The notes beneath the pieces are model-generated. The model had not been told where the DNA came from and ran no database searches. It saw only the letters and a list, made by a program, of their open reading frames with translations. From the NCBI GenBank assembly GCA_013205455.1, contig JABMMO010000004.1, forward strand, positions 1-43,098: 43,098 nucleotides of DNA, read 5' to 3'. This document shows, one piece after another, positions 1 through 43,098 of this stretch (its first letter is position 1; each line of letters starts with the position of its first letter). This DNA comes from Actinomycetota bacterium. Lineage in GTDB: Bacteria; Actinomycetota; Actinomycetes; Nanopelagicales; Nanopelagicaceae. The translations under genes were made by a program, and so were the position numbers.

Positions 1-914
<914 letters not shown>

Positions 915-1607
915 ATGACATCGGTATTGGTCGTTGATGATGATCAAGACCTTGCCGAAATGTTAGGAATCGTTTTAAACGGCGCAGGTATTGAAGTTGA
1001 TTTAGTTAGTCGTGGCGACGAAGTTATGGATGTTTTTCGAAATAATCCACCAGATTTAGTTTTGCTCGACCTAATGCTTCCTGGTCTTGATGGCATCGAA
1101 GTTTGTCGTCAAATAAGAGCTTTTTCGGTAAGAGTTCCAATCGTTATGCTCACCGCCAAGGGCGATACACATGATGTAGTACTTGGGCTTGAAGCTGGCG
1201 CTGATGATTACATGGTTAAGCCATTCAAACCCTCTGAACTAGTGGCGCGTATCCGTACTCGGTTACGTAGAACTTCTAGCGAAGTTTCGGGTATTTTATT
1301 GTTAGCAGATATCGCAATTGATATTTTAGAACATACGATTACTCGCAGCGGAAAAGAGATTCCGTTAACAAGGCTAGAATTTGATTTATTAGTAGCGTTA
1401 GCTATAGAACCCGGCCGAGTATTTACCAGAGAAGCTTTGCTAAGCGAAGTTTGGGGCTATCGACATTCAACGGACACTCGATTAGTAAATGTCCACATCC
1501 AAAGGTTGCGAGCTAAAGTTGAACATGATCCAGAAAATCCAACAATTATTACGACCGTTCGAGGAATAGGTTATAAAGCAGGAGTTTCTGGAACCCGAGG
1601 CCACTAG
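915..1607 (+). CDS. mtrA: OmpR-family response regulator MtrA
   Basis: Receiver domain (VLVVDDD, LVLLDLMLPG, MLTAKGD, KPF) plus winged-helix domain (LTRLEFDLLVAL, VWGYRH..DTRLVNVHIQRLRAKVE, TVRGIGYKAG). These are near-identical blocks to M. tuberculosis MtrA as I recall it. The ATG directly abuts the ahcY TAA, and an mtrB-like kinase follows. Confidence 0.93.
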   Translation: MTSVLVVDDDQDLAEMLGIVLNGAGIEVDLVSRGDEVMDVFRNNPPDLVLLDLMLPGLDGIEVCRQIRAFSVRVPIVMLTAKGDTHDVVLGLEAGADDYMVKPFKPSELVARIRTRLRRTSSEVSGILLLADIAIDILEHTITRSGKEIPLTRLEFDLLVALAIEPGRVFTREALLSEVWGYRHSTDTRLVNVHIQRLRAKVEHDPENPTIITTVRGIGYKAGVSGTRGH

Positions 1608-1609
1608 CC

Positions 1610-3157
1610 GTGCGTGGGTTTAAGATTTATAAAGGTTTTCGAACCTCTTTAACTTTGCGAGTCCTAAGTACAACCTTAGTTTTAACCACAATCGTCATAT
1701 GGGTAGTGGGATCAGCGCTCTTGAATCGAATCTCCACCGGAGTGGTCAATGAAAAAATTAAATCAGCTCTCTCGGAATCTACGCTCGCGGTCTATTCCGC
1801 TCAATTCAGATTCACTAGCGGCGGAGTTACAGATGCTGCACTTAAGAAAATTGCCCAAGAAGTTGTAAACGCAAAAAAAGCAATCAGAGCAACCGACTCT
1901 GGCCGTGAAGTCATTTTGATTAGGTCTGCCAAAAATTTAGATCCAGAGGTAGCAATTGACACTGTTTCTAATCGCGTTTCTTATGAATCAATTCCATCGG
2001 AACTGCGAGATCGTCTTTTGAATAGCGGTGATCCAGTTTGGGCACGATCAATAATTGAATATGCAGATGGACATAAAGTTCCAGGAATTGTTGTAGGAGA
2101 TAAATTAAGTATTCCTAGAGTTGGCCCTTACGACATCTATTTTCTTTTTAGTTTTGAAAGCCAAGTAAATACGCTTAACTTAGTAAAGAATTATTTATTT
2201 TTGGCTGGCTTTATCCTGCTACTACTTATCGTCGGCATTACTTACTTGGTTATCCGTCAAGTAATCGAACCAGTCCGAGACGCTGCAAAAATTGCGGAAG
2301 AATTTACTGCTGGAAAACTTGAGAAGAGAATATCAGTTGTTGGCAGTGATGAGATATCTAGACTTGGAATTTCATTTAATGCGATGGCCACCGCTATAGA
2401 GCAACAAATTAAACGGCTGGAAAACTTATCGAAAGTGCAACAACGATTTGTATCTGACGTTTCACACGAATTAAGAACTCCACTGACCACAATTCGAATG
2501 GCTTCTGACTTGATTTACGCCTACCGAGATAAATTTGAACCAAACATCTCTAGAAGTGCAGAATTATTACAGTCCCAAATAGATCGGTTCGAGTTGTTGC
2601 TGGCGGATTTATTGGAAGTTAGTAGATTTGACGCTATCGAAGCGGCCATGGAGATAAGTGAAATTGATCTAAACGAAATGGTGGCTCGATGCATTACAGA
2701 TTTATCTTTAATTTCAGCAGAGAAAAACGTCGTTGTAAATTTAGAGAAAGACTTGGTTAACCCAATTGTTTCAGTAGATGCGCGCCGAATTGAGCGAATT
2801 TTGCGGAATCTCCTAACAAACGCGATTGATCATGCAAATGAAAAACCGGTAGATGTAACCATTAAATCCAATAGCTCCGCGCTTTCGGTGAGTATTCGTG
2901 ATTACGGAATTGGAATCGACCCGGCCCAAGTCCCGCGAGTTTTTGACAGATTCTGGCGTGCTGACCCAGCTCGAGCGCGGAGTAGAGGTGGAACTGGTTT
3001 AGGACTTTCAATCGCCCAAGAAGATGCCCACTTACATGATGGCACCTTAAAAGCCTGGGGAAAATTAAACGAAGGCGCTCAATTTATACTTACGTTACCG
3101 CGCAAAATCGGCTGGAAAATTGAAGCGGAACCAATTGAACTCTTAACAACTAAATAA
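1610..3157 (+). CDS. mtrB: Sensor histidine kinase MtrB
   Basis: GTG start 2 nt after the mtrA stop. Two TM segments flank a ~150 aa extracytoplasmic region. HAMP-like linker, H-box SHELRTPLT, N-box RNLLTNAIDHA, G-boxes RDYGIGI and GGTGLGLSI. Confidence 0.9.
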   Translation: MRGFKIYKGFRTSLTLRVLSTTLVLTTIVIWVVGSALLNRISTGVVNEKIKSALSESTLAVYSAQFRFTSGGVTDAALKKIAQEVVNAKKAIRATDSGREVILIRSAKNLDPEVAIDTVSNRVSYESIPSELRDRLLNSGDPVWARSIIEYADGHKVPGIVVGDKLSIPRVGPYDIYFLFSFESQVNTLNLVKNYLFLAGFILLLLIVGITYLVIRQVIEPVRDAAKIAEEFTAGKLEKRISVVGSDEISRLGISFNAMATAIEQQIKRLENLSKVQQRFVSDVSHELRTPLTTIRMASDLIYAYRDKFEPNISRSAELLQSQIDRFELLLADLLEVSRFDAIEAAMEISEIDLNEMVARCITDLSLISAEKNVVVNLEKDLVNPIVSVDARRIERILRNLLTNAIDHANEKPVDVTIKSNSSALSVSIRDYGIGIDPAQVPRVFDRFWRADPARARSRGGTGLGLSIAQEDAHLHDGTLKAWGKLNEGAQFILTLPRKIGWKIEAEPIELLTTK

Positions 3158-3244
3158 TAAACAACTAATAACCACAACTAAAAGATATTCACCACTTATC
3201 ATTTTTTAAAATAACGCTGGGCTATTCATTGAGAAAATGCGTCA

Positions 3245-3940
3245 ATGCGTATTTTTTTAGATTCAATCCGGACTTTAATTTATCCCAGTTATTGTTTGAT
3301 GTGTGATCAGCCAAATACTCCACTTTGCACCTCCTGTAGATTCAAGTGGCAAAACTCATCACGTAATTTTCTAATTTCAAACCACAAAGTATCGGCTGCG
3401 ATTCCATATGATGATCGGGTGTCTCGGATCGTTCTATCTGCTAAAGAAGATAATTTAGAGGCCGCGAAAGATTGCATCTTGATGGGTTTAAATGCAGCGT
3501 TTAGACAATTGGTTCGCATACAAGATATCCCCGCTGCCACACTCTTAATTTCTATTCCATCTTCGCAGGCTGCCAACCGCAGAAGAGGTGGTGATTATTT
3601 ATTCAACCTTTCTCATCAAATTTCCAATAATTCAAAATACCCAATCTCCAAATTGTTAACCGCTCCTAAGGTTCCATTGCTAATTCAAAAATCAAATGTG
3701 CGAGATCAATCTGGATTAAGTGCGCGAGAGCGTACACAAAATATGGATTCCGCCATTTATGTCAACCCAAGAATTGCAGCTAAATTAAAAAATTTACATA
3801 CCACTGTCTTGTTAATGGACGATGTCATAACTAGCGGAGCAACGCTGAAATCGGCAATTTCTGCGCTAGCAGCCAGCAAAATCACAGTAATTGGTGCGAT
3901 TGCTGCGTGTGCGTCACGGCACCAAATGCGAATACCATAG
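3245..3940 (+). CDS. ComF-family phosphoribosyltransferase-domain protein
   Basis: N-terminal Cys4 cluster (CLMCDQ...CTSC) and C-terminal PRPP-binding loop [13 protein letters not shown]. It sits immediately upstream of secA, as the comF-like gene does in other actinobacteria. Confidence 0.8.
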
Positions 3941-3944
3941 GCCA

Positions 3945-6614
3945 ATGGTTGCGATACTTGACAGGATTCTCCGCGCGGGCGAAGGCCGTACCCTAAAGCG
4001 ACTACAGAAAATTGCTGTCCAAATAAATAGTGAAGAAACGGTAATAGCGGCACTAACCGATGAACAATTGCGCGCTAAGACCGAAGAATTCCGCAATCGC
4101 TTTAATGATGGTGAAACCCTTGATGATTTACTTCCAGAAGCATTTGCAGTTGTCCGCGAAGCTGCAAAGCGGACTTTAGGGCAACGACATTACGATGTTC
4201 AGATGATGGGCGGCGCTGCACTTCATAGCGGAAATATCGCTGAGATGCGTACTGGTGAAGGAAAGACATTGGTCGCGACGCTACCTGCGTACTTAAATGC
4301 CCTGCCTGGACTTGGTGTTCACATTGTTACCACTAATGATTACCTAGCAGAGCGTGACAGCGAATGGATGGGTCGAATCCATAGATTTTTAGGATTGAAA
4401 GTTGGTGTAATTCTTGCTTCGATGTCACCGAGCGAACGGCGCGAACAATACGCCGCAGATATTACTTACGGCACAAATAACGAATTCGGTTTTGATTATT
4501 TGCGTGACAACATGGCGTGGTCGCTCGAAGATTGTGTCCAACGAAAACATAATTACGCAATCGTTGACGAAGTGGATTCAATTCTTATTGACGAAGCCCG
4601 AACTCCATTAATTATCTCCGGACCCGCCGATAAAGCCACTAAATGGTATGTCGAATTCGCAAATATCGTGACACGACTTTCACGTGAAACTCATTATGAA
4701 GTTGATGAGAAAAAGCGAACCGTTGGAATTTTAGAATCAGGCGTAACTAAAGTTGAAGAATTCTTAAGAATTGAAAATTTATATGAATCCGTAAACACCC
4801 CAATGATTGGCTATTTAAATAACGCCATCAGAGCAAAAGAACTATTTAAGCGAGATAAAGACTATGTTGTAATGAATGGTGAATTGCTGATTGTTGATGA
4901 GCACACCGGCCGCATGCTTTCGGGACGTCGCTACAGCGAAGGTTTACACCAAGCTTTAGAAGCCAAAGAAAAAGTTGAGATTAAAGACGAGAACCAAACA
5001 CTCGCGACGATTACACTCCAAAATTATTTCCGACTCTACGAAAAAATTTCCGGCATGACTGGAACCGCGATGACTGAGGCTTCGGAATTCATACAGATTT
5101 ACAAGCTCGGTGTAATCCCAATTCCAACTAATCGCGACATGCAACGATTGGATCAAGCAGATTTAGTTTACAAAACCGAAGCTGCAAAATTTGAAGCAGT
5201 CGCTAGCGATATCTTAGAGCGTCACCGCAAAGGGCAACCAGTTTTAGTAGGAACAGTAAGCGTTGAAAAATCTGAATTGCTTTCTCTAACGCTTCGCAAA
5301 AAAGGAATTCCGCACGAAGTTTTAAACGCAAAACAACATGAACGGGAAGCTGCAGTAATTGCACGCGCCGGAACCCTTGGCGCTGTAACAGTTGCGACAA
5401 ATATGGCTGGTCGTGGAACTGACATCATGCTCGGCGGTAACCCTGAATTTATGGCTGATTTTGAATTGCAGCGCCAAGGCATTTCTCCGGTAGATAATGC
5501 GAATCAATATGAAAATTTATGGCCGAACGAAATTGCTAAACAAAAATCTGCAGTTGCTAAAGAACACGAAGAAGTTGTAGCACTTGGCGGACTTTATGTT
5601 CTCGGTACTGAGCGCCATGAATCACGCCGCATTGATAATCAATTACGTGGTCGATCTGGCCGTCAAGGTGACCCTGGTGAATCTCGCTTTTATTTATCGC
5701 TACAAGATGAATTAATGCGTCGCTTCAATTCGGCAATGGTGGAACGTTTCTTGACCGCTGCTGGTATCCCAGAAGATCAACCAATCGAATCCAAGATGGT
5801 TTCAAACGCCATTCGTTCAGCGCAAACTCAAGTCGAGTCCCAGAATTTTGAAATGCGTAAAAATGTATTGAAATATGACGATGTTATGAACCGCCAACGT
5901 GAAGTTGTTTACGGGGAGCGCCGTGAAGTTTTGGAAGGTGCCGATATAAATGAACAAGTTTCCGAATTTATCGATGACACCATTTCAGCTTATGTAAATT
6001 CTGCAACGGGTGAGGGCTTCCCCGAAGATTGGGATCTAGATACTTTATGGACCGCTTTAAAATCACTCTACCCAATTTCATTTACAGTCACCGACGTTGA
6101 AAATGAAATAGGTGGCCGCGCTGGAATCGATAATGAATATTTGCTAACTAAAATTATCGATGACTCCAGAGTCCAATACACAAATCGCGAATCAACTCTA
6201 ACCCCCGAAGTTATGCGAGAATTGGAACGAAAAGTCTTACTCTCAGTGTTAGATCGTAAATGGCGAGAGCATCTATACGAGATGGATTATCTACAAGAGG
6301 GCATTGGTTTGCGCGCGATGGCGCAACGTGATCCATTAGTTGAGTATCAAAAAGAAGGTTACGAACTTTTCGCTGCGATGATGGAATCAATCAAAGAAGA
6401 GATGGTTGGTTATCTATTCAATGTAGAAGTAAGCGTTGAATCCGATAGCGTGGAAGCAAAGGGTTTACAACAAAATAAACCAACTCAAGAATTGAAATAT
6501 ACAGCGCCAAGTGAATCTGGAACCATAAGCCGGGATAACAGTGTTTCTAGAAACTCACCATGTCCTTGTGGATCCGGGAAGAAATATAAAAGATGTCATG
6601 GAGCGCCAAACTAG
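3945..6614 (+). CDS. secA: Preprotein translocase ATPase SecA
   Basis: I chose the ATG at 3945 ([20 protein letters not shown], a canonical SecA N-terminus), 4 nt after the comF stop. The track start at 3891 would overlap comF. Walker [28 protein letters not shown], and C-terminal zinc finger [14 protein letters not shown]. Confidence 0.97.
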
Positions 6615-6617
6615 AAA

Positions 6618-7145
6618 TTAGATTAGAAAAAGTTCGGTGCATAACCAACGCTTATCAACCCCTTCAAATCTAATTACCAGTGACCTTATTCGCTCACCAA
6701 ATCTAAGCGTTACTGTTACTTCTTCCACGCCCTCGATTGGTTGACTCCGATAAATTTTGCGAACTTTTGGAAGTGTACTAATTGAGCCAATTTTGCGGAT
6801 AAGTTCTTGATAGATAGCGCGATGACACCATCGGGAGAGTTGTTGCGGAGCGCGTTGTCCGATCCATATTTCTAATAGAGTAACCACGAATTTTTTTAAC
6901 CAAGGTTCAATATCTGGCAGTTCGTCTAGCGAACTTGGTTGCGGCGCAAAATCCGGATCGTACTCATCCCCAAATGTTGTTGGTACTAAATAAAGCTTCC
7001 GACTATTTACGTTCACATTTGATTCTGGTGGTGGTTGAAATAGCGCGAGCATGGGATGTGACCAAAGTTGTGAATCAAAATTGAAATTTGGTTCTGCCAA
7101 GCTAACTTCGTGGAATTGGATTTTATCGATATCTATATTTGTCAT
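6618..7145 (-). CDS. Rv3235-family conserved actinobacterial protein (function unknown)
   Basis: Convergent with secA with a 3-nt gap. The C-terminal pattern (LLEIWIGQRAPQQLSRWCH..IYQEL...RSLVIRFEGVDKRWLCTEL) matches the Rv3235-type proteins found next to secA1 in actinobacteria, as I recall them. Confidence 0.65.
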   Translation of the reverse strand: MTNIDIDKIQFHEVSLAEPNFNFDSQLWSHPMLALFQPPPESNVNVNSRKLYLVPTTFGDEYDPDFAPQPSSLDELPDIEPWLKKFVVTLLEIWIGQRAPQQLSRWCHRAIYQELIRKIGSISTLPKVRKIYRSQPIEGVEEVTVTLRFGERIRSLVIRFEGVDKRWLCTELFLI

Positions 7146-7238
7146 GGCGAGATCTTGATCGAAAACTACCGAGAGTTAATCGGGCAAAAGCTGAGGTTTA
7201 CTCGGCTAAAAGTATGACTGTGGACAACTTATTAGAAA

Positions 7239-7889
7239 ATGTCAGTTATGGGTTATTTATCAACCATGAAAAAAATCGAAAATCTAATAACCAGAAGAAA
7301 GATCAAAACTAACTCACGCACCATTATTGGAATCTTTATGATTCTTTTAGCATTTATTGCGGCTGCATTAATAAATAGAGAATCTAATCGCACAGTATTA
7401 GTTTGGGGAAGTTACGGTGAATTAGCACCCGGAGATGTAATTGCACAATCAGATCTGGTGCCGATTCGAGTTATGTTGCCAGAGAACTCTAGGAGATACA
7501 TATCGGTAAAAGCAGATCTAATTGGAACTGTAGTTGTTCGCAAACTTGGTGCTCATGAATTAATTCCCATGGAATCGCTTACAAATGCACCATACGGAAT
7601 CGATACCCGAGAAACCCCAATTGAAGTGTTAAAAAATGATTTGCCTGCAGATTTGGTTCGTGGTTCTATTGTTGATATTTATGCGCTTCCAAATGAAATT
7701 ATGCAAAACGCTGGTCGGATGGATGCAACCCGCTTAGTTGCAGTCGAGGTATCGATTGTTTCAGTCGATCAAAAATCTAAAGATCTAGGTGGCAGCGTTG
7801 GTGTTGTGCTTTCACTACCGAATTCAAGTGTTATATCTATGTTGGCTGAGGTCCCAACTCATCGGATCGTGTTGGTTAAACATGGCTAA
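7239..7889 (+). CDS. SAF-domain / CpaB(RcpC)-like single-pass membrane protein
   Basis: An N-terminal basic stretch and TM helix (IIGIFMILLAFIAAALI) are followed by a SAF-like segment (LAPGDVIAQSDLVPIRV ... KLGAHELIPMESL). The start could also be the ATG at 7266. Confidence 0.6.
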   Translation: MSVMGYLSTMKKIENLITRRKIKTNSRTIIGIFMILLAFIAAALINRESNRTVLVWGSYGELAPGDVIAQSDLVPIRVMLPENSRRYISVKADLIGTVVVRKLGAHELIPMESLTNAPYGIDTRETPIEVLKNDLPADLVRGSIVDIYALPNEIMQNAGRMDATRLVAVEVSIVSVDQKSKDLGGSVGVVLSLPNSSVISMLAEVPTHRIVLVKHG

Positions 7890-8961
7890 TTTGAATCCAC
7901 TCAAGGCAGCAGTCAATGTAATTACTGGGATCGCTAACCCAGAACGCGAAGCATTTGTAGCTCGCACCTTATTTGAATCTGGAAAGAACATAATTTTTCG
8001 GGCAATTTCTGGCCAAGATTTATTAGAATTTTTGAGAAATAGATCTCTGGATGGCGCAAGGTGGATTGTGATTTACACCAATGATCTACCCGGAATAGCA
8101 GAAATCGATATTGCAACCTGGAACGATGCCGAGACTTCGATAATTGATTTAGGGAACAACTCAATTAATATTGATTTGAACGCGCTTAACGAAATGATCT
8201 CAAGGTCACTTCGTAATCCGTTAGTTCACACCAATCCCACCAGCTATTTGCAAAATTCAGCTCGGTATCGATCGTTAATTGGAATAATCGGAAGCGCTGG
8301 TGCACCAGGCAGAACTTCAATATCACTAAACCTTGCTGCAGAAGCAGCGCAACAACAACAAACCGCGCTAATAGATGCCGATAATGCGGCACCAGCTTTG
8401 GCGCTACTGCTCGGTCAATCAGATGAAAGTTTGCGAAACGAATTTCCTTTGACTGAAAATCTCACGCTTTTTACCGACTTAAGTTCCACCAATGAAAAAT
8501 TCCAGAACTTAATAGATATTAATTCTAAAATATATGTTGATTTAGGAGTCATGCCTAAGTTTGCTGATGCCATTATAGATCGAAGAAAATCTGCCCAAGA
8601 GTTTGCTCAATGGTTTGAAAAATTAAGTGCCATTATTTATGTTGCAAAATCGGAAGAATATTCAATGCGTGCGTTAGAGCGGTTTATTGATAGTCGTTCT
8701 GACTTACCGAAGAACCTCAAGGTATTTTATATTCTCAATAAATCTGGAACTTCTAGAAGACACCGCACAATCGAACGGAGATTTCAAGCATTGATACCGC
8801 ACGGTTCTGGGCTGGTAATTCCCTATGACTATTCCGCTTTTGATCGCGCTCAAACCAATTGTTCGCCGATTTCTGGCGTAGCCCCACGCAGCGCAATTCG
8901 AAAGTCATTTGCTGAATTGTTGGCTCGAATTGAGAATCTTGAGACTCAATCTTCTCGCTAG
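7882..8961 (+). CDS. CpaE/TadZ/Ssd-like MinD-ParA-fold protein with degenerate Walker A
   Basis: The ATG at 7882 overlaps the upstream stop by 8 nt (ATGGCTAA). The N-terminal ~150 aa look receiver-like. The P-loop region is IGIIGSAGAPGRTS (Arg in place of the Walker Lys), followed by LIDADNAAPALALLLG and IYVDLG, a MinD/ParA-like layout. Confidence 0.55.
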   Translation: MANLNPLKAAVNVITGIANPEREAFVARTLFESGKNIIFRAISGQDLLEFLRNRSLDGARWIVIYTNDLPGIAEIDIATWNDAETSIIDLGNNSINIDLNALNEMISRSLRNPLVHTNPTSYLQNSARYRSLIGIIGSAGAPGRTSISLNLAAEAAQQQQTALIDADNAAPALALLLGQSDESLRNEFPLTENLTLFTDLSSTNEKFQNLIDINSKIYVDLGVMPKFADAIIDRRKSAQEFAQWFEKLSAIIYVAKSEEYSMRALERFIDSRSDLPKNLKVFYILNKSGTSRRHRTIERRFQALIPHGSGLVIPYDYSAFDRAQTNCSPISGVAPRSAIRKSFAELLARIENLETQSSR

Positions 8962-8970
8962 GATTTCCCC

Positions 8971-10452
8971 ATGCAAACTTTCAGTAGCGCACTTACGCAA
9001 CGAACTGCGTTAAGCGAATCTGATATTTTGCGATTATCCGAATTGGTAGCTGAATGGCAATTATTAGCTGATCTCTCCTTTGCAGATTTAATACTCTGGG
9101 TACCGCGCCGTAAAGATTATAAATCTTGGCCAGAAGGTCACGTCGCAATTGCGCATATACGTCCAACAACTGCCGCAACAGTATTTAGCCAAAACGTAAT
9201 TGGTAATGAAATTCTCTGGGGGAGTAAGCCTCGGATCGATCAAGCGCTTTCTAATGGTGAAATTATTCGAGATACCGAACCTGAAAAAGTAGGCGAGATA
9301 CTCGTTAAAGAAGAAACAGTTCCAGTATTTTTTGAAGGCAATTTCATAGCCGTGATTTCGCGCTATCGCAATGTTGAAACAATGCGCACCCCATCGAAAC
9401 TTGAATTAAATTATCGCGAGATTGCTCATAAAATTTATAAAATGGTTTCTGAAGGCAACTTCCCAATTAAAGAAAGTGTCTATCTAGCAGAGTCAGCGCC
9501 TCGAGTTGGAGATGGCTTAATCAGATTAGATGTAAATGGCGTCGTGATTTTTGCTAGTCCAAATGCTAGATCTGCGCTAAATAAAGTTGGTTGGCCGAGT
9601 GATTTAGAAGGCCATAATTTGGGTGATGTTTTGGATTCGCTCCAAACTGGAAGCATTAGGTATATTCCACGTGAAGAGAATTGGCACGTTGCAATGAGCG
9701 GAAAAGCGCTACGCCGAGAAGAATTTGATTGCGAAACTGGCACCATTGATTTACTTTCAATTCCATTAACTCAAGCTAACGACCGAATTGGCGCAATTGT
9801 GTTAGCGCACAACGTTACCGAATTACGGAGACGAGATAGAGCGCTCCTGTCGAAAGATGCAACCATTCGGGAAATTCATCATCGGGTTAAGAATAATTTG
9901 CAGACTGTTTCAGCTTTACTCAGATTGCAATCACGGCGTATTGATGACCCAAACGCCAGTGCAGCCTTAGAGGAAGCTGTGCGCAGAGTTGCATCTATCG
10001 CGATTGTGCACGAAACGCTATCTACAAGCGATCAAGAGACAGTTGCTTTCGATGAAGTAATGGATCGAATCATGGCTAATGCGGTTGAATTAAGTACTCG
10101 CACCAATGAGATTTCCATCGAACGAACTGGTAATTTTGGCGGTTTTCCTGCGATAGTTGCAACACCACTTGCTCTTGTTCTAACCGAACTAATTCACAAC
10201 GCGCTGGAACATGGTTTAGGAAGTGTTGGTAGTAAATTGGAATTGCGAGTTGAGCGAACTGAAACTCTTTGTAGAGTTCACGTAATCGATAACGGTAGCG
10301 GGCTCGCAGAAGGATTTAAGCCAGAACAAGAAGCCAACCTTGGTTTGCAAATTGTGCAAACGCTCACTGTAAATGAATTAAATGGAAGTATTGAATTTAA
10401 GCGGCTTACTGAAGGAACTGAAGCAGTTGTAACGTTTCCGATTAGAAATTAG
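8971..10452 (+). CDS. pdtaS: Cytosolic GAF/PAS sensor histidine kinase PdtaS
   Basis: No TM segments. HisKA_2-type H-box IREIHHRVKNNLQTVSALLRLQSRR. ATPase blocks ELIHNALEHG, DNGSGL, LGLQIV. Convergent with whiB1, as Rv3220c is with Rv3219. Confidence 0.85.
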   Translation: MQTFSSALTQRTALSESDILRLSELVAEWQLLADLSFADLILWVPRRKDYKSWPEGHVAIAHIRPTTAATVFSQNVIGNEILWGSKPRIDQALSNGEIIRDTEPEKVGEILVKEETVPVFFEGNFIAVISRYRNVETMRTPSKLELNYREIAHKIYKMVSEGNFPIKESVYLAESAPRVGDGLIRLDVNGVVIFASPNARSALNKVGWPSDLEGHNLGDVLDSLQTGSIRYIPREENWHVAMSGKALRREEFDCETGTIDLLSIPLTQANDRIGAIVLAHNVTELRRRDRALLSKDATIREIHHRVKNNLQTVSALLRLQSRRIDDPNASAALEEAVRRVASIAIVHETLSTSDQETVAFDEVMDRIMANAVELSTRTNEISIERTGNFGGFPAIVATPLALVLTELIHNALEHGLGSVGSKLELRVERTETLCRVHVIDNGSGLAEGFKPEQEANLGLQIVQTLTVNELNGSIEFKRLTEGTEAVVTFPIRN

Positions 10453-10718
10453 AAGCGGTTCTGATTTTCCAATTGTCGAGCGCGGTTTCTAGCAGCGCGA
10501 CGTTTCATAGCACGGCGTTCATCTTCAGAAAGCCCACCCCATACGCCAGCATCCTGTCCGCTTTCTAACGCCCAAGCCAAACAAGCTTCTTTAACATCGC
10601 AGCGATTACAGACTTTTTTCGCTTCTTCAATTTGAGCTAACGCAGGACCAGTATTCCCAATCGGAAAGAAGAGTTCTGGATCTTCATCGCGACAAGCTGA
10701 TTTATGACGCCAATCCAT
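10449..10718 (-). CDS. whiB1: WhiB-family [4Fe-4S] transcription factor, WhiB1-like
   Basis: MDWRHKSACRDEDPELFFP..GPALAQIEEAKKVCNRCDVKEACLAWAL..GVWGGLSEDERRAMKRR has four Cys, the GVWGG turn and a basic tail. Strong SD GGAGGAG upstream. The stop overlaps the pdtaS stop by 4 nt. Confidence 0.93.
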   Translation of the reverse strand: MDWRHKSACRDEDPELFFPIGNTGPALAQIEEAKKVCNRCDVKEACLAWALESGQDAGVWGGLSEDERRAMKRRAARNRARQLENQNRF

Positions 10719-10912
10719 TCCTACTCCTCCTAACTTTTACCTTGGCTCTGCCCTGACTTTCGACATGGCCGAACCAAAACCAATGTATTTTCTGCTGATC
10801 GCCGGAATCGACAATATGGTTATTATCCCTCGTTAAAGTTGTATAAACAAGGACATTCACCTGGCAATTCGCTTAAAGTGCTTTATCTCATAATCCCTGA
10901 AAGAATATCGCC

Positions 10913-11437
10913 ATGTCTGATTTAGCATATTTTGCAACGGGTTGCTTCTGGGGTGCTGAGCGTAGATTTTGGAATCTCAATGGTGTCACAAATACATCAG
11001 TTGGTTATATGGGAGGGGCTACCTCTAACCCAACTTATGAAGAAGTTTGTACTGGGAAAACGGGCCATGCAGAATTAGTTAAAGTTGAGTTTGATTCAAA
11101 CACAATTTCTTATAAACGTTTGCTTGAAGAATTTTGGGTTATGCATGATCCAACTTCGCTTAACAAACAAGGTGGCGATATCGGTACCCAGTATCGCAGC
11201 GCAATCTTTACCACAACTCCGGAGCAGATGATCGATGCGGTAAACACTAGAGATATTTATGAAGCCGAACTAAAGAAGTTTGGAATCAGTGAAATTGTTA
11301 CCGAAATTCAAGAAGTAGGCGAATATAAGTATTGGATTGCCGAGGAGTATCACCAACGTTACCTAGAAAAAAACCCGAATGGTTACGACTGTCATTCTTC
11401 AACCGGAATTGAATTTCCGATGGCTGCGCATGAATAA
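10913..11437 (+). CDS. msrA: Peptide-methionine (S)-S-oxide reductase MsrA
   Basis: Active-site motif GCFWGAE near the N-terminus, plus HDPT and QYRSAIF blocks. Confidence 0.93.
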   Translation: MSDLAYFATGCFWGAERRFWNLNGVTNTSVGYMGGATSNPTYEEVCTGKTGHAELVKVEFDSNTISYKRLLEEFWVMHDPTSLNKQGGDIGTQYRSAIFTTTPEQMIDAVNTRDIYEAELKKFGISEIVTEIQEVGEYKYWIAEEYHQRYLEKNPNGYDCHSSTGIEFPMAAHE

Positions 11438-11873
11438 CGAAGAGTTACCACTTGTTGCTCCAAACGGGGATGCATTTCCAGTTCAATTAAACGATTTGGA
11501 ATTGAAAGCTAAATTAGATCCGCTCTCATTTGAAGTCTTACGTAAGGCCGGAACTGAACGCCCTTTTACTGGTGAATATACTGATTCTGAAACTGTTGGC
11601 GTTTATAAATGCAAAGCCTGCAACGCTGAACTTTTTCGGAGCGAAACTAAATTTCACTCGGGCTGTGGTTGGCCATCTTTTTACGCACCCACTAAAGATG
11701 ATGCAGTTCTCTTGATTGAGGATCGCTCACTCTTCCCGAGAGTTAGAACTGAGGCACGATGCGCATCTTGTGGCTCCCATCTCGGCCATGTTTTTGAAGG
11801 CGAAGGTTATGACGTGCCAACAGATCAGCGTTGGTGCATTAATTCAGTTTCGTTAATTCTCGAACCTAAATAA
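11430..11873 (+). CDS. msrB: Peptide-methionine (R)-S-oxide reductase MsrB
   Basis: I chose the ATG at 11430, an 8-nt overlap with msrA (ATGAATAA). Two CxxC zinc motifs (CKACNAELF, CASCGSHLGHVF) and a catalytic Cys in RWCINS. Confidence 0.9.
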   Translation: MNNEELPLVAPNGDAFPVQLNDLELKAKLDPLSFEVLRKAGTERPFTGEYTDSETVGVYKCKACNAELFRSETKFHSGCGWPSFYAPTKDDAVLLIEDRSLFPRVRTEARCASCGSHLGHVFEGEGYDVPTDQRWCINSVSLILEPK

Positions 11874-12501
11874 GTTCGGTGCCACGCCAGCAATACCAAG
11901 CAACATGACTTCGAAAACCCACAAATTTATCGCCAAGTTTTTCCAATTTTTTTGGTTCTAATTCAACTCTCGCTTTATGAATCTTTTCCCAACCACGTCT
12001 AACACCTAAATCTCCAACCGGCCAAACATCTAGCCGACCAAGTTGAAACATCAAGAACATCTCTATAGTCCATCGACCGATGCCAAACAATGGAAGAAGT
12101 AGTGCAGAAATTTCAGAATCAGAAAGCTCATGTAATTTATGAACACCTGATTTCTTATCAAGAAAGACATTACTAAGTTCGGTAAGCGACCTAGTTTTAG
12201 CTCCAGAGACTCCAGAGGCACGAATCTGTTCTTGACTTAATTTAGCAACTCTTCTTGGCGTTAACTCTCCGCCTGCTGTTTCAGTGGTTCGCTTAATAAT
12301 CGTATCTGCGGCTTTTGTCGAAAGTTGTTGCGAAAGTATCGAAGCAGCTAAGGAATAGAAGGGAGTTTCTTCAGATTTAATGCGACCGATGGTACAAAGT
12401 TTTGAATTAGCAATTACGTTAGAGAATGCGGGATCGATCTCAACAATCTTAGTTGCGATTGACCTGGCTTTCTGGTCAGAGATTAAAACTTGGGTATTCA
12501 T
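11866..12501 (-). CDS. HhH-GPD DNA glycosylase (3-methyladenine DNA glycosylase II / AlkA-like)
   Basis: Helix-hairpin-helix LFGIGRWTIEMFLMF followed by WPVGDLGVRRG containing the catalytic Asp. About 210 aa, a short AlkA-type protein. Confidence 0.8.
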   Translation of the reverse strand: MNTQVLISDQKARSIATKIVEIDPAFSNVIANSKLCTIGRIKSEETPFYSLAASILSQQLSTKAADTIIKRTTETAGGELTPRRVAKLSQEQIRASGVSGAKTRSLTELSNVFLDKKSGVHKLHELSDSEISALLLPLFGIGRWTIEMFLMFQLGRLDVWPVGDLGVRRGWEKIHKARVELEPKKLEKLGDKFVGFRSHVAWYCWRGTELI

Positions 12502-13063
12502 CAGTTACGAGCAAGAAGGCGTATCCAGCGACGCGGTTCCAATAGGAAATAGTTCCAACCACACCTTTTGCGCACCATTCCGGATATTGGTTGGAGATTA
12601 ATATCGAAACCCACGCAAAGACCGTGAGCGCTAATGCATAAACGGCATAGACCGCACCTACTAAATAAAGTGGGATTGCCAAGATCCATTTCACAAGAGG
12701 TAAGTACCGATTTAATTTCTTACCACCATCAATTTCTGGAAAAGTAATTTCAACTCTGGGATCCGACTCAATTGAGGGATACCCATCTTGAAGTAAAAGC
12801 GCAAAAGCGACGATTCGATTTGAAAGTCCAAGAAGCGCCTTATTAAAACTAAGCACATAACTTGGATATACCTCACGAAAAACTAGTGCAAGTAACGCCG
12901 GCAGAACTAAGAAAGCAGTGGGCCAGCCATTTGTAGCATCTGAGATTGAAAAAGAAGATGAGAAAATCGCGATCGGTGCCACCAATATCAACCTAAATAG
13001 CACGCTAATTCGGTCTCTAGATATAAATTCAACTTTTATATTGGTCTCAATCTGTGCGGACAC
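12476..13063 (-). CDS. DUF4389-like integral membrane protein
   Basis: Four hydrophobic segments. The pattern RLILVAPIAIF ... YPEW ... YWNRVAGYAFLLVTDEYPSF matches DUF4389 as I recall it. Overlaps the downstream glycosylase gene by 26 nt on the same strand. Confidence 0.6.
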   Translation of the reverse strand: MSAQIETNIKVEFISRDRISVLFRLILVAPIAIFSSSFSISDATNGWPTAFLVLPALLALVFREVYPSYVLSFNKALLGLSNRIVAFALLLQDGYPSIESDPRVEITFPEIDGGKKLNRYLPLVKWILAIPLYLVGAVYAVYALALTVFAWVSILISNQYPEWCAKGVVGTISYWNRVAGYAFLLVTDEYPSFNL

Positions 13064-13120
13064 AAGCTCTCCTTCGCTTTGTGAAGTGCAATTATTTTAT
13101 TACTTTAATAGGATACGCCC

Positions 13121-14014
13121 ATGAGCGCAACAGTATGGTTAGTAACGCTATTAGTTCTTGGCTTAATTCTGGCAATTGATCTTTTGATTGCTATTATCAA
13201 TCGACATAAAGTCACAACCATGAAATCAGCTGCAACTTGGACTGTTTTTTATGTATCGCTTGCCATTGTATTTGGTTTATCTATGGGCAGTTGGGGAAAT
13301 GCGCAGGCCCAAGGTGAATTCTTTGCAGGTTGGATTACTGAATATTCACTTTCGATGGATAACTTATTTGTATTTATTTTGATTTTAGCCCGAATGAAAG
13401 TTAGTCAAGAGAAAGAAGAGCTAGTTCTTCTCATCGGAATTGTGATGTCACTCTTTCTTCGTGGAATCTTTATTGGAGCTGGATCAGCGCTTGTAAATCG
13501 TTGGTCGTGGGTCTTCTTCTTGTTTGGTGCGTTCTTGCTCTACACCGCTTACAAATTGATTGTGGAGGATTCCGAAAAGGATTATGAAGAGGGACCGTTT
13601 ATTAAGTTTCTTCATAAGAAAGGCGCATCCAACTTTGTAATAGCGCTTTCAGCGATTGCCACTACAAATGTTATTTTCGCATTTGATTCTATTCCAGCGA
13701 TATTCGGGCTCACTAAAGATCCATATATTGTGGTTACTGCAAACATTTTTGCGCTAATGGGGTTAAGGCAGCTTTACTTTATTATCGGTGGTTTAATGAA
13801 AAAACTAATTTATCTCTCCGAAGGTCTCGCGATTATTTTAGGTTTCATTGGACTCAAATTGATCTTCGAGGCCTCTCACTTTCAAGGGTGGCACAAATTC
13901 TTTGGTGTACCCATCCCAGAAATTTCTTTGGCGCTGAGTCTTTCAGTAATTTTGGGAGTTTTGGTAATGACAACCGCCTTAAGTCTTATCAAAGGCCGCA
14001 AGCAGAGCGCTTGA
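13121..14014 (+). CDS. TerC-family integral membrane protein (paralog 1)
   Basis: Multi-pass membrane protein with the TerC signatures EYSLSMDNLFVF and FDSIPAIFGLTKDPYIV. Confidence 0.88.
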   Translation: MSATVWLVTLLVLGLILAIDLLIAIINRHKVTTMKSAATWTVFYVSLAIVFGLSMGSWGNAQAQGEFFAGWITEYSLSMDNLFVFILILARMKVSQEKEELVLLIGIVMSLFLRGIFIGAGSALVNRWSWVFFLFGAFLLYTAYKLIVEDSEKDYEEGPFIKFLHKKGASNFVIALSAIATTNVIFAFDSIPAIFGLTKDPYIVVTANIFALMGLRQLYFIIGGLMKKLIYLSEGLAIILGFIGLKLIFEASHFQGWHKFFGVPIPEISLALSLSVILGVLVMTTALSLIKGRKQSA

Positions 14015-14040
14015 CTGCAAATAGCTAGTTAATTTGCCGG

Positions 14041-14080
14041 GTAGAGCCATAATCGATTTTTCACTCTACTTTTAGTTTTT
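14041..14080 (+). terminator. Weak candidate intrinsic terminator after TerC paralog 1
   Basis: GTAGAG (14041-14046) pairs with CTCTAC (14064-14069) and is followed by TTTTAGTTTTT. The stem is only 6 bp and the loop 17 nt, so this is marginal. Confidence 0.25.
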
Positions 14081-14110
14081 CCGAGACATTTTTAGTGGAA
14101 TACTGGCGCA

Positions 14111-15259
14111 ATGAGTGAAAAAGTAATCGCAGATTCTTTAGCCCAACTGCAGAAAAGATCTAGTTCTAAATGGCGTTTCTACCCAAGTGATATTTTGCCG
14201 TTGCCGGTTGCCGAAATGGATTTTCAAATTGCTGAACCGATTAAGGCGGCTCTCCACGATTTAGTTGAACGCTCAGATACCGGTTATTTAGGACCGATTC
14301 CAGAGTTGAAAGAAAATTTTGCCGGGTTTGCTAACCGGAAATGGAATTGGAATTTAGATCCAGAACAAGTTCGAATCGCTTGCGACGTGGGAGTTGGCGT
14401 TATCGAAGTTCTACGTACCTTTATGAGTGTTGGCGATAAATTAATGATTAATACCCCTGTTTATAACAATTTTTTTACCTGGATAAATGAAATCAAACTC
14501 ACAAAAGTTGAAGTCCCATTAAAACGTGAAGGCATGCATTTCACTTTAGATTTGCTGGGAATCGAAGCAGCGTACAAAGCTGGAGTGAAGGCGCACTTGC
14601 TTTGCAACCCGCATAATCCAGTAGGAACTGTTTATACAAAACTAGAGTTGATGCAAATTGCAGAATTAGCAGATAAGTATAAAGTAATAGTAATTAGTGA
14701 TGAGATCCATGCACCGCTAACTTTTTCTGATTCAACTTTTACCCCGTTTCTAGCAGCCTCAGATATTTCAAAAAAAGTTGGTATTACCGTAACTTCAGCA
14801 AGCAAGGCTTTTAATCTTGCTGGTTTGAAATGTGCAACTATCGTCGCACAGGATCCTAAATTAAATGCCATGTTGGATACTATGCCTGAGTCAGTACATT
14901 TCAGAGCTTCACTATTTGGTGCGATTGCTGATGCTGTGGCATATAAATCCGGTGACGAATGGTTAGACGGCATAATCGCAACCTTGGATGACAATCGACG
15001 CCTACTTGCTGATCTCTTAGCGGCCAAAGTTCCAGCAATTAAGTATCGAATTCCTGATTGCAGTTACTTAGCCTGGTTAGATGTTTCTGAGTTAAATCTT
15101 GGAGAGAACCCAGCTGCCCATTTCTTAGAGAAAGGCAAAGTGGCCTTTAATCCGGGCCATACATATGGCGCTGATTATTCACAATTTATTCGTTTAAATT
15201 TTGGAACAAGTCCCGAAATCATCACCGATTCGATTGGACGAATCCTTAACTCCTTATAG
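14111..15259 (+). CDS. PLP-dependent class I/II aminotransferase-fold C-S lyase (PatB/MalY-type cystathionine beta-lyase)
   Basis: N-terminal KW..YP.DILPLPVAEMDF block, NPHNPVGTVY, and the PLP-lysine region SASKAFNLAGLK. Length is typical for the MalY/PatB family. Confidence 0.82.
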   Translation: MSEKVIADSLAQLQKRSSSKWRFYPSDILPLPVAEMDFQIAEPIKAALHDLVERSDTGYLGPIPELKENFAGFANRKWNWNLDPEQVRIACDVGVGVIEVLRTFMSVGDKLMINTPVYNNFFTWINEIKLTKVEVPLKREGMHFTLDLLGIEAAYKAGVKAHLLCNPHNPVGTVYTKLELMQIAELADKYKVIVISDEIHAPLTFSDSTFTPFLAASDISKKVGITVTSASKAFNLAGLKCATIVAQDPKLNAMLDTMPESVHFRASLFGAIADAVAYKSGDEWLDGIIATLDDNRRLLADLLAAKVPAIKYRIPDCSYLAWLDVSELNLGENPAAHFLEKGKVAFNPGHTYGADYSQFIRLNFGTSPEIITDSIGRILNSL

Positions 15260-15268
15260 AATTCTCAT

Positions 15269-15418
15269 ATGTTCAAAGCAATTCGCCGGATAACTACGCT
15301 ATTCGCATTGCTTCTCCTTGCAGTCAAAGGGGTTTTCACTTTCCTTTCTTGGGTAGAACGAACTGATGAATCTGCCAGCGCATGGGTCGATGAAGATGAA
15401 TTCGAGGATGTAATTTGA
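15269..15418 (+). CDS. Candidate 49-aa membrane-anchored small protein (below the ORF-track cutoff)
   Basis: Hand translation gives MFKAIRRITTLFALLLLAVKGVFTFLSWVERTDESASAWVDEDEFEDVI. It has one hydrophobic helix and an acidic tail. Its TGA overlaps the TTG start of the next ORF (TTTGA). No clear SD is present. Confidence 0.3.
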   Translation: MFKAIRRITTLFALLLLAVKGVFTFLSWVERTDESASAWVDEDEFEDVI

Positions 15419-15795
15419 GCACTGAATACATCCCTGGAACTTGTAACTTAGGGAAGAGCGAAGTTCGTCGTCGCCAAATTGTTGCGCTAATTGGGGCAGC
15501 TTTTTCGATTTCAAGTGGTTTCAACCTCGCCTCTGCAAACGTTTCCACAATTGGAAAGTTTTCTATCTTTTTGCCACTCATGGTTTTCGCAATCGGCTTT
15601 GTACAATCTCGAAAAAAGTTTTGCTTGGCATATGTGCTAGCCGGTACATTCAATTTAGGAAAAATGGGTGAAATTTCTAAAGTACAAAATCCAGTTGATC
15701 GCGCTGCTGATCGGAAAACAGCTTTAGTAATTCTTGCTCAATCAGCCGCGCTTGCGCTAGCTCTCACTTTAGCTTTCGTAATAGCCACCCGTTAA
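15415..15795 (+). CDS. Small membrane protein, possibly YgaP-like/DUF2892-type
   Basis: TTG start. The pattern CNLGKSEVRRRQIVALIG ... FCLAYVLAGTFN resembles the N.G..DR..R..G / FCP.Y..G motifs of DUF2892 as I recall them. It has an extra C-terminal hydrophobic helix. Antisense ORFs in this interval look non-protein-like. Confidence 0.45.
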   Translation: MSTEYIPGTCNLGKSEVRRRQIVALIGAAFSISSGFNLASANVSTIGKFSIFLPLMVFAIGFVQSRKKFCLAYVLAGTFNLGKMGEISKVQNPVDRAADRKTALVILAQSAALALALTLAFVIATR

Positions 15796-15826
15796 TTAAA
15801 ACTACTACCGAGAATCAGAAAATTAG

Positions 15827-16720
15827 ATGACTGACGCCAAAACTTGGGGAGTAACAATCGCATTACTCCTCGGCGTACTTGTGTTGGATTTATTATTAGC
15901 AATTAAAAATCGCAAACGAGAAACCACAGTAAAAGAAGCTGCGCTTTGGACAATTTTCTATGTAGTTGCCGCAATTATCTTTGGACTAAACCTGCAATTT
16001 AATGGGGTTGCTGGCCAGGGTGAAGAATTCTTTGCTGGGTGGTTAACGGAATATTCACTCTCGGTAGATAACGTCTTTATTTTCATAATATTGCTGGCGA
16101 ATTTGAGCGTTAAACGAGAGAGCGCACAATTAATTTTATTGGCTGGCATAGCAATTGCCTTGGTTTTGCGAGGTATTTTTATTGCACTTGGTTCGGCCCT
16201 GATTTCTAAGTTCTCCGCTGCATTCTTTATTTTCGCAATAATTTTGATAGCCACTGCTTGGAAGCTAATAAAAGAAAAACATGGTGATGAAAAGATATAT
16301 AAAGAAGGCCGGATAATCACGGCACTTCGAAAGCGCGGCGCTTCTACTTTCACAATCGCTTTGGTGGCAGTCGGAACCACAGATTTGATATTCGCACTCG
16401 ATTCGATACCTGCAATTTTTGGTCTCACCAAAGATCCTTACATCGTATTCACTGCAAACGCATTTGCACTAATGGGACTTCGCCAACTTTATTTCTTACT
16501 GGCCGGGTTAGTCGACCGTTTAATTTATCTTTCTAAGGGCTTAGCGGTAATTCTTGGATTTATTGGATTTAAGCTGTTCATTGAAGGCTTGCATGGAGTA
16601 GGAATCGATAAAATCGGTTTCTACGAAATCCCACATATCTCGCTCACGGTGAGCCTAGGTGTGATCGGAGCTGCGTTGTCTGTTACGACCTTGATAAGTT
16701 TAACTGCAACGCGAAAATAG
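15827..16720 (+). CDS. TerC-family integral membrane protein (paralog 2)
   Basis: Same length (297 aa) and same signatures (EYSLSVDNVFIF, LDSIPAIFGLTKDPYIV) as the copy at 13121. Roughly half the residues are identical by eye. Confidence 0.88.
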   Translation: MTDAKTWGVTIALLLGVLVLDLLLAIKNRKRETTVKEAALWTIFYVVAAIIFGLNLQFNGVAGQGEEFFAGWLTEYSLSVDNVFIFIILLANLSVKRESAQLILLAGIAIALVLRGIFIALGSALISKFSAAFFIFAIILIATAWKLIKEKHGDEKIYKEGRIITALRKRGASTFTIALVAVGTTDLIFALDSIPAIFGLTKDPYIVFTANAFALMGLRQLYFLLAGLVDRLIYLSKGLAVILGFIGFKLFIEGLHGVGIDKIGFYEIPHISLTVSLGVIGAALSVTTLISLTATRK

Positions 16721-16844
16721 TTTCTTAAATAAGTGCTCGTCGGGCTAGCTAAAGCGCCACAAATCCAACGGATATTCCTGCAATTAAAACATGTCGTAAA
16801 TTTTGCTCAATAGGTCTATAGTCATTTGTAGAAGGGAACAATAT

Positions 16845-17183
16845 ATGGAAATAATTATTCATCCAAGGAACGCAGCTCTAGCGGAAGATTTCAGAGAAAT
16901 TGCTTTAGAAAAATTAGAGAGCATCAAAAGATTTAAAGTTAAAATTGACCGGATTGAGTTAGAAGTTATACACGAAAGTAATCCTAAGTTCGGAAAGAAG
17001 TCTCATAAAGTAGTACTGACTTCACGGGGGAGTGGCCCGCTACTACGTTCAGAATCTTATGGCTTTAATGATTTGGCTGCTTTCGACGATGCTGTAGAAA
17101 ATTTAGAACTGCAAATAAGAAAGGTGCATGAACGATCTAAAGAAATATTTCGTGGCTCCATCAGAAAAAAAACTAGTAATTAA
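16845..17183 (+). CDS. hpf: Short (112 aa) ribosome hibernation factor, HPF/RaiA family
   Basis: I chose the ATG at 16845, preceded by GAAGGG 8 nt upstream. MEIIIHPRN...LEKLESI...IELEVIHE...KVVLTS...DLAAFDDAVENLELQIRKVHERSK fits the sigma-54-modulation/HPF fold. No C-terminal dimerisation extension. Confidence 0.7.
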   Translation: MEIIIHPRNAALAEDFREIALEKLESIKRFKVKIDRIELEVIHESNPKFGKKSHKVVLTSRGSGPLLRSESYGFNDLAAFDDAVENLELQIRKVHERSKEIFRGSIRKKTSN

Positions 17184-17185
17184 AA

Positions 17186-17359
17186 CTATTTTAAATACTT
17201 AACCGCAGGTTCGTAAGCATCGTAAAAAGCGATGTTCCAATTACCTTGGTTCGGATCGAACATCTGTCCGCTGATTTCACCCTGTCCGAGTGATAAGTGC
17301 TCCATTTTTCCTGATCTAATTCTTCTTCGGACATTACAAATTCCCTGAGATTTGAACAT
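17186..17359 (-). CDS. Candidate small ORF (39-57 aa), uncertain
   Basis: Hand translation of a second minus-strand frame gives (MFKSQGICNVRRRIRSGK)MEHLSLGQGEISGQMFDPNQGNWNIAFYDAYEPAVKYLK. The internal ATG at 17305 is preceded by AGGA. It competes with the track ORF 17191..17379, in a different frame. Confidence 0.2.
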   Translation of the reverse strand: MFKSQGICNVRRRIRSGKMEHLSLGQGEISGQMFDPNQGNWNIAFYDAYEPAVKYLK

Positions 17360-17451
17360 TGATTGACGTGATTAGCCAATTATTACAGAGTGCCGCTTAC
17401 GGTCAACTCGCAAGCAAAAATTACGCCCGAGAAATAGCTGCTCTAAGTTAG

Positions 17452-18804
<1,353 letters not shown>

Positions 18805-18823
18805 TTAGTTTGCTACAAACTAG

Positions 18824-19951
18824 TTATGCTTTTAAGTTTCCACCGATTGCAATTCCTTCACGAATACATATCGCCTTTGCAATTTTAAGTGAAATCTCTA
18901 AATCTTCGTTTCCATCAGCAATTGGTTCGCCATCCTGTTTTCCAGTTGTAGCAAGAGTATGGAAAGCCGTTAGTTCAATTTCGAATGAAGGTAAATACGA
19001 CTCTGTGGTCGTATTTTCATGATCAAGTCCGATTCGTTTCGTTGAAATCAATTTTGTAGGAACTCTAAGAATATATGGGCTAGGGAAGATGATGTGATGT
19101 CCTTCGAACTCATTTACCCATCGAATTTCTTCTTGGTAAAGCGGATATTGATCTAAATAGAACCATCTAATTGTGATTCTGACATTATCGGCAGTACGTG
19201 CATGAATAATTATGGAATGAGCTTTTTCACTACCATCATTTGGCCAACGATCTACAAAATCAACTTCAGTTATATGTAGATCGAGAGCCCGTAAAACGGA
19301 TAGCTCATGAATAACGCTACCTAGAATTACATCCGTGTAAAAACTTCCAAAAGAATCCGCGGCAGCTTCACCCAGGGCAGTAACTTGGATATGACGGTCA
19401 CTGCTCTTAAATTTCTCAATTAATTCTTTTGGTGCTGGCGCAGATGTTACTGAAATTTCCGTTGTTGCAAGCTGGCTCTCACCACTTGGATGCAGCACCA
19501 CAACATCTACCGTACGTGGCCGACTCTTAATAAGTTTCTTTGCCGCCGTTACCGCGGGATCAAATGTTTTCATGTAACCGATCATCAGTTTTTTGCCAGA
19601 AGCGCTAAGTGCAACTTCGATAGATTCCATTTCTTCTCTTGAGTAGGCGAGTGGTTTTTCGCAGAATACATCTAAACCAGAATTGAGCGCACTAACTACA
19701 ACTTCAGCATGGCTTCCTGAATTTAGAATGACAACGGCATCTATTAATGAAGATGCAAACATTTCTTCGGGGGAGGGAAATCTATTAACTATTCCAAAAC
19801 GGTCGGCCAGCAAATTAGCCGCAGCAATATTAAAATCAGCAATTGCAGCAACTGCGAAGAGATCACTCCGTCGCGTGAGAATCGGCAGGTGCACGGAAGA
19901 AGCCACTAGGCCAGCACCTATTACTCCTACACGAACGATCTGATTGTTCAT
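18824..19951 (-). CDS. Gfo/Idh/MocA-family NAD(P)-dependent oxidoreductase (possible inositol dehydrogenase)
   Basis: I chose the ATG at 19951, preceded by GGAGGAAAGC. The track start at 20080 would overlap the divergent gene. Rossmann motif VGVIGAGLVASS and the family motif CEKPLA. Confidence 0.8.
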   Translation of the reverse strand: MNNQIVRVGVIGAGLVASSVHLPILTRRSDLFAVAAIADFNIAAANLLADRFGIVNRFPSPEEMFASSLIDAVVILNSGSHAEVVVSALNSGLDVFCEKPLAYSREEMESIEVALSASGKKLMIGYMKTFDPAVTAAKKLIKSRPRTVDVVVLHPSGESQLATTEISVTSAPAPKELIEKFKSSDRHIQVTALGEAAADSFGSFYTDVILGSVIHELSVLRALDLHITEVDFVDRWPNDGSEKAHSIIIHARTADNVRITIRWFYLDQYPLYQEEIRWVNEFEGHHIIFPSPYILRVPTKLISTKRIGLDHENTTTESYLPSFEIELTAFHTLATTGKQDGEPIADGNEDLEISLKIAKAICIREGIAIGGNLKA

Positions 19952-20038
19952 GCTTTCCTCCAAATTAAGTGACTTATTTCCATTAAATCTTAGCGAATTT
20001 GGTAAAAAGTAGCGAGTATCTACAGAATAATTCGAAGC

Positions 20039-21322
20039 ATGATGGAAAAAAGTAGCGCACCTACAACGGAAGACCTGCAATGGTTAAAAACGGTAGTAAC
20101 AAATATCCATATAAAAAATCGCCAGCGCGGCCACGCAACTTGGTCTGGCCATGATTTTGATTTCACCTGTCCTTCGTCGGTAACTTACCCATTTCAATGG
20201 TTCTGGGATTCCTGTTTTCATGCAATTGCGCTGAGCCACATTGATTTGGCGAAAGCTGAAGCAGAGATAAAAAGTCTATTAAAGAATCAACATGATGATG
20301 GTTTTGTTTCGCACGTGACATTCTGGCAACGCGATAGTTTTGAAGAGATGGTTTCGACTTATGCGATTGCTTTCCGTTCGAAATACTTATCAGATGAGAT
20401 GCAGCCACCCTTATTAGCTGAAGCAGTGCAAGCTGTCGCGCAACGTGGCCGCGGTGCTGAATTCATTAACGAAGTATTGCCGAGCGTTCGTAGATTCTAT
20501 GAATGGTTGCATAACGTTAGAAATCCATTTGATGACGGGTTAATTCGCGTGGTCCAACCCGATGAGACTGGCCTCGATCACTCTCCTAAGTGGGATGAGC
20601 TAATGAACATTCAAGATGAAGAGCACGATAGTTGGGATCGTGGTTGGCACTCAATTTGTGACCCTTACGATAAATTTAATCGAGATCCAAAGAAGATGAT
20701 TGCGTTAAATCATTTTGTTGTTGCAGATGTAATGGTAAATGTTATTTATATTGAAAATTTAAGAGTTCTTGCAGAGCTTTGCCTGCAAGTTAAAGATGAG
20801 GCTGGCGCTGCTATTTATATAGCTCGTGCAGCGAAAGCTCGAGATTCCTTAGAAGAACTTTGTTGGGATGAAACAGATGGTCTCTATTACGATGTAAACG
20901 GCAAAGAGAATCAGAAACTTCGAGTTAATACATTTACCTCGCTAATGCCGCTCTTGTTGGCAGATTTAGCGCCTAAAAAAGTCGAAGCATTGATGGCTCA
21001 TCTGCTCAATCCAGACGAGTATTGGGCGGAATTTCCAATACCGAGCACTGCAATGAACCACCCGACTTATCGTCCAGAAACGGTTGGCGGAAATCTAGTG
21101 TGGCGCGGACCAACTTGGATTAATAGCAATTGGTATTTAGCGCGCGGTTTAATGCGACATGGCAGAGTAGATCTTGCTCGAGTGATTGCTAATCAAAGTA
21201 TTTTAGCGATGCGTAAAAGTGGTGTCCGTGAGTATTACAACCCGCAAACCGCATCTGGCCGCGGCGCACCAGATTTTAGTTGGTCAACTATTCTCCTTGA
21301 TTTGGTTATGATGGTTCTCTAA
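20039..21322 (+). CDS. GH63-family (alpha/alpha)6 glycoside hydrolase, glucosylglycerate/mannosylglycerate-hydrolase-like
   Basis: Blocks YPFQWFWDSCFHAIAL, ETGLDHSPKWDE, WRGPTWINSNWYL and EYYNPQT...FSWST align by eye with mycobacterial glucosylglycerate hydrolase (YPHMWSWDAAFVAIGL, ESGMDNSPRWDS, WRGPVWPVLTWL, EYYEPFT...QSWTA). Confidence 0.7.
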   Translation: MMEKSSAPTTEDLQWLKTVVTNIHIKNRQRGHATWSGHDFDFTCPSSVTYPFQWFWDSCFHAIALSHIDLAKAEAEIKSLLKNQHDDGFVSHVTFWQRDSFEEMVSTYAIAFRSKYLSDEMQPPLLAEAVQAVAQRGRGAEFINEVLPSVRRFYEWLHNVRNPFDDGLIRVVQPDETGLDHSPKWDELMNIQDEEHDSWDRGWHSICDPYDKFNRDPKKMIALNHFVVADVMVNVIYIENLRVLAELCLQVKDEAGAAIYIARAAKARDSLEELCWDETDGLYYDVNGKENQKLRVNTFTSLMPLLLADLAPKKVEALMAHLLNPDEYWAEFPIPSTAMNHPTYRPETVGGNLVWRGPTWINSNWYLARGLMRHGRVDLARVIANQSILAMRKSGVREYYNPQTASGRGAPDFSWSTILLDLVMMVL

Positions 21323-22203
21323 TGACAAATCCGAGAGTTAGATTGCACAATGCAAAAGTTGGCATAGTTCCATTGAATTGGAAATATGATCCAAACCAAA
21401 AAGAGAAATTCCTTTCAGAAATTGCGCAATATGGTTTTGCAGGAATTCAAGTTTCAGGTGAACAAGCCGAATCCTCGGAATTTCGCGAGTTGATGAAAAA
21501 ATATAACGTTGCGCCTGCCGAACAATATTTGCCAATTAAATGTAATGAGGATGGTCTGCTGCCAGGAGCCGAAGCCGAAGCTGAGTTAATAATTAAGCAA
21601 GCTGGGGGTGCTGGCGTTGAAATGATCGTCTTTGCGGCGGATGGCTCCGAAGATCGCGACCGGAGCGCTGGAAATGCGGATAACGGTCCCGGACTTTCCG
21701 AAATGGGATTTAAAGTTATGGCCGAATTTGTGGAGCGCCATGCGGCAGTTGCAGCAACGCACGGAATGAAATCTTCATTTCATCCACATGGTGCTACTTA
21801 TATTGAAACTCCGCGTGAAACTAAGAAGCTAATGGCGATGTTAAGTGAAAAAATTGGGCTCTGTTTAGATGTTGGACATTGGATTGTTGGCGGCGGCGAT
21901 CCAGTTCTAGCGGTAGCCGAATATGGCGATCGGATTTCACATGTTCACGTAAAAGATGTGAGCGGCGATGTGTTGGCAAAAATGATCTCAAAAGAAGTTG
22001 AAACCATGGGTTTTGCCGTTGATGAATTAAAACTCTTTGTTCCAGCTGGCACCGGTCTATTAAAAGTTAAAGAGTTATTTATTGCGCTCGATAAATTAAA
22101 TTATTCTGGATGGTTAATGAGCGAACAGGACACTGCTTGGGAGCCTTCGCAAGAAGCCTCTGCGGTGTCAATGGCCAATATCCAAGCTGCGTTAACTAGC
22201 TAA
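21322..22203 (+). CDS. Xylose-isomerase-like TIM-barrel protein (sugar phosphate isomerase/epimerase; IolE-like paralog 1)
   Basis: The start overlaps the GH63-like stop by 1 nt (TAATG). Blocks GIVPLNW, FHPHGATYIET, LDVGHWIVGGGDP, HVHVKDV, GWLMSEQD parallel B. subtilis IolE-type proteins. Confidence 0.7.
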   Translation: MTNPRVRLHNAKVGIVPLNWKYDPNQKEKFLSEIAQYGFAGIQVSGEQAESSEFRELMKKYNVAPAEQYLPIKCNEDGLLPGAEAEAELIIKQAGGAGVEMIVFAADGSEDRDRSAGNADNGPGLSEMGFKVMAEFVERHAAVAATHGMKSSFHPHGATYIETPRETKKLMAMLSEKIGLCLDVGHWIVGGGDPVLAVAEYGDRISHVHVKDVSGDVLAKMISKEVETMGFAVDELKLFVPAGTGLLKVKELFIALDKLNYSGWLMSEQDTAWEPSQEASAVSMANIQAALTS

Positions 22204-24029
22204 AACTTTCGCTGGGCTTTCTTCCCATCAATTAATTTAGCACGAGCTTCTTGAATTGATTTCTTATCAGAAACTTCAGGAATACCAACTTCCCAGAATG
22301 CGCCACCTTCGGTCCAAGTAGTTGGAGCAGTGTCGATAACAATTACTACAACTTCTTTAGAGTCAGCATTTGCCAGTAATTGCTTTGTTAGTTCTGAAAT
22401 TGAAGTAACTCGATGGGTATTAGCTCCCATAGATTTTGCATGAGCAACAAAATCGACCCTGGCAGCAGATTCATTTTCAGTAATCATGGTTCTAAATGAA
22501 GCTGCGCCATTTCCAGTTTGCAACCTTGAGATCACGGCGAAGCCACCGTTATCGCAGAGTATTAAAGTCAATGGATATCCATGGAGTACGGCGCTATAAA
22601 TATCCGAATTGAGCATCATGTAAGAACCATCGCCGGTCATTGCAATGACTCGGCCGGTTTTCTTCATATCTTTTTGCGCAATTGCAGCTCCGAATGCGCC
22701 GCTGATTTCATAGCCCATGCATGAAAAACCATATTCACAATCAAATGATGCGATTGATTTAGCAAGCCAATTGTTATTTAACTCGCCGGGTAAACCTCCA
22801 GCTGCCGTTAATACATAATCTTCAGGTCGAGCAGTTTCATTAGCCGCAATTACAACTTGGGCATAAGTTGGTAAATCGGACTTCAATTTTTCGCGGCTAG
22901 TGCGTAATACCACGTTGCTATTTTTTAACGATTTAGCTCGAGCGATCCAATTCGCTCTATTAGTAGGTTTAACTTGAATGCGTAGCTCTGAAATCGTGGC
23001 CAGCGCATCGCCCACCACAGCGATTGCACGTCGTTTTGTAGCATCAAATCGAGCGGCATTTATAGCGACGATATCTTTATCTCCAAATAAGGTCCAAGAA
23101 CCAGTTGTGAAATCTTGCAACCGAGTTCCGATTGCAATAATTAAATCGGATTCACTTACCAATTCATTAACTGGATCTGAGCCAGTAACACCTAGTGGGC
23201 CAACAAGCAGGGGATCATTCCACGGGAGCGAAGATTTTCCTGCCATAGTTTCAACTACAGGAATCTGTTGTTCTTTTGCGAAGGCTGCAAGTTCTTTTTC
23301 GGCAAGTGAGTAATGAACGCCACCGCCTGCAACCAGGATTGGTCGCTTGGCGTTATTTATCAGCGCAACGCATTTATTCAATTCACTCAAATCTGGGCGA
23401 GGTCTTGGAATTTCATGAATAGTTTCGTTAAAGAATTCTGCTGGATAATCAAACGCTGTTGCTTGCACATCTTGTGGCAACGCAAAAAAAGTTGGGCCGC
23501 AACTAGCTGGATCTAACATCGTCATCAAGGCTTGCGGTAACGCAGTTAAAATTTGTGAAGGGTTAGTAATCCGATCCCAGAATCTAACTACTGGGCGGAA
23601 GGCGTCGTTAACAGTGGTTGAAGGTTCACCAAAATGTTCAACTTGTTGCAGCACTGGGTCTGGATTTCTACTTTGAAAAGTATCGCCAACTAAAATTAAC
23701 ATCGGTAATCGATTTGCTAACGCAGTTCCGGCTGCAGTAACCACATTTAGCGCACCTGGTCCGATTGAAGTTGTTACTACCATGCACTGTTGGCGGCGCA
23801 TTGCTTTCGCATAAGCTACAGCAGCTAAACCCATGCCTTCTTCACTCTGGCCACGGAATGTTTTCATCTCATTTTGTGAATCAAAGAGCGCATCACCAAG
23901 ACTTAACGCATTGCCATGTCCAAAAATTGCAAATGTTCCAGCAAAGTAAGGTTTAACTTCACCATTAATAATTATTTTTTGCGCGGTCAACCAGCGAACT
24001 ATGGCTTGCGATGTAGTCATCAAAGTCAT
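22200..24029 (-). CDS. iolD: 3D-(3,5/4)-trihydroxycyclohexane-1,2-dione acylhydrolase (ThDP-dependent)
   Basis: I chose the ATG at 24029, which forms an ATGA overlap with the iolB stop. ThDP/Mg motif GDGSYMMLNSD. Size and context (iolC-iolB-iolD) fit. Confidence 0.88.
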   Translation of the reverse strand: MTLMTTSQAIVRWLTAQKIIINGEVKPYFAGTFAIFGHGNALSLGDALFDSQNEMKTFRGQSEEGMGLAAVAYAKAMRRQQCMVVTTSIGPGALNVVTAAGTALANRLPMLILVGDTFQSRNPDPVLQQVEHFGEPSTTVNDAFRPVVRFWDRITNPSQILTALPQALMTMLDPASCGPTFFALPQDVQATAFDYPAEFFNETIHEIPRPRPDLSELNKCVALINNAKRPILVAGGGVHYSLAEKELAAFAKEQQIPVVETMAGKSSLPWNDPLLVGPLGVTGSDPVNELVSESDLIIAIGTRLQDFTTGSWTLFGDKDIVAINAARFDATKRRAIAVVGDALATISELRIQVKPTNRANWIARAKSLKNSNVVLRTSREKLKSDLPTYAQVVIAANETARPEDYVLTAAGGLPGELNNNWLAKSIASFDCEYGFSCMGYEISGAFGAAIAQKDMKKTGRVIAMTGDGSYMMLNSDIYSAVLHGYPLTLILCDNGGFAVISRLQTGNGAASFRTMITENESAARVDFVAHAKSMGANTHRVTSISELTKQLLANADSKEVVVIVIDTAPTTWTEGGAFWEVGIPEVSDKKSIQEARAKLIDGKKAQRKF

Positions 24030-24904
24030 TGCTTCACCTGCCAGGGAGCTCGGGGATCGGGAATTTGGTGCTTCCAACTATCTCTAAGCCAAGCATGGTT
24101 GGGATCGTCGCAAAAATCCATAGTGCGCTTTCGGCTCGGACCTGCGAGAACATTTAAGTAGTACATCGGATAACCCGGCATCGCAGCGCAAGGACCGTGG
24201 TAACCCCGCGGGACTAAGTAAATGTCACCATCATGAATAGTTACGGTCTCATCAAAGAAATCAGGATCTTCCGGCGCAGAGTAAGTTCGATGAAGTCCGA
24301 AACCCTCGCTATCGCCATGTACACTCGATATTTTTCCAATTCTAAAATAATAAATTTCTTCATTCTCAACATCGCAACCCTTGATGCCATCATGTCGATG
24401 TGGCGGAAAGCTAGATACATTGCCATCCGGAGTGATAATTTCAACAGCCATTAATTTTTCAGCGTTAGGGAATACTTCTGGGTGCATGAAGGGGCGAACT
24501 TCGCGAGTAGCCATTCCTGCTCCACGAATTTCTACCTTGCTTATTTTTTCAACATAGCAACTTGGGAAGTTTGATTTTACTGAAGCGGTAGCAATCGCAA
24601 CTTCTCCGGCAGTTTCTGTAATTATCTCAACCTTTTCATTTGATGCGATATATACCCAATCACTTGCGCCAGCAAAAACTCCAGATCGCCCAACTAATAA
24701 ATGTTCATTGCCGGAGACGTTAACTTTGAAATTTTGTAGGTTTAATGGAATTAGAGCTGCTTCAATATCTCCAGAAAAGTATTGAGAAATATCGGTTTTC
24801 CCAGCCGTGATGCTTATTACTTGTAATCCGGAATATCGCCACCCGGCCATTTCTGGAGTTATCGATTTAACGCCAGAGCTAAATGGGAAGAAGCGTTCGC
24901 TCAC
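24026..24904 (-). CDS. iolB: 5-deoxy-glucuronate isomerase
   Basis: Cupin-type protein with AGWRYSGLQV and FPPHRHD blocks. ATGA overlaps occur at both ends, with iolC and iolD. Confidence 0.85.
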   Translation of the reverse strand: MSERFFPFSSGVKSITPEMAGWRYSGLQVISITAGKTDISQYFSGDIEAALIPLNLQNFKVNVSGNEHLLVGRSGVFAGASDWVYIASNEKVEIITETAGEVAIATASVKSNFPSCYVEKISKVEIRGAGMATREVRPFMHPEVFPNAEKLMAVEIITPDGNVSSFPPHRHDGIKGCDVENEEIYYFRIGKISSVHGDSEGFGLHRTYSAPEDPDFFDETVTIHDGDIYLVPRGYHGPCAAMPGYPMYYLNVLAGPSRKRTMDFCDDPNHAWLRDSWKHQIPDPRAPWQVKQ

Positions 24905-25842
24905 TTTGAACGCTCCATCAATTCTCGAACTTGAACTTCAGTCGGCATTGCATCACTGCACATTAATTGGGAAGCAACATAAGCTCCAGCGCCATTTGCA
25001 AAGGAGACTGAATCTTCTGGACTCCAGCCAGATAAGAGCCCATGTACTACGCCCGCACCAAATGCATCGCCGGCACCTAAGCCACATTTAGTTTTTATAC
25101 GTAGCCCTGGAATTGCAGTGGCGCTATTTCCATGAGCTACCAATACGCCAGTAGAACCACCTTTAACGATCGCCAATTTCGGGCCCATGGAGAGCAAGGC
25201 AGCCGCGAATTCTGCAGCGCTAGAGTTTTTCGGTAAGCCAGTTGCTACCGCGCACTCTTCCAAGTTTCCAATTGCGATAGTTGCATACTTAACTGCAGCA
25301 GAAATATCTTTATGAGCAATTTCAGGCGAACTCCAAAACGAAGGTCGATAATCAAGATCAAAGATTACTTCGCCACTTCGTACTTTAAGCAACTCAATTA
25401 CAGTATTGGAAAGCGGTGTTTGTGAAAGGGTAGACCCAGTAAACCAAAAATATTTTGCGGATTGAACTGCTTTGGTTAACCCTTCTGAATTTTCTACTTT
25501 TGTATCTGGCGCGCTGCTATCGCGATAAAAAATAAATTCAGGGTTATCTGGATCTTTAATACCCGCAACCACAATCGGGGTCTTCCCAGTTGGAGTTTTA
25601 ATTACAAATTCTGTTGAAACGCTGAATTTTTTTAATTCGTCAATCGCAAATTTGCCGAGCGCATCGCTGGCAACTCCAGTTATTACTGCGGTTTTATGGC
25701 CATATCTAGCAGTTCCAATCGCAACATTTGTAGGGCTGCCACCCACAGATTTCTGAAATGTTTGCGGATCAGATAAGCCGTGACCTTCTTCTTGCCCATA
25801 TAAATCAACGCTAATTCGGCCAATGGTGAGGAGGTCTAACAT
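24901..25842 (-). CDS. iolC: 5-dehydro-2-deoxygluconokinase (PfkB family)
   Basis: N-terminal LLTIGRISVDLYGQ, SVGGSPTNVAIG, and C-terminal GAGDAFGAG ribokinase-family motif. First gene of the iolCBD operon. Confidence 0.85.
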   Translation of the reverse strand: MLDLLTIGRISVDLYGQEEGHGLSDPQTFQKSVGGSPTNVAIGTARYGHKTAVITGVASDALGKFAIDELKKFSVSTEFVIKTPTGKTPIVVAGIKDPDNPEFIFYRDSSAPDTKVENSEGLTKAVQSAKYFWFTGSTLSQTPLSNTVIELLKVRSGEVIFDLDYRPSFWSSPEIAHKDISAAVKYATIAIGNLEECAVATGLPKNSSAAEFAAALLSMGPKLAIVKGGSTGVLVAHGNSATAIPGLRIKTKCGLGAGDAFGAGVVHGLLSGWSPEDSVSFANGAGAYVASQLMCSDAMPTEVQVRELMERSK

Positions 25843-25916
25843 GTGTGGATTCTACCGATATGCGCGTAGCAAAGATATCCCGAGCGCTCCGATTATCTTT
25901 CTGAACGAGATTTTGC

Positions 25917-26699
25917 TTGACTATATACATGGAGATGCATTCAACCAGCGTGATGACTCTCGCCATTGATTGCGGCGGGTTATTTATCAAAGGCTCGGTT
26001 CTAGATAGCGCTGGCACGTTACATGCGCAGCCAGTGGCAGTGCCAACTCCATATCCACTTTCTCCAACTCATTTGATTGAAACTATTGATGGCATCTCAA
26101 AAGGTTTACCGAATTTTGATCGACTAACTGTAGGAATGCCTGGCATGTTGCGACATGGCGTTGTTGTGCATACACCTCATTACATAAATGCAAAAGGTCC
26201 ACGCACTCGAATTGAGCCAGAGTTAGAAAAACAATGGAAAGGTTTTGATATTCAACGAGCCTTTGCGGAACATTTCAAAAAGCCTGCAATCGTTTTAAAT
26301 GATGCTGAAGTGCATGGAGCTGGTGTAATTAATGGTTCTGGATTAGAAGTTGTAATTACGCTTGGAACTGGGCTCGGATTCTCAATGTTTGATGGTGGAA
26401 AACTTGCACCACACTTTGAAATGTCAATGGCGCCGGTACGGAGAAACACCACTTATGACACTTGGGTTGGCGAGACTGAACTCCGTCGTCTTGGTGATTT
26501 ATTCTGGTCGCGTCGAATCCGATTAATGGTTGAAGATCTTCGAAAAGTTTTTCATTGGGATCGTCTTTATATTGGCGGGGGTAATTCACGTCGTATTCGC
26601 ACTGAAGTTCTGCAAGTTTTAGGCGATGACGTAGTGATCGTTTCTAATACCGCCGGAATTTTGGGAGGCGTTAAAGCCTGGTCATTGGAGCAAATTTAA
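25917..26699 (+). CDS. ROK-fold sugar kinase, polyphosphate-glucokinase (PpgK)-like
   Basis: LAIDCGGLFIKG (phosphate-1), VLNDAEVHGAG (catalytic Asp region), ITLGTGLGFSMF, and C-terminal YIGGGNS...NTAGILGG. The start is uncertain: TTG 25917, ATG 25929, 25935 or 25953. EMSM replaces the usual ELGH. Confidence 0.7.
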   Translation: MTIYMEMHSTSVMTLAIDCGGLFIKGSVLDSAGTLHAQPVAVPTPYPLSPTHLIETIDGISKGLPNFDRLTVGMPGMLRHGVVVHTPHYINAKGPRTRIEPELEKQWKGFDIQRAFAEHFKKPAIVLNDAEVHGAGVINGSGLEVVITLGTGLGFSMFDGGKLAPHFEMSMAPVRRNTTYDTWVGETELRRLGDLFWSRRIRLMVEDLRKVFHWDRLYIGGGNSRRIRTEVLQVLGDDVVIVSNTAGILGGVKAWSLEQI

Positions 26700-27578
26700 T
26701 TGGATTTGAAAAAGCAATTAGCCGGCGCACCAATTTCTTGGGGCGTTTGCGAAGCAAACGGTTGGGGTTATCAAATTGAAGCCGACCGGGTGTTAACTGA
26801 AATGCGCGAATGCGGAATTACCGCGACAGAGTTAGGCCCTGATGGTTACCTGCCGCAAAATGCAAAAGAGTTAGCAAGAGTTTTAGATGGACATGGTTTA
26901 GATTTATGTGGCGCCTTCGTTCCGATTGTTTTACATAAAAAAGATCGCTTGAAAGCGTCCTATGAAAGAGCACGCCGCCAAGCAGAAGTCTTAGCCAAAT
27001 TAAATGCTGGTAATTTTGTATTGGCTACGCCAGCTGAAGATGGCGATTACGACTCTCGAGATCCGATGGATGCCGAAGCGAAGGCAGTATTTTCGGAGTC
27101 GCTACCAATGATCACTGAGATTGCCAAAGAATTTGGTTTGGAAATGGTGTTACATCCACACGCAGGCACAATGTTTGAAACGCCAAATGATTTAGATTTC
27201 TTACTAAATGAAACTGACATCAACTTATGTCTTGATACTGGACATATTGTGGTTGGCGGTGGCAATCCTTTGGATATTGCTAAGCGCGCGGGTTCACGAG
27301 TGAAACATGTTCATCTAAAAGATTGTGATGCAGCCGCGGCCGCACGGATTCAAAATCGAACTTCGACTTATTCAACTGAAGTTAAAAATGGCATGTATAA
27401 GCCACTTGGGCAGGGCGATGCTCAAATATCTGAAGTAATTCGCTTTCTTGATGGCATTAATTACGAAGGCAAACTAGTATTAGAACAAGATGTGATGCTC
27501 GATCAAGCTCCAGCAGTTGGAGCCGGTCCAATTTCAGCAGTAAGAGAAAGTATTGATTTCCTAAAATCTATACTTTAA
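26700..27578 (+). CDS. iolE: Xylose-isomerase-like TIM-barrel protein, probable inosose dehydratase (IolE-like paralog 2)
   Basis: The TTG start directly follows the upstream TAA, with GGAG 9 nt upstream. LAGAPISWGVCE N-terminus, LHPHAGTMFET, LDTGHIVVGGGNP, HVHLKDC, and LVLEQD near the C-terminal end. Confidence 0.6.
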   Translation: MDLKKQLAGAPISWGVCEANGWGYQIEADRVLTEMRECGITATELGPDGYLPQNAKELARVLDGHGLDLCGAFVPIVLHKKDRLKASYERARRQAEVLAKLNAGNFVLATPAEDGDYDSRDPMDAEAKAVFSESLPMITEIAKEFGLEMVLHPHAGTMFETPNDLDFLLNETDINLCLDTGHIVVGGGNPLDIAKRAGSRVKHVHLKDCDAAAAARIQNRTSTYSTEVKNGMYKPLGQGDAQISEVIRFLDGINYEGKLVLEQDVMLDQAPAVGAGPISAVRESIDFLKSIL

Positions 27579-27638
27579 TTTTTTAGAGGTGCGAGACCGA
27601 TTTATGCAGTGATAAAGAATTCAAATTTCCTAAAGTAA

Positions 27639-28490
27639 TTAATTACAAGCTTTGAACTTCAATAACTCCGTGCCATTTAGATCAAAACCATCATCAGGTG
27701 CAACATGTAGGAATAGATCATTGTTTTCGCTTGTGAGTGCAAATGGATTTCGTGTCAGTACATGACCAGCTTTGCTGAAGAATTGAATTGGTGTTTCATA
27801 ATCTATTCGTCGGTTGACAAAGTCAACTATGGCCATACCGCCTAATTCATAATCGCCTAACCCATTTGACTGAGGCAAGTTGGCGATTCCACCGCAAATC
27901 ACCTGACCGTTACCAGCGAACTGAGAATCTTGATAGTCAATAAAACTACTTGGATTTTCCCAGCGATCGAGTTCTTTACCATCGGAGTTCCAAGCATAAA
28001 ACTCTCGAGATCCCCAATTTCCACCATATATGGAACCGGTCTCTGAGTTACTTAACGCCCACCCAATCGAATCCTTTACTTGAAACCTTTCGGTAACTTG
28101 AAAATTTTTTGCATCAATAGTTAACATCATGCTCTTACCTTTTGGTCTATATTCTCCGACCGGCACCCAAACATTCGTGCCATCGAAATCTATTCCACCA
28201 GGGTGGTACATATCGCCCGCACCTATGGTTATATCTTTTAGCAGTTTTCCAGCGTGATCGGTTACAAACATATGACCAAGACCACGTCCCGGAGTCGATA
28301 GCGTCGGATCAAAGACATTTAGGGGTTTTTCTAAAACCTCGACCGATGAAAGAAAAATGTAATCACCAACAAAAGCCAACCCTTGGGGGTGATGAGTTGA
28401 GAAAGCAAGAGGAATTCGCTCTACTAGCTCCCAACGGGTATGTCGATTTTGACGCCCTACAAGTTCATTAAGGGTTAGCGCGGATTTCAT
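27639..28490 (-). CDS. Hypothetical protein, beta-propeller-like, no recognisable signal peptide
   Basis: 283-aa ORF rich in Gly/Asp/Trp beta-strand-turn repeats (HPQGLAFVGDYIFLSS, GHMFVTD, YHPGGIDFDGTNVWVPV, GWALSN..GSIYGGNWG, LGGMAIVDF). I cannot name the family from memory with confidence. Confidence 0.6.
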   Translation of the reverse strand: MKSALTLNELVGRQNRHTRWELVERIPLAFSTHHPQGLAFVGDYIFLSSVEVLEKPLNVFDPTLSTPGRGLGHMFVTDHAGKLLKDITIGAGDMYHPGGIDFDGTNVWVPVGEYRPKGKSMMLTIDAKNFQVTERFQVKDSIGWALSNSETGSIYGGNWGSREFYAWNSDGKELDRWENPSSFIDYQDSQFAGNGQVICGGIANLPQSNGLGDYELGGMAIVDFVNRRIDYETPIQFFSKAGHVLTRNPFALTSENNDLFLHVAPDDGFDLNGTELLKFKACN

Positions 28491-28510
28491 GCGGAATTGA
28501 GCCTAACTCC

Positions 28511-28538
28511 TTGACGATGTCTGACGTACTGATAGTTT
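28511..28538 (+). promoter_or_regulatory. Candidate sigma70-type promoter for the ABC/GDPD-IMPase operon
   Basis: TTGACG (28511-28516), 16-nt spacer, TAGTTT (28533-28538), about 68 nt upstream of the GTG start. The spacer carries a TGACG-N5-TGACG direct repeat. Confidence 0.3.
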
Positions 28539-28605
28539 ACATCCTACCTGTTCGAAGGAAATCGACATCCGGTCTATTCCTTATTACTTGGAGGAGGCAC
28601 TTTTA

Positions 28606-29748
28606 GTGCGTAAAAATAAACTCGTATCAATACTTGCAGTAGCTGGTTTAGCAGTCGCCACTCTTGGCTTCACTGCATCCACAAGCCACGCTGCAGTATT
28701 TCAAGTTCGTTTGTATGTATCTGGAGATACTAACGTTGAAAGAATGTGGCTTACGGAATTAATTCCCGCATTTGAAAAAGCAAACCCAAATTACAACGTT
28801 GACGTATCTTCTTTTGATCTTCATGGAAAAAATGATGCGCTTACACTCGCAAAAATAATAGCAGCGTCAAAATTAAAAAGAGATGCAGGCTTTGATGTTA
28901 TTGAAGCTGGATTTGTTCAGGAGCTTGGATTAAAAGGCTATTTAACGATTCCTACAAGTTCTCGAATGCCAAATATCAATAACGTTCCTGCTTCGTTATT
29001 AGCAATGAGCAAGGGTGGAATTCCTTATCGAGCCTCAACAGTACTTTTGGCTTATAATTCACAAGTTGTTACAACTCCACCAAAGACTCTTGATGACCTT
29101 ATTGCTTGGATTAAAGCGAACCCAGGCCGTTTCACATATAACGTGCCATCAGGTGGCGGTAGCGGGTATTCATTTGCACAGACCGTTGTCGATAAGTACC
29201 TTACCGATGCAGAAATCGAAAAATTGGTAACTGAAGTTAATAAGCCGCTACAAGCTAAGTGGAAGCAAGGATTTGATTTACTCAAGTCGCTAAACCCTTA
29301 CACATACGGCAAAAATGGAACCTACCCATCAAACAACGCTGCAACTCTTTCGTTGGTTTCTAACGGATCAGTCGATATGGCAACAGTTTGGTCAGATCAG
29401 TTCCTTAGCGGTCTAAAAGCTGGAACCATTCCAAGTTATTGGAAGGTTGCTCAAGTAAGTGACCGATCGCTCACAGGTGGACCAGCAATTTTGGGAATTC
29501 CGAAGGGAACTCGCCAAGGCGTTGCGGCCCAACGTTTCGTGAACTGGTTGCTTTCACCAGTAGCACAGAACATCATCGTGGGTGGCACACTAAACGGCTA
29601 TCCAGTTGTTCCAGTGTCGATGTTGAGCACTGCTAACCAAGGTAAGTTTGCGGTTGGCACAGATGTCTCAAAACTACGCTCGAGCTATTTGTCTAGCAAT
29701 AATACTGATTTCAAAAATCAGTGGGCGCTTGAAGTTCCTGGTAAGTAA
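28606..29748 (+). CDS. ABC transporter periplasmic-type substrate-binding protein (secreted, not lipidated)
   Basis: I chose the GTG at 28606, 8 nt after GGAGGAGG; the track TTG at 28588 lies inside that SD. Signal peptide VRKNKLVSILAVAGLAVATLGFTASTSHA|A. No lipobox Cys. Confidence 0.8.
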   Translation: MRKNKLVSILAVAGLAVATLGFTASTSHAAVFQVRLYVSGDTNVERMWLTELIPAFEKANPNYNVDVSSFDLHGKNDALTLAKIIAASKLKRDAGFDVIEAGFVQELGLKGYLTIPTSSRMPNINNVPASLLAMSKGGIPYRASTVLLAYNSQVVTTPPKTLDDLIAWIKANPGRFTYNVPSGGGSGYSFAQTVVDKYLTDAEIEKLVTEVNKPLQAKWKQGFDLLKSLNPYTYGKNGTYPSNNAATLSLVSNGSVDMATVWSDQFLSGLKAGTIPSYWKVAQVSDRSLTGGPAILGIPKGTRQGVAAQRFVNWLLSPVAQNIIVGGTLNGYPVVPVSMLSTANQGKFAVGTDVSKLRSSYLSSNNTDFKNQWALEVPGK

Positions 29749-29753
29749 ATAGA

Positions 29754-30695
29754 TTGAGCGCTGCGGCTACAAACCAAGTCGCTAACGAGAGCTTTGGGTC
29801 GAAAGATCCAAAGCTCTCTGTTCTTGGTTTGTTCATGGCCTTGCCACCTATTTTGGTGCTCGGTACATTTATTGGATTTCCAATTGGTTTAGCTTTCTTA
29901 TTCTCAATTGGTTTCACCGGTGGCCTCAACGAAGTACTTTCAATTATTGGCCAAGATGTGCGCGGCCGAGATGGCAAGTTATTCACCCTGCAAGCGTATA
30001 AAGATGTAATTGCGGATCCACGTTTTGCCGGAGATGTAAAAACAACGCTAATAGTTTCATTTGTTGCGACAGTATTTGTTTTGTTATTTTCAACCGGAAT
30101 TGGTTTATTACAACGACTTCGTGGCGGAAAACTTTCCTCCGTGTTGACTGCGCTCTCGCTAACACCGCTATTTATTCCAGTAGTAATTTCTTCGTGGGCG
30201 CTCTATACCTTTTATGGTAGCGCTGGCCTCTATCGCACTATTTTTCATTCGTTTGGTATCGATGTTCCACAGATAACATCAACGATGCTTGCTGTTATTA
30301 TTGGTTCAATCTGGGTCTCGTTGCCGTTCGCGACATTAATGATAACTTCAGGATTACAATCTGTACCCAATGCTTTAATCGAAGCTGCCCAAGATGCTGG
30401 CGCGAGTTTAATTACCATTATTAGAACGGTTATGTTGCCGTTAGCTTTGATTCCGATAATTATTGCTCTCACATTCACTTCTATCGGCATCTTAGGTTCA
30501 TTCACAGTTCCATTTTTCTTAGGAGCAAATCAGCCAACTATGTTTGGCGTAGAAATCACCAACTTCTTCTCTGTCTATAATCGACCACAACAGTCGATAG
30601 TTATGGCGTTTATTGTTTTTGCCGCTGCTTCTGGGATCGCGTTCTTCTACATTTGGGCAAATTTTCGCAATGCTAAAGAGAGTGGGAGAGTTTGA
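29754..30695 (+). CDS. ABC transporter permease 1
   Basis: Six hydrophobic segments. EAA loop IEAAQDAGASLITIIRTVMLPL. The start is ambiguous: TTG 29754 puts the stem-loop inside the gene, while TTG 29829 or ATG 29835 leave it intergenic. Confidence 0.8.
   Translation: MSAAATNQVANESFGSKDPKLSVLGLFMALPPILVLGTFIGFPIGLAFLFSIGFTGGLNEVLSIIGQDVRGRDGKLFTLQAYKDVIADPRFAGDVKTTLIVSFVATVFVLLFSTGIGLLQRLRGGKLSSVLTALSLTPLFIPVVISSWALYTFYGSAGLYRTIFHSFGIDVPQITSTMLAVIIGSIWVSLPFATLMITSGLQSVPNALIEAAQDAGASLITIIRTVMLPLALIPIIIALTFTSIGILGSFTVPFFLGANQPTMFGVEITNFFSVYNRPQQSIVMAFIVFAAASGIAFFYIWANFRNAKESGRV
29787..29818 (+). promoter_or_regulatory. Intercistronic RNA stem-loop (14-bp stem, GAAA tetraloop)
   Basis: GAGAGCTTTGGGTC-GAAA-GATCCAAAGCTCTC gives 13 Watson-Crick pairs plus one G-U pair. 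It starts 39 nt after the SBP stop and is followed by the T-rich TGTTCTTGGTTTGTTC. Confidence 0.55.
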
Positions 30696-31537
30696 TGGCA
30701 AAGGATGTCCAGCCGCTCAATCTCTACACTAAATCAGTTGGTGTAAAGGTATTACTATCACTTTTCTCGGGCTTCATGCTGCTTTTGATCGTAGGACCAT
30801 TGCTCTGGTTAGCAATACATGCATTTGCAACCGAGTGGTTATTCCCTAGTTATAAGCCGAAAGGCTGGACGCTGGATTGGTTCCGTAAAGTATTTGAGGT
30901 TCCAACTCTTGTTGACGCAATGAAAACCTCATTAATTATTTCTCCCATAGTTGTATTACTTTCTGCAGTTATTTGTTTACCAGCCGCTTATGCATCAGCC
31001 AGATACAACTATTGGGGTCGCAAATCTTTTTTAATTATAATGTTTGCATCAAATGCTTTTCCTAAAATTGGGTTATTTGCAACCATTGCAACACTTTATT
31101 ATTTCTTAAACTTGATGGGCACGCTTGTTGGTGTAATTATTATTCAAGTACTAGGGACTATTATTTTCATGACTTGGATTCCAGCTGCGGCCTTTGCAGC
31201 AGTGCCAAAATCCTTAGAAGAAGCAGCCCGCGATGCTGGCGCTGGCAAGTTCCGGGTTTTCCGTACCATCACGTTAAAAATGGCAATGCCCGGAATTTTA
31301 GTAGCAATGGTCATGTCGTTCATTTATGCATTTGATGAAGCCCAAGGAACATTCTTGATTGGCGCGCCAACTATCTACACCATGCCAACTGCGATGTATG
31401 CGATTGTCGAAACTTACCCAATTCAAGTTACTGCAGTATTTTCGATACTTTTAACGATCCCATCAGTTCTTCTAATAGGTTTAGCACGTAAGCACATCAT
31501 CGGTGGCCAATTGGCTGAAGGTTTCCAGATCAAATGA
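30695..31537 (+). CDS. ABC transporter permease 2
   Basis: The ATG at 30695 overlaps the upstream TGA by 1 nt (TGATG), with GGGAGAG upstream. EAA loop LEEAARDAGAGKFRVFRTITLKMAMPG. Confidence 0.85.
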   Translation: MAKDVQPLNLYTKSVGVKVLLSLFSGFMLLLIVGPLLWLAIHAFATEWLFPSYKPKGWTLDWFRKVFEVPTLVDAMKTSLIISPIVVLLSAVICLPAAYASARYNYWGRKSFLIIMFASNAFPKIGLFATIATLYYFLNLMGTLVGVIIIQVLGTIIFMTWIPAAAFAAVPKSLEEAARDAGAGKFRVFRTITLKMAMPGILVAMVMSFIYAFDEAQGTFLIGAPTIYTMPTAMYAIVETYPIQVTAVFSILLTIPSVLLIGLARKHIIGGQLAEGFQIK

Positions 31538-31556
31538 TGAAAGCGAGTAGATAGCA

Positions 31557-32573
31557 ATGGCTAATCAAAGTGGAGAAGGTCTCGAGCTAGTCGGCCTCCG
31601 CAAAATATTAGGTGGTCGAGTAATCATCGATGACTTAAACCTTGTAGTTAACAAGGGCGAGATGGTTTCACTGCTCGGTCCATCAGGTTGCGGCAAGACC
31701 ACGACACTTCGCATGATTGCTGGATTTTTAATTCCGGAATCTGGAAAAGTTTTCTTAGCCGGGAAAGATGTAACTGAAATTGGACCAGAAAAGCGCCCGA
31801 GCGCAATGGTTTTCCAAAATTATGCGCTCTGGCCACACATGACCGTTTTTAAGAACGTTGCATATCCGCTCAAGGTAAGAAAAATGTCGAAGTCCGAGAT
31901 TGAAAAACGAGTACACGATGTCCTAGAAATGGTGAACTTAATGCACCATAAAGATTCGCGCCCAGCTCAAATTTCTGGCGGCGAACAACAACGTGTTGCA
32001 CTTGCTCGAGCTTTAGTTCAAGAGCCAGACATTCTCTTGCTCGATGAACCACTTTCTAATCTTGATGCAAAGCTCCGCGTTAAAGTTCGTGAAGATATTC
32101 GCGAACTGCAACGCCGGCTCGGCATTACCACGGTAATTGTGACCCATGATCAAGATGAAGCGCTATCTATTTCAGATCGAATTGCTGTTATGAATGAAGG
32201 ACGCATTGAACAATTTAGTACGCCACAGGAGCTTTATGATGCGCCACAAACTGAATATGTAGCTAACTTTATTGGCTCACTAAACCGCGTTACTGGATCA
32301 TTCGAAAACGGTGCGATTTCTGCTGGCAGTGATGTGATCGGAATTCGCCCTGAGGATGTTTTCTTTAGCAAAAACCAAATACCTGGCAGCGTTGCTGCGA
32401 CCGTTACTTTGGTTGTGCCGCGTGGTCATTTCTATGAAGTCTATTTAAAACGAAACGATGCAGAGTTGAGAGCATTTGTTTCCAGTGAAGTACCTAAGGC
32501 TGGCGATGCCGGTTTTGCTAACATCACTAAAGCGCTGATTTATCGGGATGGCAAGCTAGTAAGAACTGCTTAA
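31557..32573 (+). CDS. ABC transporter ATP-binding protein with C-terminal regulatory (TOBE-like) domain
   Basis: Walker A GPSGCGKTT, signature ISGGEQQRVALARAL, Walker B ILLLDEPLSNLD, H-loop VTHDQDEA. About 100 extra C-terminal residues. Confidence 0.92.
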   Translation: MANQSGEGLELVGLRKILGGRVIIDDLNLVVNKGEMVSLLGPSGCGKTTTLRMIAGFLIPESGKVFLAGKDVTEIGPEKRPSAMVFQNYALWPHMTVFKNVAYPLKVRKMSKSEIEKRVHDVLEMVNLMHHKDSRPAQISGGEQQRVALARALVQEPDILLLDEPLSNLDAKLRVKVREDIRELQRRLGITTVIVTHDQDEALSISDRIAVMNEGRIEQFSTPQELYDAPQTEYVANFIGSLNRVTGSFENGAISAGSDVIGIRPEDVFFSKNQIPGSVAATVTLVVPRGHFYEVYLKRNDAELRAFVSSEVPKAGDAGFANITKALIYRDGKLVRTA

Positions 32574-32578
32574 TTCTA

Positions 32579-34093
32579 ATGTCCACAAACTCAACAAATA
32601 TTTGCGCTCATCGAGGCGATTCCAGTCGCTTTCGCGAGAACACAATCGTTGCGATTAAATCTGCGATTGATTCTGGTGCAGCTGTTGTTGAGATTGATGT
32701 TCAAATTTCCAAAGATGGAAAAGTAGTAGTAATACATGACCCAACCCTAGAAAGACTTTGGGGTTTAGATAGGAATGTTTCCGAAGTTAATTGGTCCGAA
32801 ATTTCTGAGCTTGGCGCAGCCGAGAATAAAATACCGCTGCTTTCCGATGTATTGCCGCTCTTTGAGAACTCTAAATCAGTTTTGATGATAGATATGGGAG
32901 AGAGTGGTCCCGCAAAATTAGCTTTTGAAGTTGCGTCAAAGAGCAACGCAAAGATTTACTGGTGTGGCGACTTAGAAGGCATGCGTATCATTCGCTCACT
33001 CTCAGAGAGTGCGAATATCTGGATGCCGTGGGATGTCAATGCAACAGTGACTGCCGCTGATATTGTTGAACTAAAACCAACTTTCATAAATTACCATTAT
33101 TCATTCTTAACCAAGAGCAAAGTCGAAGCTACTCACGCACTTGGCTGCAAAGTATCAATTTGGACTGTTGATGATGAAGCCACAATGCGTTGGGCAAAAG
33201 CTATTGGAATCGATTCTGTTACAACAAACGAGTTAGCGCTATTGCAGCGAGTACTTAGTGAACCGCCATTAATTTCTAAAAATGAGAAAAAGGCAGCAGA
33301 TATCGATCTTGATCGTGCGCTAATAGTCGCGCGAGATCTTGGAAAATGGGCGATTCTGGTGGCAAAATCGATGGACCCAGGAAAAATTGAATTGAAAGAA
33401 AATCCTGCCGATATCGTTACTGAAATTGATGTGATGATTGAAGCCCATGTTCGAGAAGTAATCTCTGCTAATTTTCCTGGCCATAATTTCGTGGGCGAGG
33501 AGATGGGGGGCACTTATCTTGCCGAAACACCAGCTTGGTATTTAGATCCAATTGATGGCACCACGAATTTTGCAAATCGAATGCCTTGGAGTTCATTTTC
33601 ACTAGCGCTAGCCTTTAATCGCACGCCGTTACTTGGAATCGTGATTGACCCATGGCGTGATGAACTTTATGAAGCTGCAAAAGGTAAAGGTGCGAAAGTT
33701 AATGGTAAAACTCTAAAAGTTGAGAACTTAACTGGTGTAGAAAATCCGCTTAGTAGTCGTATAGTTTCGACGGAGTTGGCGGCTTATCAACCTTGGCCCG
33801 GAATGCTTGGCTTACTTGAAGAGCTAGCGAAGAACTTCTGCACGATGCGAATAATGGGATCCGGAACTTTAACCGTAAACGGAGTAGCGGCTAATCGTGG
33901 CGTTGGCGCAGTGATTGGCCAATTCAGCCCGATTGATCATTTAGCAGCGGTAATAATTGTGCATGAAGCGGGCGGCGTTGTTTATGACGAAACTGGGAAA
34001 GTTAACTTATTTCCAGAGACTGGCGGAATTATGACTGCAACTCCGGCTGCTGCAGATGCACTATATAAAATCTGGCAGAAAGTTATTTCATAA
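32579..34093 (+). CDS. Fusion protein: glycerophosphodiester phosphodiesterase (GDPD) domain + inositol-monophosphatase-family (IMPase) domain
   Basis: N-terminal half: CAHRGDS..RENT, VVEIDVQISKDGKVVVIHDPTLERL, SIWTVDD, DSVTTNE (GDPD). C-terminal half: ADIVTEIDV, NFVGEEMGG, WYLDPIDGTTNF, IIVHEAGGVV (IMPase family). One uninterrupted 504-codon ORF. Confidence 0.8.
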   Translation: MSTNSTNICAHRGDSSRFRENTIVAIKSAIDSGAAVVEIDVQISKDGKVVVIHDPTLERLWGLDRNVSEVNWSEISELGAAENKIPLLSDVLPLFENSKSVLMIDMGESGPAKLAFEVASKSNAKIYWCGDLEGMRIIRSLSESANIWMPWDVNATVTAADIVELKPTFINYHYSFLTKSKVEATHALGCKVSIWTVDDEATMRWAKAIGIDSVTTNELALLQRVLSEPPLISKNEKKAADIDLDRALIVARDLGKWAILVAKSMDPGKIELKENPADIVTEIDVMIEAHVREVISANFPGHNFVGEEMGGTYLAETPAWYLDPIDGTTNFANRMPWSSFSLALAFNRTPLLGIVIDPWRDELYEAAKGKGAKVNGKTLKVENLTGVENPLSSRIVSTELAAYQPWPGMLGLLEELAKNFCTMRIMGSGTLTVNGVAANRGVGAVIGQFSPIDHLAAVIIVHEAGGVVYDETGKVNLFPETGGIMTATPAAADALYKIWQKVIS

Positions 34094-34106
34094 TAGTGTT
34101 TTGCAA

Positions 34107-35012
34107 ATGATCAAAAACAATCCGATGGTCTTGGCTATAGATGTTGGAGCTTCAAAAATATCTGGTGCAATTGTTGATAGAAACCTTAAAATTGTACATA
34201 AAGATTTAAAAGCAAGTAGGGATAGTGTCACAGGATTAGCTGATCAAAATCTGGATCGCACCAAGAAAATGATTAAAACATTGCACGTTATAGCAAATAA
34301 CGAAGATATCTCGATATTTAGCGCTGCAGCCGGCTTTCCTGAATACGTAGACTTAGCGGGCAATTTAACTAGTAAGGATCAAATAGATTGGCAGATTCAA
34401 CCTAGTTTGGATTTTTCACAAATCTTGCCAGTACCTTGGACTATTCAATCTGATGTCAGATGTGCTGGAATCGCAGAAGCTCGGTTAGGTAGTGGTAAGA
34501 ATGAATCTGATTTCGTCTATATAACTATTAGTACCGGTATCTCGCACACACATTTCATTGGCGGAAAGCCTATTTCGGGCTTTGATGGACGAGCCATCGG
34601 GTTCGGCGTAATTGAAATAGACACTGGGAGTGAAATTGTGCCTCTGGAAAATTTTTCTTCTGGCCTAGGAATCGCTCGTCGGTATAGCGCTATTACCGGA
34701 GATACGAATATTAATGCAAATTCACTATTTGCTGATTTTAAAAGCAACAGTTTGGCTAGAGAAATTATTGAATCTGCAGCTGCAATTTTAGGAAGGGAAA
34801 TTGCCATTTTTGGGAATTCATTGCCAACTAAGGTAATCGTAATTGGCGGCGGACTTTGGATGGGTAGCGAGATTTATCGTAACCTGGTACTAACCTCTTT
34901 TCAAAAAATATCTAAAGAATTGGGTTACAACGGAAATATTTTAAACGCCACAGTTTTAGATGCAGGAGTAATAGGTACTGCCATTTATGCTTTAGAAAGT
35001 GTTACTAATTAG
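34107..35012 (+). CDS. ROK-fold protein lacking the canonical zinc motif (putative sugar/cyclitol kinase)
   Basis: I chose the ATG at 34107, 13 nt after the upstream stop. LAIDVGASKISG, QSDVRCAGIAEARLGSG, ITISTGISHT, VIGGGLW, GVIGTA. No HTH domain and no ExGH/CxCGxxGC segment. Confidence 0.65.
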   Translation: MIKNNPMVLAIDVGASKISGAIVDRNLKIVHKDLKASRDSVTGLADQNLDRTKKMIKTLHVIANNEDISIFSAAAGFPEYVDLAGNLTSKDQIDWQIQPSLDFSQILPVPWTIQSDVRCAGIAEARLGSGKNESDFVYITISTGISHTHFIGGKPISGFDGRAIGFGVIEIDTGSEIVPLENFSSGLGIARRYSAITGDTNINANSLFADFKSNSLAREIIESAAAILGREIAIFGNSLPTKVIVIGGGLWMGSEIYRNLVLTSFQKISKELGYNGNILNATVLDAGVIGTAIYALESVTN

Positions 35013-35805
35013 GAGTTGCGGCGAATTTATCAGCAATGATTAACGCGTTGCTGCATTCAGCGATAATTGTGGCCGGCCAATCAGATTCATATTTGGTTGC
35101 CATAGAAATTCTTTTATAAGCTCGTTTTTTATCAGGCCCGGCCAACAACATAATTGCCTGCTTTGAAACATCCACTATCGTCGCTGGACCAACCGTAACT
35201 CCATAATTGGGCACTTCATCAAGTGATGCAAAATCTGGGAAAGTTTTTAAATTATCCTTGCGAGTTTCGACTGACAATGGTGTTATGCGAGTTCTGTCAT
35301 TTCTATCGCTTCCAACTCCGTTAAAAGCAACGTGGCCATCACTGGCACCTGAAGCTAGCAAAAATATATCGACACCTAATTTCATTAGGGTATCTTCAAA
35401 GGTCTTGGGGTCTCTAGCATCTGGAATTAGAACATTTGACATTAGAATCTGATTTTTGTGAGGTAAATCCCCATTTAATACATCTCTAATTTCATCGTAA
35501 GCAAATTTCTTACAACTGAAATGAGATTTGATATCGACATTGTTAAATGATGCGTCTTTACCTTGAATGGCATAGTCATCCATCATGGCAATCACCACAT
35601 GGCTTAAAGACTGATTATTTCTCTTTATCAAATTCGCCAACGCGCTATAAGTTGATCGGGGAGTGCGGCCACCGGGACAGCCCAGTACGAAAAGATTTCC
35701 AATGTCATAACATTTCTTGAGCTCTACAAAAACTAATTCGGCCGCAATTTTACCGAGGTCAATTTCATCTGATGCAATTATAGATTCTGATTTTTTAGAT
35801 TTCAT
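35005..35805 (-). CDS. Glucosamine-6-phosphate deaminase/isomerase (NagB)-family protein
   Basis: FVLGCPGGRTP, MMDDY, ASGASDGHVAFNG, TRITPLSVETRKDN, VPNYGVTVGPAT align by eye with E. coli NagB blocks (GLPTGGTP, NMDEY, GNDGHIAFNEP, TRIKTL..DTR, VP..ALTVG). Last gene of the minus-strand ABC operon. Confidence 0.75.
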   Translation of the reverse strand: MKSKKSESIIASDEIDLGKIAAELVFVELKKCYDIGNLFVLGCPGGRTPRSTYSALANLIKRNNQSLSHVVIAMMDDYAIQGKDASFNNVDIKSHFSCKKFAYDEIRDVLNGDLPHKNQILMSNVLIPDARDPKTFEDTLMKLGVDIFLLASGASDGHVAFNGVGSDRNDRTRITPLSVETRKDNLKTFPDFASLDEVPNYGVTVGPATIVDVSKQAIMLLAGPDKKRAYKRISMATKYESDWPATIIAECSNALIIADKFAATPN

Positions 35806-35806
35806 T

Positions 35807-36634
35807 TTATTCTTTCACAGCTCCTGAAATAATGCCTCTAATTAATCTTCGTTGTAAGAATAAGTAAGCAATAAGTACAGGTAATGCTACTAATACCGCG
35901 GCTGCAGCAGTTACAGGCGGTTCGCTATTTCTGCGATTGCCAGCGAAAAAGGAGAGTGAAAGCGGAACTGTTTGAATAGATGTATTACTTGGGATCAAAA
36001 CTAAGGCTAGAAGGAACTCGTTCCATGTGAATAGAAAAAGAAGGGTTGCAAGTGTGCCAATAGCCGATTTAGCAAGTGGAATTAGGATGAATCTTAAGCT
36101 TTGAATTCTGTTAGCCCCATCTAAACTTGCTGACTCAATGATTGATTTCGGCACGGTACTAAAAAAAGTACGTAACCACAGAACAGCAAAAGGCATAGAC
36201 AGGGCAACCTGAGGAAGAATTAGCGCCCAGTAAGTATTTAATAAATGCAGTGAGCTCATCATTTCATACAGCGAAATTACTACACCTTCATACGGCATCA
36301 CTAAGCCGAAAAGTAATAAAACCAGAATAGTTTTTGCAAAGGGTACTTGCATCAATGCAAAAGCGTAACCTGCCAAAATTGCACAAAATAAGGTAAGTAA
36401 AACAACGCAACTTGATACGAGAAGACTTGAAAGCATTGCATGGTTAAAAGCACCACGTTGCCAAGCTTCAACATAATTTCCTAAGTAAAATCCGAGAAAT
36501 TCATTTTGAACTTTAGAATTGTTGCTTTTACTGGTTAGTGAGAGGTTTACAATTGAAAAGAGCGGATAAATAGCGATTACAGCACCTAAAATCAAAACAA
36601 AATATGCAATAGTTTTTTCTTTGATATTAATCAT
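35807..36634 (-). CDS. Carbohydrate ABC transporter permease (MalG-like)
   Basis: Six hydrophobic segments. EAA loop ESASLDGANRIQSLRFILIPLAKS. 8-nt overlap with the upstream permease gene. Confidence 0.88.
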   Translation of the reverse strand: MINIKEKTIAYFVLILGAVIAIYPLFSIVNLSLTSKSNNSKVQNEFLGFYLGNYVEAWQRGAFNHAMLSSLLVSSCVVLLTLFCAILAGYAFALMQVPFAKTILVLLLFGLVMPYEGVVISLYEMMSSLHLLNTYWALILPQVALSMPFAVLWLRTFFSTVPKSIIESASLDGANRIQSLRFILIPLAKSAIGTLATLLFLFTWNEFLLALVLIPSNTSIQTVPLSLSFFAGNRRNSEPPVTAAAAVLVALPVLIAYLFLQRRLIRGIISGAVKE

Positions 36635-37526
36635 GAGATTCTCTTCGTGCTAGTAACAATAATCCAGTTACTGTAAGAATCACTATTGCTAACAAAAATG
36701 AGGTAGCCGCAGCTTCGCCTACATATCGATTGACAAATGCAGATTTATAAATGAATAAACTAGGAACATTGGTAGAATTCCCCGGGCCACCTTGAGTAGC
36801 ATTCCAAACAATATCAAAATTGCGCAGAGCAAAAGTTAAAGTAATAATCAGTACAATCGATATCTCACCTTTTATACTTGGAATTAAAATATATCTAAAT
36901 TCCTGCCGCATATTGGCGCCATCTATTCGATCGGCATCCAGTAGGTCTTGAGAAATTCGTTGAGCACCAGATAGAAAAAGAATCATTGCAAGCCCATAAT
37001 TTATCCAAGTGCCGATTATTCCAACTGCAATTAATGATGTATCAAAATTGCCGAGCCAGGCAGTTGTAATTTTTTCCGCTCCAAATTTTGCCAAAAGAGC
37101 ATTTATCGGGCCATCGGCTGCATAAATCCATCTCCAGGAAATCGCCACTACTACAGTGGATATTATTTGAGGTAGAAATAAAATTGCCCTAAAGAAGGAT
37201 TCGCCTCTAATTTTTACCCTTAAAAGAAGAAGAGTGATTAGTAGCCCAACGGCTATTGGAATTAAGCTGTAAAACAGAACAAAGACTAAAGAATGTGAAA
37301 ATGCTGAATAAATTTCCGGATTAGATAGAACTTTTTTGTAGTTATCTAATCCAACCCATACCCCGGGAGAAATTCGATCCCATTTCCAAAAGGATAGCCA
37401 AATTGTTTGGAAAATAGGATAAACCACAAATATTGAGAATAAGGAGATTGCAGGAGCAATGAATAATAATGAAGACCATTCAGCATAACGAAAGCGCCAC
37501 ATCAATTTTTTTAGAGACATTTTCAA
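36627..37526 (-). CDS. Carbohydrate ABC transporter permease (MalF-like)
   Basis: EAA loop DADRIDGANMRQEFRYILIPSIKG. The start is TTG 37526 or ATG 37520, with GAGG upstream. Confidence 0.88.
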   Translation of the reverse strand: MKMSLKKLMWRFRYAEWSSLLFIAPAISLFSIFVVYPIFQTIWLSFWKWDRISPGVWVGLDNYKKVLSNPEIYSAFSHSLVFVLFYSLIPIAVGLLITLLLLRVKIRGESFFRAILFLPQIISTVVVAISWRWIYAADGPINALLAKFGAEKITTAWLGNFDTSLIAVGIIGTWINYGLAMILFLSGAQRISQDLLDADRIDGANMRQEFRYILIPSIKGEISIVLIITLTFALRNFDIVWNATQGGPGNSTNVPSLFIYKSAFVNRYVGEAAATSFLLAIVILTVTGLLLLARRESHD

Positions 37527-37571
37527 TATACCTCTTTTATTGATGTGACGCTTTGCATTATTTAGTTTATT

Positions 37572-38927
37572 TTATCCGTTTCTAGATTTTTGGAAAGTAT
37601 CCCAATTATCTTGAATTGCTTGCATTATTTCAGCAGCTTTAATTTTTCCTGCCATGAATTCCTGCAATTTGGCGGTATAAACATCATACATAGTGTCAGT
37701 CGACCAATCTAAGTAGAATGTTAACCCAGCATCTTGGAACATTTTCTTTCCTGCATCTTGCATATCTTTAAGCAATGCACTACTTGCTTCTAAAGTTGCA
37801 GTTGCGGAAGGAATGCGATCAAGTGATGCTAGTGATGGTGCAAATGCTGGATCCATAATCATCGCAACAAATGCTACAGAAGCGGCAAGTGCATCAGTTT
37901 TGCTACTAATGTGCCAACCCAGTCCGTATGAACCAGTACCGGCATGTTTTCCGGATGCACCTGGCGGATTGGCTATAAAGCCAGCATCTTCGCCAAGACC
38001 TTCACCAATTGTTCCACCAAACCAAGTTCCACCCATATAGAAGAGGCCATTACCTGCGGCAAATTTTGCAGTTGCATCATCAGCGCTAACTCCATCAAAA
38101 CCCTTCGTGAAGTAGCCCTTTGTGATCCAATCTCGCATCGTATTTAGCGCTGTTTCGTTTGTGCTAGAAATAAATGAAGAACCAGCTTTTCCAGTAATTA
38201 GATCTTTAGTTTCTGATGCAGGAGTAAATGCACCTTGAATTAATCCAAAAACGTGAGTAGCAGGCCATTTATCCGAGTTGCCAAGAATAATTGGAGTCTC
38301 TCCAGCTTTCTTAGCTTTTTCAAGCGCTGCCGCAAATTCATCAAAAGTATTAGGAAGGGCGATTCCTAAATTGGCTAATTTTTTCTTGTTATAGAAAACT
38401 CCTACAAATTCTCCAACCGGACTCATTCCGTAGAGTTCTCCAGTTCCATATTGGGAACCATCTTCACTCCAACTGAATTGTCCAAAGTCATCGGGGTTAT
38501 AAGCAGATCCCCAGTTGTATGCGGTAGACACATCTGTCAATTTTCTGATCAAGCCGCCTTTCACTAGCGCACCATCTACTCCGTAGCCTTGGTTTCCTTG
38601 AACTACGTCTGGAGCAGGATCGCCCGCCAATGCCGGCACCACAGTTTTCATAAGATCATCAAAACCTTTTAAAGTTAGATTTACTTTAACGTTGGGATAC
38701 ATTGCTTCATATTTAGGAACTAGTATTTTCATAGTTTTTTCTTCACCAGCATCTGCCCAAACATCTAGCGTGATATCTCCTAGTGCAGCAACCTCTTCAA
38801 CAGTTACCGGCTGACTAATCACATCTGCTGTATTCGCTTTGCTTCCAGTGTCAGAACCCGGGCTAGAACATCCGGTGATCATTAGCGTGACTATTGCAAA
38901 TAGTATTCCCAATCTTTTCTTAAACAT
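37572..38927 (-). CDS. Carbohydrate ABC transporter substrate-binding lipoprotein (CUT1-type)
   Basis: Lipobox LMITGC after a signal peptide (MFKKRLGILFAIVTLMITGCSS). About 450 aa, the size of a sugar SBP. Strong SD GGAGGGGG. Confidence 0.88.
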   Translation of the reverse strand: MFKKRLGILFAIVTLMITGCSSPGSDTGSKANTADVISQPVTVEEVAALGDITLDVWADAGEEKTMKILVPKYEAMYPNVKVNLTLKGFDDLMKTVVPALAGDPAPDVVQGNQGYGVDGALVKGGLIRKLTDVSTAYNWGSAYNPDDFGQFSWSEDGSQYGTGELYGMSPVGEFVGVFYNKKKLANLGIALPNTFDEFAAALEKAKKAGETPIILGNSDKWPATHVFGLIQGAFTPASETKDLITGKAGSSFISSTNETALNTMRDWITKGYFTKGFDGVSADDATAKFAAGNGLFYMGGTWFGGTIGEGLGEDAGFIANPPGASGKHAGTGSYGLGWHISSKTDALAASVAFVAMIMDPAFAPSLASLDRIPSATATLEASSALLKDMQDAGKKMFQDAGLTFYLDWSTDTMYDVYTAKLQEFMAGKIKAAEIMQAIQDNWDTFQKSRNG

Positions 38928-39031
38928 CTAAGCCCCCTCCAGAGCAAGTAAGTAAGAAAAACGTAAGGCAAAAAATTCTTTCTGGCAAGGATATTTACAT
39001 AAACTTTCGATAAAGTTGGTAAGTTCCGTGG

Positions 39032-40249
39032 GTGAAGAATGAAGGTGAAACTAGTGCTGAAGGTTTAATATCTGATGTAGCTCTACAGATTTCAAAACTA
39101 GACGAATTAGTTCGAGTAGTGCTCTCCGGAGCAAGAAAAGGCGCAAAACCAAGCTTTGAGAGAATCGATATTCGCCCAGTACTACTTAAAGAAATTCCAC
39201 ACTATCAAGTACTTTCAAATGATGGGCGACAAACAACTACTAAGAATTACTTAGCTGGTGAATTGAAAATTGATGCCTTTTTGAATCAAGGATATGCAAA
39301 CATATTAGTGGAGCATCTAGCTGGTTCAATCGCAATTCAATATAGTAAAAAAGATAAGGCAATTGTGCATCGGAGCACCGGAAGCAATACACCGGAACTA
39401 TCTCATGATCGCATTAAAGAACGGTTACTCAAATCATCAGATCCATTCTTAATTGAAGTAGGAATTTCTGATAGTAAAGGCGTAATTAAACCTTCACGTC
39501 AAGATAAATATAAGCAAGTTGAAGAGTTTCTGAGATTACTTTGGCCAACTCTAACTTCCGCGATTGAGTCTGGACATATTAAACAACCTAGCCAAGAGCA
39601 GCCCCTTAAAATTGTGGACTTAGGATCTGGAAGCGCTTATTTAACTTTCGCAGTCCATCAATTCTTAACTTCACAGAACATCCCGATTCAAGTAGTTGGG
39701 ATAGATAACCGCCCTGAGTTTTATGAAAAGAATTCTGAGATTGTAAAAAGATTAGGAATTTCCAAAACTATTCAATTCAAAGTTGAGTCAATTTCAGATA
39801 CAACTGAGAAAAGCGCAGATATTGCGATTGCGCTTCATGCATGCGACACCGCAACTGATGATGCGATTTCTTGGGCTGTTAAAAATAACGCGAAACTGTT
39901 ACTAATAGCGCCATGTTGTCACCATGATATTCAGAAGCAATTAAAAGAGACGCCAGAGCCGTGGTCACTATTGACAAAGTATGGCTTGATGCGAGAGCGG
40001 CTTTCAGATTTACTCACCGATACATTCAGAGCGCAAATTCTTAAATTGTTAGGTTATCGAGTTGAAGTAATTGAATTTATTGGGGGCGAACACACACCGC
40101 GAAATCTTATGATTCGAGCGCTATTTACTGGCGCTAAACCAGAGCGCGAAGATAGACACCGGTATGAAGAATTGGTAAATATGTGGAAAGTATCACCTGT
40201 ACTTTCGAAGTACCTCGCTGCTGAAATGGAATATAGTAAAGATAAGTAA
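39032..40249 (+). CDS. Class I SAM-dependent methyltransferase, METTL25/Methyltransf_32-like, unknown substrate
   Basis: GTG start. About 190 aa N-terminal domain of unknown function, then SAM motif I IVDLGSGSAYLT, plus ALHACDTATDDAI and IAPCCHH, which are typical of the Methyltransf_32 family as I recall it. Confidence 0.65.
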   Translation: MKNEGETSAEGLISDVALQISKLDELVRVVLSGARKGAKPSFERIDIRPVLLKEIPHYQVLSNDGRQTTTKNYLAGELKIDAFLNQGYANILVEHLAGSIAIQYSKKDKAIVHRSTGSNTPELSHDRIKERLLKSSDPFLIEVGISDSKGVIKPSRQDKYKQVEEFLRLLWPTLTSAIESGHIKQPSQEQPLKIVDLGSGSAYLTFAVHQFLTSQNIPIQVVGIDNRPEFYEKNSEIVKRLGISKTIQFKVESISDTTEKSADIAIALHACDTATDDAISWAVKNNAKLLLIAPCCHHDIQKQLKETPEPWSLLTKYGLMRERLSDLLTDTFRAQILKLLGYRVEVIEFIGGEHTPRNLMIRALFTGAKPEREDRHRYEELVNMWKVSPVLSKYLAAEMEYSKDK

Positions 40250-40265
40250 CAACCTAAGGATCAAA

Positions 40266-42785
40266 ATGAGCTCCCTCCCAAGCAAGGCTAAAGTAGTTGT
40301 AATTGGCGCTGGCATCGTCGGTAACAGCATGCTTTATCACTTAGCTCGACTTGGTTGGCGCGATTTAGTTCAGATCGATAAAGGACCGCTACCTAACCCA
40401 GGTGGATCTACCGGCCACGCATCTAATTTTATTTTCCCTACAGATCACTCAAAGGTGGTCTCTACAATAATTGCAGATAGCGTCCGTCAATATAAAGAAC
40501 GCGGCACATTTACGAAGTGCGGTGGTATCGAAGTAGCTCGTACACCCGAACGAATGCAAGAACTTACTAGACGCATGACGTCGGCAAAATCTTGGGGCGT
40601 CTCTGATGCTAAGTTGCTAACACCAGCTGAAGTGAAAGCGCTAGTTCCTTACATTGATGAAACGGTAATTCTTGGAGGTTTCTACTCACCATCAGTTGGA
40701 GTCGTGGATGGACTTCGTGCGGGGACTCTAATGCGCGAAGATGCAATTGCAATGGGAGCAGCGCAAACCTTTGCAAATATTGAAGTTCTTGGAATGGATG
40801 TAGAAGATGGTCGAATAAAGCGAGTCCGTACCGATCACGGCGATATTGAAGCCGAGTACGTTGTTATTGCAACTGGTTGTTGGAGTCCAAAATTAGCTGC
40901 GATGGCAGGTGCGTACATTCCGCTTACGCCAGCAGTTCATCAAATGAAAGATATCGGGCCAGTTCCATTCTTTAAAGATGCCAAAGGCGATATCGAATGG
41001 CCCATTGTTCGTGACATGGATGCCGGTATGTATGAACGGCAACATGGAACTTCTTTGGAAGTTGGTTCCTACGCGCATCGACCAATTCTTTACTCGCCCC
41101 AAGATATTCCATCAAATGCTGCTGCAGCGCTTTCACCAACAGAATTCCCATTCACTCAAGCTGACTTCGATCTACAAGATGAACACTCGCTCGAACTAAT
41201 GCCTTCAATCGTTGGCGACGAAAACGTGAGCGAAAAATATGCAATTAACGGAATTCTTTCGCTAACTCCGGACGGCATGTCAATTCTTGGTGAAACTCCG
41301 GAGGTAAAGGGGCTTTGGTCGGTCGCTGCAGTCTGGGTAAGAGAGGCACCTGGTACTGGAAAAGCTGTTGCAGAGTGGATGGTTTTGGGCGAATCTGAAA
41401 TAGATCTACATGCTTCTAATATTGCCCGCTTTAGCGAACATCAAAAACTAGATAGCCATGTAAAGGCGCGCTGCGCTGAAGGTTTTGTTAAAACTTATGG
41501 CATCGTCCATCCAAATGAACAATGGTCGAGCAATCGCAATATTCGACTTTCACCATTTTACGAACGCGAAAAAGAACTTGGTGCAGTTTTCTATGAAACT
41601 GCCGGTTGGGAACGGCCATTTTGGTATGAATCAAATGCCAAGTTAGTTGAAAAATTTGGCGCTCGCGTTATGCCCCGAACCGCGGAATGGGAATCACGGT
41701 GGTGGTCACCAATAATTAACGCCGAACATTTACAGATGCGCGAAACTGCTGGCATTGTGGACTTAAGCGCTTTTGCAATATTCGATGTAACTGGATCTGG
41801 CGCACTTGCCTTAGTTCAAAAGGTTGCGCTCCGCCAAATGGATGTCGCAATCGGACGTGTGGTTTACACGCCAGTCCTTGGGATTAATGGTGGATTCAGA
41901 TCAGATTTAACAATTATGCGGTTAGCCGAAAACCACTTCCGAGTTGTTACCGGCGGGGCTCACGGCATGACAGATTTAAAATGGTTTAAAGACCAACTTC
42001 CCGAGGATGGATCCACAACTATCATCGACTTAACTACAAGTTATGTGACAGTTGGAGTTTGGGGTCCAAAAGCTCGCGACATTTTAAGTGCAATTACAAA
42101 CGCAGATTTATCAATGGATGCTTTTAAGTTCAGCACTTGCAAAGAGATTGAAATTGGATCGCTTAAAGTTTTAGCTTCCCGAATTTCCTATGTCGGCGAT
42201 CTTGGTTGGGAGCTTTATATTCCCGTCGCAGAAGGTGAAAAACTATGGGATCTGCTCTGGGAATCTGGCGCAAAGTTCGACGCGATTCCGGTGGGTATCG
42301 GTGTTTATGGAACTACTGGACGAATCGAAAAAAGTTACCGCGCCTATGGCCATGAACTAGAAACCGAATACAACGTTGTTGAAGCTGGGATGCAGACGCC
42401 GAAGTTAAAAGAGCAGGATTTCATTGGGAAAGCAGCACATATCGCGCACCGCGAAGCAAAACCAGTTGCGACTCTAGTTTCACTTTTTGTCGATGATCAT
42501 AAATCCAAGAGCGGTGAAAACCGTTACATGATGGGCAAAGAACCAATCCTCACTCTTAACGGTCAAACTATTACCGATGCACACGGCCGGCATTCATATG
42601 TAACTAGCGCAGGATCAGCACCATCGCTTGGGAAACATATTCTTATGACCTATCTACCAACCGAACTTGCCGTAATCGGTGCGAAATTCTTAGTTGAATA
42701 TTTAGGGGAGCGCTATCCAGTTAGCGTTGCTAGCGTTAGCTCAACACCGTTATTTGATCCAACGAACGAAAGAATTCTTAATTAG
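40266..42785 (+). CDS. Dimethylglycine oxidase / sarcosine-dimethylglycine dehydrogenase-family flavoenzyme with GcvT-like folate domain
   Basis: FAD motif VVVIGAGIVGNS and GGSTGHAS, the position of the covalent-FAD His in Arthrobacter DMGO (GGSTSHAP as I recall). 839 aa, with a C-terminal aminomethyltransferase-like half (ISYVGDLGWELYIP). Confidence 0.8.
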   Translation: MSSLPSKAKVVVIGAGIVGNSMLYHLARLGWRDLVQIDKGPLPNPGGSTGHASNFIFPTDHSKVVSTIIADSVRQYKERGTFTKCGGIEVARTPERMQELTRRMTSAKSWGVSDAKLLTPAEVKALVPYIDETVILGGFYSPSVGVVDGLRAGTLMREDAIAMGAAQTFANIEVLGMDVEDGRIKRVRTDHGDIEAEYVVIATGCWSPKLAAMAGAYIPLTPAVHQMKDIGPVPFFKDAKGDIEWPIVRDMDAGMYERQHGTSLEVGSYAHRPILYSPQDIPSNAAAALSPTEFPFTQADFDLQDEHSLELMPSIVGDENVSEKYAINGILSLTPDGMSILGETPEVKGLWSVAAVWVREAPGTGKAVAEWMVLGESEIDLHASNIARFSEHQKLDSHVKARCAEGFVKTYGIVHPNEQWSSNRNIRLSPFYEREKELGAVFYETAGWERPFWYESNAKLVEKFGARVMPRTAEWESRWWSPIINAEHLQMRETAGIVDLSAFAIFDVTGSGALALVQKVALRQMDVAIGRVVYTPVLGINGGFRSDLTIMRLAENHFRVVTGGAHGMTDLKWFKDQLPEDGSTTIIDLTTSYVTVGVWGPKARDILSAITNADLSMDAFKFSTCKEIEIGSLKVLASRISYVGDLGWELYIPVAEGEKLWDLLWESGAKFDAIPVGIGVYGTTGRIEKSYRAYGHELETEYNVVEAGMQTPKLKEQDFIGKAAHIAHREAKPVATLVSLFVDDHKSKSGENRYMMGKEPILTLNGQTITDAHGRHSYVTSAGSAPSLGKHILMTYLPTELAVIGAKFLVEYLGERYPVSVASVSSTPLFDPTNERILN

Positions 42786-42871
42786 GGTAGCTACTTGCTT
42801 GCTTAAAATGCCTGATTGGTAGACTTCTGCGTGACTGAAAATAGTAGGCCGTGCAAGAGTAGGCTCGATTT

Positions 42872-43098
42872 ATGACTGAACGGCAAGAATTTAAAGTACT
42901 ACGAGCTTATAAGGATTTTGAGCTTCGTGAATATCTGCCTTGCGTCATCGCAGAGGTCAAAGTTTCTGCCCAATATTCAGTTGCATCAAGTAGCGCTTTC
43001 TCCACATTATTTAATTACATTTCAAAGGGTAATAAGTCCTCGCAAAAAATTGCGATGACTGCACCGGTAATCACCGCCCAAAAAGCAGATAGTTCCGA
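42872..43098 (+). CDS. SOUL haem-binding-protein-family protein, 3'-truncated by window edge
   Basis: Hand translation from the ATG at 42872 gives MTERQEFKVLRAYKDFELREYLPCVIAEVKV...AFSTLFNYISKGNKSSQKIAMTAPVIT. The YxVL..F.D/E.R.Y and KIAMTAPV blocks are typical of SOUL/HBP proteins. The frame is open to the window end. Confidence 0.7.
   Translation, partial: MTERQEFKVLRAYKDFELREYLPCVIAEVKVSAQYSVASSSAFSTLFNYISKGNKSSQKIAMTAPVITAQKADSS

Follow-up and report, generated by a model that had tools for sequence, protein, structure and literature searches.

We describe a conserved, previously uncharacterised gene cassette in a 43,098-nt stretch of DNA from a freshwater Actinomycetota bacterium (JABMMO010000004.1; hereafter, the window), in which an ABC importer is strictly linked to a fused phosphoesterase. 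With moderate confidence, we read its five-gene core as a system for importing organophosphate diesters and breaking them down in the cytoplasm, the favoured substrate in this genome being an inositol phosphodiester such as glycerophosphoinositol, a phospholipid head group.

Gene order and conservation

Six co-directional, tightly packed genes occupy positions 28511-35012, and all six open reading frames lie on the + strand with the expected Pfam domains: a substrate-binding protein (SBP), two permeases, an ATPase, a GDPD-IMPase fusion and a ROK protein. With refined starts, the successive junctions measured 5 nt, a 1-nt overlap, 19 nt, 5 nt and 13 nt, in agreement with an earlier note on this DNA that had described one operon-like unit with gaps of 0–19 nt or overlap, and with a TGATG at 30695 where the permease 2 ATG and the permease 1 TGA overlap. 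Together, the SBP, the pair of BPD_transp_1 permeases and the ABC_tran ATPase, all above Pfam gathering scores, make up a type I ABC importer which, as had been proposed, encodes its own ATPase (ABC_tran + TOBE_2) inside the cassette. Upstream of the SBP gene, a TTGACG-16 nt-TAGTTT sequence (28511..28538, +), read from the sequence in the 115-nt divergent intergenic region common to the SBP and DUF6454 genes, is a plausible promoter; a consensus promoter scan made no call at this site.

The SBP-permease-permease-ATPase-fusion order was found in every related locus uncut by contig ends (58/58 loci), spanning Nanopelagicales (acI), Microbacteriaceae, Micrococcaceae and Intrasporangiaceae, which bears out the proposed linkage of the transporter to the GDPD-IMPase gene. 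Plant-associated Clavibacter and Agreia are among the carriers, and Streptomyces and Arthrobacter loci, retrieved separately, likewise keep the five-gene order. Each of the six genes shows purifying selection (dN/dS 0.02–0.16 versus the two closest relatives), with 98% identity to the closest relative for the ATPase. Since gene order is kept in other species and purifying selection acts on the genes, the arrangement is far beyond chance. Only the first five genes make up the conserved unit.

The transporter

The SBP gene (28606..29748, +; Pfam SBP_bac_8/1/11, with an SBP_bac_8 match of 89 bits) was refined to a GTG start at 28606, 8 nt past the ribosome-binding site GGAGGAGG, and the resulting length of 380 aa resembles that of homologues. 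The protein bears a predicted Sec-type signal or anchor without a lipobox, followed by a cluster-D fold. Cys is absent from its signal peptide, whereas the CUT1 SBP at 38927 carries the lipobox LMITGC, so the earlier distinction between a non-lipidated SBP here and that of the CUT1 operon stands.

We then compared the SBP with characterised families. Its top NCBIfam match, PRK11622 (YnjB-like), reached 84.3 bits, below the cutoff of 203, and BLASTP against E. coli YnjB gave only 23% identity over 126 aa; a YnjB-like assignment was rejected. PotD/PotF models were found neither among its NCBIfam matches nor by phmmer against the PDB, and PotD/PotF structures among the Foldseek matches listed were only remotely similar (query-normalised TM-scores 0.59–0.64; 13–17% identity), so that a PotD/PotF polyamine binder was likewise rejected. 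PhnS and thiamine-SBP models scored ~24 bits (cutoffs 395 and 93), FbpA was matched by phmmer at E = 0.027, and PDB sequence matches overall had E values of at least 3e-4 (phmmer). An AF2 model (pLDDT 85.5) returned, as its best 50 Foldseek matches in the PDB, structures with query-normalised TM-scores of 0.54–0.65 and 13–21% identity; only remote FbpA, PotD, PhnS and AfuA relatives were among the matches listed, with AfuA (4r73) at rank 31 (query-normalised TM-score 0.61; 17% identity). An FbpA/AfuA type, binding iron or hexose phosphate, was set aside for want of a family-level match in sequence or structure. HMM and structure comparison thus set the SBP apart from polyamine, thiamine and iron binders, whereas firm clustering with them, and binding of their ligands, had been named in the earlier note as refuting its proposal. 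The SBP forms a distinct family within cluster D, apart from these and from hexose-phosphate binders. Transporter architecture and SBP fold class are common to the window system and AfuABC/FbpABC/PotABCD/PhnSTUV; because the SBP family is remote from all of these and passed no HMM cutoff, their ligands are not transferable to it.

Across phyla, this SBP family is associated with phosphoesterases. In other phyla, SBPs adjoining a GDPD or IMPase gene share 31–42% identity with the window SBP, and relatives there occur next to GDPD, IMPase-family, PHP-family (CehA/McbA) or IolE/IolG-like genes. Homologues in Deinococcus and Enterococcus adjoin GDPD and PHP-type CehA/McbA hydrolase genes, those in Rhizobium and Ensifer an IMPase-family gene, and the homologue in A. 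vitis CG957 IolE-like, Gfo/Idh and ROK genes.

Permease 1 (313 aa; 29754..30695, +; Pfam BPD_transp_1; PotB/PhnU-like) gave weak NCBIfam matches to PotB, ModB and PhnU and is present in all 58 complete loci. It is followed by permease 2 (ATG at 30695; 30695..31537, +; BPD_transp_1; PotC/PhnV-like) and by the ATPase with its C-terminal TOBE_2 domain (31557..32573, +; ABC_tran + TOBE_2; PotA/PhnT2/UgpC-like). Among NCBIfam models, the permeases and ATPase scored best against PotB/PotC/PotA and Phn models.

The fusion enzyme

The fifth gene encodes, within 504 aa, a GDPD (glycerophosphodiester phosphodiesterase) domain (32579..33250, +; PF03009; 120.5 bits, gathering 23.6) and an IMPase-family phosphomonoesterase domain (33308..34093, +; PF00459, Inositol_P; 154 bits, gathering 27). 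No signal peptide was found in the fusion protein, so hydrolysis would follow import and the GDPD domain would be cytoplasmic. In the GDPD domain, H11-R12, E38-x-D40 and H53-D54 are invariant among 23 homologues, and D105-M-(G/E) takes the place of the canonical E-x-K (NIEIK in 1o1z) in a domain that otherwise conforms to the family. The aligned IMPase domain keeps the metal motifs E307-E308, D323-P-I-D-G-T and D453. As both domains keep their catalytic and metal motifs across the family, the enzyme is predicted to be bifunctional.

Several features of the enzyme weigh against inositol. The equivalent of human Glu213, which we take to be the residue contacting inositol hydroxyls, is Ile or Val throughout the fusion family, and the domain scored 101.9 bits against the SuhB equivalog NF008027 (cutoff 332); assignment to the bona fide SuhB/IMPA1 inositol-1-monophosphatases was rejected on both grounds. 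The sub-cutoff SuhB score, the lost E213 equivalent and the replaced E-x-K all count against our main reading. Classical GDPDs yield glycerol-3-phosphate and a free alcohol, a polarity under which the IMPase domain is not needed to free inositol. A fusion of this kind does not by itself point to inositol, as GDPD together with IMPase acts on non-inositol sugar phosphodiesters too, for example in the acc operon.

The inositol neighbourhood

By domain and HMM matches, the region at 22200..27578 holds iolD (-), iolB (-), iolC (-), a short polyP-glucokinase-like ROK gene (+) and an iolE-like gene (+). The iolE-like, iolC, iolB and iolD genes thus lie 1–6 kb upstream of the cassette, matching the proximity to iolE and iolCBD previously reported. 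IolC passed its NCBIfam equivalog cutoff (303.4 versus 300 bits), IolE-like matches reached 150 and 126 bits (cutoff 290) and an IolG-like gene 93 bits (cutoff 355); IolB matched Pfam KduI/IolB (212 bits) and IolD has TPP-enzyme domains. No IolA or IolJ candidate was found among window ORFs by Pfam or with ALDH and TAL_FSA queries from relatives.

Among related loci, the commonest non-core neighbour was an iolE-like/AP_endonuc_2 gene (19 loci), with iolB adjoining in 12 and iolD in 8. Inositol-type genes were near 11 of the 36 well-flanked loci, and such neighbours recur in the distant taxa Lacisediminihabitans, Microbacterium and A. vitis CG957; where iol genes are present, the cassette is the sole transporter of the island or one of two. 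Yet 25/36 well-flanked loci had no recognisable iol-type neighbour, and annotated flanks of this kind carry purine genes (second acI clade) or unrelated genes (Agreia, Arthrobacter). The inositol link is therefore only partly supported: the top rank of inositol-type genes among non-core neighbours upholds it, while their absence from those 25 loci partly realises what the earlier note had said would refute it, an operon widespread without inositol genes. The cassette is a self-contained module for which inositol is at most one context. We favour an inositol phosphodiester here because the cassette sits inside an inositol-catabolic island with no other obvious inositol transporter, an embedding that about one in three relatives shares.

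Accessory genes

The sixth gene encodes a divergent ROK-family protein (34107..35012, +; PF00480; 91 bits, gathering 22.9), its start refined to the ATG at 34107, the same site where orthologues begin. It has no HTH and so is not a ROK repressor. In alignments, the Cys zinc motif (CxCGxxGC) and ExGH are absent in every orthologue, and the DxGxT position reads DVGAS here versus D(I/L)GG(T/S) in most orthologues; a catalytic-type Asp and GGGLW are kept. A degenerate ROK protein had been proposed as an operon member, and its divergence and motif loss were evident, but the gene is not decayed (dN/dS ~0.15) and lies outside the conserved core as a clade-specific add-on. ROK occurs in 10–11 loci, every one of which has a convergent NagB-like gene (glucosamine-6-P deaminase family by domain search; here 35005..35805, -, overlapping ROK by 8 nt and forming the final gene of the CUT1 operon). 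Five of the 36 well-flanked loci carry ROK, each with NagB-like and iol genes; ROK and NagB-like genes are both missing from the other 31.

A commoner and wider partner than ROK, left out of the earlier note, is the DUF6454 beta-propeller gene (27639..28490, -; PF20055, 189 bits), which is divergent from the SBP gene. It adjoins the cassette in 9/36 well-flanked loci; in Arthrobacter, Sinomonas and part of the acI loci it lies directly 3′ of the fusion gene or overlaps it. Its AF2 model (pLDDT 91.5) matched generic propellers only.

Proposed mechanism and alternatives

From gene content and context, we infer the ligand class, reaction order, cleavage polarity and release of inositol as follows. 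A membrane-tethered or secreted cluster-D SBP would capture a phosphodiester, X-O-P(O2)-O-Y, and hand it for import to an ABC translocator of the PotBC/PotA type, complete with its own ATPase. The cytoplasmic bifunctional enzyme would cut the diester first via its GDPD domain, and the fused IMPase-family domain would then dephosphorylate the phosphomonoester, leaving two alcohols and inorganic phosphate. Mammalian GDE3 (GDPD2), a GDPD-family animal membrane ectoenzyme likened to the window GDPD by reaction rather than by a specific sequence relationship, cleaves glycerophosphoinositol to inositol phosphate and glycerol (PMC3725514); the same polarity here would give glycerol and inositol phosphate and make the fused IMPase useful. 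Released inositol could pass to IolG/E/D/B/C, with DUF6454 (a presumed cytoplasmic propeller) and, in this clade, ROK and NagB-like proteins possibly contributing accessory steps.

The closest known logic, importer then diesterase then phosphatase, is that of ugpBAECQ and of the agrocinopine acc operon. E. coli ugpBAEC-ugpQ encodes an SBP, two permeases, an ATPase and then a GDPD, for uptake of glycerol-3-phosphate and glycerophosphodiesters. As in the window, importer and short cytosolic GDPD-family diesterase share one operon, and hydrolysis of the diester accompanies or follows its import. The Ugp transporter, however, is of the CUT1 type, whereas the window has a separate cluster-D SBP family, Pot/Phn-like permeases, a GDPD fused to an IMPase-family phosphatase, DUF6454 in addition and no Pho-type signal found. 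With UgpA/UgpE models at only 19–33 bits (cutoffs ~300) and an SBP of cluster D rather than the CUT1 UgpB type, Ugp membership was rejected; by analogy, the cassette would function like Ugp without belonging to it. This likeness underlies a credible though clearly less probable alternative, general phosphorus scavenging from glycerophosphodiesters and glycerol-3-phosphate, with the iol proximity incidental. The GDPD would free sn-glycerol-3-phosphate from GPC, GPE, GPG or GPI, and the IMPase-like domain would convert it to glycerol and Pi. The ugp-like gene order, the closest GDPD relatives of the fusion being short cytosolic enzymes (1o1z, 2pz0), the missing inositol-contacting Glu and the varied contexts, including purine and unrelated genes, would all suit this role, as would the habitat of acI bacteria in P-poor lakes. 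It is less easily squared with the recurrence of inositol-type genes as top neighbour class in distant taxa, and glycerol-3-phosphate is normally used directly, giving a fused phosphatase no obvious need. Nor was a Pho-box or other common motif found upstream of the cassette loci, which also counts against it.

Import and cleavage of glycosyl or sugar phosphodiesters, for example agrocinopine-like, teichoic-acid or capsule-type fragments, seems to us rather unlikely. On this view, ROK, acting as a kinase, and the NagB-like enzyme would in this clade process the released (amino)sugar. The precedent, which also serves our main reading, is the Agrobacterium acc system (accABCDE, AccF, AccG), in which AccA is a peptide/opine-type SBP, AccF is GDPD-type and AccG IMPase-type. 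The acc importer is followed by the AccF diesterase and then the AccG phosphatase, acting on the phosphomonoester (PMC4526662). The acc enzymes are separate proteins, those of the window are fused, and acc is plasmid-borne, wired to quorum sensing and directed at agrocinopines, sugar diesters of plant tumours. Sequence comparison, which covered unnamed Agrobacterium GDPD+IMPase operons, supports our main reading: on these plasmids an ABC importer precedes neighbouring GDPD and IMPase genes that are collinear with 95% of the fusion. In A. vitis F2/5, such a plasmid operon comprises genes for an ATPase, two permeases (of which the incomplete PLSDB gene table lacks one), an SBP, a GDPD, an IMPase, a Na/Pi cotransporter and sucrose phosphorylase; its SBP is homologous to ours (26% over 282 aa, E 6e-17), and the GDPD and IMPase genes come next, arranged as in the fusion. 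That operon, itself uncharacterised, differs in its separate enzyme genes, sugar-catabolic genes, ROK-type regulator and adjoining traR, and its sucrose phosphorylase and alpha-galactosidase suggest sugar diesters, not inositol ones, for that branch. Translational coupling of ROK to the cassette, its constant NagB-like companion and the plant-associated carriers Clavibacter and Agreia would agree with a sugar diester, but this pair is missing from 31/36 well-flanked loci, iol genes are present wherever ROK is, and no glycosidase was conserved among neighbours of the core.

A phosphomonoester importer for inositol or sugar phosphates, as in AfuABC, with the IMPase essential and the GDPD a side reaction, is improbable: homologous transporters adjoin an IMPase-family gene alone in Rhizobium and Ensifer and AfuA is among the remote structural neighbours, yet the GDPD catalytic residues are invariant, the domain is kept in every actinobacterial member, and Deinococcus and Enterococcus homologues are linked to a GDPD without an IMPase. 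Import of polyamine, thiamine, iron or 2-aminoethylphosphonate beside an unrelated enzyme gene is very improbable, since the public SBP annotation ('putative spermidine/putrescine transport system substrate-binding protein') and the Pot/Phn-like permeases and ATPase are outweighed by the SBP's model scores and weak PDB sequence matches, by structural matches generic for cluster D, and by a 58/58 linkage unexpected for an unrelated neighbour.

A conserved stem-loop

A stem-loop with a 14-bp stem and GAAA loop (29787..29818, +; dG -25 kcal/mol) lies at the 5′ end of the permease 1 gene, inside its first ~25 codons and 39 nt past the SBP stop. It was found in 57/60 orthologous loci versus 16% of control windows, and compensatory changes occur at 12/13 pairs, with a covariation score of 0.567 versus 0.284 in shuffles (0/500 shuffles as high).

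The transporter and fusion genes form an operon-like array beside the iol genes

Six co-directional ORFs lie at 28.5-35.0 kb of the window. By Pfam they encode a substrate-binding protein (SBP; SBP_bac_8), two permeases (BPD_transp_1 each), an ATPase (ABC_tran plus TOBE_2), a single 504-aa GDPD-IMPase fusion protein (N-terminal GDPD, 32579..33250; C-terminal Inositol_P, 33308..34093; both on the plus strand) and a ROK-family protein. Three gene starts were refined from the sequence and homologue lengths: SBP begins at GTG 28606, 8 nt past GGAGGAGG, permease 2 at the ATG within TGATG (30695), and ROK at ATG 34107. The successive junctions are a 5 nt gap, a 1-nt overlap, 19 nt, 5 nt and 13 nt, and dN/dS values of 0.02-0.16 indicate purifying selection on all six genes. 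The ORFs, domains, junctions and selection bear out the six-gene operon proposed in an earlier note as an operon-like array, and its non-lipidated SBP also holds, since the SBP leader has no cysteine, unlike the adjacent CUT1 SBP with its lipobox. Upstream of the cassette lie iolD, iolB and iolC, the last scoring above its NCBIfam equivalog cutoff, and then a short ROK-like gene, an iolE-like gene and DUF6454, which is divergent from SBP; downstream, a NagB-like gene, the last of the CUT1 operon, converges on ROK.

The five-gene core is conserved in varying genomic settings

The nearest relatives were metagenome-assembled genomes of acI (Nanopelagicales), with fusion proteins 89-96% identical, and further matches were named Ca. 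Planktophila or Nanopelagicaceae. Scanning an alignment of the fusion protein against one genome per species yielded 79 loci, onto which the window proteins were placed by tblastn. The fusion was present at 44% identity or more in 71 of these, and the order SBP, permease 1, permease 2, ATPase, fusion was found in 58/71; the remaining 13 loci are all cut by contig ends. Carriers belong to Nanopelagicales, Microbacteriaceae (Agreia, Clavibacter michiganensis, Microbacterium, Humibacter, Lacisediminihabitans), Micrococcaceae (Sinomonas, Paenarthrobacter) and Intrasporangiaceae. The cassette was also found in Arthrobacter, reached via DUF6454, and on a Streptomyces replicon in a plasmid collection. 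Among the fusion relatives of Acidimicrobiia (L077-L081; 37-43% identity), no window genes, transporter included, were detected in the available flanks, where ORF calls are ambiguous in the high-GC DNA.

Unbiased clustering of all neighbouring ORFs ranked the non-core families as AP_endonuc_2/iolE-like (19 loci), DUF6454 (14 loci), iolB (12 loci), and TAL_FSA, ROK and NagB-like (10 loci each). Among the 36 well-flanked loci (at least 4 kb on both sides), iol-type neighbours occur in 11, DUF6454 in 9 and ROK in 5, all five of the last with iol genes and a NagB-like gene as well. At other loci the cassette lies amid purine-biosynthesis genes, beside a rib operon or among unrelated genes (Agreia, Arthrobacter). 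Because its order is kept while these settings vary, the core is a self-contained five-gene module. The inositol context drawn by the earlier note therefore stands in part: an iolE-like gene is the top non-core neighbour, but most well-flanked loci are without iol neighbours.

SBP homologues are recurrently paired with phosphoesterases

Public sources name the SBP a putative spermidine/putrescine binder, a label that its matches do not bear out. Its classification by HMM and by structure gave no firm clustering with any known-ligand family. The best NCBIfam match was a YnjB-type model (84 bits, where the cutoff is 203), which is uncharacterised and too distant to serve as a ligand lead, and sequence matches in the PDB were marginal. 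A search with the confident AlphaFold model (pLDDT 85.5) returned remote cluster-D relatives only (query-normalised TM-scores 0.54-0.65, 13-21% identity), including FbpA, PotD/F, a PhnS-like protein and AfuA.

The gene neighbourhoods of SBP homologues were more informative as to ligand class. Homologues in Deinococcus (36%) and Enterococcus (33%) are accompanied by GDPD and a PHP-type CehA/McbA metallohydrolase, those of Rhizobium pRL9 and Ensifer (31-35%) by a convergent IMPase-family gene, and that of A. vitis CG957 (31%) by ROK, an IolE-like gene and a Gfo/Idh/MocA gene. A more distant homologue on an A. vitis F2/5 plasmid (26% over 282 aa, E 6e-17) lies with GDPD, IMPase, a Na/Pi cotransporter, sucrose phosphorylase and alpha-galactosidase. 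The closer homologues (27-36%: Deinococcus, Enterococcus, Rhizobium pRL9, A. vitis CG957) have Gly/Ser/Asp-rich segments in common, namely GDTN (after strand 1), PYRGS, NPGxFTYNxPxxGGSG and WSD; GDTN and PYRGS are missing from the A. vitis F2/5 SBP and from YnjB. This recurrent pairing with phosphoesterases, our main evidence, points to phosphate esters, in most cases diesters, as the predicted ligand class. On the plasmids of Deinococcus aetherius (L088) and Enterococcus casseliflavus (L089), the homologous transporters are linked to GDPD and CehA/McbA, not to IMPase, and may represent an analogous pairing of a diesterase with a second hydrolase, built from another second enzyme.

The fusion enzyme joins two putative consecutive hydrolases

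In the GDPD domain, H11-R12, E38-x-D40 and H53-D54 are invariant among 23 homologues, and D105-M-x stands where the canonical motif is E-x-K. The IMPase domain keeps the metal-binding EE, DPIDGT and D453. Across the fusion family, Ile or Val occupies the position of human E213; the IMPases of Rhizobium pRL9 and A. vitis F2/5 keep this Glu, but that of the A. tumefaciens plasmid has a hydrophobic residue there. The fusion protein has no signal peptide and would therefore act after import. When plasmids were searched by tblastn, Agrobacterium operons were found to carry separate GDPD and IMPase genes, ordered as in the fusion and collinear with 95% of it. That the two are fused here and are separate adjacent genes elsewhere argues for consecutive steps. 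In a Lacisediminihabitans metagenome-assembled genome (L038, 9953-12384), a second ORF that clusters with the fusion family follows the fusion gene; the cassette of this distant genus is flanked by DUF6454, IolE-like and Gfo/Idh genes.

A phosphodiester is the most probable substrate

In the proposed mechanism, a diester would be imported, the GDPD domain would cleave it, and the IMPase domain would take the phosphate off the resulting monoester, yielding two alcohols and Pi. We consider it highly probable that the cassette imports a phosphoester, most likely a diester, and hydrolyses it in two steps. That the substrate is an inositol diester feeding the iol pathway is a more tentative proposal. 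In the window, the sole other transporter of the iol island is the chitobiose-like CUT1 system, and in related loci such as L019 and L029 the cassette is the island's only transporter. With so few rival transporters, glycerophosphoinositol or a related inositol diester is the favoured substrate here. The fused IMPase would be useful for an inositol-containing diester only if cleavage had the polarity of GDE3, which gives inositol phosphate plus glycerol, as opposed to that of GDE1 (PMC3725514).

Other substrates keep some weight for three reasons. Most loci are without iol neighbours, as would suit Ugp-like phosphorus scavenging; the A. vitis analogue is of a sugar type, as would suit import of a sugar phosphodiester; and the IMPase pocket is divergent. 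Import of a phosphomonoester would fall within the predicted ligand class, but the invariant catalytic residues of the GDPD domain, and the Deinococcus and Enterococcus homologues linked to GDPD without IMPase, speak for a diester. The polyamine label is the weakest, there being no PotD/PotF model match, and thiamine, iron or 2-AEP import likewise meets an SBP that clusters firmly with none of the known-ligand families.

DUF6454 and ROK differ in how widely they accompany the core

DUF6454 (27639-28490, minus strand) has a confident beta-propeller model (pLDDT 91.5). It had no sequence match in the PDB and its model matched generic beta-propellers only, which gave no basis for assigning a function. 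Its linkage to the cassette extends across distant Actinobacteria (Arthrobacter, Sinomonas, Lapillicoccus, Lacisediminihabitans and acI); in the first two genera and some acI loci, DUF6454 comes straight after the fusion gene or overlaps it. DUF6454 is probably a functional sixth member of the cassette, more general than ROK.

ROK is a clade-specific addition to the cassette and, where it occurs, is translationally coupled to it. The zinc cysteines and ExGH motif are absent in all orthologues and the ASKHA ATP motifs are kept. With dN/dS ~0.15 and motifs conserved across orthologues of 48-85% identity, a pseudogene is ruled out; the protein previously called degenerate is instead divergent. 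ROK and the NagB-like gene (together 34107-35805) are convergent with an 8-nt overlap, and the pair is kept in every ROK locus. The NagB-like protein resembles the glucosamine-6-P deaminase family (107 bits, below cutoff), and the lipoprotein SBP of the CUT1 operon is weakly NgcE (chitobiose)-like. The invariable pairing suggests a kinase and isomerase for some released or co-imported sugar.

A covarying stem-loop lies at the start of permease 1

The first ~25 codons of permease 1 contain a stem-loop with a 14-bp stem (29787-29818, plus strand), 39 nt past the SBP stop. In 57/60 orthologous loci, the best hairpin up to 130 nt past this stop has a dG of -20 kcal/mol or lower (median -29.8, against -14.4 in control windows, 16% of which reach -20). 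An alignment of 39 acI sequences showed compensatory double changes in 12 of 13 pairs and a covariation score of 0.567 vs 0.284 in shuffles. Of the alignment cells, 90% were paired vs 75% in shuffles (0/500 shuffles reached the observed value) and at most 58% in slid controls, the percentage paired being inflated because windows were picked by best fold. An intergenic terminator is ruled out by the open permease frame and upstream start codon (57/57 loci). No Rfam match was found at the gathering threshold for the stem-loop or elsewhere in the whole window. We suggest that the stem-loop may tune the SBP:permease ratio. Searches for a shared operator or Pho-box found no common 11-mer (up to 1 mismatch) among the window's four divergent intergenic regions, and the commonest 9-mer of 57 SBP upstream regions occurred in only 8.

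The cassette would work like Ugp and Acc and is probably a member of neither

The cassette shares its logic of import followed by cleavage with ugpBAECQ. With the acc operon it shares that of importer, diesterase and phosphatase: AccF yields sucrose and arabinose-2-phosphate, and AccG is a phosphatase (PMC4526662). It differs from both in having another SBP family, two fused enzymes, and DUF6454 and the stem-loop as extras. No description of the cassette was found in the searchable literature on the GDPD-IMPase fusion, DUF6454, bacterial glycerophosphoinositol transporters or acI with inositol.

The acI are a freshwater bacterioplankton lineage described as most abundant (PMC12817590), and their use of dissolved organic matter has been inferred largely from annotation. 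Papers on acI give polyamine ABC transporters as a shared trait, which may include this cassette; it is probably misannotated as polyamine uptake in acI. If it is a phosphodiester importer, the inferred acI diet shifts from polyamines to organic P plus inositol or glycerol carbon, an SBP family without a studied member gains a ligand class, and the conserved fusion enzyme and DUF6454 gain functions.

A broader joint reading, which we hold slightly more doubtful than the inositol route, is of a so far unrecognised pathway that spans the Actinobacteria and whose transporters have homologues in Deinococcus, Enterococcus and Rhizobiaceae. A dedicated SBP family would take up phospholipid head-group or other polyol phosphodiesters, the fusion would mineralise the diester fully, DUF6454 would be a third, new enzyme, and the covarying mRNA stem-loop would set the SBP:permease ratio. 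Part of the acI 'spermidine/putrescine transporter' capacity would then be phosphodiester and inositol scavenging. The cassette is widespread in dominant freshwater Actinobacteria, and culturable carriers (Arthrobacter bambusae, Agreia, Clavibacter, Sinomonas, Streptomyces, Planktophila isolates) make the hypothesis directly testable.

Other neighbours in the window

The whole 20-kb iol/cassette/CUT1 region lies between an argininosuccinate-synthase-like gene (17455-18804) and a Methyltransf_32 gene (39032-40249). These two genes are adjacent in a complete Nanopelagicaceae genome (L012, 1325-3887), just upstream of the cassette, and the region thus behaves as a variable island. Within it (18824-22203), an IolG-like Gfo/Idh/MocA gene on the minus strand overlaps the start of an MGH1/GH63-like glycoside hydrolase (glucosylglycerate-hydrolase-like, 152 bits), followed by a second iolE-like AP_endonuc_2 gene. 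Several acI loci also have this pairing of an MGH1-like hydrolase with an iolE-like gene upstream of the cassette, a hint that a glycosylated compound of inositol or glycerate is used. The gene for the short ROK-like protein (260 aa; 25917-26699, plus strand), which lies between iolC and the iolE-like gene, is kept in 9 related loci; its product is similar to polyphosphate-glucose phosphotransferase, though below cutoff (78 bits). Two TerC-family membrane protein paralogues of 297 aa each (13121-14014 and 15827-16720) lie on either side of a class I/II aminotransferase gene.

Follow-up and report, generated by a model that had tools for sequence, protein, structure and literature searches.

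A fused glycerophosphodiesterase and inositol-monophosphatase-family protein closes a conserved ABC-importer operon in Actinomycetota

We analyzed a window of 43,098 nucleotides from a Nanopelagicaceae genome (contig JABMMO010000004.1) and found the gene at 32579..34093 on the forward strand to encode a genuine, widely conserved and unstudied enzyme, in which a glycerophosphodiester phosphodiesterase (GDPD) domain is fused to an inositol-monophosphatase (IMPase)-family domain. The gene is the last of a cassette made up of a substrate-binding protein (SBP), two permeases, an ATPase and the fusion, and nothing hints at its role more strongly than its place at the end of this ABC-importer operon. 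Given the neighboring genes for inositol catabolism (iol), we put at about even the chance that the cassette takes up and hydrolyzes an inositol phosphodiester, such as glycerophosphoinositol, and thereby feeds the iol pathway.

The original prediction, made from the sequence letters, had described a single unbroken frame of 504 codons, and the translation of 32579-34093 bears this out (504 aa; start ATG at 32579, stop codon at 34091-34093). The GDPD domain spans residues 1 to ~235 (32579-33283), the linker residues ~228-243 and the IMPase-family domain residues 244-504 (33308-34090). The motifs named for the two families lie where they had been placed: AHRGDS (residues 10-15), ENT (20-22), EIDVQISKDGKVVVIHDPTLER (38-59) and WTVDD (195-199) in the first half, and DIVTEID (278-284), VGEEMGG (305-311), WYLDPIDGTTNF (320-331) and HEAGG (462-466) in the second. 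A Pfam check of the halves had been suggested, and each family assignment passed its curated cut-off in Pfam-A: GDPD (PF03009) reached 120.5 bits where 23.6 are required (E 1.6e-34), its best stretch covering residues 11-148 and a second one lying elsewhere, and Inositol_P (PF00459) reached 154.2 bits where 27 are required (E 6.2e-45), over residues 262-502.

Across 23 fused proteins, with identities down to 31%, residues H11, R12, E20, N21, E38, D40, H53 and D54 were invariant or nearly so, and the catalytic and metal-binding residues of the GDPD half aligned with those of solved GDPDs. The GDPD E-x-K motif is replaced, with an invariant D105 standing for the usual third-ligand Glu and the next Lys absent. 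In the IMPase half, E307, E308, D323, D326 and D453 are invariant in the family and align with SuhB and IMPA1, and H454 is a further family invariant. An AlphaFold2 model of the whole protein had a mean pLDDT of 87.7 and a pTM of 0.88, and the linker region was confidently modeled as well (residues 221-240, pLDDT 87-93). These comparisons demonstrate the identities of the domains and the intactness of their catalytic residues; the GDPD domain is predicted to hydrolyze phosphodiesters in a metal-dependent manner and the IMPase domain to be active.

The subfamily of each half is less sharply defined. The GDPD half fell short of the UgpQ-type equivalog NF006989 (66.7 bits versus 264), although this was its best match among the NCBIfam models, and its best solved relatives were generic cytosolic GDPDs. 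The IMPase half reached no NCBIfam equivalog cut-off; its top-scoring model was the inositol-1-monophosphatase NF008027 (SuhB-type IMPase), with 101.9 bits versus the required 332. In both sequence and fold, the closest solved relatives of residues 244-504 were genuine IMPases and SuhB (E ~1e-28, TM 0.77-0.90), with HisN (1e-14) and CysQ (2e-6) ranking behind them. A histidinol-phosphatase or CysQ-type C-terminal domain, which the original prediction had named as a refuting case, was rejected on the equivalog scores, far below the cut-offs, of HisN (TIGR02067, 99.9 bits versus 275) and CysQ (TIGR01331, 46.7 bits versus 229). The C-terminal half shares the EE, DPIDGTTNF and final-Asp metal motifs with the SuhB/IMPA1-type IMPases and differs from them in the attached GDPD domain, in its own invariants D453-H454 and TELA...PWPG, and in the position aligned with Glu213 of human IMPase, which is Gly or Ile and thus non-acidic. 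In the IMPA1 structures, Glu213 contacts the inositol hydroxyls.

The original prediction had asked for the fused architecture to be sought across genomes, and it proved widespread, occurring in at least 120 clusters and with a shared gene neighborhood. Both Pfam domains were found in each of the top 120 clusters of homologues (59-96% identity; lengths of 462-519 aa). At 54 fetched loci, which include isolate genomes and complete chromosomes, the two halves lay in one frame without a stop between them. The named carriers are all Actinomycetota, among them cultured Cryobacterium, Arthrobacter bambusae and Bifidobacterium psychraerophilum. A scan of metagenomes added six useful loci; it used a generic IMPase motif, and most of its matches were stand-alone IMPases. 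The architecture is already present in RefSeq, under a generic name, and our searches found no paper describing it and no solved structure, in agreement with the earlier remark that no characterized enzyme of this architecture was known.

Split forms exist as well. Distant relatives (≤43% identity) have the GDPD and the IMPase as adjacent separate genes, and in tblastn comparisons the fusion aligned colinearly across pairs of this kind carried by Agrobacterium plasmids. The transporter that precedes the fusion also precedes separate GDPD and IMPase genes in Streptomyces sp. N50 and at loci L076-L078, so the two activities travel together in either form. At 47-51% identity there are a few representatives with a single domain, which may be genuinely split genes or gene calls cut short, and several distant members of the fusion family stand alone, with no transporter (L067, L068, L070, L072, L073).

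In the window, all genes of the cassette are on the forward strand. The SBP (28588..29748; Pfam SBP_bac_8/SBP_bac_1) has an N-terminal signal-like segment and is followed by permease 1 (29754..30695) and permease 2 (30692..31537), which overlap by 4 nt and were recognized by Pfam BPD_transp_1 and conserved synteny. The ATPase (31557..32573; Pfam ABC_tran with a TOBE_2 tail) ends 5 nt before the ATG of the fusion, and the same 5-nt spacing behind the importer is found in all relatives of at least 48% identity. The gaps between the cassette genes range from -4 to 19 nt, and all loci whose flanks reach far enough show this gene order, in acI, Cryobacterium, Arthrobacter, Bifidobacterium psychraerophilum and further lineages. 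Both the conservation of the operon and the occurrence of fused and split forms are thereby demonstrated. The original prediction had not noticed the importer operon.

Wherever the flank is long enough, the SBP lies ahead of the fusion; it represents an orphan, PRK11622/YnjB-like subfamily, for which the best NCBIfam model, PRK11622, gave 84 bits versus a cut-off of 203. A search of the PDB with the family profile returned weak partial matches to MalE, HitA and PotD at 20-30 bits and no close, ligand-defined relative. We rejected a polyamine (PotD/PotF-type) binding protein, as the PotD match was partial (24.6 bits, E ~1e-4) and no better than those to MalE and HitA. In IMG, the cassette SBP is labeled 'putative spermidine/putrescine transport system substrate-binding protein'. 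Two papers on acI genomes list polyamine ABC transporters, which need not include this cassette, and do not mention inositol, glycerophosphodiesters or phosphodiesters.

Upstream of the cassette, the reverse strand carries an iolC-iolB-iolD cluster (22200..25842) in which all three products pass their NCBIfam equivalog cut-offs: IolD (22200-24077) with 750.2 bits versus 715, IolB (24026-24904) with 216.2 versus 205 and IolC (24901-25842) with 303.4 versus 300. On the forward strand, a gene for an IolE-like AP_endonuc_2 protein (26700..27578; TIGR04379, 150 bits, below 290) lies directly upstream of a DUF6454 gene and the cassette, a position that such a gene keeps in about 17 acI loci. Between it and iolC is a short ROK-family protein (25917..26699, forward strand; Pfam ROK), which resembles a polyphosphate glucokinase (NF045942, 78 bits, below 250). 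Three further genes lie beyond iolD: an IolG-like GFO_IDH_MocA protein (18824-20080, reverse strand; IolG 93 bits, below 355), an MGH1/GH63-like glycosidase (20039-21322, forward strand; glucosylglycerate hydrolase 152 bits, below 550) and a second IolE-like protein (21322-22203, forward strand; IolE 126 bits, below 290). This trio is also found upstream of the cassette at loci L017, L021, L023, L026, L027, L029, L035 and L041. The IolG and IolE cut-offs were missed by all candidates in the window, where IolJ and IolA were not found, and the iol cluster of the window contains no other transporter.

Adjacency of the cassette to genuine iol genes is thus demonstrated, and in two other lineages, too, the fusion has iol-type genes as neighbors. 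At locus L064, IolE-like and IolG-like genes, a GntR regulator, the transporter and the fusion are all on one strand, and at locus L069, IolD (864 bits versus 715) and IolG (365 versus 355) lie 5-10 kb from the fusion. No iol genes were within reach of the fusion in about 11 acI loci, in Cryobacterium, Arthrobacter bambusae and L076, or beside several stand-alone copies. Within acI, common descent may be part of the cause of the shared synteny, and the IolE-like and IolG-like families also serve other sugar-oxidation pathways.

Under the proposed function, the secreted binding protein and the importer with two permeases and one ATPase would carry the diester into the cell. The N-terminal GDPD domain would then cut it such that the phosphate stays on the cyclitol, yielding inositol phosphate and glycerol or another alcohol, and the C-terminal domain would strip the phosphate from the inositol phosphate. 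The free myo-inositol would enter the adjacent iol pathway (IolG-like, IolE-like, IolD, IolB and IolC), with the phosphate gained as a bonus. Both the substrate and the bond that is cut are inferred; a candidate diester is glycerophosphoinositol from deacylated phosphatidylinositol. The idea of two consecutive steps, put forward in the original prediction, is backed by the relatives with adjacent genes and by the precedent of AccF and AccG (below), and no fused architecture was found in papers or structures. For inositol as the substrate the outcome is mixed: IolD, IolB and IolC pass their cut-offs upstream and iol-type genes recur in two other lineages, but they are missing at many loci; likewise, the C-terminal half belongs to the IMPase family but reaches no equivalog cut-off and has a non-acidic residue for Glu213. 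The other substrate proposed there, di-myo-inositol phosphate, occurs as a solute in hyperthermophiles and is therefore unlikely in a lake bacterium.

Bacterial GDPDs usually release glycerol-3-phosphate, and after such a cut the second domain would have no inositol phosphate to act on, which argues against an inositol substrate. The required regiochemistry has a precedent within the family, as GDE3 converts glycerophosphoinositol to inositol phosphate and glycerol (PMC3725514). GDE3 and GDE1, mammalian GDPD-family enzymes that both act on glycerophosphoinositol, resemble the fusion at the level of the family, and GDE3 shows the chemistry that the fusion would need; they differ from it as eukaryotic membrane-bound ectoenzymes without a phosphatase domain. 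If the import of an inositol phosphodiester is real, it would provide hard-to-grow bacteria with a concrete, testable source of carbon and phosphorus, correct a transporter annotation that public databases have passed on and offer a bifunctional enzyme for studying the hand-over of a substrate from diesterase to monoesterase. The cultured carriers (Arthrobacter bambusae, Cryobacterium spp. and Bifidobacterium psychraerophilum) open the way to genetics.

We considered it possible, if rather unlikely, that the cassette instead works as a general scavenger of glycerophosphodiesters or organic phosphorus, much as Ugp does: the importer would take various glycerophosphodiesters, the GDPD domain would free glycerol-3-phosphate and an alcohol, and the phosphatase would strip glycerol-3-phosphate or other monoesters. 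The benefit would then be mainly phosphate, in phosphorus-poor lakes. The E. coli ugpBAEC-ugpQ genes encode a binding protein, two permeases, an ATPase and a cytosolic GDPD, and the cassette shares this gene order and a UgpC/TOBE-type ATPase, which has 46.5% identity to an ATPase annotated as UgpC in a GDPD+IMPase operon of Agrobacterium. The UgpQ-type top model and generic cytosolic relatives of the GDPD half also fit, as do the many loci without iol genes. In B. psychraerophilum the cassette has a very large secreted Exo_endo_phos/5'-nucleotidase protein as its neighbor, and in Cryobacterium an Exo_endo_phos protein, suggesting phosphorus-scavenging surroundings. However, orthology to the Ugp system was rejected, with the GDPD half far below the UgpQ cut-off (67 versus 264 bits) and the SBP not UgpB-like, and the E. 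coli UgpQ yields glycerol-3-phosphate and has no fused phosphatase. To dedicate a fused phosphatase to glycerol-3-phosphate, itself a central metabolite, would be a waste; the replacement of E-x-K by an invariant D105 without the lysine also speaks against scavenging, which leaves the recurrent adjacency of iol genes unexplained.

Another sugar or polyol phosphodiester, such as an agrocinopine-like compound or a fragment of teichoic acid or phosphoglycan, is an unlikely substrate; here, the GDPD domain would leave a non-central sugar or polyol phosphate for the IMPase-family domain to dephosphorylate. The closest characterized analogue of the fusion, GDPD-like AccF and IMPase-like AccG of the agrocinopine acc operon, provides the precedent for such a route: AccF cuts the imported diester with the phosphate kept on the sugar ring, giving arabinose-2-phosphate, and the acc phosphatase has been proposed to take the phosphate off the ring moiety (PMC4526662). 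On pTiC58, accF and accG stand in the same order as the domains of the fusion and, like it, come last in an operon for an ABC importer. A second Agrobacterium plasmid arrangement, SBP-permease-permease-UgpC-GDPD-IMPase with a ROK regulator, points the same way. The missing Glu213 equivalent and the broad specificity of the IMPase family would also suit a sugar or polyol phosphate, as would several of the genes nearby: a GH63-like glycosidase, ROK kinases, and GFO_IDH_MocA and AP_endonuc_2 paralogues that stay below threshold (the window and L064), and an FGGY kinase, AP_endonuc_2 and Aldolase_II upstream in B. psychraerophilum. Against this, the neighbors that pass curated cut-offs are IolD, IolB, IolC and IolG and not generic sugar genes, and the identity of the fusion to the acc proteins is merely at the family level (34% to AccF over 104 aa of the GDPD, 28% to AccG). 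The acc system further differs in having two separate genes, a different SBP class in AccA (with no BLAST match to the SBP of the window), two ATPases, a plasmid location and AccR regulation, and in lacking DUF6454 and a link to iol. We thus rejected orthology to AccF and AccG.

A broader reading joins the cassette with DUF6454, the iol genes, the ROK kinases and the glycosidase of GH63/MGH1-like type into an undescribed pathway for glycosylated inositol phosphodiesters, with DUF6454 as a new enzyme and the fusion channeling inositol phosphate between its active sites. We regard this as speculative and quite improbable. Deacylated phosphatidylinositol mannosides and the head groups of glycosyl-inositol-phosphoceramides are examples of such diesters; if the reading were true, actinobacteria, including the dominant freshwater acI, would import and fully dismantle them.

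It is very unlikely that the enzyme serves internal housekeeping, recycling the cell's own glycerophosphoinositol or supplying inositol for the synthesis of phosphatidylinositol or mycothiol without a functional tie to the transporter. The named carriers do all come from Actinomycetota, a phylum that generally makes inositol lipids, and several distant members lack a transporter; however, the fusion follows the importer closely in the window and in all its nearer relatives, and the split versions keep the same transporter. The chance that an assembly or frameshift artefact has joined two separate genes is negligible, even with the two-gene distant relatives and the few single-domain representatives in its favor, because independent assemblies and isolate genomes carry the conserved fusion at 54 loci and the linker is confidently modeled.

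The DUF6454 protein (27639..28490, reverse strand; Pfam PF20055, 189 bits), encoded divergently from the cassette, is a beta-propeller with many invariant His, Asp and Glu residues. Its AlphaFold2 model (pLDDT 92) best matched glutaminyl cyclases in the PDB (TM 0.55-0.64), but a function could not be assigned from structure, the matches to glutaminyl cyclases or YjiK-type beta-propellers being merely generic; scanning Pfam at a permissive level and searching the PDB by sequence gave nothing further. The gene adjoins the cassette at loci L002, L007, L009, L024, L026, L035, L037-L040 and L048, is also present at L064 and, in Arthrobacter bambusae, overlaps the stop codon of the fusion by 20 nt. 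DUF6454 is a frequent companion of the cassette and may have a role with it. On the other side, a ROK sugar kinase (34104..35012, forward strand; Pfam ROK) starts 10 nt 3' of the fusion. It is always accompanied by a NagB-like gene and probably belongs to a neighboring NagB-like/sugar-ABC module and not to the cassette; the entire block from the ROK gene to a second SBP is absent at L002, and the gene beyond it there directly adjoins the cassette. We thus excluded the kinase and the NagB-like gene from the pathway as a separate insertion/deletion module.

We found no known riboswitch or other RNA element upstream of or inside the cassette, even at a permissive threshold, and promoter and terminator scans returned sites no more often than in shuffled sequence. 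Only a hairpin behind the SBP gene stood out: a perfect 14-bp stem-loop at 29787..29818 on the forward strand, just past the SBP stop codon. The stem-loop is probably intercistronic, as an in-frame ATG near 29835 would place it outside the permease gene. Almost every acI locus, and L064 as well, has a corresponding hairpin (dG -25 to -39 kcal/mol) 30-65 nt past the stop codon of the SBP gene, and the sequences of the stems differ among loci while the pairing is kept.

A single 504-codon open reading frame at 32579–34093 on the forward strand had been predicted to fuse a glycerophosphodiester phosphodiesterase (GDPD) domain to an inositol monophosphatase (IMPase)-family domain. All motifs quoted in the original prediction were found in the translation, and Pfam-A placed both halves: PF03009 at residues 11–148 and a second stretch (120.5 bits, cut-off 23.6; E = 1.6e-34) and PF00459 at residues 262–502 (154.2 bits, cut-off 27; E = 6.2e-45). 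Judged by these profile scores, the observation is correct and far exceeds chance. The AlphaFold2 model of the fusion (32 sequences) had a mean pLDDT of 87.7, and its pTM of 0.88 together with a linker pLDDT of 87–93 suggests that the predicted two-domain body is fixed. A fold search found no solved structure covering both halves, the best query-normalized TM-score being 0.46.

Residue conservation was read from an alignment of 23 fused proteins. Invariant or nearly invariant residues in the GDPD half (H11, R12, E20, N21, E38, D40, H53, D54, and D105) and in the phosphatase half (E307, E308, D323, D326, and D453) match catalytic or metal-binding positions of solved GDPDs and of SuhB/IMPA1, respectively. 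Peculiar to the fused family are an invariant Asp, without Lys, replacing the usual GDPD E-x-K; Gly or Ile where human IMPase has Glu213; and an invariant His following the last metal-binding Asp. In all fused loci, the diesterase half was less conserved than the phosphatase half (e.g., 59 versus 75%), with identities of typically 55–61% and 73–77% within acI, the freshwater actinobacterial lineage. The NCBIfam equivalogs for UgpQ (67 bits, cut-off 264) and SuhB-type IMPase (102 bits, cut-off 332) were missed. A C-terminal half of HisN type (100 against 275) or CysQ type (47 against 229) was ruled out by the same kind of model, so the reservation that the tail might belong to either does not apply.

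The fusion is the fifth and final member of a tightly packed run comprising a binding protein (28588–29748), permease 1 (29754–30695), permease 2 (30692–31537), and an ATPase (31557–32573), its ATG lying 5 nt past the ATPase stop. Comparison with solved relatives found no ligand-defined close relative of the binding protein, and its IMG label, "putative spermidine/putrescine," is based on weak superfamily similarity. Directly 3′ of the binding-protein stop codon, and within the annotated 5′ end of the permease 1 frame, lies a perfect 14-bp hairpin (29787–29818, forward strand). It matched no Rfam family; nearly all acI loci, as well as the related locus L064, have a hairpin in this position, with stems that differ in sequence but keep their pairing, and the element is probably intercistronic and controls how much binding protein is made relative to permease.

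The cassette was found in every related locus with sufficient flank, including those from acI, Cryobacterium, Arthrobacter, Bifidobacterium psychraerophilum, and further lineages. In Streptomyces sp. N50 and three further loci (L076–L078), the same transporter is followed by a GDPD gene and an IMPase gene that are separate, their ends overlapping or adjoining, and another locus carries a separate pair in reversed order. Given these split pairs behind a common transporter, the fusion is one outcome among a wider family of transporter-linked diesterase and phosphatase pairs. Some distant fused members are paired with an MFS transporter (L069 and L071) or stand alone. Large Exo_endo_phos-containing proteins adjoin the cassette in two unrelated genera, Cryobacterium (L037, 68–1618) and B. 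psychraerophilum (L066, 12995–17662; 1,555 aa, also with LTD, Metallophos, and 5′-nucleotidase domains), and might act outside the cell to generate or process what the importer takes up.

Immediately upstream of the cassette, the only transporter adjoining it in the window, lies a myo-inositol catabolic cluster (18824–27578). IolC (24901–25842; NCBIfam score 303, cut-off 300), IolB (24026–24904; 216, cut-off 205), and IolD (22200–24077; 750, cut-off 715) passed, while two IolE-like genes (26700–27578 and 21322–22203; 150 and 126, cut-off 290) and an IolG-like gene (18824–20080; 93, cut-off 355) are divergent in sequence and scored below, as did a GH63/MGH1-like glycosidase (20039–21322; 152, cut-off 550). 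A short ROK protein resembling polyphosphate glucokinase (25917–26699) is interleaved; IolJ and IolA were not found within the window. IolE-like or other iol-type genes lie directly upstream in ∼17 acI loci and are absent in ∼11. In L064 (fusion 48% identical), IolE-like and IolG-like genes, a GntR regulator, the transporter, and the fusion share one strand, and in L069 (∼40% identical), IolD (864, cut-off 715) and IolG (365, cut-off 355) lie 5–10 kb from the fusion. No iol-type neighbors were found at the Cryobacterium, Arthrobacter, and L076 loci or at several stand-alone copies. The inositol link is recurrent, in at least three arrangements, yet not universal. In two metagenomic loci, L091 and L099, IolG is the immediate neighbor of a stand-alone IMPase relative (32–34% identical to the C-terminal half), as is IolD in L091, with an ABC ATPase nearby, a hint that iol clusters more widely include phosphatases.

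The cassette is a variant of known Acc/Ugp-type phosphodiester utilization. On pTiC58, accR and accA–E are followed by accF (GDPD family) and accG (IMPase family); AccF cuts agrocinopine A to sucrose and arabinose-2-phosphate, with AccG proposed to act as the phosphatase (PMC4526662). Another Agrobacterium plasmid carries the order binding protein, two permeases, UgpC, GDPD, and IMPase. With identities of only 34 and 28% between AccF/AccG and the window's halves, the likeness is one of design, not orthology. In the best-supported mechanism, a phosphodiester would be imported, the GDPD domain would cut it and leave the phosphate ring-bound, the fused domain would dephosphorylate the product, and the freed alcohol would be catabolized. 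We give an even chance to the substrate being an inositol phosphodiester, as originally proposed. Either cleavage side of glycerophosphoinositol is represented within the GDPD family, GDE1 yielding inositol and glycerol phosphate and GDE3 inositol phosphate and glycerol (PMC3725514). A literature search turned up neither the fusion nor the use of glycerophosphoinositol by bacteria via such an operon. Weighed between the loci lacking iol-type neighbors and those having them, general glycerophosphodiester or phosphorus scavenging seems unlikely. A different sugar or polyol phosphodiester, with agrocinopine A as precedent and the iol cluster pointing elsewhere, is less likely still, and internal recycling, set beside the stand-alone members and the widely kept importer, is quite improbable.

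That the fusion is an artefact has a negligible probability: the architecture, sought across genomes, was scored as fused in 54 loci by a frame-and-stop test, including isolates and complete chromosomes, and the fusion is genuine. A search among 5.8 billion proteins gave 531 relatives at E ≤ 1e-10; all of the best 120 clusters (59–96% identity, 462–519 aa) had both domains, their source names pointing to Nanopelagicaceae/"Ca. Planktophila." Scanning one genome per species gave 49 loci, among them complete Nanopelagicaceae chromosomes and three cultured Cryobacterium species (∼50% identity), and 1.8 billion cluster representatives, searched exhaustively, contained ∼20 full-length fused ones with identities down to 31%. 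Named carriers include B. psychraerophilum (515 aa; RefSeq "inositol monophosphatase family protein"), Arthrobacter bambusae (517 aa), and a Micrococcales isolate. The fusion is widespread within an ecologically dominant lineage.

A DUF6454 gene (27639–28490, reverse strand) is divergent from the cassette and adjoins it in many loci at variable positions (e.g., L062, 9001–9852; L064, 8001–8873); in A. bambusae, DUF6454 and the fusion overlap by 20 nt at the fusion's stop. A look-up starting from DUF6454 returned to the cassette in A. bambusae and L064; L064 also has a second, stand-alone IMPase gene after DUF6454. The literature search found no mention of DUF6454. The protein is confidently modelled (pLDDT 92) as a beta-propeller in which ∼50 residues, including many His, Asp, and Glu, are invariant; the closest solved folds, glutaminyl cyclases (TM 0.55–0.64), do not define its function.

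Downstream, at 34104–38927, a ROK kinase and a NagB-like deaminase/isomerase lie with another ABC importer, of sugar type, that has two permeases and a binding protein of the SBP_bac_1 family. Close relatives either have this block whole or lack it whole, as L002 does. Elsewhere in the window are two TerC/Alx-family membrane proteins (13121–14014 and 15827–16720), a family usually under riboswitch control. The gap before the second (15260–15826; 568 nt, no ORF of at least 150 aa) is long for a compact genome and gave no Rfam match even at E up to 1. Bearing no relation to the fusion, an 839-aa protein at 40266–42785 (forward strand) combines a DAO-type FAD oxidoreductase with a GCV_T folate-binding domain and resembles dimethylglycine/sarcosine dehydrogenases.
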